Shown: positions 1 through 47,072 of the stretch, piece after piece | How the letters are laid out: each line of letters starts with the position of its first letter | How positions within the stretch are numbered: position 1 is the stretch's first letter | Origin: Candidatus Methanomethylophilaceae archaeon | Lineage (GTDB): Archaea; Thermoplasmatota; Thermoplasmata; Methanomassiliicoccales; Methanomethylophilaceae | Length of the DNA: 47,072 bases | Assembly (NCBI GenBank): GCA_028694055.1 | Contig: JAQUUA010000001.1 | Coordinates: 1 to 47,072, forward strand | Direction of reading: 5' to 3' | Position numbers and translations under genes: made by a program | The notes under the pieces: generated by a model | What the model was told of the DNA's origin: nothing | Database searches by the model: none | What the model saw: only the letters and a program-made list of their open reading frames with translations

Positions 1-1
1 C

Positions 2-787
2 GGGGCCTCTGAGACCGAGCTCCTGGGCGATGTGCGCCATGACCCCTACGGAGGACACCAGACCCTGGGGACCGCCCCTTATGAGCGGGTGGTGGCAGGA
101 ACCATCCATGAAGCGCACGAGGGTGTGCTTTTCATCGATGAGATCTCCCATCTGGGGCAGATGCAGAGATACATACTGACCGCCATGCAGGAAGGGACAT
201 TCCCCATTTCCGGACGAAACCCTCAGAGCGCTGGCGCCAGCGTCAAGGTGGACTCTGTCCCATGCGACTTCATATTGGTGGCGGCATGCAACATCCAGGA
301 CCTGGAGAACATCCTCTCACCGTTGCGGTCCCGAATCATCGGCGGCGGTTACGAGGTCCTGATGGAGACCAGCATGCCTGACAACCCCTACAACCGCTCC
401 CGCTATGCCCAATTCGTGGCTCAGGAGATCCATATGGATGGGCGTATACCGCACGCCACCATGGATGCCGTGGAAGCCATCATCGCCGAGAGCCGCAACC
501 GGGCCCGTTTGATAGACGACCGCGTTAATCACCTAACCCTGAGGACGACGGAGATGGGCGGCCTCATCCGTGCCGCCGGGGACCTGGCGTTGCAGGAGGA
601 GGCCTCGCTGATCGATGCCTCGCACATCAGCCGCGCCCTGCGTCGGGCCAAACCGGTGGAGGAGCAGATTAAGGACCGCTACGGCTCCTACATGCGTGGC
701 CTGTCATCGGACGTGTCTGATTCCCAGAAGGAGAAATCCCCGTATTACCTGCATAACCAGCACATCGGGGACCAGATGTTCCACTGA
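2..787 (+). CDS. LonB-like AAA+ ATPase, C-terminal part (5' end outside the window); ends without a Lon protease domain
   Basis: The frame is open from nt 2; the track ORF 32..787 begins at an internal GTG. Archaeal LonB-type motifs are present: LLGDVRHDPYGG, GVLFIDEISHL, VPCDFILVAACN and LSPLRSRIIGGGYEV. The stop at 785-787 comes about 50 aa after the helical lid, and no protease domain follows. Confidence 0.7.
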   Translation, partial: GASETELLGDVRHDPYGGHQTLGTAPYERVVAGTIHEAHEGVLFIDEISHLGQMQRYILTAMQEGTFPISGRNPQSAGASVKVDSVPCDFILVAACNIQDLENILSPLRSRIIGGGYEVLMETSMPDNPYNRSRYAQFVAQEIHMDGRIPHATMDAVEAIIAESRNRARLIDDRVNHLTLRTTEMGGLIRAAGDLALQEEASLIDASHISRALRRAKPVEEQIKDRYGSYMRGLSSDVSDSQKEKSPYYLHNQHIGDQMFH

Positions 788-1241
788 GGACCTTGCGCAT
801 CAACAGACCGTCGCCGCCATCCCGGTAGTACTCGGGTATCAGCCCTACAATGTGGAAACCGCGTCGCATGTAGAATGATATGGCCTCATGGTTGTCTGGG
901 CGCACTTCCAATCGTACCGATTTCCCTCCTAATGCCATCGTACGTTGCAGGAAGTCCTGCAACAACAGGGACCCCAGACCCACTCCCCGGTACTGAGGCC
1001 GTACCCCAAACATCATGATACGGGACTCTCCCTTCTCCGACCACGCTCCCAATAGGAAACCCATGGTTTCACCGTCCGGTGCCATGAGGAGGAGCTGCCC
1101 CGAGGGCCAAGCAGAACGCAGGAAATGGATGACTTGGGGCGAGTACTGTTCGGAAAGCGTCTCCGCCAACAGACGGGATAGCTCCGGCAATCGATCCAGT
1201 GAAAGCGGTCGAACGATCACGTACCGCACATGGGATTTCAT
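669..1241 (-). CDS. GNAT family N-acetyltransferase (RimI-like)
   Basis: Acetyl-CoA binding motif VRPQYRGVGLGSLLL and FYMRRGF. I chose the ATG at 1241 (MKSHVRYVIV), 9 nt after the upstream PLD stop, rather than 1280. The C-terminal ~40 aa tail is low-complexity and is encoded antisense to the Lon-like gene. Confidence 0.75.
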   Translation of the reverse strand: MKSHVRYVIVRPLSLDRLPELSRLLAETLSEQYSPQVIHFLRSAWPSGQLLLMAPDGETMGFLLGAWSEKGESRIMMFGVRPQYRGVGLGSLLLQDFLQRTMALGGKSVRLEVRPDNHEAISFYMRRGFHIVGLIPEYYRDGGDGLLMRKVLSGTSGPRCAGYAGNTGISPSGNQTRPMTGHACRSRSGP

Positions 1242-1249
1242 CCATAATA

Positions 1250-3220
1250 CTATTCCTGGCCTGGACGTCGTCGCCTCCATATTCTATACACGATCATCGT
1301 TACTGGAAGGGAAAGGAGTGGGACAAACCCCCAGGTGCTCCAGGTTGTTTCATCTTCCACTCCCGGCAACACCTCCAGATGCACTGTGAGACTCGCTGTC
1401 TGCCCCAAGTCATCCATGGCAGTCAGCGTAATGTTATGTAAGCCACTGGGCAGAACGAGCACCTGTCGCCAACCATAGAGGTCGGGTGAGCCATCAGAAT
1501 CAAGGTCCCAAGAGAGGTTCTCCACGGGCCTTCCGCTTGTCGAGGCCTCCACCACAAACGGTTTTCCATCCGTTGGAGGGTCACCTGGCACGTCCATGCG
1601 AACTGTGAGTTCTTCGATGATCTCCCCCCAATCACGTAAGAAGGCCATGGTAAAGAAGCTCGCCAATACATCGCTCCGCACCATGACGCCTATCTCCCGG
1701 TTTTGGAAGAACGACGCATCCACCCAATTGATGGATGAGACCAGCACCACATCGTCTATGATGGCACCCTTGTTATGCACGATGCTGAAACCCGATTCGG
1801 AAGGGGAAAGCTTGGCATTGACGCCAGGGGCCTCATCCATCCTGAGGACAACCATCTCATTGTCCTTGGAGCTGGAGAACCAAGAAGAATCCAGCATCAG
1901 TCGGACGTCGACATCCCTATCGGCAGCCTCTATCATCCAAACCAAAGGGCTGTCTTGTTCAAGCCACGACCCCTGGGCGTAGAATTGCTGTACGTAGATC
2001 TTCCTCTCAGCCTGTGCCATGATGAGGCGTAGATGCTCGTAAGCGTTGTCTGGACAGAGGAGCAGACTTACCTCGGCCGAGACAACAGAGATATTGAGCA
2101 CTGGCGGCATAGAGAAGGTGTTGTTCGGCAGTACGAGGGGGTCGATATATGGGAAACGGGTTGAGAAACCCATGATGTCCAAGCTACGATCCTCGAAATC
2201 AGTCTCGAAGACCTGCCAAAGCTGTTCGGCAAGGCCCACGCTATCTATGCTCACTCCCCATCCCCTGTTGTTCAACAAGGACGAGTCCTGCCAATTCTCA
2301 GACGTAACAATAACCCGGCTACGGTCTATGACGGCGTACTTGTTGTGCAGGTAGTCATAACGTTTGAAACCGTCTGCAGAACGAATAAAACGTAAATCAC
2401 AGCCAGCCTCAGACAATGCCGCTAGGAGCGACTGTACGCTCTCGCTAACTCCACCCACGGGACTGCCTTCCATGAGTATCTTCACTGTTTTTCCAGCAAT
2501 CGCGAGCTCCGCTAAAGCAGAAGCGATGCTGAGGTTGTTGAGCTGATAGATGGAGATGCAGACCTCCCAATCCACTGCAGACAGCTCTCTCATGATACGG
2601 AAGAAGGCATCTTCAGGAAAGAGGAACGGCTCCACTAGGGCCATGTGCGTGCTAACCGGGAAATGTGTGCGACCGAGGTTGGAAGCCAACCAATCCATCA
2701 TGGAGTTCTGGTCTTGAAATGGGATGCGCATGGCTGCCTTTCCCTTACCGATACGTGGTAATGCTGGACCCTCCCAACCGGGAATGGTTGTATCACCGTT
2801 TCCATAGACGAAGGCGTCCAACAATTCATCATCCATGGTCAGGGTAACCTCATCCCCGGCATCTGCCATTATGAATCGGCCCACCATGCTCACTTCTGTG
2901 GAAGGGAAGATGAATTGCCGCCCTTCCAATGGCATCCATATCTCATCGGATCGGAGATGGGCCTTCTCGCCTGGCCAAAGAACGTGATTGACCTCTATCT
3001 GCAACGTGCCCTCGCCATCGCTTATGCGAAGCCCTTGGATATCCACAGGAGCCTCGCCATAATTGCATATGGATAGCATCTCCACCCCGTAAGCCGGCAT
3101 TACCGCGTCCAATAAAAGCAGGCCTGTGGGCGTCGGCATAGGTACTGCAAGTAATGATGAGGACGGCAGCAGGAGCAGGATCGGGAGCATAAGGGATAGC
3201 AACCGCAGCGTCCTCATCAT
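1250..3220 (-). CDS. Secreted/membrane-anchored phospholipase D superfamily protein with lamin-tail-like and PKD-like domains
   Basis: N-terminal signal-like segment LRLLSLMLPILLLLPSSSLLA. LTD-like region: EMLSICNYGEAPVDIQGLRISDGEG. Two HKD motifs: HNKYAVIDRSRVIVTSENW and HNKGAIIDDVVLVSSINW. PKD-like segment: LSWDLDSDGSPD...ITLTAMDDLGQTASL. C-terminal TM helix followed by RIWRRRRP. Confidence 0.75.
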   Translation of the reverse strand: MMRTLRLLSLMLPILLLLPSSSLLAVPMPTPTGLLLLDAVMPAYGVEMLSICNYGEAPVDIQGLRISDGEGTLQIEVNHVLWPGEKAHLRSDEIWMPLEGRQFIFPSTEVSMVGRFIMADAGDEVTLTMDDELLDAFVYGNGDTTIPGWEGPALPRIGKGKAAMRIPFQDQNSMMDWLASNLGRTHFPVSTHMALVEPFLFPEDAFFRIMRELSAVDWEVCISIYQLNNLSIASALAELAIAGKTVKILMEGSPVGGVSESVQSLLAALSEAGCDLRFIRSADGFKRYDYLHNKYAVIDRSRVIVTSENWQDSSLLNNRGWGVSIDSVGLAEQLWQVFETDFEDRSLDIMGFSTRFPYIDPLVLPNNTFSMPPVLNISVVSAEVSLLLCPDNAYEHLRLIMAQAERKIYVQQFYAQGSWLEQDSPLVWMIEAADRDVDVRLMLDSSWFSSSKDNEMVVLRMDEAPGVNAKLSPSESGFSIVHNKGAIIDDVVLVSSINWVDASFFQNREIGVMVRSDVLASFFTMAFLRDWGEIIEELTVRMDVPGDPPTDGKPFVVEASTSGRPVENLSWDLDSDGSPDLYGWRQVLVLPSGLHNITLTAMDDLGQTASLTVHLEVLPGVEDETTWSTWGFVPLLSLPVTMIVYRIWRRRRPGQE

Positions 3221-3278
3221 CCTTCATGAGGGACAGAAAGATGATAAACCGAGGCTTTACATCTAGGATAATAAGAGA

Positions 3279-3947
3279 TTAAATGAGTTTGACCAGGTCC
3301 AGAAGGGACTGGTACGGGTCCTTGGACTTCACCACACCAGAAGCCAGAAGGACACCTTCTGCACCAAGCTCCAAGGCCGCCTTGACGTCCTTGCCGGCCT
3401 TCACCCCGGCACCGCATAGCAACCGTACCGATGGATCGGCCTTCTTGACGGCATCCACGGCATCACGGACAACATCAGGGTTGGCATCGGTGACGGATAT
3501 ATCGCCGCCTATGAGCTCAGGGGGCTCCACGGCCACGAAGTCCGGGGAATAGAAGGCTACTGCGCCGGAACTCGCCACGGAGTCGGTGCAGACGATCGAC
3601 CACAGGCCTTGGGAGCGGCACATGGCCACCGTATCCTGGATGTCGATCAGCATCAGCCGGTGCTCGGAATGATTGAGGAGCGTCCCCTTGGCAGAGGATG
3701 CGGCGATCATGGAAGGCGTGACCCAACCCGTCGCCGAACCCGGTCGACGGGGGTCGCAGTGCTGGGACAGCACCGGGATCTGCACATTCCGAGCCACATG
3801 TGAAAGCTCCACCATGGGCGGGCAAACCGCGATGCTCACCCCGGTCTCCTCGGCCACCTTCTGGCAAGTCAGAGCCAGGTCCAATGACCGGGGCCCATCC
3901 ACCTCCGAGTAGGCCTTGAAGTTCACCACGACTGCCGGCGTCCTCAT
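3279..3947 (-). CDS. tpiA: Triosephosphate isomerase, archaeal type
   Basis: 222 aa, the short archaeal form. Motifs VVNFKAY, LLNHSEHR, VAVEPPELIGG and CGAGV. Confidence 0.9.
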   Translation of the reverse strand: MRTPAVVVNFKAYSEVDGPRSLDLALTCQKVAEETGVSIAVCPPMVELSHVARNVQIPVLSQHCDPRRPGSATGWVTPSMIAASSAKGTLLNHSEHRLMLIDIQDTVAMCRSQGLWSIVCTDSVASSGAVAFYSPDFVAVEPPELIGGDISVTDANPDVVRDAVDAVKKADPSVRLLCGAGVKAGKDVKAALELGAEGVLLASGVVKSKDPYQSLLDLVKLI

Positions 3948-3951
3948 GTCC

Positions 3952-5088
3952 TTAAAGGTCCTGGAAACGGGGGGTCAGCTGCTGCAGGACGGCCGGGCGG
4001 GTGGTGTACTCCATCTCATCCGGGGATAGGATGGCCGGCATGAACGGACCATGGCCTCTGATCATCTTGCAGGCCTTGACCGACTCCGTGCGCACCTCGT
4101 CCCAGACCTGCCCAGCGAAGAAATCGATGGGCGTGTGGTCTCCGGGAGCGGAATCCATGGGCTCCAATCCCTGGAATCTGCCCTCGTTGAGCTGGAATCC
4201 GATGCAGCATATGCGGGGAGGGCCGTCGAAGTAGGTAGGGTCGGAGTCCTCCACGGCACAGGGATAGAAGGCACCGTAGTGGGAGCCGCGCATCCAGCCA
4301 GCCACCAGCATGGTGTTCATGTACGGTTGCAGGTACTCGCCCACGGCCGGGAGCCCGCTCTGGGCACGGCAGATGCAGACCGGGTCGTCCTTGCCGACAT
4401 ACTTGCCGGCGGTGATGTTCAACTTGTCGGTGCTGACAACGCAGGCCGTACCCAGACCGACTCTGCTCTCGATCCTCTTGATGGCATAGCGGGTGGTGTC
4501 TCCCAGGAGGCTGAGGATGTCATAGGTCTCGTCCGGGGAGGACATGACCACTTTCTTGGAGTCCACGACGTCGTGGATCTCCACATCGAATCCTTTCTTG
4601 GCACGGGGGTCGATGACCAAACCAGTGGTGGTGAAGGGGTCCAAGAAGACCCGAGAAAGGGGAAGGGAGTATGCGGACGGCTCGGTCTTGTCAGCCATGA
4701 AGAATAACATAGGCTCAGAACCGCGCTCCTCGAACTCAATCTCCGCCGTGCCGGGGCCAGCTCCCTTAATGTTGCCGCTGAAGGCATCACAGAGAATATC
4801 CTGGCCAGCAGCGTAGAGCTTCATCTTCTTAGCCAGTTTGGTGGCCTCGCTGAAAGCGTCCCAGGCCAACTTGTGGATATCGCTGCAGTTCTCGCCCTTG
4901 TAATGGGACATGAGAAGGTTGATGTCGTCCCCCACTCGGGTGACGTAGAAATCCTGCAGGAGCCCGCAAGCCCTGCCCTCGGCAAGTACTTCTCTGCACT
5001 TCTCCATCATGGAGGGGTGCGGCCGGGAGTGGCCTACAACGGATCCTATATCGGCCTTTATTACGGAAACTGTGACTTTCTGTGACAT
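3952..5088 (-). CDS. fbp: Fructose-1,6-bisphosphate aldolase/phosphatase (class V FBPase)
   Basis: N-terminus VTVSVIKADIGSVVGHSRPHP and the ~378 aa length are typical of the archaeal bifunctional enzyme. It lies 4 nt upstream of tpiA on the same strand. Confidence 0.9.
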   Translation of the reverse strand: MSQKVTVSVIKADIGSVVGHSRPHPSMMEKCREVLAEGRACGLLQDFYVTRVGDDINLLMSHYKGENCSDIHKLAWDAFSEATKLAKKMKLYAAGQDILCDAFSGNIKGAGPGTAEIEFEERGSEPMLFFMADKTEPSAYSLPLSRVFLDPFTTTGLVIDPRAKKGFDVEIHDVVDSKKVVMSSPDETYDILSLLGDTTRYAIKRIESRVGLGTACVVSTDKLNITAGKYVGKDDPVCICRAQSGLPAVGEYLQPYMNTMLVAGWMRGSHYGAFYPCAVEDSDPTYFDGPPRICCIGFQLNEGRFQGLEPMDSAPGDHTPIDFFAGQVWDEVRTESVKACKMIRGHGPFMPAILSPDEMEYTTRPAVLQQLTPRFQDL

Positions 5089-5173
5089 TTTTGTCCACCC
5101 ATGCTGACTAATCGGTCAAAGAATACAAAGATATTATAAAACATTTGATACTCTAACAGAATCGTAGCGAAGG

Positions 5174-6619
5174 ATGTTATTGGGAAGTGACCACATGAGA
5201 ATGCTCATAAATGGGGAATGGACAGATTCCGATGGCGGCGAAATCCGGGAGGTTATAGACCCGGCCACATTGGAATTGTTGGATATTGTTCCCGAGGCCA
5301 CCAGGGAAGACGTGTCCAAAGCGGTGGAGGCAGCAGCGGATTGCTTCCCATCCTGGTCTGCAATCGCTTCTCGGGAGAGGGGGCGGTTGCTCTATCATGC
5401 GGCACAGAGGACCAGGGAGTCCCTGCCAGACCTGGCTGCACTGCTTTCCAGGGAACAAGGCAAGCCCCTGATCGAGGCCAAGGGGGAGATTCTCGGTTAC
5501 ATCAACGTCCTGGAGTACTTTCACAGCGTTTCCGGCTCCCTGCAAGGCTCATACTTGGAGATACCGGGCGTCGGTGATGGCTTGGTCACCCATGACCCCT
5601 TGGGAGTATGTGCCGCGATCATACCGTGGAACGTCCCCGCCTTGACCATGGCATGGAAGGTTGCCCCCGCTTTGCTCACCGGGAACACCGTCGTCCTCAA
5701 ACCGGCACCCACCACTCCATTAACCAATCTGAAACTGGCTTCCATCTTGCATGATGCAGGCCTCCCGAAAGGAACATTGAACGTAATCTGTGGAGACGGT
5801 GTGCCGGCCGGAGAGTGTTTGGCCATGCACCCTTTGGTGGAGAAGATTTCCTTCACCGGCTCCACCGAGGTGGGCAGGCGTGTGGCCTCTAACGCTGGTA
5901 GGGCGTTGAAGAAGGTGAGTTTGGAACTGGGAGGCAGCGACCCAGCTATCATTTGTTCCGACGTGGACCTGGAGAAGACCGCCAAGGAAATTGTATCCGC
6001 TCGCTTCTACAATTGTGGGCAGGCCTGCACCTCACTGAAGCGGCTCTACGTGATGGAGGATGTCGCTGACCATCTGGAGGAGCTGTTGAAAGAAAGCATC
6101 TCCGCCATTAAGATTGGACGAGGGCTCGAACCAGGGGTGGGCATGGGTCCGGTGCACAGCGCCATACAGCTGGAGCACATTGAGTCGCAGCTACGTTCCT
6201 GGAAAGACGAAGGAGAGGGTAGATTGGTTCTGGGCGGTGGACGTCCACAGACCGAACTCCCCGGTCATTTCCTGCAGCCCACACTGGTGCGCGACCCCTC
6301 AGAGCGCTCCCGCCTCCTACGGGAGGAGGTCTTCGGCCCGATCCTGCCCATGATGACAGTCCGTGACCTGGACGAGGCTTTGGAACGGGCCAATTCCAGC
6401 CCCTACGGCTTGGGGGCTTCCATTTGGACCCGGGACATCCACCGTATACGCAAGGCCGTGAACGGCTTCCAGTCCGGAAGGGTTTGGGTGAACATGCATC
6501 TGCGGGTGCCGGTGGAGATCCCCTTCGGAGGATGCAAGGCCAGCGGCATAGGCCAGGAGAACGGTTTGGCTGTCTTGCAGGAGTATCTGCGCACCAAGAC
6601 CGTGGTCCTTGGCCAATGA
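5174..6619 (+). CDS. NAD(P)+-dependent aldehyde dehydrogenase family protein
   Basis: ALDH motifs FTGSTEVGR, catalytic Glu context LELGGSDP and catalytic Cys context FYNCGQACTS. An alternative start exists at ATG 5195 (MRMLINGEW). Confidence 0.85.
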   Translation: MLLGSDHMRMLINGEWTDSDGGEIREVIDPATLELLDIVPEATREDVSKAVEAAADCFPSWSAIASRERGRLLYHAAQRTRESLPDLAALLSREQGKPLIEAKGEILGYINVLEYFHSVSGSLQGSYLEIPGVGDGLVTHDPLGVCAAIIPWNVPALTMAWKVAPALLTGNTVVLKPAPTTPLTNLKLASILHDAGLPKGTLNVICGDGVPAGECLAMHPLVEKISFTGSTEVGRRVASNAGRALKKVSLELGGSDPAIICSDVDLEKTAKEIVSARFYNCGQACTSLKRLYVMEDVADHLEELLKESISAIKIGRGLEPGVGMGPVHSAIQLEHIESQLRSWKDEGEGRLVLGGGRPQTELPGHFLQPTLVRDPSERSRLLREEVFGPILPMMTVRDLDEALERANSSPYGLGASIWTRDIHRIRKAVNGFQSGRVWVNMHLRVPVEIPFGGCKASGIGQENGLAVLQEYLRTKTVVLGQ

Positions 6620-6634
6620 AATCCATATCTATTT

Positions 6635-7972
6635 ATGTCCCATTCCGATAATCGGACGTTAATCATGACCGCAGCTCTCAGAGACACCAGGACCATCTCC
6701 TTGGAGGACGAACAAGCAACCGTCAAAGGGTGGGTCCAGGAGATAAGGAACCTGGGTGGCATCTCCTTCATAGTCATCAGGGACCGTTACGGGACCCTAC
6801 AGGTAACCGCCCCGAAAAAGAAGATTGAACCGGAGCTATTCCAAACTTTGACCACCTTGCCGAGGGAATCTGTGGTGGCGGTCACTGGCACCGTCAAGAA
6901 GAGCGACCAGACCGCCTTGGGCCTGGAATTGATCCCCAGCGCCCTGGAGGTCTATGCCGAGGCCATGTCCCCCCTGCCCCTGGGAGTGGTGGACAAGGTG
7001 CATGTGGAGCCAGACACCCGTCTGAACAACCGTTTCATGGATATGCGCCGCCCGGAGATCAGGGCGGTCTTCGAATTGAAGTCCCTGCTCATGGACCTCA
7101 TAGGCGAGGCCATGCAAGAAATGGATTTCGTGCAGGTCAACACCCCTAAGCTGGTCTCATCCGGGGCAGAAGGTGGCTCCACCTTGTTCCAGGTGGACTA
7201 TTTCGGAAAACCTGCTTATCTCGCTCAGAGCCCTCAGCTATACAAGCAGATGCTGATGTCCACCGGACTGGACCGGGTCTTCGAGATGGGGCCAGCATTC
7301 CGAGCCGAACATTCCAACACCGTCAGGCATGTATCGGAGTTCATGTCATTCGATGGCGAGATGTCCTGGATTCAATCCCAGGAGGACGTGATGCACACCA
7401 TAGAGTCCATCATGGCCTATGTCTTCCCGGCGATGGCCGAAAGGGGGGCCAAGCATCTGGAGATCTTGGGGAAAGAAATCGTTGCCCCGAAGATGCCTTT
7501 CCCGATCCTCCGGTATCAAGATTGCCTGGAGATGCTGGCCTCCAAGGGCATGCAGTTGAAGGACGGGGACGACCTGGGGACAGAAGGGGAGAAGCTCATC
7601 GGGGAGATCATGGCCGAGGAAGGCCACGACATGTACTGGATAGTCGAGTATCCAGAGCTGGAGAAGCCGTTCTACATCATGGAGAAAGAAGGCACCCCGT
7701 ATTCCTTCTCCTTCGACCTGGATTACAAAGGACAGGAAATTTCCTCCGGCGGGCAGAGGGAGCACCGCTACGAACAATTAGTGGAACGGATGAGGGCAAA
7801 AGGTCTGGACCCAGATTCTTTCCATTCCTATCTGGACGCTTTCCGCTATGGCATGCCTCCACACGGGGGATGGGGGATAGGCGTGGAGAGGCTGCTGGTG
7901 AAGATGTTGGACCTGCCCAACATCCGTGAGGCCATCATATTCCCGCGGGACATCAATCGCCTCACTCCTTGA
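6635..7972 (+). CDS. aspS: Aspartyl-tRNA synthetase, archaeal type
   Basis: OB-fold N-terminus VKGWVQEIRNLGGISFIVIRDRYGTLQV. Class II motifs FRAEHSNTVRHVSEF, GGQREHR and GGWGIGVERLL. Confidence 0.9.
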   Translation: MSHSDNRTLIMTAALRDTRTISLEDEQATVKGWVQEIRNLGGISFIVIRDRYGTLQVTAPKKKIEPELFQTLTTLPRESVVAVTGTVKKSDQTALGLELIPSALEVYAEAMSPLPLGVVDKVHVEPDTRLNNRFMDMRRPEIRAVFELKSLLMDLIGEAMQEMDFVQVNTPKLVSSGAEGGSTLFQVDYFGKPAYLAQSPQLYKQMLMSTGLDRVFEMGPAFRAEHSNTVRHVSEFMSFDGEMSWIQSQEDVMHTIESIMAYVFPAMAERGAKHLEILGKEIVAPKMPFPILRYQDCLEMLASKGMQLKDGDDLGTEGEKLIGEIMAEEGHDMYWIVEYPELEKPFYIMEKEGTPYSFSFDLDYKGQEISSGGQREHRYEQLVERMRAKGLDPDSFHSYLDAFRYGMPPHGGWGIGVERLLVKMLDLPNIREAIIFPRDINRLTP

Positions 7973-8027
7973 TTCATTTTCGGACAACCCCTGTAAAACC
8001 CTTTTTATTCATTTCTCTTAACCATTG

Positions 8028-8558
8028 ATGATGGGAGAGATTTACGAGCGGGAGCTGAAGAATCTCCTCTGCGGGGATGAGAAGGCCCTGCACAAGATGA
8101 CCCGTACCGGTGATGCTGATGAGAAGAACGGGTACATGCTACTCAAAGACAACCCATTCTTGGTCATCCGTGCCGCTGGCTCCTTGGGCGTGGACATCGT
8201 GGCCTTGAGATGGGATTTCAGTTTCCCCATCGAAGTGAAGAGCTCCCAGACAGACGTTTTACGTTTCAGCTCCAACCCCCGTCTGTCAGAACAGGCGGAC
8301 CGTATGGCGGAGGATTGTTCCCGGTCCTGTCTCATACCTATGTACGCTTTCCGTCTGAAAGGCTTCAAGGGTGACCCATGGAGGGTGTTCTCCTTACCCA
8401 TGGAAAGGGAATTGGAGGGGAGGATGGGGATGCTGCAGAGACGCATACCCCCCATCGAGCGGAACCAAAACGGCAATTACATCATGAGATGGCAGGATGG
8501 GCTGAAGCTCAGCAAGCTCCTATCCTACTTGGATTATGTGTCCGGGACATTGGAGTGA
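8028..8558 (+). CDS. Holliday junction resolvase Hjc-like endonuclease (with an insertion and a C-terminal extension)
   Basis: The Hjc catalytic pattern is present: YERELKNLL, then FLVIRAAGSLGVDIVAL, then FPIEVKSS (E, D, E-x-K). There is a ~25 aa insertion after the first helix and ~45 extra C-terminal residues. TTG at 8025 or ATG at 8028 could be the start. Confidence 0.55.
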   Translation: MMGEIYERELKNLLCGDEKALHKMTRTGDADEKNGYMLLKDNPFLVIRAAGSLGVDIVALRWDFSFPIEVKSSQTDVLRFSSNPRLSEQADRMAEDCSRSCLIPMYAFRLKGFKGDPWRVFSLPMERELEGRMGMLQRRIPPIERNQNGNYIMRWQDGLKLSKLLSYLDYVSGTLE

Positions 8559-8687
8559 GGAGGCCGTCGGCACTCATAGGGCTCATCACCAGTCAGCCGG
8601 TTCATTCGTCATCCGGCCATCCTCGCTCCCATATGGAGGAACATTTATTAATCTTGAATTGAACACCGGGAGAAGGACGGATGCCCC

Positions 8688-9305
8688 TTGGATGCCTTGG
8701 CCTTTCTAATCATGGTTTTCTTGATCTCCTTCACCGGTGCCTTGTCCCCCGGTCCGCTGACTTTTGGGGCCATGGTCAAGGGGGTGGAGGATCCTTGGGC
8801 TGGCATCAAGGTCTCGCTGGGCCATAGCTTGATGGAGGTCCCGTTGATCGTGGCCATCTACCTCGGTGTGATGGCAATCGTCAATGATCAATTGCTCACG
8901 GCCATCGGGCTATTGGGAGGGTCCATACTGGTGTTTATGGGCATTCAGATGGTGAGGTCCAGGTCGGATATGGGTTCACAGGGAGAGGACAAGATGCGCA
9001 GCAGCGGGACCGTAGGCTTCCTGGCCAGCATCGGTAATCCATACACCTGGATATGGTGGTTGACCGTGGGTGCGGCATTGATTGCCCAAGCTGTCGGCTT
9101 CGGTATCTGGATGCTGCCATTGTTCATCGTGGCCCATCTGTCCACGGACTTCGTTTGGATCACCTTGGTGGCATTCAGCACCAACAAGTCCCGGGCGTTG
9201 CTTTCCGAGGGCTGGATGAGCCGCATAGTGGCAGGCGGAGGCTTGTTGCTTATGGCATTCGGTGCCTACTTCCTTCTCACATCCCTCTCCGGGATCAGCC
9301 TTTGA
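8688..9305 (+). CDS. LysE/RhtB family amino-acid exporter
   Basis: A ~200 aa multi-TM protein with the family N-terminal motif FTGALSPGPLTF. TTG start; an alternative ATG lies at 8712. Confidence 0.65.
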   Translation: MDALAFLIMVFLISFTGALSPGPLTFGAMVKGVEDPWAGIKVSLGHSLMEVPLIVAIYLGVMAIVNDQLLTAIGLLGGSILVFMGIQMVRSRSDMGSQGEDKMRSSGTVGFLASIGNPYTWIWWLTVGAALIAQAVGFGIWMLPLFIVAHLSTDFVWITLVAFSTNKSRALLSEGWMSRIVAGGGLLLMAFGAYFLLTSLSGISL

Positions 9306-10197
9306 GCTGAAGCATCCGATCCAGGGAAGTTCTGGCTCGTTTAGCGACCGACTCATCTAAAACAACTTTCGTCCTCTCGTGACGCAGACAATCGAGGATG
9401 GAGGTCAGATCGGTCATTTTCATCATCGGGCATATAGCCACTTCGAAATCGTAGAACTCCTTAGCAGGGTTCTCCTGTCGCAACCGGTGGATGATTCCCC
9501 TCTCAGTGCCGATGATGAATTCCTGGGCAGATGAAGAGCGGGCCCTTTCCAGGATGCCGGCAGTGGATCCGATGAAATCCGCCAACTCCAAGGCCTGGGG
9601 CCGGCATTCCGGATGCATGAGGACCTCGGCCTGCGGATGCACTTCCTTCAAGTTGCGTACCATGGCAGGAGTTATGGCCTGATGAGTGGGGCAGTAGCCG
9701 TCCCAGAAGATGATGCGTTTTGCTGGCAACTTGCTCTGCACGTATGCGCCCAGATTGGCATCGGGTACGAAAATCACCACGTCTTGCGGCAGTGAATCCA
9801 CCACATTCACGGCATTGGCGGATGTGCAGCAGATGTCCATCTCAGTCTTGGCGGCAGCAGTGCTGTTAACATAGCCAACAACGGCAGCGTCGGGGTTACC
9901 GGAACGGATGGAGATTATCTGATCGGGGGAGCACATGGATGCCATGGGACATAGTGCGTCCGGCTCTGGCATGAGGACTGTCTTCTCCGGGTTCACGATC
10001 TTGGCCCCCTCCGCCATGAACCTGACCCCGCAGAAGACAATGACCTCGGCATCTGTCTCAGAGGCTTTTATGGCCAAGGCCAGTGAGTCACCTACGAAAT
10101 CCGCGATGTCCTGCACCTCAGGCAGGCAGTAATTGTGAGCCAATATGATGGCGTTCTTCTCCGCCTTAAGCTGCGTGATCTCCTTCCGAATATCCAT
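9295..10197 (-). CDS. nadA: Quinolinate synthase
   Basis: NAIILAHNYCLPEVQDIADFVGDSL, VFCGVRFMAE and CPMASMC. The ~300 aa length is typical of NadA. Confidence 0.9.
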   Translation of the reverse strand: MDIRKEITQLKAEKNAIILAHNYCLPEVQDIADFVGDSLALAIKASETDAEVIVFCGVRFMAEGAKIVNPEKTVLMPEPDALCPMASMCSPDQIISIRSGNPDAAVVGYVNSTAAAKTEMDICCTSANAVNVVDSLPQDVVIFVPDANLGAYVQSKLPAKRIIFWDGYCPTHQAITPAMVRNLKEVHPQAEVLMHPECRPQALELADFIGSTAGILERARSSSAQEFIIGTERGIIHRLRQENPAKEFYDFEVAICPMMKMTDLTSILDCLRHERTKVVLDESVAKRARTSLDRMLQLKG

Positions 10198-10303
10198 CGG
10201 TGCAGGAATGATGGGCCTTGATTAAAAACTTGTCCGCTGTTCCCTAAAGGATGTGATGATTCCATGAAACTATTTATCCCGCTTGGGCCTATCCTGGCTA
10301 TAG

Positions 10304-10681
10304 ATGACGGACAGAGAAGAGAAAGCAAAAGCTTATTTCCAGTGTGATACCCGTGACCGGGCCATCTTCGAAGCCGGGATCAAGATGGGTACCATCTATC
10401 ACCAGTTCGTGGGTGTTCCGGTGGACCTTAGCTCCGTAGACATCTTAGAACGGTCGATAGAGAGAGGCGTCCTGGTGCAACCTTATGTGGAATCCGTGTC
10501 CGTACGCATCGACCGCTCCCATTTCCGTTCCAAGAAGGACGAGTACGACTACGTCTCCCTCACCGGGAACATGTTGGACGTCACCCTGAGCATCCGCATA
10601 GATGATGTAAGGGTGATAGCAGAGATGAGGTATGTCAAGGAGCTGAACTACCCATTGATGTTTATAAGCGGCGTGGAATAG
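10304..10681 (+). CDS. Archaeal dihydroneopterin aldolase MptD-like protein (COG2098 family)
   Basis: 125 aa. The segment RDRAIFEAGIKMGTIYHQFVGVPV resembles the conserved core of the MptD family as I recall it. No search was possible. Confidence 0.5.
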   Translation: MTDREEKAKAYFQCDTRDRAIFEAGIKMGTIYHQFVGVPVDLSSVDILERSIERGVLVQPYVESVSVRIDRSHFRSKKDEYDYVSLTGNMLDVTLSIRIDDVRVIAEMRYVKELNYPLMFISGVE

Positions 10682-10756
10682 ACGTGATTATACTACGATT
10701 CATTTAAAATCAAGTAATACGATACAGGTATTCCGATTTGCATCGTAGGTTCACCG

Positions 10757-11311
10757 GTGGAAGAGATGATTTCTAACTTAAAAATTGGCATTACAGGATT
10801 ACCGGGGGCCGGAAAGACCCACGCACTGCTTCGTGTCGTGGAGATGCTGGAGTCCGAAGGCTACGCCATCGGCGGCATGGTGAACGAACCAGTCTTGGAT
10901 GGGCGACGGAGAGTGGGTTTCTCTGTGAAGGATTGGAAAACCAAAGAGCTCTGCACATTCGCTCATCTAGACACTGAGAGCAAGGTTACCATCGGAAAGA
11001 TGGGCGTGGATCTGGCGAAGATGGAGGAGGTGGGGGTGCAGGCTATCATGAACGCCTGTGACACCTGCGATGTCATCGTCGTGGACGAGGTGGGTCGGAT
11101 CGAGGTGGAGAGCCAAGCCTTCGTGGACGCTGTGAAGCATGCCATGGACGTGGATAAACCTATGATTCTTACCCTACACAAGAAGTCACGCAATCCCCTT
11201 CTACAGGATATCCGACGCCGGGACGACGTCAGGATATTGGAGGTCACGCCCACCAACAGGAACCTCCTCCCTTACAAGATAATGCGTCTCATGAATGGAG
11301 AAATCATGTGA
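10757..11311 (+). CDS. Nucleoside-triphosphatase, THEP1/MJ1559 family
   Basis: Walker A ITGLPGAGKT, Walker B VIVVDEVGRIE, ~180 aa. GTG start; an alternative ATG lies at 10766. Confidence 0.75.
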   Translation: MEEMISNLKIGITGLPGAGKTHALLRVVEMLESEGYAIGGMVNEPVLDGRRRVGFSVKDWKTKELCTFAHLDTESKVTIGKMGVDLAKMEEVGVQAIMNACDTCDVIVVDEVGRIEVESQAFVDAVKHAMDVDKPMILTLHKKSRNPLLQDIRRRDDVRILEVTPTNRNLLPYKIMRLMNGEIM

Positions 11312-12417
11312 TGCCGGAGTGCATCCAGATCACTGAAGGCCTGACTGAACTCCTTGTTCCTAAGGAGCACTCTCATGGCGGACCGGGGAAGCGAACCGGT
11401 GATGTCTTTTTCAATGCCCAGATGGCTTTCAACCGTGATGTCAGCGTTATGGTCATACGTAGCCTCGAAGACATAGTGGATGTCGCCGATGCCATGACTG
11501 CCACCGGAGCCCGGGCAGTACGCATCGCCAACGAGGTTCCTCGCACCATGGTGGTGGCTAACGACCTGGAGGAGAAATCCCGATGGTTCATCGAATCCAA
11601 TGTGGCCTTGAACGGATTATCAAATTGTCAGACCAACATCCAGAACCTCTCTTGTCTGCTGGCTGAGAAGAGCTTCGACTATGTGGACCTGGACCCATTC
11701 GGTTCTCCCATACCTTTCTTGCAGGCCACCATTCGCGGTTGCCGGAAAAGAGGGGTCTTGGCCATAACGGCCACTGACACCGCGCCCTTGGCCGGCGCAC
11801 ATCGCGCCAAATGTCAGCGCCGTTACCAAGCCCGGCCACTGCGGGGCCCCATGTGCCATGAATCCGGCCTTCGCATCCTCATGGGCGCCATCGCCCGGGA
11901 GTTGGCACGCTTCGACCGAGGTATGGAACCGATACTTTCCTTCTATGCTGACCATTACTTCCGAAGCTACGTTCGGGTGAAGGAGGGAGCAGAGGCCGCC
12001 GATGACACATTATCGAAGCTAGGCTTCTATTCTTATGACCCATCGACATTGGAGAGGAACTTCTCATCTGTTAGCGATGCCGATCATGTCCACGGACCGG
12101 CATGGGGAGGACATCTGCACAATCCCGCACTTCTTTTGGATATGCATACTGACGGTTTGGCTACCCAGAAGAGAGTGGATAAGAGTCTTGCCATCTGGAG
12201 GAAGGAGCTCCCCACACCCATATTCTACGAGATCGGCGAGCTTGCATCCCACCTCAAGGTCCCCTCCCCCCGTCTGGAGGTCCTACTCGAAGCCTTGCGT
12301 TCCAATGGCAGGGCTGAGAAGTGCCATGTGACCCCAACGTCCTTCCGTACCGACCTCCCGCTTCCTACCATCAAGGACCTCTTCATCCAGGCATCTGGCC
12401 TTAAGGACTGGTATTGA
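11308..12417 (+). CDS. trm1: tRNA (guanine26-N2)-dimethyltransferase
   Basis: VFFNAQMAFNRDVSV, DAMTATGARAVR and DLDPFGSPIPFLQA. GTG at 11308 or ATG at 11311 overlaps the upstream stop codon. Confidence 0.85.
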   Translation: MMPECIQITEGLTELLVPKEHSHGGPGKRTGDVFFNAQMAFNRDVSVMVIRSLEDIVDVADAMTATGARAVRIANEVPRTMVVANDLEEKSRWFIESNVALNGLSNCQTNIQNLSCLLAEKSFDYVDLDPFGSPIPFLQATIRGCRKRGVLAITATDTAPLAGAHRAKCQRRYQARPLRGPMCHESGLRILMGAIARELARFDRGMEPILSFYADHYFRSYVRVKEGAEAADDTLSKLGFYSYDPSTLERNFSSVSDADHVHGPAWGGHLHNPALLLDMHTDGLATQKRVDKSLAIWRKELPTPIFYEIGELASHLKVPSPRLEVLLEALRSNGRAEKCHVTPTSFRTDLPLPTIKDLFIQASGLKDWY

Positions 12418-12461
12418 CAAACATTTATTATCGGTAAGTCAATGGCGCCGCCGGTGAGGTT

Positions 12462-13763
12462 TTGAGAACTCTCGCAGTGATAGGCGCGCAATGGGGAGAC
12501 GAGGGCAAAGGCAAGATAACTGATTATCTGGCCGAGCAGGCGGACATGATTGTACGATTCCAGGGCGGCAACAATGCTGGCCACACCATCATGATCGGAG
12601 AGGAGGTCTTCAAGTTGCACCTCCTTCCCTCCGGGATCCTTAGACCTGACAAGTTGGCTGTGATCGGAAACGGTGTGGTCCTGGACGTTGATGGCCTGCT
12701 GGAGGAGATAAGCGCAGTGGAATCCTCTGGACGCTCCGTGGCCGGTCTGCGCATATCCGACCGGGCGCACATCATTCTCAACTACCACCGCAAACTGGAT
12801 GGAGCGGAGGAGTCCTATCGGGGCAACAACACCGTTGGTACCACCAAGAGAGGCATCGGCCCCTGCTACCAGGACAAGATCGCCCGATACGGATTCCGGG
12901 TCTGCGACCTTCTGGAGCGAGAGACTCTGGAGGAGAAGGCCTCTTTCGTCCTTCCATACAAGAAGGACATCATGAACCTCATGGGTGAAGACTGCCAGTG
13001 CACCGTGGAGACCCTCACCGATCGCCTCTACGCCTGGGGCCAGCGCCTTAAGGACCACATCTGCGACTCTTCTGTACTGGTCACCGAGGCCATCGACCGC
13101 GGTGACAAGGTGCTTTTCGAAGGTGCACAGGGAGTCATGCTGGACATCGACTACGGCACCTATCCTTTCGTCACCTCTTCCAACACCGTTTCCGGCGGCA
13201 TATCCACTGGCTCTGGCGTCTCCCCCAACCGCATCGGCCAAGTGATCGGTTGCCTGAAGGCCTACACCACCAGGGTGGGTTCCGGCCCCATGCCCACCGA
13301 GCTCTGCGACGACCTGGGCGCGGACCTCATGAAGAAAGGAGGGGAGTTCGGCACCACCACCGGCCGTGGCAGGCGCTGCGGATGGTTGGATCTGGTGGTG
13401 GCCAAGCACTCCGTCCGTCTCTGTGGCATTTCCTCCTTGGCGTTGACCAAACTGGACGTTCTGAACGGAATGGACAAGGTCAAAGTCTGTGTGGGATATG
13501 ATATCGACGGCGAGACCGTCACAGAGTTCCCGGCGTCCCTGAAACGTTTGGCCAGGGCCATCCCCATCTATGAAGAGTTGGCTGGTTGGGACGGTTGGGA
13601 GTCCTCAGAAAAGGTGGCCAGCGCTGGCTACGATTCCCTGCCTCAATCCATGCGTGACTACGTGGACTTCGTGGAAGACTACCTACAAGTGCCCGCGGAC
13701 ATCATCAGCATCGGCAAGCGCCGTTCCGAGACCATAGACCGCCGCCGCAATTGGTGGAATTAA
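12462..13763 (+). CDS. purA: Adenylosuccinate synthetase
   Basis: GAQWGDEGKGKITD, GGNNAGHT and TTKRGIGPCY. TTG start preceded by GGTGAGG. Confidence 0.92.
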   Translation: MRTLAVIGAQWGDEGKGKITDYLAEQADMIVRFQGGNNAGHTIMIGEEVFKLHLLPSGILRPDKLAVIGNGVVLDVDGLLEEISAVESSGRSVAGLRISDRAHIILNYHRKLDGAEESYRGNNTVGTTKRGIGPCYQDKIARYGFRVCDLLERETLEEKASFVLPYKKDIMNLMGEDCQCTVETLTDRLYAWGQRLKDHICDSSVLVTEAIDRGDKVLFEGAQGVMLDIDYGTYPFVTSSNTVSGGISTGSGVSPNRIGQVIGCLKAYTTRVGSGPMPTELCDDLGADLMKKGGEFGTTTGRGRRCGWLDLVVAKHSVRLCGISSLALTKLDVLNGMDKVKVCVGYDIDGETVTEFPASLKRLARAIPIYEELAGWDGWESSEKVASAGYDSLPQSMRDYVDFVEDYLQVPADIISIGKRRSETIDRRRNWWN

Positions 13764-15028
13764 TCCAATACAGCGCGGCGGTAGTCCCTTTCCTTCCCCA
13801 ACGGCATGGTGGCATCTATGCCCACCTTCCAAGTGGTTCCGGAGGCGCTAGGGTCCAGCGATGAACCGGCGGCATCGGGCACACGTAGCATGCGGTTGCC
13901 CTGGAACCGGGTGGCCACCGCCCATTCCACCTGACGGTCATCGAAGATGTCGATATCATCATCCACGACTATGACCTGCTTGAGTGATGGATGGCCGGTG
14001 AAGGCGGCCATGATGGCGTTCATTCCATCCCCCTCCTTGTTCTTGGTTATGGAAACCACCCCATGCAACCAACAGCAGCCTCCTTCTGTAAGGCGTACAG
14101 CGTGGGTACGGGGGACGGCCTGACGGACGGTTTTGAACATCATGGGTTCCCGGGGCATCCCCATCAGAAGATAATGCTCGTAGCCCCCTGGCAGCAGGAG
14201 GTGGAATATTGGCTCCCGGCAGGTCCACATCTTCTCCACCCGGATGACTGGTTCTTTGCGGATATGGTCGTAGGTTCCGGTGATGTCTACGAATGGGCCC
14301 TCGTCTGCAGTCTCGAAGGTCAGCTTGGCCTCAAAAACGTAATCAGCGTTGGCTGGCACAGTTATCCCATTGTCTGTCTTCCCCACTGCCATAGGGGCTC
14401 CAGAAACAGATTTGCGGATGGCGCTGGCAACCTCCAGCTCATCCACTCCGAAATCCAAGGAGGTGGCAGCGGCCAAGAGGGCGCAGGGGCAGACCCCTAC
14501 ACATATGGCGATGTTCAACTCCTTGCCGGCCTTCTTGGCCAGTTTATGCATGGTGAAGAGATGGCGCGGCACCAGCCTCACCGCCAGATGGTTCTTGTCC
14601 ATGACCATCATGCGGTGGAATGACATGTTCCTCTGCCCCTCGAATTCGGCAACGATCACTCCCGCGGTGATGTAACGACCACCGTCCTCCGGGAAGTACT
14701 TAGGTATGGGCAGAGAGAGTAGGTCCACATCCTCCGTCAACTTGTGGCGGAAATCCGGTTTGTCTGTGAACACGGTCGGTACAGGGTGGGAAATGGCATT
14801 GTCCAGATGCTTGGCGATATCCGCCACGGGGATGTTCATGGCCTTGGCCATCTTCTCCCTGGTGGACAATAGGTTGCCTGCGGCTTCTCCTCCATTGAGG
14901 TTCTTGAAGTGCACGGTCATGTCCTGGTCTCGCTGCAGGATGCGGGTGACATCGTTGGAATCGGAATCAACAGGTTCTTGCAATACCTGTACGTCATCCA
15001 TCATGGACAGATGAGCTCTTACTGACAT
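13760..15028 (-). CDS. UbiD family (prFMN-dependent) decarboxylase
   Basis: ~420 aa. SFHRMMVMDKNHLAVRLVPRH resembles the UbiD core motif (YR-type segment). No ubiX is adjacent. Confidence 0.65.
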   Translation of the reverse strand: MSVRAHLSMMDDVQVLQEPVDSDSNDVTRILQRDQDMTVHFKNLNGGEAAGNLLSTREKMAKAMNIPVADIAKHLDNAISHPVPTVFTDKPDFRHKLTEDVDLLSLPIPKYFPEDGGRYITAGVIVAEFEGQRNMSFHRMMVMDKNHLAVRLVPRHLFTMHKLAKKAGKELNIAICVGVCPCALLAAATSLDFGVDELEVASAIRKSVSGAPMAVGKTDNGITVPANADYVFEAKLTFETADEGPFVDITGTYDHIRKEPVIRVEKMWTCREPIFHLLLPGGYEHYLLMGMPREPMMFKTVRQAVPRTHAVRLTEGGCCWLHGVVSITKNKEGDGMNAIMAAFTGHPSLKQVIVVDDDIDIFDDRQVEWAVATRFQGNRMLRVPDAAGSSLDPSASGTTWKVGIDATMPLGKERDYRRAVLD

Positions 15029-15031
15029 AGA

Positions 15032-15058
15032 CCTATAAACCCAGTAGGCCTATAATAA
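15032..15058. promoter_or_regulatory. Pair of TATA-like elements in the 31-nt divergent UbiD-family/gltX intergenic region
   Basis: CCTATAA occurs twice (15032-15038 and 15049-15055). The first is about 24 nt from the gltX ATG (15060). The second, read on the minus strand, is about 26 nt from the UbiD-family ATG (15028). Confidence 0.4.
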
Positions 15059-15059
15059 G

Positions 15060-16802
15060 ATGAGTGGGGAGAACCCGCTGGGTCTTCTCAAAGGTAATAT
15101 ATTGGCGCACGCTTTCGTCAATTCAATGTCAGAAGACCAGGTGGAGACCGTCGTCAGAAAGTACGCCCTGCAGAACGCAGTGTTCTTCAAAGGCCAAGCC
15201 AACCCCAAAGCAGTGGCGGGCAAGGTCCTGGGGGAACGTCCGGAACTGCGTTCCCGCTCCGCCGAGGTCCTGGAGATGGTGGGGTCGATTGTGGCAGAGG
15301 TCAACTCCCTAGGATTGGAGAGGCAGACTGCCGCTCTAGCGGATATGGACCCCGCTTTGATGGTGAAGCAGAAGAAAGAGCGACGCTTCGAGCTGCCTGA
15401 GCTGGAAGGGTCTGAGAAAGTGGTCATGCGCATAGCCCCTGGCCCTTCTGGACCGCTGCATATCGGCCACTCCCGAGTGGCAATCCTGAACGATGAGTAC
15501 GTCAAGAGGTATGACGGGGTCTTGATCAACAGGCTGGAAGACACCAACCCGGAGAAGATCGATCCGGATGCCTACGATATGATTCCAGAGGACTTGGAAT
15601 GGTTGGATGTGAAGGTGCACAGCACCGTACGCCAAAGCGAACGCTTCCACCTCTATTACGATACCACCCGTAAACTCATTGAGATGGGGAAGGCCTTCGT
15701 ATGCATCTGTCCCGGGGATAGCCTGAAGGACTTGAAGGCCGAGATGCGGGGCTGCCCCTGTCGCGAACTGACTGTCGAGGAAAACCTGGAACGCTTCGAC
15801 CGCCTGCTTTCCAATCACTATAGCGAGGGGGAGGCGGTGGCGGTCATAAAGACCGATATCGCTCATCCCAACCCTGCCCTGCGGGATTTCGTGGCCCTGC
15901 GTATAGTGGAACACCCTCATCCCCGCACTGGTGACAAATTCAACGTCTATCCTATGATGAACCTGTCTGTGGCCGTCGACGACCACCTCATGGGGATGAC
16001 TCACGTCATCCGGGGGAAGGATCATCTCAACAACACCCACCGACAGGAATACATCTATGACTACATGGGCTGGGAGAGGCCTCGCTTCTATCACTACGGT
16101 CTGGTGAACATCCCGGACACTGTCCTCAAGACCTCCCTCATACGCCAAAGCATCAAAGAGGGTGATTACAGCGGCTGGGACGATGTCAGGACCGGGACCT
16201 TGCGGGCCTTGCAGAGGAGGGGCATAACCCCTGATGCCATCCGTCGTTATTGGATCGAGGGAGGGATCAAATCAGTGGATATGCAGTTCTCTTGGGAGAA
16301 CCTGTTCTCCATGAACCGCGACGTCATCGATGATGCATCCAACCGCTATTTCTACGTGCCATCACCGCAGACCCTGCGCTTCCATGGCATCGACCGGGTG
16401 GAGTCACATGCCCCTCTGCACCCAGACCACCCTGAGCGTGGCGAGAGGCACATAATCATCAGGGAGGGCGACGACGTCTTGCTGTCCCCAGAGGACATGG
16501 CCTTGTTGCAGGGGTCGGGTATGGTCCGCCTCAAGGATCTCTGCAACATCGAACTGCAGGATGGTGCCCATTACGCCGGCACAGACCTATCCGTTTTGAA
16601 GAAGGGAGTCAAAGTGGTGCAATGGGTCGATCAGGGCTCCGCACCCATGGAGATCCTCATGCCCGACGGCAGCATCAGTTCCGGTAGGGTGGAGAGAGCC
16701 TTGATGGCGGAGAAGGGTGACACTGTGCAACTGGAGCGCTTCGGGTTCGTCCGACTGCACCATCATGGAGACAAGGTCTCCGCCGTCTTCGCCCACCGTT
16801 AG
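15060..16802 (+). CDS. gltX: Glutamyl-tRNA synthetase, archaeal type
   Basis: VRKYALQNAVFFKG in the N-terminal domain, HIGH motif PSGPLHIGHSRVA, and THVIRGKDHLNNT. An alternative start exists at ATG 15126. Confidence 0.9.
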   Translation: MSGENPLGLLKGNILAHAFVNSMSEDQVETVVRKYALQNAVFFKGQANPKAVAGKVLGERPELRSRSAEVLEMVGSIVAEVNSLGLERQTAALADMDPALMVKQKKERRFELPELEGSEKVVMRIAPGPSGPLHIGHSRVAILNDEYVKRYDGVLINRLEDTNPEKIDPDAYDMIPEDLEWLDVKVHSTVRQSERFHLYYDTTRKLIEMGKAFVCICPGDSLKDLKAEMRGCPCRELTVEENLERFDRLLSNHYSEGEAVAVIKTDIAHPNPALRDFVALRIVEHPHPRTGDKFNVYPMMNLSVAVDDHLMGMTHVIRGKDHLNNTHRQEYIYDYMGWERPRFYHYGLVNIPDTVLKTSLIRQSIKEGDYSGWDDVRTGTLRALQRRGITPDAIRRYWIEGGIKSVDMQFSWENLFSMNRDVIDDASNRYFYVPSPQTLRFHGIDRVESHAPLHPDHPERGERHIIIREGDDVLLSPEDMALLQGSGMVRLKDLCNIELQDGAHYAGTDLSVLKKGVKVVQWVDQGSAPMEILMPDGSISSGRVERALMAEKGDTVQLERFGFVRLHHHGDKVSAVFAHR

Positions 16803-18736
16803 AGGATGTTCAGCCCCAGTATCAGATTGAACAATGCCCCCACTCCGAAAGCTAAGGAGATGGAGCAGAAGCTGATAACTAGGGTGTCTCTAAGGCCGAA
16901 CTCCTTCCAGAGCACGGCCATGGTTGCCAGGCACGGCAGGTATATGGCCATCACCAGGCCGAAGATGAAGAACTGATCCGGGCTGAGATAGCTGGAGAGG
17001 TCGGAGACCGTCCCCACGGAGAACAGTGTTATGAGCATGCCCAAGGCCATCTCCTTACGTATCACTCCGACGATGAATGAGATGATGGTGACGGCAGGAA
17101 GGCCTAGAAGGCCCACGGTGAGGAATGTGAATGGGTCCACTATGAAGTTCAATGCATCATAGGCTATGAGAACCTCCACCCCGATGCTTCCCACGAACAA
17201 GAGAGGGAAGGCGATGAGGAAGAAGTCCTTGCTGCGGGACCATGTCTTGAAAGCCACGTTACGGATGGTGGGCAGGCTCAACTCCGGTATCTCCATGGCC
17301 AGATAGGTGGGCTCGTACTGGAGCCAGCGGTCCATCATCCTTCCGAGGATCAGCATGATCGAAAGCAGGACCAGGAATATCAACGCCGCATAGCCGATGC
17401 CAGCGAAACGTCCGGTTATGCCCAGGATGATGGCCATCTGGGCTGAGCAGGGTACGGTCATGACGATGAGGGTGGCTAGGATCAACCTCTCCCTCTTGGT
17501 GCCAGCGGTGCGGGTGGCCAGTACCGCCGGCACGGTGCAACCCAATCCCACCATCATGGGGATCACGGCACGGCCATGCAGGCCGATGCGGTGCATAACG
17601 CCGTCCAACAACACCACTGCCCTAGGCAGATAGCCGGTGTCCTCCAGTATCCCCATGATGATGTAGAACACCATGATGTAAGGTATCACCAGAACCAGGA
17701 TGGCCATGATGCTCTGGTCAACTCCGGTGGCCACTGTCTCCCCTAGGGCCCCTCCTACGGTGGCCCCCCAGGTGATGATGGCGTCACCGACCAGATCATC
17801 GTAGATGCCAGAGATGAGTTCGTCCAGCAATCCACCTAACATCACGATGCCCAGGAAGAGGCTGCTGAGAACAGCAATGAGGATGGGTATGCCGGTGAGA
17901 GGATGGAGGGTGAGGTCGGAGACCTTCTCTTGCAGGGACGGTCCACCTTTGAGGGGCTTCTGCACCCCCCTCAATATCCTTCCTGCCTCTCCGTAACGGT
18001 CCCGGTTGATATGCACATCGATGCTCTCATCGTGAGTTATCTTGAAATCATCAGCGATGACCAGGGCCCGATCCCTCATCTCATCCGGCAATAGTATGGA
18101 GACATACTCGTTGCCTTCCAGCAGTTTCACCGCCGCCCCCCTTTTGGGATACGGCAAATCACCGGTGACCATGGCGACCAATTCGGTGAGATGCGCTTCT
18201 ATGTGCCCGTCATAGCGCACCTGGAACGATGTCCGAGGGAGCTCAGGGCTGAGCATGGCATCCGCCAGCATCTCGATGCCCTCCCCATGCTTAGCGGATA
18301 TGGGTATGACCGGTATCCCCAGTTCCTGGTGCAAAGCCTCCACATCCAGTGTGAATCGTCTGCGCGCCAGGTCCATCTGGTTCAAAGCCAGTATCACCGG
18401 GTATCCCAGCTCGATCAATTGGAAAAGCAGCACCAGCGATGGTTCCAAACGGGTGGCGTCCGCCACCAGTATGACCCGGTCAGGGTGCTCGTCCTCCAGC
18501 ATACGGAGGGCCACCACCTCGTCCTCAGACTCCCCGGACAAGGAGTAGGTCCCCGGGAGGTCGTGAATATGGGCCTTATGACCGTTCCGGAGAACCGTGC
18601 CCTCGTAGAACTCCACCGTCGTCCCAGGATAATTGCAGGCTAGCACGCCAACGCCAGTGAGACGGGTGAACAGGGTGGACTTACCAACATTGGGTTGTCC
18701 CATCAAAGCTACTTGGATTTCCTTGTGCGCCTGCAT
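16799..18736 (-). CDS. feoB: Ferrous iron transporter FeoB
   Basis: G-domain motifs GQPNVGKSTLF, DLPGTYSL and NQMD, followed by a large polytopic membrane domain. I chose the start at ATG 18736 (MQAHKEIQVAL), just after the upstream gene's stop; the track's extension to 18802 overlaps that gene. Confidence 0.9.
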   Translation of the reverse strand: MQAHKEIQVALMGQPNVGKSTLFTRLTGVGVLACNYPGTTVEFYEGTVLRNGHKAHIHDLPGTYSLSGESEDEVVALRMLEDEHPDRVILVADATRLEPSLVLLFQLIELGYPVILALNQMDLARRRFTLDVEALHQELGIPVIPISAKHGEGIEMLADAMLSPELPRTSFQVRYDGHIEAHLTELVAMVTGDLPYPKRGAAVKLLEGNEYVSILLPDEMRDRALVIADDFKITHDESIDVHINRDRYGEAGRILRGVQKPLKGGPSLQEKVSDLTLHPLTGIPILIAVLSSLFLGIVMLGGLLDELISGIYDDLVGDAIITWGATVGGALGETVATGVDQSIMAILVLVIPYIMVFYIIMGILEDTGYLPRAVVLLDGVMHRIGLHGRAVIPMMVGLGCTVPAVLATRTAGTKRERLILATLIVMTVPCSAQMAIILGITGRFAGIGYAALIFLVLLSIMLILGRMMDRWLQYEPTYLAMEIPELSLPTIRNVAFKTWSRSKDFFLIAFPLLFVGSIGVEVLIAYDALNFIVDPFTFLTVGLLGLPAVTIISFIVGVIRKEMALGMLITLFSVGTVSDLSSYLSPDQFFIFGLVMAIYLPCLATMAVLWKEFGLRDTLVISFCSISLAFGVGALFNLILGLNIL

Positions 18737-18740
18737 GGTA

Positions 18741-19394
18741 TCAATCCCTGTCCACGAAGATGAGGTCGGCGTAATCCCGGTCCAAGGCCACACGGCTGTC
18801 ACCGATACGGAGCACTAAGGGTCCTTTGAAGGGAAGGTCGTTCTCCAAAACTATCCGCCTACCGGGGACGAAACCCATGGAGATCAGCTTACGGATCTTT
18901 TCGGCATTCTCACAACGCAGGTGCGATATGACCGCGGCATCACCTTCATTCATGCTAGCCACGGTGTCCTGCGTCAAGCTGTGGTTCACGCAGATCCCGT
19001 CACAGGTATCGTCACATCCCGTGCACTCCTCCGGTTCACCGATGATGCGGCAGAGCTTCTGAGCGGCGCTATCTGAGAGGACATGCTCCAGTTTGCAGGC
19101 CTCTTCGTGAGCGGTCTCGGCATCGGTGTCCAGGATGTTGACCAGGAAACGTTCCATCAGCCGGTGCTTGCGCCTTATCTGTTTGGCATGCCGCTGTCCG
19201 GCCCGGGTGAGTCGGACACCGCGGTACTTCTCATAGTCCACCAGGTTCTCCTCCGCCAGCCGACGCATCATCTCCGTGACGCTGGCCGGAGATACCTTCA
19301 TGAACTGGGCGATGTCATTTGTTTTGGCAACGCCCCCTCCCTGGGTGAGCTTGTGAATGCAGATGAGATAATCCTCGCGGCTACCGGTGACCAT
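18741..19394 (-). CDS. DtxR-family iron-dependent repressor fused to a FeoA/SH3-like domain
   Basis: wHTH segment REDYLICIHKL...TNDIAQFMKVSPASVTEMMRRL. DtxR metal-site pattern HRLMERFL and AHEEACKLEH. C-terminal FeoA-like segment GDAAVISHL...LISMGFVPGRRI. Cys-rich linker EPEECTGCDDTCDGIC. Confidence 0.8.
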   Translation of the reverse strand: MVTGSREDYLICIHKLTQGGGVAKTNDIAQFMKVSPASVTEMMRRLAEENLVDYEKYRGVRLTRAGQRHAKQIRRKHRLMERFLVNILDTDAETAHEEACKLEHVLSDSAAQKLCRIIGEPEECTGCDDTCDGICVNHSLTQDTVASMNEGDAAVISHLRCENAEKIRKLISMGFVPGRRIVLENDLPFKGPLVLRIGDSRVALDRDYADLIFVDRD

Positions 19395-19410
19395 CACGTT
19401 TCGTTATGCC

Positions 19411-19425
19411 TAAAATATATATAAT
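19411..19425 (-). promoter_or_regulatory. TATA-box upstream of the DtxR-family repressor gene
   Basis: The AT-only run TAAAATATATATAAT is centred about 24 nt upstream of ATG 19394. Confidence 0.45.
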
Positions 19426-19447
19426 CGTTGCCAGAAGGAGGTTCAGG

Positions 19448-20476
19448 TCAGAGGTCCCGGAAGGGGACCAGGTCACAACAGGTGCAGGCGAAGCACATGG
19501 TGCGGTAGGACCGGGGATCCAGGCCATAATCTTGCAGAATGCGTTTGTGTTCCCGCGCCAAGCGGGTCATCCTCTCCACGCTGGGAGGCTCCATCTTCCC
19601 CAAAGCGGATTCCAAGTAAGGGCGATTGGTCTCATTGAGGGTCAACATCCGCAATCCAGCAGCCACGCCCATCGATGCCAACCTCTCCACCGTCTGCAGC
19701 AGTGATTGGTCGGTCTCTCCCATGCCGTAGATGATGTTGGACGCCACCTTCCCTGGTCCGAATACATCAACGGCATCCTCCAGCATCCTCCATATGAGAC
19801 CATGGTCCAGATCTGGGCACACGATGCGGAAGATCTCTGGGTCAGGGGACTCCAGGTTGATCTTGATCTCATCGGCCCCAGCCTGGTGCAGGAGCTCGAT
19901 CTGCTCTCGGACCTGGACATAAGGCTCCACGCCTATGATCATATCCGGGATCTCCTGACGAACGTGACGGACGCAATCGGCCATCCTCTCCACGGTCTCC
20001 TGGACCGACCCATACACCCCGGAGGTGACGGACAGCGAGAGGACCGGCATGCTGAGCATGGCCTCCTTGGTCATCTGCACGATCTTCTCCTTGGTCAGAC
20101 CTTTGGTGGCGTTGACATCCAAAAGGGGAGAGTTGCAGTACAGGCAATGATACATGCATCTTTGGTCCAGATTGAAGAAGGCCTGCTCGGGGGAGTGGAA
20201 CACCACCGGTCCGATTTCCACCTCATCCAAGAAAGGCAAACCGTGTCGGTGCAATATGTAGCCGTCATCGCCCACGATGAGCTGGAACTCCGCCTCCTCC
20301 TGCACGATGGCCTTCTTCACCCTCAGCCCATGGAACATGAACACGATGGACCTCTTCCCTGCCCCCGGACCTGCCGTGGACCTCGAGATTCGGAAGGGCA
20401 CCTGGAAACCGGGAGGCAGCTGCACCGCCCCTCCTCGCAGGAGAATGGCCTTCTTCTCGGTCAGACCCTCTTCCAT
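19448..20476 (-). CDS. Radical SAM protein, function unknown
   Basis: CxxxCxxC motif in RCMYHCLYCNSP, TIM-barrel-like core (IGVEPY, EIKINLES) and C-terminal cysteine cluster CFACTCCD. The start overlaps the cysS stop by 16 nt. Confidence 0.7.
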   Translation of the reverse strand: MEEGLTEKKAILLRGGAVQLPPGFQVPFRISRSTAGPGAGKRSIVFMFHGLRVKKAIVQEEAEFQLIVGDDGYILHRHGLPFLDEVEIGPVVFHSPEQAFFNLDQRCMYHCLYCNSPLLDVNATKGLTKEKIVQMTKEAMLSMPVLSLSVTSGVYGSVQETVERMADCVRHVRQEIPDMIIGVEPYVQVREQIELLHQAGADEIKINLESPDPEIFRIVCPDLDHGLIWRMLEDAVDVFGPGKVASNIIYGMGETDQSLLQTVERLASMGVAAGLRMLTLNETNRPYLESALGKMEPPSVERMTRLAREHKRILQDYGLDPRSYRTMCFACTCCDLVPFRDL

Positions 20477-21855
20477 TTCGCCCCCTTGCCGGAATCCTCC
20501 AGCTGGAAGCCCGCATCCTTCAAGCGGTCCCTTATGAGGTCGGCGGCCTGGTATTGCTTACCCCGTCGCAACTCCTCCCTGATGCCGATGATGACCTCCA
20601 TCAGGATATCCACATCGTCAGATCCCTTGTCATCCGGAAGGATGGCCAATACTTGGTCCAGCTCCTCCAGGAGGGAGATTGCAGCAGCTGCGCCTTCGGC
20701 AGATAACCTGGATTCCGCCATGGCGGAATTGGTCTCCCGCACCATCTGGAATATAGCGGATAAGGCGCCACGGCTGTTGAAATCATCGTCCATCTGCTCC
20801 GTGAAGTCCTGCCGACAACGCTCCAGAACCTCGGACATATGCTCTCCACCAGTGGCTTGACGGGAATAGGCTTGCAGCTCCCGATAATTGTTCCAAAGCC
20901 TCTTCAGACTGGATTCCGCCTCCTGCAGTGCCTCCTCGCTGTAACCCAAGGGGCCACGGTAGTGAGTGTTGAGCATGTAGAACCGCAGGGTCTGTCGACT
21001 GTGCTTCTCCAGTACGTCCCGTACCCGGAAGAAGTTCCCGAGGGACTTGCTCATCTTCTCATCCTTGAACTGCACCATGCCGTTGTGCATCCAATAACGA
21101 GCCAGACTGGTTCCTACCGCCGCCTCTGTCTGCAATATCTCGTTCTCATGATGAGGGAATATGAGGTCGTTGCCTCCTCCGTGTATGTCTATGAGGTCTC
21201 CCAGATGCTCCCGGATCATGGCCGAGCATTCGATGTGCCATCCCGGCCGGCCTACGCCCCATGGGGACTCCCAAGCTATCTCTCCCGGCTTGGCGGCCTT
21301 CCAGACCGCGAAATCCATGGGGTTCCGCTTCTGCTCATCCAAAGTCACACGGCCAGATGACACCATGTCCTCCAGTTTCTGTTTGGTGAGCCGACCGTAG
21401 TCTTGGATCCGGTCCACGGAGAAGTAGACGCTGCCGTCCGGGGTGCTGTACCCATACCCGCGTTCGATGATCTGCTCGACCATCTTCACTATGCTGTCCA
21501 TGCTCTCGGAGGCCTTGGGGTAGATATCGGCCCTCCTGACTCCCAGTGCATCCACCTCATGGAAGTACCTCTGGATGTATCGGGCGGAGAGTTCCAGGGG
21601 TGGGACCCCTTCCTCGTTGGCACGGTTGATGATCTTGTCGTCCACATCGGTGAAGTTGGTGACATGGGTGACCTTGAAGCCCCGGTAGCGGAGGTAACGT
21701 GCCACCATGTCGAATACGATGATGCTGCGAGCATGCCCGATATGGATGTCGTCATAGACCGTCACGCCGCAGACATACATCATCACCTCCCCCTCCTTAA
21801 GGGGGATGAAGTCCTCTTTCTGGTTCGACAGGGAGTTGTACACCTTGATAGCCAC
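20461..21855 (-). CDS. cysS: Cysteinyl-tRNA synthetase
   Basis: MYVCGVTVYDDIHIGHARS (HIGH motif), KMSKSLGN (KMSKS motif) and GWHIECSAM. Confidence 0.92.
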   Translation of the reverse strand: MAIKVYNSLSNQKEDFIPLKEGEVMMYVCGVTVYDDIHIGHARSIIVFDMVARYLRYRGFKVTHVTNFTDVDDKIINRANEEGVPPLELSARYIQRYFHEVDALGVRRADIYPKASESMDSIVKMVEQIIERGYGYSTPDGSVYFSVDRIQDYGRLTKQKLEDMVSSGRVTLDEQKRNPMDFAVWKAAKPGEIAWESPWGVGRPGWHIECSAMIREHLGDLIDIHGGGNDLIFPHHENEILQTEAAVGTSLARYWMHNGMVQFKDEKMSKSLGNFFRVRDVLEKHSRQTLRFYMLNTHYRGPLGYSEEALQEAESSLKRLWNNYRELQAYSRQATGGEHMSEVLERCRQDFTEQMDDDFNSRGALSAIFQMVRETNSAMAESRLSAEGAAAAISLLEELDQVLAILPDDKGSDDVDILMEVIIGIREELRRGKQYQAADLIRDRLKDAGFQLEDSGKGAKWKRV

Positions 21856-21885
21856 TTCAGATCCTCCTACCTAGGCAAGCGAAAT

Positions 21886-22539
21886 TCATATTTCATCCTT
21901 CCCCGCAAGTGCGCCCTCCAGTTGAACCACCCTCTCCCGCAGACGGGAAATCTCCTCTTCCATGTTGCACAGGGCATCCTTGAGAGGGTCAGGCAGGTCA
22001 TCGTGGCAGAGGTCACGGTCGGTACGGATGCCTCCCATCTTGATGACCTTTCCCGGTATGCCTACGACCGTGGACTCCGGTGGGACGTCCTTCAGCACCA
22101 CCGAGCCCGCTCCCACCCGGGTGTTGCGGCCTATGCGGATGTTGCCGAGGATGGTGGCATCGGCGCCGATGACCACGTGGTCCTCGATAGTGGGATGGCG
22201 TTTCCCTTTCACGGAAGAGACACCGCCCAACGTCACCCCTTGGAATATGGATACATGGTCGCCGATGACGGTGGTCTCCCCTATGACGACGCCTGTGGCA
22301 TGGTCTATGAAGAAATCCTCCCCGATCTCAGCACCCGGATGGATGTCTGCACCGGTGAGGACGTGGGCCAGATAGTTCAGGAAACGGGAACGCTTGATCT
22401 TCCCTTTGCCCCATAGCTCATGGCTGAGCCTGAACAGCGTCACAGCATGCAGGCCGGGATGGAACCAGATGGCGTCTGAACGGTTCTTTATGGCGGGATC
22501 CCGGTTCAGGACCGCCTGCAGGTCACTCTCTCGTATCAT
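21886..22539 (-). CDS. cysE: Serine O-acetyltransferase
   Basis: N-terminal helical domain DPAIKNRSDAIWFHPGLHAV and hexapeptide repeats GADIHPGAEIG...IDHATGVVIGETTVIGD. Confidence 0.88.
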   Translation of the reverse strand: MIRESDLQAVLNRDPAIKNRSDAIWFHPGLHAVTLFRLSHELWGKGKIKRSRFLNYLAHVLTGADIHPGAEIGEDFFIDHATGVVIGETTVIGDHVSIFQGVTLGGVSSVKGKRHPTIEDHVVIGADATILGNIRIGRNTRVGAGSVVLKDVPPESTVVGIPGKVIKMGGIRTDRDLCHDDLPDPLKDALCNMEEEISRLRERVVQLEGALAGKDEI

Positions 22540-23468
22540 ACGCCCTCCTCCTTGAACAACGGGGTGCTCAGATACCTCTCGCCGCTGTCTGGTAGCACCA
22601 CCAGCACCTGTTCCCCCGGATTCATGCGCGAAGCCACTGCGAGGGCCCCTTTCAAGGCTGCACCGGAGGATATGCCAGCCAGGATGCCTTCCTCTCTCGC
22701 CAAGCGGCGGGTGGTCTGCAGGGCGTCCTCATAGCTGATTGTCAACACCTCATCCAGAACCCTGCGGTCCAAGTTCGGCGGTATGAAATTTGCGCCTATC
22801 CCCTCGATACGGTGTGATGCGGCCTTTCCTTCACTGATGAGAGGGCTCTCGGCCGGCTCCACTCCGATTATCCGCACATCTGACTTGAAATTCTGCATGG
22901 CTCTGCCTATCCCGGTGATGGTCCCACCCGTTCCTATACCGCATACCACTGCCCGTACCCCCGGGAGGTCACGGAGTATCTCCCGGGCCGTGCCCACATA
23001 ATGAGCCATGGGATTGGAGGGATTGCGGAACTGCTGAGGCATGTAGTACCCGTCCTTTCCGGCCAACCTCTCCGCTTCCGCCACAGCCCCGGTCATGCCT
23101 TCGGATGCCGGGGTGAGGACCAATTCCGCCCCGTAAGCCTTCAATAAAGTTCGCCTCTCGACGCTCATGCTCTCTGGCATCACCAAGACGGCCCTGTACC
23201 CTTTCACCGCCGCCACCATGGCCAATCCGATGCCGGTGTTCCCGGACGTCGGCTCCACCAAGGAGTCGCCTGGCTGGATGATTCCACGGGATTCGGCATC
23301 CTCCACCATGGAAAGGGCCACCCTATCCTTGATGGAACCGCCAGGATTGCGGGACTCCATTTTCACGAAAATCTCCGCTGGGAGGCCTTCGCCCATTCGG
23401 TTCAACCTGATGATGGGAGTCTCCCCGATAGTCTTCAGGACGTCGGTATGGATCATGGGTACCGCCAT
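22536..23468 (-). CDS. cysK: Cysteine synthase (O-acetylserine sulfhydrylase)
   Basis: PLP-lysine region NPGGSIKDR, TSGNTGIGLA and GIGTGGTITG. It overlaps the cysE start by 4 nt. Confidence 0.9.
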   Translation of the reverse strand: MAVPMIHTDVLKTIGETPIIRLNRMGEGLPAEIFVKMESRNPGGSIKDRVALSMVEDAESRGIIQPGDSLVEPTSGNTGIGLAMVAAVKGYRAVLVMPESMSVERRTLLKAYGAELVLTPASEGMTGAVAEAERLAGKDGYYMPQQFRNPSNPMAHYVGTAREILRDLPGVRAVVCGIGTGGTITGIGRAMQNFKSDVRIIGVEPAESPLISEGKAASHRIEGIGANFIPPNLDRRVLDEVLTISYEDALQTTRRLAREEGILAGISSGAALKGALAVASRMNPGEQVLVVLPDSGERYLSTPLFKEEGV

Positions 23469-23532
23469 GTCATGGATAAGTCCTGCCTTTAAGGTTTCTA
23501 AGAAGAGTAAAAGTGAGAGGGGGTTGCCCCCC

Positions 23533-24081
23533 TCAGTTCATTAGGCCTGCGGCACGGAGCTCGGCAGCGATCTTGTCCACGGCGCGCACCACGTCCGGCG
23601 GGACCTTGGCGCCAGTGCAGACCATCTTCCCGGAACCGAATAGCAGGACCACTACCTTGGGGTCATCCAAGCGATAGACCAGTCCGGGGAACTGCTCGGG
23701 CTCGTACTCCACCTTCTCCAGGCCCAGGGTGATGGCCACGGTGTTCAGGTTGATCTCCTGCTCCAGATCGGAGGAGGCCACGATGTTCTGCACCTCGATA
23801 TTGGGCTCGATGGTGATGAATATCCCTGCCTTCTCGATGTCTTTGGCCACCTTGCCGATGGCCACCTTGACATCATCAAGGCTCTTGGCCCCAGTGCAGA
23901 CCACTTTTCCGCTGCGGAACAACAATGTCGCAGTCTTGGGGTCTTTCAGCCGGTAAACCAATCCAGGGAACTGCTGGGGGTTGTACTCCGCCCCGTCCAG
24001 GGCCAGTTCGATAGCGGTGAGGTCTAGTTCCTGACCCAAAGAGGTCGAAGCCACAACGTTCTCAATTTTCATCTTAGCCAT
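23533..24081 (-). CDS. tbp: TATA-box binding protein
   Basis: Two direct TBP repeats: IENVVASTSLGQELDL...FPGLVYRL and VQNIVASSDLEQEINL...FPGLVYRL. I chose the start at ATG 24081 (MAKMKIENVV), since the upstream extension to 24132 covers the likely promoter. Confidence 0.9.
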   Translation of the reverse strand: MAKMKIENVVASTSLGQELDLTAIELALDGAEYNPQQFPGLVYRLKDPKTATLLFRSGKVVCTGAKSLDDVKVAIGKVAKDIEKAGIFITIEPNIEVQNIVASSDLEQEINLNTVAITLGLEKVEYEPEQFPGLVYRLDDPKVVVLLFGSGKMVCTGAKVPPDVVRAVDKIAAELRAAGLMN

Positions 24082-24100
24082 CAATTCACCTTTTCCGGTG

Positions 24101-24120
24101 TATTTATAAAGGTATTTAAA
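24101..24120 (-). promoter_or_regulatory. TATA-box region upstream of tbp
   Basis: The minus strand reads TTTAAATACCTTTATAAATA. The proximal TATA is centred about 24 nt upstream of the ATG at 24081. Confidence 0.5.
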
Positions 24121-24160
24121 AAGCTTTTCCAACCTGGAACATGGTTGGGAACGATGATGA

Positions 24161-25414
24161 TCACCTAGCCAAGGAATTCAATACCCGGTCCAGGAGCCTC
24201 ATGGTCCCCTCCAACCCAAGCACGGGCTCCGGGCGTAGCTGGACGCTCCGCAGCCCAGGATAAATTATGTCCAAACCATTGTCGGTCAACCCTTTTGCCA
24301 TCAAGGCCGCGATGGTGTTGCCGTCTGCCAACGCGATATCCACCGGGGATTCCATCAGGTCATCGTCCAATCCCGTCAACCCATGCCGCGACAGATAGGA
24401 ATCGATGGGTCCACGGTCACCGCTGCATACCTTGACTGCCACGGGCACCATTCCCAGATAGGAATGCAGGGCCTCTATCACGGGCAGGGCCAACGAGGCG
24501 TGTGCGGACACGGAGAAGGTCCGGCCTTTGGGTAGCCCCGTTGCAGCATTCAGGCGGGATATCTCCCGATAAGCCAGACGTCGACGGCTCTTAATCTCGC
24601 CCATTGCTGGACCAGGATCGGCATCCAGCTGCGCACATATGCCAGCCACCCAATCCTCCAGGGCATCGAAACCCAGAGGACAGCGGTCGAAGTCGACGTG
24701 TGGAACCCCCAGCTCCTCCTCGTACCAACGGCATATCCGGGAGCAGAAGTCCTTGTCCACAACGACGTTCAGGCTGGATGATGCGGATTCCCTGATTTCG
24801 GATGCCGTCCATCCGGCGCCGATGGCGATGCACAGCTCCAGACCGCATAGATGCAATAGATGGCGCAGGTCCTGCAGGCTGTCCTCCCAGCCCAGATGCC
24901 ATATCGATAAACCGAGCAGGTTCACCTGGCCTATCTTTCTCTCCTTAGGCTGCAGATCCATAGCCTCCAGAATCGCCAGAACCCCTCTTTGATATCCTTC
25001 GCTGATGCTCTCGGAGTATCCGGGGCTCTCCATCCTGGCCACCGGTATGTCTTGGGAATCCACCCGCAGGCCCTCACCGATCAAAGAGGCCCCAGGAGAG
25101 TTCACCACGCCGATGAAGTCCGGCCGTCTTTCCTCCACGGCTCGGAATATTCTATGCAACTTGCCCTCTGCACCCATGATGTAATCGTGGGAGTCCATAT
25201 AGGTGCATGGTATGCGGGGCTGACCGAAGTAGAACTCCGTTACATGTTGCAGAGGATTGAATGAGATCTCCCTCTGGAACATGGAATCGGACAAGGATGC
25301 CGGATAGTACTTACATCCCGTAGGGCCATTCAAGATGGTCACGGAGTTCCGCACACCCTCCAAAGCAAACAGGGCTCCCAGCAACCCATCTGGCATCTGA
25401 TGTTCAGAAGGCAT
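24161..25414 (-). CDS. Nitrogenase component 1-type oxidoreductase, NifK/NifN/BchB-like subunit
   Basis: LEGVRNSVTILNGPTGCKYY, IPCTYMDSHDYIMGAEGKL and FIGVVNSPGASLIGEG, where the Cys normally in this context is absent. It overlaps the upstream fusion gene by 11 nt. Confidence 0.7.
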   Translation of the reverse strand: MPSEHQMPDGLLGALFALEGVRNSVTILNGPTGCKYYPASLSDSMFQREISFNPLQHVTEFYFGQPRIPCTYMDSHDYIMGAEGKLHRIFRAVEERRPDFIGVVNSPGASLIGEGLRVDSQDIPVARMESPGYSESISEGYQRGVLAILEAMDLQPKERKIGQVNLLGLSIWHLGWEDSLQDLRHLLHLCGLELCIAIGAGWTASEIRESASSSLNVVVDKDFCSRICRWYEEELGVPHVDFDRCPLGFDALEDWVAGICAQLDADPGPAMGEIKSRRRLAYREISRLNAATGLPKGRTFSVSAHASLALPVIEALHSYLGMVPVAVKVCSGDRGPIDSYLSRHGLTGLDDDLMESPVDIALADGNTIAALMAKGLTDNGLDIIYPGLRSVQLRPEPVLGLEGTMRLLDRVLNSLAR

Positions 25415-27602
25415 CTTTCCTCCATCCCTCTTCCACGGGAGCCCGTAAGGACAATGCCCACTCCTCGGCCATGTTCAACGCCCCCAGATGACCGAGGTCC
25501 GGTACCAATGGTACCTTGAACTGATGGATCGGGAGGTCCAGCTGCGTGAGGTAAGTGGTGAGCAGAAGCTGAGGTGAATGCTTACGGACATCCTGTTTGA
25601 CCTCTGCCACGTCATAACTGGATTCGAATTCGATTATGTCCCGATGCTCGTTCACCACATCATAATCCATGGAGTGGTCCGCCCTCTCCAGCACTCTGAC
25701 CCTCTGGATCTCCACTTCTAGGTCTATCAACAAATCCACCAGCCAATCGATGTCCTTATGCATGCTCAGCACGTAGACAGAACGACCTTTGAGGTGGGGC
25801 TTCAAGGCCTCCAGCCGCTCCTGGTACTCCGACCTTATCCGGTCCATCGTGTCATCCAGCCTATCAGTAATGCCGGCCTGCTCTGCCAAGCATCGTAGCC
25901 ATCTTTCTGTCCCTCTCATTCCTGGCTGCACCGCCAATGGGCTGAATGTGGCTCCCTGTTCTTTCACCAGGTAGTCTTTTAACACCATGGCGAAACGGTC
26001 AGTGCTCATGAGCAAGGACAGAGGAGCCCTACGGAAGGCACGTATCTGTTCCAAAGAAGAATCACCGATGTAACGGCAGTTGACCTGCAATCCCAACATG
26101 GATATCAGCCGTGACACGGCCTCTATGTTGGCATGACAATTGCTGGCGATAGGCTTGATGCCCACAAGGTTGACCGCCTCTGGGGATTCTTCCACATCCT
26201 GTTCAATCAGGCAACGTGACAAGCCGATGCAGGCATCGATCACTCCCTGCATATGGTCCCCCTGCATGTTACCATCCTCGATTAGGGGGATGAACGTCAC
26301 GTCAGGATTGGCGAGACTCATCCTTTCCATGGTCTTGACGACATCATCCCCGATGATCCCGGCAGGACAGGAGGTAATGACCGCGATGTTCCTAGAACCC
26401 TCATTGATGCATTGCTCCATCTTGTCTTGCAGGGCTGATACCCCTCCGAATACCATGCAGGACTCCTGCATGGAAGTGCTATGAACGTCGGTGTCCAGGA
26501 AAGAACGGACCAAGGTGCCCTCACGCAGGAACGACCGCCTGACGCCGTTGGATGCCAGCTGATATGCGAGATGGGCACAACTGTCGGGACCATGCAATAT
26601 GGTTGTCAGGTCTTGCACGGACATGCATATGGCCGCTGCCCCTGAGAACGCACATCCATGCAGTATCTCGCCCTTGTCCACATTCCGGGAGGTGTAACGC
26701 AGGACGGCCTTCTTACCCTCATGGGCCAATTCAGGAGTATCAGCTGTTTTCACAGGACTCCTCACCGATGAGATGCCCAGAACCACTGATTCCAAGTCTT
26801 GCTCAGAAAGATGATGGGCGGTGTGCCTCCTTCCGGAAAGAACCTCGGAAGCCAGCCCGTGGAACACCTGGGACAATTCTCCCTCCGGTTTCAGTTCCAC
26901 CAGTGTGACACCTTCCTTCTCAGCGGCCAGGAACAAAGGGGAACGAGGAACGCTGGCAACCACCGGGACGCCGACAGCCTGGGAGAACCTCTCCACCCTT
27001 TCCTCTTCTTCCTGGTCCCCACGGCTGTTGAAGATGATGCCCCCGATACGGTGCGGGTCGTAGTTCGCCACTCCTCGGAGTATGTTGTTTGCAGCATACA
27101 GAGACATGAACTCGCCGGAGGTGACCACATAAACCGTGTCAGCGTACTCATCCCTCAGGGGGACGGCGAAACCGCCACACACCACATCCCCCAAGACGTC
27201 ATAGATGGTAATATCGTGCTCCAATCCCTCAATGCCCAATTCCTCCAGGAGGTCGAAGGCGGAGATGATGCCCCTGCCTGCACAACCCACCCCTGGCTCC
27301 GGACCACCCGCCTCGACACAATGGCATCCTTGGAAGCCTGTGCCCATAACATGGTCCAGCCTTCTCTCTTGAGGCGGTGTGTAGCGTAGATAATCGAGAA
27401 CTGTGATAGGTGGAGAACCGTTGGTCAGAAGCCGAGTGGAATCATGTTTGGGATCGCAACCGATCTGCAGGACCCTCTGGCCTCTGAGGGTAAGGGCAGC
27501 GGTGAGGTTGGAGGAGATTGTGGATTTACCGATGCCCCCTTTGCCATAGAGGGCAATCCTCCTTCGTCCATTTGATTGGATGGATATATCATCCATTGTC
27601 AT
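25404..27602 (-). CDS. Fusion protein: NifH/BchL/CfbC-like Fe-protein ATPase (N-terminal) plus NifD/NifE/BchN-like nitrogenase component 1 domain (C-terminal)
   Basis: N-terminal ~280 aa: GKGGIGKST, CDPKHDSTR, GPEPGVGCAGRGI, DVLGDVVCGGFA and SGEFMSLYAANNI. C-terminal ~430 aa: HGCAFSGAAA, ILHGPDSCAH, MVFGG and VITSCPAGIIGDD. It is one uninterrupted ORF. Possible starts are TTG 27605, ATG 27602 or ATG 27596. Confidence 0.8.
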   Translation of the reverse strand: MTMDDISIQSNGRRRIALYGKGGIGKSTISSNLTAALTLRGQRVLQIGCDPKHDSTRLLTNGSPPITVLDYLRYTPPQERRLDHVMGTGFQGCHCVEAGGPEPGVGCAGRGIISAFDLLEELGIEGLEHDITIYDVLGDVVCGGFAVPLRDEYADTVYVVTSGEFMSLYAANNILRGVANYDPHRIGGIIFNSRGDQEEEERVERFSQAVGVPVVASVPRSPLFLAAEKEGVTLVELKPEGELSQVFHGLASEVLSGRRHTAHHLSEQDLESVVLGISSVRSPVKTADTPELAHEGKKAVLRYTSRNVDKGEILHGCAFSGAAAICMSVQDLTTILHGPDSCAHLAYQLASNGVRRSFLREGTLVRSFLDTDVHSTSMQESCMVFGGVSALQDKMEQCINEGSRNIAVITSCPAGIIGDDVVKTMERMSLANPDVTFIPLIEDGNMQGDHMQGVIDACIGLSRCLIEQDVEESPEAVNLVGIKPIASNCHANIEAVSRLISMLGLQVNCRYIGDSSLEQIRAFRRAPLSLLMSTDRFAMVLKDYLVKEQGATFSPLAVQPGMRGTERWLRCLAEQAGITDRLDDTMDRIRSEYQERLEALKPHLKGRSVYVLSMHKDIDWLVDLLIDLEVEIQRVRVLERADHSMDYDVVNEHRDIIEFESSYDVAEVKQDVRKHSPQLLLTTYLTQLDLPIHQFKVPLVPDLGHLGALNMAEEWALSLRAPVEEGWRKDAF

Positions 27603-27617
27603 CAAAGAATCTATTCG

Positions 27618-27629
27618 ATATATTTATAA
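27618..27629 (-). promoter_or_regulatory. TATA-box upstream of the NifH-NifD-like fusion gene
   Basis: The minus strand reads TTATAAATATAT, centred 22-28 nt upstream of the candidate start codons (27602/27596). This is consistent with a leaderless or short-leader mRNA. Confidence 0.45.
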
Positions 27630-27669
27630 CCAACGAAATAAGAAACGGATGCTCCAATGGAGAAAGATA

Positions 27670-27743
27670 TGGGGCCGGGAGGGAGAATCGAACTCCCGTC
27701 TGCGGATCTGCAGTCCGCCACATGGCCGCTATGTTATCCCGGC
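27670..27743 (-). tRNA. tRNA-Cys (anticodon GCA), CCA encoded
   Basis: Hand-folded cloverleaf from the reverse complement: acceptor GCCGGGA/TCCCGGC, D stem ACAT/ATGT, anticodon stem GCGGA/TCCGC with loop CTGCAGA, 4-nt variable loop, T arm GGGAG-TTCGATT-CTCCC, then C-CCA. Confidence 0.85.
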
Positions 27744-27858
27744 TTCAATGCGGCAATCCTCGAAAGGATATTTCATACTTTCTATGCCCTCTATTACTCT
27801 GGACACTCATTGACATCTCAAAAAACAATAATACCTGGAACCTGTTGCCGTAACCTGG

Positions 27859-28707
27859 ATGTTGCCCATTCATTGCAAGGATCTATCCGTGAGAGAAGTT
27901 TCTCACCCCCTCACACCAGAAGGCATAGCACAAGGCATGGCGAGCAAGAAAGCCTATGTGCGCTCCGATTTCCTGGTACTCAAGAATGGGGAGGACTATG
28001 CGGTCCTGAAGATAGAAAAATCCGGTGGCAAGGAACTCTTCCAGTCGATCTTGGGCTATGATGTGATCTCGTACCCCGAGGACACCATCTTCATTCAGGA
28101 TCCAAGCATGGACATCCTGAATCCCTCCGCTCTGCTACGGCTTTCCATGCAGCATCCCGGTAAGACCTTGGTGGTGGAGGGCGTCTTCTCGCATGTTAAT
28201 TTCGTACATGGGCTGGAACCTCTGCACTTACGGGTCCTAGATAACATCCCCCCTGCGCCTTCTAAGTTATCCTGCTTGGTTCGACAGTCCATGGACTCCG
28301 GTTTCCTAGACCTCCCCATCCTGCCCCAGGTTGTGGACATAGACATGCAAGAGAAACTGGAGGAAGTCAACACCGAGGCCGTTATGTTCCCCTGCAAGGT
28401 ATCTGGCCTCAAAGCAGATAAACCAGTCTACTTCTTGGATCAGGCACCACAGCTGACGCATGATGTCACTCTCATCGGCTGCCATCTGTCACAACGGATT
28501 TTCGAGTCCCTTTACCGTAAAAAGGTGCCCTTCGTCAACGTCTGCCCCGCCGATTTCATTCCTGATGATGATGTGCCCACCATCATCAAATGCTGCAAGA
28601 TCAAGAACGGGCACCAGATCGATGGTAATGTGGCAAAGGTCCCTTGGGGGGCCACTGTGCCAGAGGTCACCCGGGCCATAGAGGCTTTGTTCTCAAGGTC
28701 GGAATAG
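27859..28707 (+). CDS. Hypothetical protein (282 aa) with a cysteine-rich C-terminal half
   Basis: Long ORF with coding-like composition, and an A/T-rich box (AAAAAACAATAATA) about 30 nt upstream. I recognise no family. Cys contexts: IGCHLSQ, VNVCPADF, IIKCCKIKNGH. An alternative start exists at ATG 27937. Confidence 0.5.
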   Translation: MLPIHCKDLSVREVSHPLTPEGIAQGMASKKAYVRSDFLVLKNGEDYAVLKIEKSGGKELFQSILGYDVISYPEDTIFIQDPSMDILNPSALLRLSMQHPGKTLVVEGVFSHVNFVHGLEPLHLRVLDNIPPAPSKLSCLVRQSMDSGFLDLPILPQVVDIDMQEKLEEVNTEAVMFPCKVSGLKADKPVYFLDQAPQLTHDVTLIGCHLSQRIFESLYRKKVPFVNVCPADFIPDDDVPTIIKCCKIKNGHQIDGNVAKVPWGATVPEVTRAIEALFSRSE

Positions 28708-29124
28708 GCTCCGACCATGACGGAATGCCTCGTAACCCTCTTCCTGTTCACCGGCTTTACATAGCGCTTCGCCCAAAGCGTACCAGGCATCCACATCTTC
28801 GGGATTATCGGCAACATGCTTCCGAAGATGGCTGATGGATTCCTGCAACAAACCCCTTGATGCCAGCTCACGACCGGCGACCGCCCCCCTCTTCTCCTCC
28901 CATAAGACACGGCGCATCTCTTTACAGGCATTCTCCATGATAATGGAAAGGGCGTTGTTGCTCAACCAGGGATAACGGGACTGCAGTTGCTCCCCGAAGC
29001 GGACCACCTCTTCCGGTATCAATTCCACATCCGGACCATGGAACAAGGACCTAGGTACGTTCAGGGTCAATTTACCATGATGGACTATGATGTGTCCAAT
29101 AGGTGCCTTTCGATTCTGCTGCAT
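28693..29124 (-). CDS. Hypothetical protein with a C-terminal TPR-like repeat
   Basis: 143 aa. DAWYALGEALCKAGEQEEGYEAF resembles a TPR motif. It lies 3 nt downstream of the usp-like gene on the same strand. Confidence 0.45.
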   Translation of the reverse strand: MQQNRKAPIGHIIVHHGKLTLNVPRSLFHGPDVELIPEEVVRFGEQLQSRYPWLSNNALSIIMENACKEMRRVLWEEKRGAVAGRELASRGLLQESISHLRKHVADNPEDVDAWYALGEALCKAGEQEEGYEAFRHGRSLFRP

Positions 29125-29127
29125 ACC

Positions 29128-29550
29128 TCAGGGAACCAGGATCACCGGCTTCTTGGTGTGACGGAGTACGTGGTCTGCCACGCTTCCAAGGAGCATCTCC
29201 GCTATGCGTCTTTCATTAACCCCTTTGTAGCCCATCACTATGGCCTCATATTTAGAGGACATTTCCAGAATGACCTTCTCGGGATCGCCGATCTGCACGG
29301 AAACTGTGTAATCAAGCTTCCTGGATTGTAGAATCTCAATGGCTGGATTCAGACGTTTGCCGGTGATGCCGCTACCTGGGTCCTTGATGTCCTCTCCCAT
29401 AGCCACGGCCTCCTCCTTCTTCACCACATGCAACAGGGCGATCCTGCCTCTCAAGCAGGATGCCATGCTGGCCAGATACTCGGCGGCTCGATAAGAATTC
29501 TCCGACCCGTCAGTGCATAACAGGAACATCTTGTCTTCATCCATGGTCAT
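29128..29550 (-). CDS. Universal stress protein (UspA) family
   Basis: MFLLCTDGSENSYRAAEY, ALLHVV, and the C-terminal ATP-binding-type motif IVMGYKGVN...LLGSVADHVLRHTKKPVILVP. Confidence 0.8.
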   Translation of the reverse strand: MTMDEDKMFLLCTDGSENSYRAAEYLASMASCLRGRIALLHVVKKEEAVAMGEDIKDPGSGITGKRLNPAIEILQSRKLDYTVSVQIGDPEKVILEMSSKYEAIVMGYKGVNERRIAEMLLGSVADHVLRHTKKPVILVP

Positions 29551-29657
29551 CCTTGCATCACCGAATCCAAAGCCTATAGGCCATTGGAGCAGATAAACAT
29601 AATGCCGTACCCAGAGCCTTGTGGCTAGACCACGGATAAATAGATATAATCATCTAT

Positions 29658-30833
29658 ATGTTGCCCGAGAACATGATTACGGAATGCCCTTACAACCCAC
29701 AGCCTAAGGTGGGGAAGGTCATCGTATACGATTCCACCTTGAGAGACGGGGAACAGATGCCAGGAGTGGCATTCCGTCATGAAGATAAATTAAAGATAGC
29801 CAGCATGCTCAGCGAGGCAGGTGTGCCAGAGATCGAGGCTGGATTCGCTGCCGTCTCCCAGCATGAGCTGGATACCATCAAATCCATAACGGGCCTGGGA
29901 CTGGATGCCAAGATACTCAGCCTTTCCCGCGCCCGTCAATCAGACATTGATTGTGCCTTGAAGGCCGGTGTTGACATTGTCCTACTGTTCGCAGGCACTT
30001 CAGACATCCACCTCCGCTACAAGTACGGTCACATCGTCAATCATGACGAGATACTGTCTCAGTCCGTGGATGCTGTGGAGTATGCTAAGTCACATGGGGT
30101 TAAGGTCAGCTTCAGCTGCGAGGACGGCACCCGTACGCCATTCGACTTCCTGTTAAGAATGTACAAAGCTGTCGAAGATGCAGGTGCTGACCGGCTGGGC
30201 ATAACGGACACCCTAGGCTGCATCACCCCGGAAGGAATCTCGAAACTGGTACGGGATGTGAAAGCCAAAGTCAAACGTCCAGTTTCTGTTCACCTCCATA
30301 ACGATTTCGGCCTAGCCAACGCCAATGCGTTGTCAGCAGCGATGGCAGGTGCTGATGCCATCACCACCACTGTCAATGGCATGGGAGAGAGATGCGGTAA
30401 CGTTCCCTTGGAGCAGTTCGCATCCTCCATGTTCTTCCTCTACGGAGTGGATTTGGGGATTGACCTCTCACATCTCACGGAGATATCCCGGCAAGTCTCT
30501 CAAATGGCTCGCTACCAATGCTCTGTGAACCACCCCATCACCGGTGAGAACGCTTTCTCACATGAATCGGGGATTCATGTAGCAGCGATAATGAACCACC
30601 CCTCGACCTACGAATACATCGACCCAGAGAAGGTGGGCAACCGCCGTCATCTGCGTTTGGGTAAACACTCGGGAGCCAGCTATCTAAAGAAGAGGCTTGC
30701 GGACCTGGGATATGAATGCACGCCCTCTCAACTCAACCTCATCCTGGACGACGTCAAGTCTCTGGGTGAGCAACAAGGAAGAGTGGATGACCAAGAGTTC
30801 CTGAGCATTGTCAAGAGAAACCTAAACTCATAA
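29658..30833 (+). CDS. Homocitrate/2-isopropylmalate synthase family enzyme, short form lacking the LeuA regulatory domain (AksA/NifV/CimA-like)
   Basis: YDSTLRDGEQMPGVAF, EAGF and VHLHNDFGLANANAL. The ~390 aa length implies no C-terminal regulatory domain. Confidence 0.75.
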   Translation: MLPENMITECPYNPQPKVGKVIVYDSTLRDGEQMPGVAFRHEDKLKIASMLSEAGVPEIEAGFAAVSQHELDTIKSITGLGLDAKILSLSRARQSDIDCALKAGVDIVLLFAGTSDIHLRYKYGHIVNHDEILSQSVDAVEYAKSHGVKVSFSCEDGTRTPFDFLLRMYKAVEDAGADRLGITDTLGCITPEGISKLVRDVKAKVKRPVSVHLHNDFGLANANALSAAMAGADAITTTVNGMGERCGNVPLEQFASSMFFLYGVDLGIDLSHLTEISRQVSQMARYQCSVNHPITGENAFSHESGIHVAAIMNHPSTYEYIDPEKVGNRRHLRLGKHSGASYLKKRLADLGYECTPSQLNLILDDVKSLGEQQGRVDDQEFLSIVKRNLNS

Positions 30834-31583
30834 CCTTACTCTTCTTCCAGCCACATCCCTCTTGAATTTACCGAACTCCTTCAGCTTCTCCAGGGTCGCA
30901 GAGTCGAAGACTGGACCCTCGGCACAGACCCTTTGGCCATCCACGACGCAGGAGCCGCAGAGACCGACTCCGCATTTCATGAATCTCTCCAGCGACAGTT
31001 GGCACTCCAAACCCCTCTCCATGCAGGCTTGGTGCAGATAATACAACATGACCTCTGGACCGCAAGCCGCCACCATATCGTAGCTGCCTTCGTCCAGTAC
31101 TTGGTTCATGAGCTGGACGGCATTGCCATGGAATCCAACGCTGCCGTCATCGGTGGACACCCAGACGTTTTTAGTATATTCACGGCACTCGGAGAGGAAA
31201 ACCAGTTCATCCTCCTTGCGGGCCCCGATGATGAGGTCGGCTCCGGTGCTGCGCAATAGCGGCATCATAGCGGCCATGCCCACACCACCGCCCACGATCA
31301 ATATCCTTCCATCGGGACGGAAACCACGACCGTAAGGTCCCCTGACACTGATTCGGTCGCCTTCTCCCATGGTGTGTAGGAAACGGGTGGTCTCCCCGAT
31401 GGCCTTGATGGAGATGCTTTTCTCCGGTCCGATGGTCGATAAAGACATGGGCACCTCGTCCAGACCCGGTATGCACACCATGACGAACTGACCAGGTGCG
31501 GCCTCCGCGTCCCAGTCGAAGAAGAGGGAGACCACATCCGAGGACTCACGGCGGATCCTTTTGATCATCACAGGCTCATTCAT
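30828..31583 (-). CDS. pyrK: Dihydroorotate dehydrogenase electron transfer subunit
   Basis: FAD/NAD-binding segments GQFVMVCIPG and ILIVGGGVGMAAMMPL, with a C-terminal 2Fe-2S motif CGVGLCGSCVV. It overlaps pyrD by 8 nt. Confidence 0.88.
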   Translation of the reverse strand: MNEPVMIKRIRRESSDVVSLFFDWDAEAAPGQFVMVCIPGLDEVPMSLSTIGPEKSISIKAIGETTRFLHTMGEGDRISVRGPYGRGFRPDGRILIVGGGVGMAAMMPLLRSTGADLIIGARKEDELVFLSECREYTKNVWVSTDDGSVGFHGNAVQLMNQVLDEGSYDMVAACGPEVMLYYLHQACMERGLECQLSLERFMKCGVGLCGSCVVDGQRVCAEGPVFDSATLEKLKEFGKFKRDVAGRRVRL

Positions 31584-32490
31584 GCGCCACCCCCGTCATG
31601 TCATGGATGGAGGAGTAACCATAATCACGCATGAAAGCCAGCATTCCGTCGCATATCTCTCCGAATACTTGGACGCCCTTGTGGCCTATGGCACTGCCGA
31701 CCTGAAAAGCGCTGGCCCCGGCCATTATGTATTCCACCGCATCCCTCCATGATGTGATACCACCCACTCCGATTATCGGGATGTCCAGGACGGAATAGAG
31801 ATCGAAAACCGCCCGCACCCCGACAGGTTTGACGGCTGGACCGGACAGACCCCCGAAACGGTTCCTTAGGATCGGCCTGGCGGATTCCGGGGATATGGCC
31901 ATGGCTTTCAGGGTGTTGATGGCCACCACGGCGTCCCCTCCGGCCTCCTGTACCGAATTCCCGATATCCATCAAGCGATGCGTGTTGGGCGTCAGTTTGG
32001 CGAATACCGGCACCCGGACGGAATCCTTCACCGAGGCCACGATGGCCTTCACCACTACTGGGTCGATGCCCATCTCCATCCCGTAACCGCTGGCGTGAGG
32101 GCAGCTGAGGTTCAGTTCCACCGCTGCGGCCCCCATGTCCTCCATCCTGCCGGCCAGAAGGGAGAAGTCGCCTTCGCAGGATGCGAAAATGGAGCCGATC
32201 ACAGTCACTCCCGCTCTAACTGCCACTTCCATCTCCTCTCCGAAGGCATCGATTCCAGGATTGGGGAGGCCCATGGCATTGATGTAACCATAATCCAACT
32301 CAACCAGAGTGGGATTTCCATGTCCATCCTTGGGCTCCAACCCGATGGATTTGGTAACCACAGCTCCCGCGCCACTCTCCATCATCTTGATCATGGAGTC
32401 CCCAGTCTCATCCATGATGCCAGAGGCTACCATGCTGGGGTTCTTCAGACGGAGACCGGAAACGTTCACCTTCAGGGATGTCATATTCAA
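31576..32490 (-). CDS. pyrD: Dihydroorotate dehydrogenase 1B, catalytic subunit
   Basis: LKNPSMVASG, AVVTKSIGLEPKDGHGNP, LNLSCPHA and GGLSGPAVKP. Confidence 0.9.
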   Translation of the reverse strand: MNMTSLKVNVSGLRLKNPSMVASGIMDETGDSMIKMMESGAGAVVTKSIGLEPKDGHGNPTLVELDYGYINAMGLPNPGIDAFGEEMEVAVRAGVTVIGSIFASCEGDFSLLAGRMEDMGAAAVELNLSCPHASGYGMEMGIDPVVVKAIVASVKDSVRVPVFAKLTPNTHRLMDIGNSVQEAGGDAVVAINTLKAMAISPESARPILRNRFGGLSGPAVKPVGVRAVFDLYSVLDIPIIGVGGITSWRDAVEYIMAGASAFQVGSAIGHKGVQVFGEICDGMLAFMRDYGYSSIHDMTGVAHE

Positions 32491-32516
32491 CCCCGTATGT
32501 GTGGAAGCGGATTAAA

Positions 32517-33659
32517 CTACTTTCCCTCTCGTAATCCTTTCAGGACCTGGGAGAATGAATCCAGGAAATAGTCCGCCTCGTCCATGGTGCTGAATCGGGA
32601 GAGGCTTACCCGGAGTACTGACAGGGCCTCCTCGGGTGGAATGCCCATAGCGGTGAGCACATGGGACGGTTCCACGCTCTCTGCCGTGCATGCTGATGCC
32701 GTGGAGGTGGCCAAGCCCATGTCGCTGAGCGCGAAGACCACGTCTTTACCCGAAATCCCAGGGAAACGAAGATGCACATTGTTGCATAGACGTCTTTCCC
32801 TGGGGCCGTTGAGAGCTATTCCATCCATCTGCATGGCTCCGTCTATGATGTGGTCGCGTATGGAAGTCATTCTGCGGATGTCTTCCTCTCTTCCTTCCAT
32901 GGCCAATTCCACCGCCTTGCCCATACCCACTATTCCAGGCACGTTCTCGGTAGCTGGACGGAGGTTCCCCTCCTGTCCGCCTCCATAGAAGAGGGGTTTC
33001 AACTTAACACCGTTTCGGACGTAAAGGGCGCCGATCCCTTTCGGCCCATGGAACTTGTGGCCGGAGATGGATAGCATGTCGATCCCCATCTTCTGCATAT
33101 CCAGATCCATCTTGGTGAACCCTTGCACAGCATCGGTATGGAAAAGAACGCCTTTCTCCTGGCAGATCGCAGCCAAGTATGGGACATCTTGCATGCTCCC
33201 CACCACGTTGTTGGCCGCCATAACAGATACCAGAACCGTGCGGTGGTTGATGGATCTCTCCAGCTCCTCAGGGTCGACAAAGCCTTCCCTGTCCACCGGT
33301 AGGATGTGGATGTCGAACCCTAGCTCTCGCAGCCTATCGGCAGTGGCGAGTATGGCGGAATGCTCTATGGAGGTTGTGATAATCCTATCACCCGGTTTGC
33401 CATAAGCCAGTGCCGCCCCTTGCAGAGCGATGTTGTCAGACTCCGTACCCGATGAGGTGAAATAGACCTCAGTGGGAAGGCAGTTCAGTGCCTTGGAAAT
33501 CGTTCTCCTGGAATCACGGATGGCAATGGCCGCCCCGTCTCCCAGGAAATGAAGGCTGCTGGGATTGCCGTACTGTTCCCTGAAGAATGGCATCATGGCC
33601 TCCAGGACCCGTGAGTCCATCATGGTGGTGGCACTGTTGTCAAAATAAACGGAGCGCAT
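32517..33659 (-). CDS. Cysteine desulfurase, NifS/IscS type (group I)
   Basis: VYFDNSATTMMD, PLP-lysine context SISGHKFHGPKG and catalytic Cys loop TASACTAESVEPSHVL. I chose the start at ATG 33659 (MRSVYFDNS). The 81-codon upstream extension in the track has no family similarity and crosses the divergent promoter region. Confidence 0.85.
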   Translation of the reverse strand: MRSVYFDNSATTMMDSRVLEAMMPFFREQYGNPSSLHFLGDGAAIAIRDSRRTISKALNCLPTEVYFTSSGTESDNIALQGAALAYGKPGDRIITTSIEHSAILATADRLRELGFDIHILPVDREGFVDPEELERSINHRTVLVSVMAANNVVGSMQDVPYLAAICQEKGVLFHTDAVQGFTKMDLDMQKMGIDMLSISGHKFHGPKGIGALYVRNGVKLKPLFYGGGQEGNLRPATENVPGIVGMGKAVELAMEGREEDIRRMTSIRDHIIDGAMQMDGIALNGPRERRLCNNVHLRFPGISGKDVVFALSDMGLATSTASACTAESVEPSHVLTAMGIPPEEALSVLRVSLSRFSTMDEADYFLDSFSQVLKGLREGK

Positions 33660-33743
33660 CTTAACCACTTGGAATGTATGAACGACATATAAGAAATGAT
33701 TGCGAGGGGAAACATCAAAAAGGGGGGAACGGATGCCCAAGGG

Positions 33744-34949
33744 ATGGACGTATCTCGCATCAAACAGGATTTCCCCGCACTTCGGGATGGAGACCTGGTG
33801 TACTTGGACAGCGCCTGCCAGACCTTGCGTCCGCAGTGTGTGATCGATGCGGTTACGGAGTACTACCGGGACTATCCGGCCTGCGGTGGAAGGAGCGTGC
33901 ATCGCATGGCCACCCGAGTGTCAGTGCAAATGGACCGTTCCCGTGAGGCCATGGCGGCCTTTTTGGGAGCCAAGGATGCGCAGAACATCATCTTCACCAA
34001 GAACTGCACAGAATCCATCAACCTAGTGGCCAAAGGCCTGAGTTGGATGAAGGGCGACGTGGTCATGACCACCGATTTAGAACATAACTCCAACCATGCC
34101 CCCTGGGTTGATTTAACAGAGAACATAGGCCTTAAAAGAGTGATAGTCCCCACAGGCCCAGGAGGGGTTTTCGACCTCGATGCATATCAGGACAGCTTCA
34201 GAAGCCAGGTGCGATTGGTCTCCATGGCCCACACTAGCAACGTCACCGGCACCACGATACCGATGAAGGAGGTCGTGGAGATTGCCCATGACCACGGGGC
34301 GATGGTTCTAATCGATGGTGCCCAAGCTGCTCCACATATGCCAGTTGACGTGCATAAAACAGGCGTAGATTTCTACGCCCTATCTGGACATAAGATGCTG
34401 GGGCCCTCGGCCGTAGGCGTGCTCTACGGCACGGATGAATCATTGGAATCGTTGAAACCCTTGATGCTGGGAGGAGGGACGGTGGGCAGAGCAGACTATG
34501 ACAAAGTGCATCTGGCACCGGCTCCAGAGCGGTTCGAAGCGGGGTTGGCGAACTATTCCGGCATCATCGGCACCGGTGCCGCTTTGGATTACCTTTCCAA
34601 GATCGGAATGGACAATATCAGTAAACATGAGCATCGTCTTCAGAGGGTCTTGCAGGAGAGGCTCGATGAAATCGAGGGGATCTCCCTGGTCGGTCCGGAC
34701 GACCCTGATGCCCGAAGCAGCGTCTTCTCCTTCAACCTCCCGGGACTAGGGTCCCATGATGTAGCCATGATGGTGGATGAGATGGCGGCGGTTCTCATCC
34801 GTTCAGGGATGCATTGCGCCCACCCATACTTCTATTCTCGAGGCATCAATGGGTGTGTCCGGGCCTCCACCTACATCTACAACGATGAGGATGACATGCA
34901 CAGGCTCGTGGATGCATTGCTGAAGGTCTCCAAGACCTTCTGCAATTGA
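33744..34949 (+). CDS. Cysteine desulfurase, SufS/CsdA type (group II)
   Basis: IKQDFPAL...VYLDSACQT, HTSNVTG, ALSGHKMLGPSAVG and the catalytic Cys context RSGMHCAHP. I chose the start at ATG 33744 (MDVSRIKQDFP). Confidence 0.85.
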   Translation: MDVSRIKQDFPALRDGDLVYLDSACQTLRPQCVIDAVTEYYRDYPACGGRSVHRMATRVSVQMDRSREAMAAFLGAKDAQNIIFTKNCTESINLVAKGLSWMKGDVVMTTDLEHNSNHAPWVDLTENIGLKRVIVPTGPGGVFDLDAYQDSFRSQVRLVSMAHTSNVTGTTIPMKEVVEIAHDHGAMVLIDGAQAAPHMPVDVHKTGVDFYALSGHKMLGPSAVGVLYGTDESLESLKPLMLGGGTVGRADYDKVHLAPAPERFEAGLANYSGIIGTGAALDYLSKIGMDNISKHEHRLQRVLQERLDEIEGISLVGPDDPDARSSVFSFNLPGLGSHDVAMMVDEMAAVLIRSGMHCAHPYFYSRGINGCVRASTYIYNDEDDMHRLVDALLKVSKTFCN

Positions 34950-35326
34950 AGGCTTGGCAACCCGTCCTGCATTACCACGCTCACTGCCAGGCAGTCATCG
35001 TACCCTAAGACTATACACTCATCCGTCAGTTTCACCTGACTGTACGAAACGAATTCCCGACCCTCCATAGACAGAACCAACCTGCCCCCATCCAGGACCA
35101 GGTGCCATTGCGGCGAAGGAAGTATGTCGCTGCAACGGATGTAGTAGTTAGTGCCTTCTCCTCTCTCGGAAAGCTTCTGGAATAGCTCAACGATGGCATC
35201 TGCGCTTTCAATCCCTGCTTCCTCCGTACGTTGATCCAGCATCCCCATGAACGGACCCATGACCGCCGCCATGACCAAGAGGCCACACAGTGACATCACC
35301 ACCCGGGAAAGAGTGAATTCCATCAT
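34877..35326 (-). CDS. Small N-terminally membrane-anchored protein, unknown function (third gene of a three-gene operon)
   Basis: The start ATG at 35326 overlaps the upstream stop (ATGA). N-terminus MMEFTLSRVVMSLCGLLVMAAVMGPF is followed by a soluble ~120 aa domain. The 3' end overlaps the convergent sufS-like gene by 73 nt. Confidence 0.5.
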   Translation of the reverse strand: MMEFTLSRVVMSLCGLLVMAAVMGPFMGMLDQRTEEAGIESADAIVELFQKLSERGEGTNYYIRCSDILPSPQWHLVLDGGRLVLSMEGREFVSYSQVKLTDECIVLGYDDCLAVSVVMQDGLPSLQLQKVLETFSNASTSLCMSSSSL

Positions 35327-35763
35327 CGTACGGACACCTCCACCGCTCCACCGTTGAATGCAGCCACGCTTTCCAGTATAATGGCGGTGCAGCCCTCGAT
35401 GCATAGAGGATCCTTGGATACCAGGGGTAGATTGTGCGCCTCCAGGTATCGGATTGATATGAGATTGCCATGGAAGTAGCACCGGATGCTGTAAGATTCC
35501 GTGCTTCCCTCGGGCCCACCGATCTCCAACATGCACCCTGACGGCAGGTCTACTGTCAGGCTTCGCATGGACCCCATGCCTCCATAGTGCACTGTGATGG
35601 CGGCATTGATGATCCCTTGGGCGCTCCTCTCCAAGGCCTGTTTGGCGGCCGCTGACTCCTGCTCTTGCATCACCGATAGGGCCATGGGGACGGTTAGGGA
35701 TATTACCAGCATCACCACCGTGAGACGGAGGGGCAGGTCCATGACGGCCTTCCTATTTCTCAC
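35323..35763 (-). CDS. Small N-terminally membrane-anchored protein, unknown function (second gene of the operon)
   Basis: MRNRKAVMDLPLRLTVVMLVISLTVPMAL is a charged N-terminus followed by a hydrophobic helix. It overlaps the upstream gene by 4 nt. Confidence 0.55.
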   Translation of the reverse strand: MRNRKAVMDLPLRLTVVMLVISLTVPMALSVMQEQESAAAKQALERSAQGIINAAITVHYGGMGSMRSLTVDLPSGCMLEIGGPEGSTESYSIRCYFHGNLISIRYLEAHNLPLVSKDPLCIEGCTAIILESVAAFNGGAVEVSVR

Positions 35764-36245
35764 TTGATCACCGGTATCCGGGTGGAGTCATGAGTAGAGT
35801 ATCCTGCCTTGGTAACCGTAACCGTGATGTATCCGATGTTGCTGCCGATGAGCGACGCCGTCAATCCGGTGAATGCCACCTTTCCATCTGCTCCTGTACG
35901 CCCATATACCGTCTCACCCTTGGATGTCTTCACGTTCGCCCCGGAGAGCATTACGATGGCGTCCGATATGGGATTGCCATCCTGATCCGCTACGAATATC
36001 GTCAAAACGATGTTGCTCCCGGAAGGGAAACCATTGCTCATGGAGGTCAACCGGACCTCCCCTTGCACGCAATGCACGGTAGATATGTTCTGAGGGGCCT
36101 CGATGGACCCCATCCAGCCGAGGATCACAGACGTGCCCAGTCCGGCGACCAGAACCATCACCATAAGCTGCAAAGGCAGACCTTCGATGCCTCCGTCCTT
36201 GTTCCTCTTGATTGATTTCCTTATGCGCTTGACCAATCCGATCAT
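35760..36245 (-). CDS. N-terminally anchored protein with a carboxypeptidase-regulatory-like beta-sandwich domain (first gene of the operon)
   Basis: Basic N-terminus KRIRKSIKRNKDGGIEGLPLQLMVMVLVAGLG, then IFVADQDGNPISDAIVML...GRTGADGKVAFTGL, typical of CarboxypepD_reg-like folds. Confidence 0.55.
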   Translation of the reverse strand: MIGLVKRIRKSIKRNKDGGIEGLPLQLMVMVLVAGLGTSVILGWMGSIEAPQNISTVHCVQGEVRLTSMSNGFPSGSNIVLTIFVADQDGNPISDAIVMLSGANVKTSKGETVYGRTGADGKVAFTGLTASLIGSNIGYITVTVTKAGYSTHDSTRIPVIK

Positions 36246-36289
36246 GATTGATAAGCCGCTGTGGATTGATTTAAGGGCTGTAACTACAT

Positions 36290-36847
36290 CTAAGCTAAAT
36301 CCTCTAAGACCACCGCACCGATGACTTCATAACAGGGGCCGGAGGGGCCTAGTTCGCTTTTTACGATCTGCACCTGTTTGCACATCCCCTGGCCGAAGAA
36401 ACTCTCACCCTCCTCTCTGAATAGTCTTGCCAAATCGTCCGTACACCTTCCACTGGGGTTCCTAGCCAATGTGATGTGGGGATGGAAGTCGGATGAATCA
36501 AATGAGATTCCCACCACACGAAGAGCCTCCAGAATCCGGGTATGCAGGACCTTCCAAGGACCTGGTTCTCCCACTCCACACCATATCGCCTTCGGGGAAG
36601 ACCGACGTGGGAACGCCCCTATGCCCATGACGCTGTATTGAAAGGACATGCATCCTTTGAGGGATTGCTCCAAAACACCATGCAAGCGTCTCACCTGAGC
36701 TTCGGATACCTCGCCCAGGAAAGCCAAGGTCAAATGCCGGTTCCTATCCTTGACCATGCGCAAACCAGCAGTGGTGGTTTCTAACTCTGCCGATATGGAT
36801 TCCAGGTCGATACCGGGATACAGCGGGACGGCTATGAACACACGCAT
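36290..36847 (-). CDS. thpR: RNA 2',3'-cyclic phosphodiesterase / 2'-5' RNA ligase (2H phosphoesterase family)
   Basis: MRVFIAVPL N-terminus and two HxT motifs (HLTLAFLG and HITLAR), ~185 aa. Confidence 0.85.
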   Translation of the reverse strand: MRVFIAVPLYPGIDLESISAELETTTAGLRMVKDRNRHLTLAFLGEVSEAQVRRLHGVLEQSLKGCMSFQYSVMGIGAFPRRSSPKAIWCGVGEPGPWKVLHTRILEALRVVGISFDSSDFHPHITLARNPSGRCTDDLARLFREEGESFFGQGMCKQVQIVKSELGPSGPCYEVIGAVVLEDLA

Positions 36848-36890
36848 TTATGGCACGGCACCTGAGACCGATAGTGGGTTCCCAGGTTCA

Positions 36891-36898
36891 TTTAAATA
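36891..36898 (+). promoter_or_regulatory. TATA-box upstream of the radical SAM/SPASM gene
   Basis: TTTAAATA is centred 27 nt upstream of ATG 36922. Confidence 0.45.
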
Positions 36899-36921
36899 TC
36901 TACCAGGACTTTCCCTGGCTC

Positions 36922-37839
36922 ATGGGAAAACTCTTCCAATTCTTCGGTCTGGCTTCCTGGTGGGTTCAGTCCCGCCTGGGCAGGAAGAGGCCTCTGGTAA
37001 ACACCATGATCATTCATTATGCCTGCAACCTCCGATGCCGGCACTGTAGCCTGGTTGGCAACGAAGCCCTGCTGCCACCCAAACAGAGCCTTAGCGCCCA
37101 GGAATTGGAGGAGGAGATGCGTGCCATGCGCAAGGCCGGTGCCCGCATACTTTATTTCGAAGGTGGGGAGCCCACTCTCTGGAGCGATGACGGCAAAGAT
37201 CTGGGAGACATGATCGAGCTCGGCCGTAGCATGGGGTATTTCAACATTGGCTACACCACCAACGGCACTAACCGCTTCTACACCGGTTCGGATGTGATAT
37301 CCATCAGCTTGGATGGTACCAAGGAGGTCCATGACTCCATAAGAGGGGAGGGGGTGTTCGACACATTGATGAAGAACCTGGAGGAGCTCGATCATCCTTC
37401 CGTTTTCGCCAATTTCGTCATCCAGAAGTCCAACCTGCATGTCATAAGGGAGACAGCGGAACTGGTTAGGGACAATCCATCGATTAAAGGCATCATCTAC
37501 AACTTCATCACCCCGCCACCGTACGAGGAGGTCCCCACCTGGGAGGAGAAGAAGAAGGCAGTGGACGAGATCATTCAGATGAAGAAGGACAAACTGCCCA
37601 TACTCAACAGCAAGAGGGCCCTGAAACTGTTGCTGGAAGAGGATTTTGCGGACAAATGCCCTTACTTCGTCTCAGCCTTCGTGCTTCCCGATGGCAGCCA
37701 CGCCCATGGATGCCCCATGGAGGGAACGGAATCATGCCACAACTGCGGTTTCGATGCTGTGCGGGAGTACTACCTGGTGAACCGGGGCAATCCTTTCACA
37801 ATATTGGAAATGACACGAATGTTCGCACTGTCAAAATGA
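36922..37839 (+). CDS. Radical SAM protein with a C-terminal SPASM-like cysteine cluster
   Basis: IIHYACNLRCRHCS (CxxxCxxC), GGEPTLW, and a C-terminal CPYFVSAF...HGCPMEGTESCHNCG. I chose the start at ATG 36922 because TTTAAATA (36891-36898) is centred 27 nt upstream. The track start at 36850 would lie 2 nt from the divergent thpR start. Confidence 0.7.
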   Translation: MGKLFQFFGLASWWVQSRLGRKRPLVNTMIIHYACNLRCRHCSLVGNEALLPPKQSLSAQELEEEMRAMRKAGARILYFEGGEPTLWSDDGKDLGDMIELGRSMGYFNIGYTTNGTNRFYTGSDVISISLDGTKEVHDSIRGEGVFDTLMKNLEELDHPSVFANFVIQKSNLHVIRETAELVRDNPSIKGIIYNFITPPPYEEVPTWEEKKKAVDEIIQMKKDKLPILNSKRALKLLLEEDFADKCPYFVSAFVLPDGSHAHGCPMEGTESCHNCGFDAVREYYLVNRGNPFTILEMTRMFALSK

Positions 37840-38758
37840 GGATGAACAGCAGCTCTGTGCTTAGGGCTACCCCGAACAACAAAGGTGCGATGCGCACATT
37901 CCAAAGGTCCTCCTTGGCATCCATTATGGTCCACACCTTCCGGGTGAGGGGAATGGTGAGCAGGAGTATGGCATATAGAAGGTCGAAGAGCATCATCGAT
38001 GCCACCAGGACGTAGAACAAGACCTGTAGCACCTTCACCACCGGTATGGCTTGCTCCAATCCTCCCATGCGCACCGCTAGGTCCTTCTCCCCATGTTTCA
38101 GGTGGGATTCGTAGCCGGACATGGCATCCACTGCCCGCATAAGACCCACACCCACCGCCACCACCAGAGAAAACACCAGTATCTGCCAATCGAAGGTGTC
38201 GGTGATTACGTAGAATGAAAAGAAAACCATCATGAAGAACGATATGGCGACGTTTATCTCGCCCAATCCACGGGCGCCCATGTTTATAGGGGGTGCAGTG
38301 TAGAAATAAGCCAGTAAGAGGGCGGTGATGCCCAGGGCAACCACCAGGAGGCCACCGTGCCATACAATCGGTATGGCCAATAGGACGGAGAAGGCCACCA
38401 GCACCGCCATGATGATTTTCCCCTGCTTCTCGGTGACCAGGCCGTTGTCGAATTGGTTGCCTTCCCAATAGATCTTCTTGTTCAGCTCGCTGGCCATGGC
38501 GTCTCGGTAGCGGGCGGCATCTTGGAAACGATCCTCGTCCACACCGCTCTTGTGGTCGAAGTAGTCGTTGGAGAAATTCACGAACATGGCAAGGAATAGA
38601 ACGTCCAGGGGGATTAATGCCACCAGCCAGAGCTGTGGGTCATATGCCAAGGAGTACAGGGAGCCGCAAAGAGCGGCTAGGAAGAATGGCAGGGTGTAGC
38701 TGAACCTCATCACCAGATTCAGCTTCCTCAGCGGTGAAAGGCTTTCCTGGGTGCTCAT
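37796..38758 (-). CDS. UbiA-family aromatic prenyltransferase, MenA-like
   Basis: Polytopic membrane protein with the first Asp-rich motif FVNFSNDYFDHKSGVDEDR, which resembles the NDYFDxxxGxD of MenA. Confidence 0.6.
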   Translation of the reverse strand: MSTQESLSPLRKLNLVMRFSYTLPFFLAALCGSLYSLAYDPQLWLVALIPLDVLFLAMFVNFSNDYFDHKSGVDEDRFQDAARYRDAMASELNKKIYWEGNQFDNGLVTEKQGKIIMAVLVAFSVLLAIPIVWHGGLLVVALGITALLLAYFYTAPPINMGARGLGEINVAISFFMMVFFSFYVITDTFDWQILVFSLVVAVGVGLMRAVDAMSGYESHLKHGEKDLAVRMGGLEQAIPVVKVLQVLFYVLVASMMLFDLLYAILLLTIPLTRKVWTIMDAKEDLWNVRIAPLLFGVALSTELLFILILTVRTFVSFPIL

Positions 38759-38788
38759 GTTATCAGTCGGGGATAATAATTACCGTAC

Positions 38789-39823
38789 TTAATCCTTGAT
38801 GCTCTCCTCTTCGGCATTGGATGCAATCCTTCGAGATTCCGTACCATGATTGTTTTGGAAATGGGAAAGCTGAGAGCGGAGCTTCTTGTCCATGTCCTCT
38901 GCATGGGGACAGATGAATTCATGCGTCACATAATCTGGATCCACCATTCGGACGATCTCTCGGCATCGGCCATCCTGGAAAGGGGCGTGCCAATCGATGG
39001 CGGAGAAATGAGGGAAGGCTTTCTCCAAACGACCATTGACATCTGATGCCAAGAAATCTTCAGGCTCTCCTTTGGCCATACTATCCTCTTGATATTGTCC
39101 GGACAGGCTGAGGTGCAGATGAATGACCCTAACTCTATCCAACATGTCTTGCGGTAGGGAGCCTAACTTCCCAAGAACGGCTTCGATGGCTTGACCCTCG
39201 GTCTTACAGACACGCAGGGAATTCATGAGATGACCAACATCCAGACAGAACCCCCATTTTTGGAATTTCAAACCGTCCACCAGGGTCTGGTACTCCCCGC
39301 CGTGCATGAACCTCAGTCCTGGCCACCAAAGGTTCTCCAACATTATGGGGAATGGGGGTTCCCCCTCTGGAAATGAACCGGCCACTGCATTCAGTATCTC
39401 AATCAGGGAATCCAACACATCCTTGTCAGAGCATGAGAAGTCCTGTGAGAATATCCGGTCCAGTCTGGGGCTGCCGGCATGGAAAACCCCGTAATCCGGG
39501 CTCAGGGCCTTGGCCTGCATCCAAGAATTACGGATGGTGTTCACGATTTCATCCCGATCACGTCCATAGGACAGGAAGAGGTAGTCCTCATCTCTTATTC
39601 CTGCATACTCATCATCGCCGGTCCAGATTGAATGCCAATCCACAGCATATGGGAGATGCACCCCTTTGGTGAGAATCCGTAGGGACGAAGGAGGCTGGAA
39701 ATAGCCGGTCAAGACCTCCATTCCGTCCAACCGATGCAGTTGGCACATCTCAGATAATCCGCGTTCCCCTCCGTGTCTTTGGATGTCGAAAGGGTAGGCG
39801 GAGATGTTCAACAGGTGCTTCAA
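38789..39823 (-). CDS. Xylose isomerase-like TIM-barrel protein (sugar phosphate isomerase/epimerase superfamily)
   Basis: LENLWWPGLRF, CLDVGHLMN and VIHLHLS resemble the AP endonuclease 2/xylose isomerase-like fold. The start is uncertain: TTG at 39823 directly after the permease stop, or ATG at 39748. The track's extension to 40039 overlaps the permease gene. Confidence 0.45.
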   Translation of the reverse strand: MKHLLNISAYPFDIQRHGGERGLSEMCQLHRLDGMEVLTGYFQPPSSLRILTKGVHLPYAVDWHSIWTGDDEYAGIRDEDYLFLSYGRDRDEIVNTIRNSWMQAKALSPDYGVFHAGSPRLDRIFSQDFSCSDKDVLDSLIEILNAVAGSFPEGEPPFPIMLENLWWPGLRFMHGGEYQTLVDGLKFQKWGFCLDVGHLMNSLRVCKTEGQAIEAVLGKLGSLPQDMLDRVRVIHLHLSLSGQYQEDSMAKGEPEDFLASDVNGRLEKAFPHFSAIDWHAPFQDGRCREIVRMVDPDYVTHEFICPHAEDMDKKLRSQLSHFQNNHGTESRRIASNAEEESIKD

Positions 39824-39825
39824 GC

Positions 39826-40488
39826 TTATACCTCTCTTCTTTGGAATGCGAATACCGCCAGCGCCAACATGACCAGGCAAAGGATAGTTGAGACGGCAAC
39901 GGTCATGGCCGTGCTGAATTCGCTCACCATTACCGGCAGAATCACCAAGGCGGATAGCTGGTTGGCACCGAAGATCACCAATATCACTGCGATGAGAACG
40001 GAAGGTGAGAAGATGGCGATCAATAGGGCGGCGGAACAACTGATGCCCATCATCAACATTGTGGTGACCAGGGAATCACCGAGGCCCACAGTGGCTGCTT
40101 CCAAACTAGTTCCGTTGAATAGAACGTCCACACCTATCCCCACGGCCAGAGCCAGAAGACAGGCGACCGTGACACAGAGGTAAACAGCCGCCAGCTTAGA
40201 TGCAAGTAGATGCCATCGCTTCACCGGACGTACCAAGAACAGCTCCAATGAATGGTCGTTGATCTCATTGACCAGGTTGACTGCCAGCATCACTGAGGCC
40301 AGAAGGGCGCCAATGCTCCCCACCAACAGAGAGGCGAATAGTGTGAACGGTATGCCGGCAAGGCTGTCCTCCGGGACCAAGAAGTAGAGCAGGATGGCCA
40401 TTATGGGCAGTCCACCCCAAAGCACGGTCATGAGACGGGAGCGATAGAACCCGTTCATCTCATCCAACAACACTAGTGCCAAGCTCAT
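39826..40488 (-). CDS. ABC-2 type transporter permease
   Basis: 220 aa with about six hydrophobic segments. The start overlaps the stop of the upstream ABC ATPase gene by 4 nt. Confidence 0.65.
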   Translation of the reverse strand: MSLALVLLDEMNGFYRSRLMTVLWGGLPIMAILLYFLVPEDSLAGIPFTLFASLLVGSIGALLASVMLAVNLVNEINDHSLELFLVRPVKRWHLLASKLAAVYLCVTVACLLALAVGIGVDVLFNGTSLEAATVGLGDSLVTTMLMMGISCSAALLIAIFSPSVLIAVILVIFGANQLSALVILPVMVSEFSTAMTVAVSTILCLVMLALAVFAFQRREV

Positions 40489-41420
40489 AACGGCCTGCCT
40501 CCCAAGTGTTGCATGTAAACGTCCTCAAGACTCTTGGTAACGGGGAAAACAGAGCGTACTGAGCCTCCGGAGTTCATGACCTTCCAGATGATGTCGTCTA
40601 TGACGACATCGGTGTCTTGACCATCGGTGACCCTTATCCTATACGAGGTTTGTCCGGTGACATCAACGGAATTCACTCCCGGGATAGAGGCTAAATCTAT
40701 CTTGGGGTCAACAGACAGATCCAGGTCGATCAACCGGGTGGTTCTCATCTCCCTCTTGATGTCTTCCATTTTACCCAGGTGGGTAATCTGGCCATAGTTG
40801 ATTATGCCCACCCTGTCGGCGATGTCTTGGACATCCGATAATATATGGGAGGAGAACACCACTGTGGTACCTCGCTCCCGCAGGTTTTGGATGATACCTC
40901 GGATTTGACGACGGGATTGAGGGTCCAAAGAAGACATGGGCTCATCCAAGACCAGGATGGACGGGCTGTGAAGGATGGATTGAGCGAAACCCAATTTCTG
41001 AAGGGTGCCACCGGAGAGCTGTGTGACCGGCTTAGACTTGAAATCTATGATGTCCAACATCTCCAATACTTCATCGATGCGGGATTCCAATATTTCGAGA
41101 TCCATGCCGTTCAATCGACCGAAGATGCGAAGCGCCCGATGCACATTCCTCCAGGCCACGAATCGAGGGCTCTGAGGCATGTAACCGATGTGGTTGACGG
41201 TGTCTGATCCCAAGGCGGATTGGCCATCGATGAGAATTTCACCTTGATAGTCTCGGATGAGGCCCACTATACACTTCAAGGTGGTGGTCTTGCCGGCGCC
41301 GTTAGGCCCGATCAATCCGAAGACCTCCCCCGCTGGTATGTCCAGATGGATGTCTTTGATGACCTCGGTGAGCCTGTAGCTCTTGCTGAGCCTGCGGATG
41401 CTCACTCCCCCGCCCGCCAT
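40485..41420 (-). CDS. ABC transporter ATP-binding protein
   Basis: Walker A GPNGAGKTT, Q-loop, signature LSGGTLQK, Walker B LVLDEPMSSLD and H-loop SSHIL. Confidence 0.9.
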   Translation of the reverse strand: MAGGGVSIRRLSKSYRLTEVIKDIHLDIPAGEVFGLIGPNGAGKTTTLKCIVGLIRDYQGEILIDGQSALGSDTVNHIGYMPQSPRFVAWRNVHRALRIFGRLNGMDLEILESRIDEVLEMLDIIDFKSKPVTQLSGGTLQKLGFAQSILHSPSILVLDEPMSSLDPQSRRQIRGIIQNLRERGTTVVFSSHILSDVQDIADRVGIINYGQITHLGKMEDIKREMRTTRLIDLDLSVDPKIDLASIPGVNSVDVTGQTSYRIRVTDGQDTDVVIDDIIWKVMNSGGSVRSVFPVTKSLEDVYMQHLGGRPL

Positions 41421-41461
41421 GCTAGACCGTAGGAACGGAACCCATATAGGTTTATTGTCCT

Positions 41462-42052
41462 TCAGAAAAGTTCGAAAGCGGCCGCCAAAGCACCGTTCAC
41501 CGCATCCACCTTGTAATCGGCCCCACCCACGATGATTATGTCGTTCTCTCCCATGTCGATGGTGCGACGTATAGTGCTGGCCAATATTGGCCTTTCTTCG
41601 TCGATGTTCCAGTCTGGAGGCATGGTGAGAGCTCCGTTACGGAAAATTATGGTGGTGCATCCCAAGGAGCCGGCCCTAATGCCTGCATCCCGTTGTTGCA
41701 TCCCGTTCTCGATTTTGTGGGCAACATCCTTGACCAGCAAAGCCTGTTGATAATTGCCCACCACCAAGTTGCCGATGTTCAAGTTGAGGACCTTCATAGG
41801 CAGTTCATTCAGGAATCCTGTGCCGGTGGCCGTGATCTTGATCCCGGTTTGTTTGATGTCAATCATCTCCCACTCCCGAAGGGTGTCGATGATTCGCCTC
41901 ATGCTTCCTTCACCGATGCCCACCATCTCTGCCAGCCTTTTCCGGCCTACCCTTTTGCCATCGGAGATCAGATGAAGGGCCCAATACACATTGTAATCCG
42001 CGAATCGGAACATAGGGCCGAACTGAGGGACGTCGATGATTCGCATAGCCAT
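41462..42052 (-). CDS. Winged-helix DNA-binding protein with an uncharacterised C-terminal domain (possibly DUF4443-like)
   Basis: The HTH-like segment GRKRLAEMVGIGEGSMRRIIDTLRE is followed by a ~110 aa domain that I cannot assign. It is the first gene of the co-directional ABC cluster. Confidence 0.4.
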   Translation of the reverse strand: MAMRIIDVPQFGPMFRFADYNVYWALHLISDGKRVGRKRLAEMVGIGEGSMRRIIDTLREWEMIDIKQTGIKITATGTGFLNELPMKVLNLNIGNLVVGNYQQALLVKDVAHKIENGMQQRDAGIRAGSLGCTTIIFRNGALTMPPDWNIDEERPILASTIRRTIDMGENDIIIVGGADYKVDAVNGALAAAFELF

Positions 42053-42237
42053 TCTGATAAGCTACTATCCATTCATAATCAATTCGGTTGGATGACGAAA
42101 TTGGAGTCCACCTGGTTCGGAATGATGGATCGGGCTTGCTGACTTGTGTCAACTGTGATTCGATCTGAAACATGATCCAAACACATGCATATATGGAAAA
42201 GAAAATATTCTTATATGAATACTATCATTATGATGAT

Positions 42238-42801
42238 ATGAAGTTCCCCCCTACCTCGGAGATCAGGAAGCTCAGGAAGAAGATGGATATCACCCAGTCC
42301 GAGCTGGCATCCCGTTCCGGCATTAGCCAGAGCACAATTGCAAAAGTGGAGAGGGGGACCATATCCGCTGGTTATGAGACCGTGGTTAAGCTCTTCGAGA
42401 CGTTGGAGGACATCTGTCGGAGCGGAGAGAAGGATAAGATAGCAGCGGATGTGGCATCGAAGGGGGTTGTGACCATACAATGCACCGAGAAGGTGAGAGC
42501 GGCTTCTGAACTCATGCGCACCACTGGTTACTCGCAGCTTCCGGTCATGAAGGGGGATGTGTCGGTAGGCTCCATATCCGAGCGAAGCATCCTGGACCTA
42601 GTCCGCCAGGGCAAGACCATGGAGGAGATGGGAGAGATGAACATCGCCAGGGTCATGGAGGACTCCTTCCCGGTTGTTAATGACAACACCCCCATGGAGA
42701 ATGTGACATCCCTGATGTCCAACTGCAACGCCGTTCTGGTGGCAAGGAAGGGCAAGATAATGGGAGTCATCACGAACGCCGACATGCTTAAGCTCATCTG
42801 A
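42238..42801 (+). CDS. XRE-family HTH regulator fused to a CBS domain pair
   Basis: ITQSELASRSGISQSTIAKVERG (HTH_3), then two CBS-like segments (VRAASELMRTTGYSQLPVM and VTSLMSNCNAVLVARKGKIMGVIT). I chose the start at ATG 42238 (MKFPPTSEIRKL). Confidence 0.75.
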   Translation: MKFPPTSEIRKLRKKMDITQSELASRSGISQSTIAKVERGTISAGYETVVKLFETLEDICRSGEKDKIAADVASKGVVTIQCTEKVRAASELMRTTGYSQLPVMKGDVSVGSISERSILDLVRQGKTMEEMGEMNIARVMEDSFPVVNDNTPMENVTSLMSNCNAVLVARKGKIMGVITNADMLKLI

Positions 42802-43723
42802 GGGGCAACTTGATACTCAGGAAGTCATTGGCCAGATGGGTGTTGGAGAATATTTCCTGAGCCTCTTTCAACAAAAGGCTCGGGTCTTTGTATCTGCTGC
42901 TGATGTGAGTCAAGGCCAGAGACCTCGCCTCTGATTTCAAGGCCATCTGCGCTGCCTGAGCGGAAGTGCTATGATAATGAGCTTCTGCCATATGCCTTTC
43001 ATTCTCAGCGAATGTGGCTTCATGTATCAACAGGTCCACACCTTTGGACTGAATCACGAGGGATTCATTGGGCAGGCTGTCCCCGGAGTAGGCGATGCTC
43101 CTTCCCGGCCTCTCCGGGCCAAGGTATTCCGATGGTTCCAAACTTTTTCCTTGCCAAAGCACCGACTCCCCTTTCTGCAAGCGGGAGTATATCGGACCCT
43201 CCGGGACTCCCAATTCCACCAAACGACGCCGATCCAACTTCCCTGGGCGGGCAAGCTCCCGATAAACGAATGAAAGGGACTCCATGTTGTGCAGGCTCCG
43301 CAAAGCACAGATCGTGAGGCCAGGAGCCTCGATCATGTCACCATCCTGCATCTCCAGGATTTCCAATGGGAAAACCAATTCACCGTTGCAAATAGAAAGC
43401 ATTTCTTGCACAGATTTTTCCAGACCGATGGGGCCGGCCAACAACAGCGGTCTTGATCGACCAGACAGGCTCATGGTCTGTAACAGCCCTGGTATCCCCA
43501 GTATATGGTCCCCGTGAAGATGCGAGACCAGTATCCTCTCTACCTTCATGAATGAGAGCCCAGAGCACATGAGCTGCCTCTGAGACCCCTCCCCACAATC
43601 GAAAAGAGTGATGTCGGATCCTCTTCGCACCGCGGTACAAGGCAGGGAGCGGTCCCGAGTTGGCACGCTGGCACCAGTACCGAGGAATACGACCTCCAAG
43701 AACACGGTTACATCCAATGGCAT
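42794..43723 (-). CDS. rnz: Ribonuclease Z (tRNA 3' endonuclease)
   Basis: VVFLGTGASVPTRDR, LFDCGEGSQRQL, the metallo-beta-lactamase motif SHLHGDH, and C-terminal LTHISSRY. I chose the start at ATG 43723, since the track extension overlaps the upstream small gene. Confidence 0.88.
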   Translation of the reverse strand: MPLDVTVFLEVVFLGTGASVPTRDRSLPCTAVRRGSDITLFDCGEGSQRQLMCSGLSFMKVERILVSHLHGDHILGIPGLLQTMSLSGRSRPLLLAGPIGLEKSVQEMLSICNGELVFPLEILEMQDGDMIEAPGLTICALRSLHNMESLSFVYRELARPGKLDRRRLVELGVPEGPIYSRLQKGESVLWQGKSLEPSEYLGPERPGRSIAYSGDSLPNESLVIQSKGVDLLIHEATFAENERHMAEAHYHSTSAQAAQMALKSEARSLALTHISSRYKDPSLLLKEAQEIFSNTHLANDFLSIKLPLR

Positions 43724-43751
43724 GGACCCATAAAAAGGATTGGCGTACGGC

Positions 43752-43958
43752 TTACCAGCCCAGTTTATCCAGTTCTCGGTCCTTCTTGGTGGTTTTCTTG
43801 AACTCCTTGTAGTGTTGCTTGCACAGCTGGACCTTCTTGATGCTTTCATTCTTCAGAGGCAGACCGGCCTCGATCACCTTCTTGACTGCAATCGAACGTT
43901 CCGACTCGGCTTCGCATCCGTTAACGTCGCAGACTCCCTCGACACTGCTGTTCTCCAT
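43752..43958 (-). CDS. Small Cys- and Lys-rich protein (68 aa), possible zinc-binding nucleic-acid-binding protein
   Basis: CDVNGC...LCKQHYKEFKK suggests a C-x4-C...C-x2-H arrangement, with a basic C-terminal tail. It lies 28 nt upstream of rnz on the same strand. I could not name a family. Confidence 0.45.
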   Translation of the reverse strand: MENSSVEGVCDVNGCEAESERSIAVKKVIEAGLPLKNESIKKVQLCKQHYKEFKKTTKKDRELDKLGW

Positions 43959-44046
43959 GCCAAGGAATCCTACCGGAAGGATATATGACTTTCCAGATGA
44001 GCTATCGGGTAAAAGTAAAAATGGACGATAGACGTTAGAAGCCTAG

Positions 44047-44709
44047 ATGATCAAGGTCTCTCCATCGATGCTGTCGGCTGATTTTGCCCGATTGGGTGCG
44101 GAACTGAAGAAAGTGGAGGATGCCGGTGCAGATTGGGTTCATATCGATGTCATGGATGGCCTTTTCGTACCGAACATAACCATCGGGCAACAAGTGGTGA
44201 AGGCTTTGCGCCCATTATCAAGGCTTCCTTTTGATGTTCATCTGATGATCGTCGAACCCGCTCGGTATGTATCTGGCTTCGCAGAAGCCGGGTCAGATCT
44301 AATCACCATTCATGTGGAGGCCGATGAAAAAGTGGAGGAGACCCTCTCCCTGATTAAGAGTCTGGGGAAGAAGGCCGGCCTCTCCTTGAACCCGGACACT
44401 CCTTTCTCCGTTGTACAGCCTTTCATGCATTCCATAGACCTGTTGCTGGTTATGACGGTCCAGCCTGGTTTCGGAGGCCAATCTTTCCGTGAATATTGTC
44501 TTCCTAAGATCCGACAGGCAAGGGAATTCATAGACACCCATGGCTTGGATGTCGAGATTGCCGTGGACGGTGGGATCAACCGAGAAACCGGCAGAGCTTG
44601 TGTGGATGCGGGGGCCACAGTCCTTGCGGCAGGGAGCTCTCTTTTCGGGCAACAGGACATGGCTAAGGAGATTGCTCTATGGCAATCGTTCCAGCATGGC
44701 AAACATTAA
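44047..44709 (+). CDS. rpe: Ribulose-phosphate 3-epimerase
   Basis: SPSMLSADFARLG, HIDVMDGLFVPN, HLMI and VQPGFGGQSF. Confidence 0.92.
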   Translation: MIKVSPSMLSADFARLGAELKKVEDAGADWVHIDVMDGLFVPNITIGQQVVKALRPLSRLPFDVHLMIVEPARYVSGFAEAGSDLITIHVEADEKVEETLSLIKSLGKKAGLSLNPDTPFSVVQPFMHSIDLLLVMTVQPGFGGQSFREYCLPKIRQAREFIDTHGLDVEIAVDGGINRETGRACVDAGATVLAAGSSLFGQQDMAKEIALWQSFQHGKH

Positions 44710-44739
44710 TCTATCAATTAGGGATTAGAGGCCGATACC

Positions 44740-44925
44740 ATGGGACGACAAGATGACCGGATCGTGCAGATGGTTATGATCATCGCTGTTTCCTTGACTT
44801 TGTTCATAGGCAGCATCCTCTTGGATGCCAGCATTTGCCTCATCATCGCCCTGGCGATGTGGATCTTCCTTGCGGTATTCGTTGGATACGTCATCTTCCA
44901 CCCTCGGGAAAGAGACAAGGTGTGA
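44740..44925 (+). CDS. Small predicted two-TM membrane protein (61 aa)
   Basis: Two hydrophobic helices (IVQMVMIIAVSLTLFIGSILL and LIIALAMWIFLAVFVGYVIF). It fills the gap between rpe and fen almost exactly. There is no other support. Confidence 0.35.
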   Translation: MGRQDDRIVQMVMIIAVSLTLFIGSILLDASICLIIALAMWIFLAVFVGYVIFHPRERDKV

Positions 44926-44931
44926 TGGTTT

Positions 44932-45966
44932 GTGGGAGTAAACATCTCCACCCTCATAGAACCCAAAAACCTGGAGCTTTCTGACCTCCGTTGCAAAGGA
45001 GTGGCCATAGATGCCCATAACGTCATCTATCAATTCTTATCCATTATCCGACAGCCAGACGGCACTCCTTTGAAGGACAGCCGTGGCCGAGTGACCTCTC
45101 ATCTCTCTGGACTCCTGAACCGCTCCGCCAACCTCTTGGAGAATGGGATCTCACCCTGCTATGTCTTCGATGGCAAACCACACACCATGAAGACCGAGAC
45201 CTTGGAGTCCAGGAGAGAACGCCGGGTTCAGGCTTTGGAGGAATGGCGGCAAGCCCGAGAGGAAGGCGATTTGGAAAAGGCGTTCAGCAAGGCCTCTCAG
45301 TCCTCACGTCTTACGGCGGACGTTATCGAATCATCCCGGAACCTCCTCCGATATCTGGGAATACCGGTGGTGGATGCCCCTGGAGAGGGTGAAGCGCAGG
45401 CAGCCTACATGAGTAGCCGCGGTGACATCTATGCTGCTGGTTCCCAGGATTACGACTCCTTGCTCTTCGGGGCCCCGAGGCTGGTCAGGAACATGGCCGT
45501 CACCGGGCGACGAAAAATGCCAGGTGCCAAAGGCCTATATCGGACGGTCAATGTGGAAATGATATTCCTGGATGAGATGTTGGATAACCTGCATATCGAC
45601 CGCTCGCAACTGGTGGACATGTGCATCCTCATAGGCACAGACTTCAACAAGGGCATCGCCGGTGTGGGGCCCAAAAGAGGCCTCAAGCTCATCCGAGAGC
45701 ATGGTGACCTGCCCCAGGCCCTGGAGAGCATTGGGATGTCCATTGAGGGATACCAGGAGATCAGAGACATCTTCCTGAAGAGCGAATACACCCAGGATTA
45801 TGACCTGGCTCTGCGGGCTCCTGATAAGGACAAGGTCAAGGAGCTTCTCTGTGAGGAGCATGACTTCTCTGCTCCAAGAGTGGATTCTGTTTTGGAAAAA
45901 GTAGAGGCCTCCTTGAGGCAACAGGAGGAGCAGAAACGTCAGCTCACCCTGGACCGATGGTTCTGA
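44932..45966 (+). CDS. fen: Flap endonuclease 1
   Basis: GVAIDAHNVIYQFLS, YVFDGKPH, EGEAQAAYM, SQDYDSLLFG, and a C-terminal PIP-box-like QLTLDRWF. GTG start. Confidence 0.92.
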   Translation: MGVNISTLIEPKNLELSDLRCKGVAIDAHNVIYQFLSIIRQPDGTPLKDSRGRVTSHLSGLLNRSANLLENGISPCYVFDGKPHTMKTETLESRRERRVQALEEWRQAREEGDLEKAFSKASQSSRLTADVIESSRNLLRYLGIPVVDAPGEGEAQAAYMSSRGDIYAAGSQDYDSLLFGAPRLVRNMAVTGRRKMPGAKGLYRTVNVEMIFLDEMLDNLHIDRSQLVDMCILIGTDFNKGIAGVGPKRGLKLIREHGDLPQALESIGMSIEGYQEIRDIFLKSEYTQDYDLALRAPDKDKVKELLCEEHDFSAPRVDSVLEKVEASLRQQEEQKRQLTLDRWF

Positions 45967-46046
45967 GCTCGCCATCTTTATATTCCAAGTGAGTCTACCC
46001 AGAGCGGGATCAGGCAAGACAGACCTGACTCGGGAAGGGACGAGCG

Positions 46047-47072
46047 ATGATAAAGCAGGTCCGACCGAATTACGACGCGCACAAGATGGACAAGGAGATC
46101 CAGGAATTCTGGAAATCCACCAAAGCTTACGAAAAGACTAGGGAGCACCGGTCCAAAGGGCCTGACTTCTACTTCCTGGATGGACCCCCTTACACCACCG
46201 GCTCCATCCACCTTGGGACCGCCATGAACAAGACCCTCAAGGATGTCCTGATTCGATATTGGCGCATGAACGGCCTGAATGTCAGGGATCAACCCGGTTT
46301 CGACATGCATGGCCTCCCTATCGAGGTGAAGGTGGAGAAAGAAGTGGGCGTCCGCTCCAAGAAAGAGATCGAGGAGTTCGGAATCGACCGTTTCGTGGAG
46401 ACCTGCAAGAAGTTCGCGTTGGAATTGCATGGCAGCATGACCGAGCAATTCAAAGAGCTAGGGGTATGGATGGATTGGGACAACCCTTACCAAACCCTCA
46501 GGCCATCGTACTTGGAGGCGGCATGGTGGACCATTGCCAAGGCCTATGAGAGAGGGTTGTTGGAATCCGCTAACCGGGTTCTCACCTGGTGCCCTCGTTG
46601 CGAGACCGCTCTGGCGGAGGCCGAGATCGAGTACTGGGACGAGGAGGACCCTTCCATCTTCGTCCGTTTCCCCCTTCGGGACGGCTCAGCATATCTACTG
46701 ATATGGACCACCACACCTTGGACCCTTCCCGCCAATATGGCCGTGGCCGTGCACCCGGACCATAGATATGTAAGGGCCAGCATGAAAAAGGATGGCCAGA
46801 GTGACCAGTACATCGTGATGGAATCCCAGCTGGAATCAGTGGCTGAGATGGGCGGATACACTGACATCCGCGTCATCCAGACCTACACTGGGAAAGAGTT
46901 GGAGGGTTTGTCTTACATCCCTCCATTCGAGATTGCTAATGAATTCATCCAACCTGGCGAATGGACACACAAGGTGGTCTTGGCTGACTATGTGGAGAGC
47001 GAGAACACCGGTCTGGTGCACACTGCTCCAGGCCACGGCCCGGACGACTTCGAGACCGGACGACGTTACGGG
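46047..47072 (+). CDS. ileS: Isoleucyl-tRNA synthetase, N-terminal part (3' end outside the window)
   Basis: This gene is not in the supplied ORF track because it has no stop in the window. My translation from ATG 46047 reads MIKQVRPNYDAHKMDKEIQEFW...FLDGPPYTTGSIHLGTAMNKTLKDV...QPGFDMHGLPIEVKVEK...LTWCPRCETALAEAEIEY. I hand-translated about 46047-46330 and 46440-46690 and found no stop there. The rest of the frame was not translated; it is inferred open only because the track lists no plus-strand ORF in this frame. Confidence 0.85.
   Translation, partial: MIKQVRPNYDAHKMDKEIQEFWKSTKAYEKTREHRSKGPDFYFLDGPPYTTGSIHLGTAMNKTLKDVLIRYWRMNGLNVRDQPGFDMHGLPIEVKVEKEVGVRSKKEIEEFGIDRFVETCKKFALELHGSMTEQFKELGVWMDWDNPYQTLRPSYLEAAWWTIAKAYERGLLESANRVLTWCPRCETALAEAEIEYWDEEDPSIFVRFPLRDGSAYLLIWTTTPWTLPANMAVAVHPDHRYVRASMKKDGQSDQYIVMESQLESVAEMGGYTDIRVIQTYTGKELEGLSYIPPFEIANEFIQPGEWTHKVVLADYVESENTGLVHTAPGHGPDDFETGRRYG

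Follow-up and report, generated by a model that had tools for sequence, protein, structure and literature searches.

The gene pair described here, found in a 47,072-nucleotide stretch of archaeal DNA (the window), encodes an ATP-dependent nitrogenase-like (NFL) reductase belonging to an uncharacterized clade. Its Fe-protein module (H) is joined covalently to a NifD/NifE-like subunit (D), which pairs with a K/B-like subunit (K). We refer to the pair as HD-K. The H-D fusion has been mentioned in passing in two papers and characterized by nobody. The features of the pair and of its surroundings are as follows.

27670-27743, minus strand: tRNA-Cys
27621..27629, minus strand: TATA-box-like element TTATAAATA, read from the sequence
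25404..27605, minus strand: H-D fusion gene, from the ORF list, with Pfam Fer4_NifH and Oxidored_nitro in one ORF
26772..27563, minus strand: H domain (aa 15-278), from Pfam, motifs and AF2 fold match
26703..26771, minus strand: inter-domain linker (aa 279-301, ~23 residues), from AF2 pLDDT
25407..26702, minus strand: D domain (aa 302-733), NifD/NifE-like, from Pfam and alignment to NifD, NifE and BchN
25404..25414, minus strand: 11-nt overlap of the H-D stop and the K start (ATGCCTTCTGA), from the sequence
24161..25414, minus strand: K-like partner gene (417 aa), Pfam Oxidored_nitro 138 bits
23533-24132: TBP
22536-23468: cysK
21886-22539: cysE
20461-21855: cysS

A preliminary description of this DNA had proposed two overlapping minus-strand genes, the first carrying H and D parts in one reading frame and the second a K/B-like partner. 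Both genes, their overlap and all the motifs listed for their products were found in the sequence. Pfam detected Fer4_NifH at residues 15-275 of the fusion (288 bits, E 8.8e-86) and Oxidored_nitro at residues 318-717 (177 bits, E 5.1e-52). The frame comprises 733 residues from a TTG at 27605 or 730 residues from an ATG at 27596; the ATG is used in database gene calls, where the homologues have 730 residues, and is likely the true start. The TATA box, also pointed out previously, is centered ~29 nt upstream of this ATG, a distance that would fit a leaderless or nearly leaderless transcript.

The H domain contains the P-loop GKGGIGKST, switch I CDPKHDSTR and switch II DVLGDVVCGGFA, as well as the [4Fe-4S]-bridging cysteines C108 and C143, all of which are invariant among 127 fused homologues. 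It is 40-46% identical to Fe proteins, and its AF2 model matches Fe-protein structures with TM scores of 0.85-0.90. The following linker is predicted to be flexible and disordered, showing pLDDT values below 50 and poor sequence conservation, but its length is constrained, as 36-42 residues separate L276 from C318 in 121 of the 127 homologues. The D domain modeled alone (pLDDT 88) finds its best sequence and structure matches in NifD and NifE (62 bits to 9p1x_A). Its TM scores are 0.73-0.75 for NifE and ~0.70 for both NifD and MarD, at sequence identities of 17-21%.

Significant PDB sequence matches of the K-like protein are restricted to the BchB chains of DPOR. Its sole invariant cysteine is C34 in the NGPTGC motif (53/53), accompanied by an acidic residue (D/E9). 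The NSPGAS motif is also invariant and places Pro107 where the third NifK cysteine (IGDD context) would be, in agreement with the cysteine loss noticed earlier. The 11-nt overlap is the most frequent H-D/K arrangement (19 of 53 pairs), and the other pairs overlap as well when the longest ORFs are called; a GGAGG lies just 5' of the K-like ATG. Because of the overlap, the translation of H-D and K is probably coupled.

The genome search suggested in the preliminary description found the same fusion in archaeal and bacterial groups. More than 240 protein clusters (at 90% identity) contain it, from Methanomassiliicoccales, Methanospirillum, Methanolobus, gut Firmicutes and Thermoguttaceae; it also occurs in Parasporobacterium, and the family extends to Lachnospiraceae and Oscillospiraceae. 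Since this architecture recurs in hundreds of independent assemblies, a local frameshift or assembly artefact is ruled out. We found nothing in favor of the related view that the fusion is a decaying pseudogene, the probability of which is negligible given the many independent assemblies and sources, the invariant catalytic motifs, the constrained linker length and the confident AF2 models. About 65 full fusions occur among the best 150 representatives (50% identity clusters), reaching down to 22-25% identity, and the fused D domains group as a separate clade of their own. Far from being a one-off, the fusion is the dominant architecture of a large and old clade.

In the D domain, C318, C343 and C413 are present in all 127 fused homologues and align with NifD Cys62/88/154, whereas the position of the FeMo-co/L-cluster ligand NifD Cys275 is occupied by Ser534 and varies across the family; Cys510 is an additional conserved cysteine. 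The pair has cysteines at four of the six P-cluster positions. Because the conserved ligands permit only one, we predict a single simple [4Fe-4S] cluster at the D/K interface, ligated by C318, C343 and C413 of D and C34 of K. The asymmetric ligation by a Cys-rich and a Cys-poor subunit proposed earlier stands as far as three D cysteines plus one K residue are concerned. For the K residue itself, the likeness to DPOR does not, as Cys34 takes the position of BchB-Asp36 and of the BchZ cysteine, so the predicted 3+1 cysteine ligation follows the pattern proposed for COR. These ligands and motifs are kept in both archaeal and Firmicutes members.

COR (BchXYZ) and DPOR (BchLNB), both of group V, likewise combine an ATP-dependent NifH-like reductase with a heteromeric D-like/K-like pair holding one [4Fe-4S] cluster between three D-like cysteines and one K-like residue, without FeMo-co. 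Unlike in HD-K, their reductase is a polypeptide of its own. On HD-K, none of the curated BchL/N/B/X/Z models comes near its cut-off, the D domain is nearer to NifD/NifE than to BchN, the hosts are non-phototrophs, and no bch genes lie nearby. With NifHDK and NifEN, HD-K shares the three alpha-subunit P-cluster cysteines, but it keeps only one of the three beta-subunit cysteines, has a non-cysteine residue at the Cys275 position and fuses H with D; its scores fall short of the curated cut-offs by a factor of 5-8, and the window contains no nifB. With no curated model reaching its cut-off and the D domains forming their own clade, we rejected CfbCD, nitrogenase, DPOR/COR and Mar as identities of the pair. 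The uncharacterized NFL groups IV-D/E and VI are also predicted to have simple clusters and tetrapyrrole substrates. Group VI retains at most four of six P-cluster cysteines and is surrounded by radical SAM genes; neither the group VI preprint (10.1101/765248) nor a review (PMC13474568) mentions the H-D fusion. By these descriptions, the fused clade would differ from the lettered groups.

The closest NCBIfam model for the H domain is CfbC (310 bits), and the host is a methanogen, which together could suggest the F430 enzyme CfbCD in fused form, a system also found in methanogens that uses [4Fe-4S] clusters only and follows a chelatase, a,c-diamide synthase and NFL logic. We disfavor this reading as very improbable, in line with the earlier argument against a plain CfbCD. 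The CfbC score is under the cut-off of 402 and near that of nifH (302, also below its cut-off), and the CfbD model, with a cut-off of 268, gives the D domain 27 bits. CfbD is homomeric, with ~350 residues and two cysteines per subunit, whereas HD-K has a 430-residue D domain, three ligand cysteines and a K partner in every case, and its family extends to non-methanogenic bacteria (Lachnospiraceae, Oscillospiraceae and Thermoguttaceae). Three Methanomassiliicoccales genomes contain separate NflD, nifH-like and MurF-like genes (Borrel 2014; PMC4153887), so that cfbC and cfbD are separate in that order, and one contig of our set (L007) carries a stand-alone NifH/CfbC-like gene together with the HD-K pair.

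The neighbors of the pair in the window are cysteine, Fe-S and housekeeping genes, and no cobamide gene was found in its 47 kb. We located the genes named in the preliminary description, i.e., TBP, tRNA-Cys and cysK-cysE-cysS, and Pfam revealed no nifB/E/N, cfb or bch genes in 32 of the window's larger ORFs, as had been stated. The pair also has two cysteine-desulfurase-like genes and a member of the XcbA family (NCBIfam subfamily CoM_XcbA_fam) nearby. The tRNA-Cys and cysK-cysE-cysS surroundings might suggest a C-S reductase for sulfur salvage of the kind of MarHDK or IsrHDK, which are three-component H, D, K systems of group IV type. A census of 54 dereplicated loci did not bear it out, and we consider such a function quite improbable. 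The sulfur-gene context is not conserved: cysE, cysK and TBP occur in six, four and four loci, respectively, all in one subclade and alongside housekeeping TBP and CysS. Mar enzymes use a P-cluster and an L-cluster-like cofactor (PMC13474568) and depend on MarB/NifB, whereas HD-K lacks the required ligands, neither nifB nor marB is present in the window, and MarD is structurally no nearer than NifD.

Across the family, cobamide genes and genes for FecCD-type transport recur beside the pair instead. In 32 of the 54 loci, a family connected with corrinoids, FecCD transport or corrinoid activation (CobN/ChlID, CobB, CbiZ, CbiB, CbiP, CbiK, RamA or FecCD transporters) lies within 6 kb of the pair, and 19 loci have a strict cobamide-biosynthesis family; the remaining 22, including the window, have no corrinoid-related neighbor. 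Corrinoid/FecCD genes account for 18% of the neighbors at 0-4 kb but for 2% at 8-10 kb. CobN (8/54) and ChlI/ChlD (6/54) are the most frequent strict neighbors and CobB the most frequent downstream operon partner (five loci), located directly 3' of K in L006, L014 and L016 (403-422 bits, cut-off 254). The gene order is FecCD, ABC ATPase, CbiZ, HD, K, CbiK in Methanolobus and ABC ATPase, HD, K, CbiK in Methanospirillum, with CbiZ nearby. Upstream of the pair, L014 has a divergent CbiP and L017 a divergent CobD, CbiB, CbiZ, CobS set; L007 carries CobN (947 bits, cut-off 822) with ChlI/ChlD downstream. RamA (699 bits, cut-off 500) or another RACo-type activase adjoins the pair in L114 and L031, and RamA or RACo genes do so in three dereplicated loci altogether. 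We identified no adenosyltransferase gene adjoining the pair. FecCD/Peripla_BP_2 transporters also carry haem and siderophores, which weakens the corrinoid reading.

In Firmicutes the pair mostly stands alone as a two-gene operon; of five contexts there, three were uninformative and one contains RACo. Ten bacterial loci yielded no cobalamin riboswitch, weakening a corrinoid role for bacteria. An unrelated, non-tetrapyrrole substrate, with the archaeal cobamide neighborhood coincidental or confined to one subfamily, is an unlikely though appreciable alternative, under which Firmicutes and window-type members could act otherwise. Besides the missing riboswitches and the 22 loci without a corrinoid neighbor, the MatE efflux genes recurring beside Firmicutes pairs and the recently found NFL enzymes for C-S and sulfonate chemistry (PMC13474568, PMC11423573) speak for it. 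However, chance would hardly explain why cobamide genes become rarer with distance and lie within operon range in several orders, and the ligands and motifs common to archaeal and Firmicutes members argue for shared chemistry.

In the mechanism we propose for a corrinoid reductase, two H domains would dimerize around a [4Fe-4S] cluster bridged by C108 and C143 from each chain, and the minimal unit would be (HD)2K2 because two H domains would be needed for this cluster. Upon MgATP binding, the tethered H2 would dock on the D/K interface and, per ATP cycle, deliver one low-potential electron to the interface cluster, from which it would reach a substrate bound between the D and K subunits. The tether would take the place of the diffusional association and dissociation of nitrogenase; the persistent CfbC-CfbD complex already questions obligatory dissociation in NFL enzymes (PMC13474568). 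The ratio of H to D/K is one per pair, half that of nitrogenase, which counts against this explanation.

As substrate we propose a corrinoid or some other tetrapyrrole from cobamide metabolism. Our favored step is Co(II) to Co(I) reduction in cob(II)yrinic acid a,c-diamide or salvaged cobinamide before adenosylation, placed between CobB or CobNST and CbiP and ahead of CbiZ. To our knowledge, organisms with the anaerobic pathway have no dedicated enzyme for this step. The Co2+/1+ couple lies at about -450 mV, and a CobR orthologue is missing from many of them; a dedicated reductase may nevertheless be unnecessary because flavodoxin or free flavin can reduce cob(II)alamin on the adenosyltransferase (PMC4083273). 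RACo/RamA and CobR/PduS, which give an electron to corrinoid Co(II) at very low potential, are functional analogues only: their folds (an ASKHA ATPase with a ferredoxin domain, and flavoproteins) are unrelated to HD-K. RACo and RamA spend ATP and act on protein-bound corrinoids.

Alternatively, HD-K could reduce the ring of a tetrapyrrole, working with a class-I chelatase (CobN with ChlI/ChlD) and a CobB-like a,c-diamide synthase in an F430-like sequence of chelation, amidation and NFL reduction that would make or modify a novel reduced Co- or Ni-tetrapyrrole. We hold this to be unlikely. The top ranks of CobN with ChlI/ChlD and of CobB among the neighbors, the COR-like cluster pattern and a gene order reminiscent of bchNB-bchH-bchL clusters are consistent with it. 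The CobB neighbors, however, pass the cut-off of cobyrinic-acid a,c-diamide synthase, not that of CfbB; a new ring pathway would leave the late-assembly and salvage neighbors CbiZ, CbiB, CobS, CbiP and RamA unexplained, and we know of no new reduced corrinoid from HD-K hosts. All three characterized tetrapyrrole NFLs (DPOR, COR and CfbCD) reduce ring C=C bonds (PMC13474568); none reduces a metal center, which speaks for ring reduction and against the Co(II) to Co(I) reading. HD-K is unlikely to substitute for CbiJ, because Methanomassiliicoccus intestinalis and its relatives possess that enzyme (PMC7617358).

The H-D fusion is common in anaerobes of the gut and of sediments. Among related archaea, the pair usually adjoins cobamide genes, not sulfur or F430 genes. 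The corrinoid role is assigned by guilt by association only. For the archaeal members, we regard a role linked to cobamides or tetrapyrroles as marginally probable, and Co(II) to Co(I) reduction specifically as rather doubtful. HD-K as a whole may tentatively be seen, at somewhat less than even confidence, as an ATP-driven corrinoid reductase that possibly takes Co(II) to Co(I).

The two genes form a compact pair on the minus strand. We refer to the fusion gene as HD, to its ATPase and component-1 parts as the H and D domains, and to its NifK/BchB-like partner as K. The pair and its upstream region comprise the following features, with both reading frames taken from the ORF listing.

24161-25414, minus strand: K-like ORF of 417 aa
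25404-27605, minus strand: HD fusion ORF of 733 aa, counted from a TTG
11-nt overlap of HD and K, minus strand: ATGCCTTCTGA, with a GGAGG closely 5' of the second start
27621-27629: TTATAAATA element, centred about 29 nt upstream of the ATG at 27596
64 nt upstream of HD, same strand: tRNA-Cys

Pfam detected Fer4_NifH (HD residues 15-275, 288 bits, E 8.8e-86) and Oxidored_nitro (residues 318-717, 177 bits, E 5.1e-52) within the single HD ORF, as the preliminary description had proposed, and every motif quoted there was found in the translation. Oxidored_nitro also spans the entire K-like ORF (138 bits). Since the TTATAAATA element lies about 29 nt upstream of ATG 27596, the start used in the 730-aa database copies of HD, the HD transcript is probably leaderless. 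The H domain is a NifH-type P-loop ATPase with switches I and II and the two cysteines for a bridging [4Fe-4S] cluster, and component 1 consists of D-like and K-like paralogues of the Oxidored_nitro fold that bear, by alignment, the ligand columns C318/C343/C413 and K-C34. Both are hallmarks of nitrogenase-like two-component reductases (NFL). Whereas the reductase of NFL enzymes is a separate, transiently docking polypeptide, H and D share one ORF in the window and in hundreds of homologues.

The fusion is indeed widespread. In a 5.8-billion-protein collection, the Fer4_NifH plus Oxidored_nitro architecture recurred in at least 120 clusters at 44-99% identity, those with a named source belonging to Methanomassiliicoccales. 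A second homologue search with a distant representative as the query added at least 120 further fused clusters from Lachnospiraceae, Oscillospiraceae, Ruminococcus, and other Bacillota. The D domain alone, searched against 1.84 billion representatives at 50% identity, gave 669 matches at E<=1e-3. Among the best 150, about 65 represent complete fusions of 660-770 aa, down to 22-25% identity, all with an intact P-loop and both NifH cysteines. Scanning species-representative genomes with the K-like protein located the HD-K pair also in Methanospirillum (two copies), Methanolobus, Thermoguttaceae, and Parasporobacterium. K lies directly downstream of HD in all 53 pairs examined, and likewise wherever a locus is long enough to contain both genes. 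The recurrence of this architecture across database clusters and genomes excludes an assembly artefact. Far from being a unique event, the fusion is part of an extensive, uncharacterised clade.

HD supplies one H domain per D/K pair, which is half the nitrogenase ratio. Two Thermoguttaceae proteins, P0112 and P0184, contain two intact tandem H domains before D, thereby restoring the usual ratio. Such H-H-D triple fusions were found at locus L004 (10001-13285; P0112, 1094 aa), at locus L020 (6596-9916), and in P0184 (1081 aa), each with two complete NifH domains bearing the P-loop and both cluster cysteines. As judged from the sequence, this arrangement amounts to a single-chain Fe-protein dimer. 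The hosts are Thermoguttaceae-type bacteria, in which a FecCD-type importer lies upstream and an ABC exporter downstream. In several genomes, HD-K occurs as two or three paralogous pairs; examples are L015 with two tandem pairs, L016, and L022 with pairs at 523-3977 and 9937-13391. One Methanomassiliicoccaceae MAG from termite gut has pairs on two contigs, and the two Methanospirillum pairs are 6 kb apart. This paralogy hints at more than one substrate or condition.

The AlphaFold2 model of full-length HD has a mean pLDDT of 84.5, with disordered segments only at residues 1-12 and 279-301. A fold search with this model returned Fe proteins for all of the top 50 matches, where the H domain superimposes on nitrogenase Fe proteins with TM scores of 0.85-0.90 and 40-46% identity. 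As that search was silent on D, we modelled the D domain alone (pLDDT 88, pTM 0.87). The D-only model matched NifD and MarD at TM scores of about 0.70 (MarD, 9fmg_A, at 0.70 being no better than NifD) and NifE at 0.73-0.75, all at 17-21% identity. Because NifD, NifE, and MarD are about equally distant, the structure assigns D to no family, and none of the characterised families is clearly the closest in the modelled fold. The P-loop, switch I, switch II, C108, C143, C318, C343, and C413 are invariant across 127 fused sequences. The spacing between L276, the last conserved H residue, and C318, the first D cysteine, is 36-42 residues in 121 of 127 homologues, which suggests that geometry limits the way in which H can reach D. 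C510 (codon at 26076-26078 of the window) is kept in 123 of the 127 sequences and is invariant in a mixed alignment of archaeal and Firmicutes members. It aligns with no known nitrogenase or DPOR (BchLNB) ligand and could be a catalytic or substrate-proximal residue.

To compare the cluster ligands, we aligned the family with NifD, NifK, NifE, BchN, and BchB from annotated plasmids. The NifD and NifK references came from a Cupriavidus plasmid; a Rhizobium plasmid was left out, as its nifD and nifK frames are broken. The ligand columns correspond as follows.

NifD Cys62, Cys88, and Cys154: C318, C343, and C413 of the D domain
NifD Cys275 (FeMo-co ligand): Ser in the window, and Ser, Asp, Thr, or Asn across the clade
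NifK Cys70: Asp or Glu in K, 52 of 53
NifK Cys95 (BchB Asp36): Cys34 of K, invariant in 53 of 53
NifK Cys153: Pro in K, invariant, within the NSPGAS motif

From these aligned columns, with three cysteines in D and one in K, the system can presumably hold one [4Fe-4S] cluster, but a P-cluster or an M/L-type cluster on canonical ligands is predicted not to fit. Mo/V/Fe nitrogenases use six P-cluster cysteines, three from each of the alpha and beta subunits, and Cys275 with His442 for FeMo-co; in contrast, HD-K has three in D and one in K, and the Cys275 column is not a cysteine. The His442 column did not align reliably. DPOR combines three BchN cysteines with Asp36 of BchB (PMC13474568), whereas HD-K has an invariant cysteine in the Asp36 column. 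By alignment, HD-K shows the 3+1 cysteine pattern of COR (BchXYZ), whose ligation by three BchY cysteines and one BchZ cysteine is itself taken from the literature (PMC13474568).

None of the curated NCBIfam models reached its cut-off with HD or K. Scores for the nitrogenase models were 302 bits against a cut-off of 394 for nifH, 82 against 654 for nifD, 75 against 505 for nifE, and 31 against 427 for nifK. BchL scored 194 against 345, BchB 49 against 490, BchN 23 against 324, BchX 177 against 331, and BchZ 21-25 against 529, and neither the window nor the related loci contain bch genes. In a rough neighbour-joining tree from BLOSUM distances, computed without support values and with only NifD, NifE, NifK, BchN, and BchB as outgroups, all fused D domains group together in a single clade, separate from NifD, NifE, and BchN, and the K-like proteins group on the NifK/BchB side.

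HD-K does not hold up as the F430 enzyme CfbCD, on four grounds. The equivalog models gave 310 bits against a cut-off of 402 for CfbC and 26.9 against 268 for CfbD (TIGR03282), the latter being far too low. CfbCD has a homomeric catalytic subunit without K and is confined to MCR-containing archaea, whereas HD is always accompanied by K and the family extends to Lachnospiraceae, Oscillospiraceae, Ruminococcus, and Thermoguttaceae. The fourth ground is the separate cluster of NflD, nifH-like, and MurF-like genes reported in three Methanomassiliicoccales genomes (Borrel et al., 2014; PMC4153887). We found a stand-alone NifH/CfbC-like gene on one related contig, 10 kb from its HD-K pair. The initial reading of a fused, non-CfbCD nitrogenase-like system with asymmetric cluster ligation is correct, as judged by the NCBIfam scores, the ligand alignment, and the K partner. 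We also rejected a NifEN-like scaffold for FeMo-co or the L-cluster: the cluster cysteine is absent, the 47-kb window has no NifB-like gene, and the family occurs in gut Firmicutes. The C-S- or sulfonate-cleaving systems MarHDK and IsrHDK have P-cluster and L-cluster ligands and a NifB-like maturase; HD-K differs in lacking those ligands.

The window neighbours of the pair are housekeeping and cysteine or Fe-S genes. On one flank reside FeoB, a radical SAM gene, CysS, CysE, CysK, and TBP, and on the other tRNA-Cys, an XcbA-family gene, a homocitrate-synthase-like gene, PyrD/K, and two class-V aminotransferases. This synteny is kept in an 84%-identical relative but not in more distant ones. CysE, CysK, and TBP occur at 6, 4, and 4 of 54 dereplicated loci, respectively, all in the window's subclade, and the suggested link to sulfur salvage consequently found no conserved evidence. 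No cobamide genes are present in the 47 kb of the window.

Several neighbours deserve a separate description. The cysteine/Fe-S theme (16799-23468 and 32517-34949) includes FeoB, a DtxR/FeoA-like ORF, the radical SAM gene, cysS, cysE, cysK, tRNA-Cys, and two adjacent, divergent class-V aminotransferase genes resembling cysteine desulfurases; it could reflect the supply of Fe-S clusters or be coincidence. The DUF7714/XcbA-family gene (27859-28707, plus strand; CoM_XcbA_fam 225 bits against a cut-off of 150, NCBIfam) is divergent from HD across tRNA-Cys and is kept in four dereplicated lineages of the subclade. The homocitrate-synthase-like gene (29658-30833, plus strand; HMGL-like and HCS_D2), 2 kb from the nitrogenase-like system, is probably methanogen AksA or a citramalate/isopropylmalate synthase rather than NifV, because the D domain is without the FeMo-co ligand. 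Further away, at 39826-42052 on the minus strand, a DUF4443/CggR_N regulator (41462-42052) adjoins an ABC-2 exporter (ATPase 40485-41420, membrane protein 39826-40488); the same regulator family lies directly upstream of HD in four loci of the Ca. M. intestinalis type (L001, L002, L011, and L012).

In more distant relatives, cobamide genes recur in the surroundings of HD-K. The Methanolobus locus reads FecCD, ABC ATPase, CbiZ, HD, K, and a CbiK-like gene, and the Methanospirillum locus ABC ATPase, HD, K, and a CbiK-like gene with CbiZ nearby. In three Methanomassiliicoccales lineages, K is directly followed by a cobyrinic acid a,c-diamide synthase, which scores as CobB (403-422 bits, cut-off 254) and misses the CfbB cut-off. 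In one of these three, a divergent cobyric acid synthase gene lies upstream. In another lineage, the divergent upstream genes are CobD, CbiB, CbiZ, and CobS, and in yet another, ChlI/ChlD and CobN lie downstream (CobN 947 bits against a cut-off of 822). The corrinoid activases RamA or RACo adjoin the pair in three lineages. As a separate observation, large PQQ-like beta-propeller domains precede FecCD permease genes in Methanomassiliicoccales or are fused with them (L006 17303-20233, 976 aa; L001 3195-5129, 644 aa), which is unusual for this transporter class.

For a census, we added 80 loci by a metagenome scan, dereplicated at 85% identity, and retained the 54 loci whose flanks reached 3 kb or more. 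A corrinoid, FecCD-type transport, or corrinoid-activase family lies within 6 kb in 32 of the 54, and a strict cobamide-biosynthesis family in 19; 22 of the 54 have no corrinoid-related neighbour. The share of such genes among neighbours falls from 18% at 0-4 kb to 8-12% at 4-8 kb and 2% at 8-10 kb. At operon range, the partners seen most often are, on the upstream side, a transporter ATPase (8 loci) and, on the downstream side, CobB (5 loci). FecCD transporters are not corrinoid-specific, which counts against reading the association as one with cobamides. Most Firmicutes pairs stand alone. The only recurrent Firmicutes neighbour seen, other than one RACo gene, is a MatE-family efflux gene, immediately next to the pair on two unrelated Lachnospiraceae contigs (L030 8603-9949; L035 13671-15026). 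No cobalamin riboswitch was detected at Rfam gathering thresholds in ten bacterial and two archaeal related loci, and its absence from the bacterial loci counts against a B12 role in bacteria. For the archaeal members, we lean slightly towards a role in cobamide or tetrapyrrole metabolism.

Formation of the bridging cluster would require a pair of H domains, so that the minimal enzyme would be (HD)2K2. MgATP would drive the tethered H2 to dock on the D/K interface, and one electron per cycle would pass through the interface cluster to a substrate held between D and K. The neighbouring genes may all point to a single step in cobamide metabolism. CobB and CobNST yield cob(II)yrinic acid a,c-diamide, CbiP requires the adenosylated form, and CbiZ requires adenosylcobinamide. 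Oxidised corrinoids are brought in by BtuFCD-type importers, and for protein-bound corrinoids the same Co(II)->Co(I) reduction is carried out by RamA and RACo. The step common to these neighbours would be Co(II)->Co(I) reduction before adenosylation, a task that an ATP-coupled low-potential reductase would suit. That this particular step is the one catalysed is nevertheless doubtful. A serious rival is a ring reductase working with CobN/ChlID and CobB according to the logic of the F430 pathway, because all known tetrapyrrole NFLs reduce ring double bonds; its version as a CbiJ substitute is unlikely, since M. intestinalis and relatives have CbiJ according to the LUCA-corrin study (PMC7617358). 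Returning to Co(II)->Co(I) reduction, organisms with the anaerobic pathway have no known dedicated corrin reductase for this step (PMC4083273), a gap that HD-K could fill. In its full form, the proposal that HD-K is the missing ATP-driven reductase of anaerobic cobamide biosynthesis and salvage, generating the Co(I) form of cob(II)yrinic acid a,c-diamide or of cobinamide for adenosylation, is unlikely.

The fused architecture has been mentioned twice in passing in the literature, and neither paper discussed its function; one mention is the 'fused nifH/nifE' of Ca. M. intestinalis in a replication-origin table (Borrel et al., 2014; PMC4153887). Fusions and Methanomassiliicoccales both go unmentioned in a review of NFL enzymes from 2026 (PMC13474568). 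In the literature searched, we found no link between NFL enzymes and corrinoids, CbiZ, or cobamides, and the cobamide association of HD-K appears to be new. The names currently given to these proteins by NCBI ('nitrogenase component 1', 'AAA family ATPase', and 'nitrogenase iron protein NifH') can inflate counts of nitrogen-fixation potential in metagenomes.

In nitrogenase, each round of electron transfer requires the Fe protein to dock and then depart. The 2026 review (PMC13474568) raises the question of whether certain NFL enzymes can do without dissociation altogether, and a widespread fusion with a length-constrained linker, together with the tandem H-H-D proteins, provides a natural test case. 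If H-D and H-H-D are indeed natural single-chain tethers of the Fe protein to the catalytic subunit, reductase dissociation would not be obligatory for turnover. The H-D fusion may also serve as a template for engineering single-chain nitrogenase-like systems. A corrin reductase function for HD-K would give the nitrogenase superfamily its first enzyme that acts on a metal centre instead of an N-N, C-C, or C-S bond. HD-K represents a large NFL clade without an assigned role, abundant in gut Methanomassiliicoccales and gut Firmicutes, for which the cobamide gene context offers a concrete, testable substrate class.
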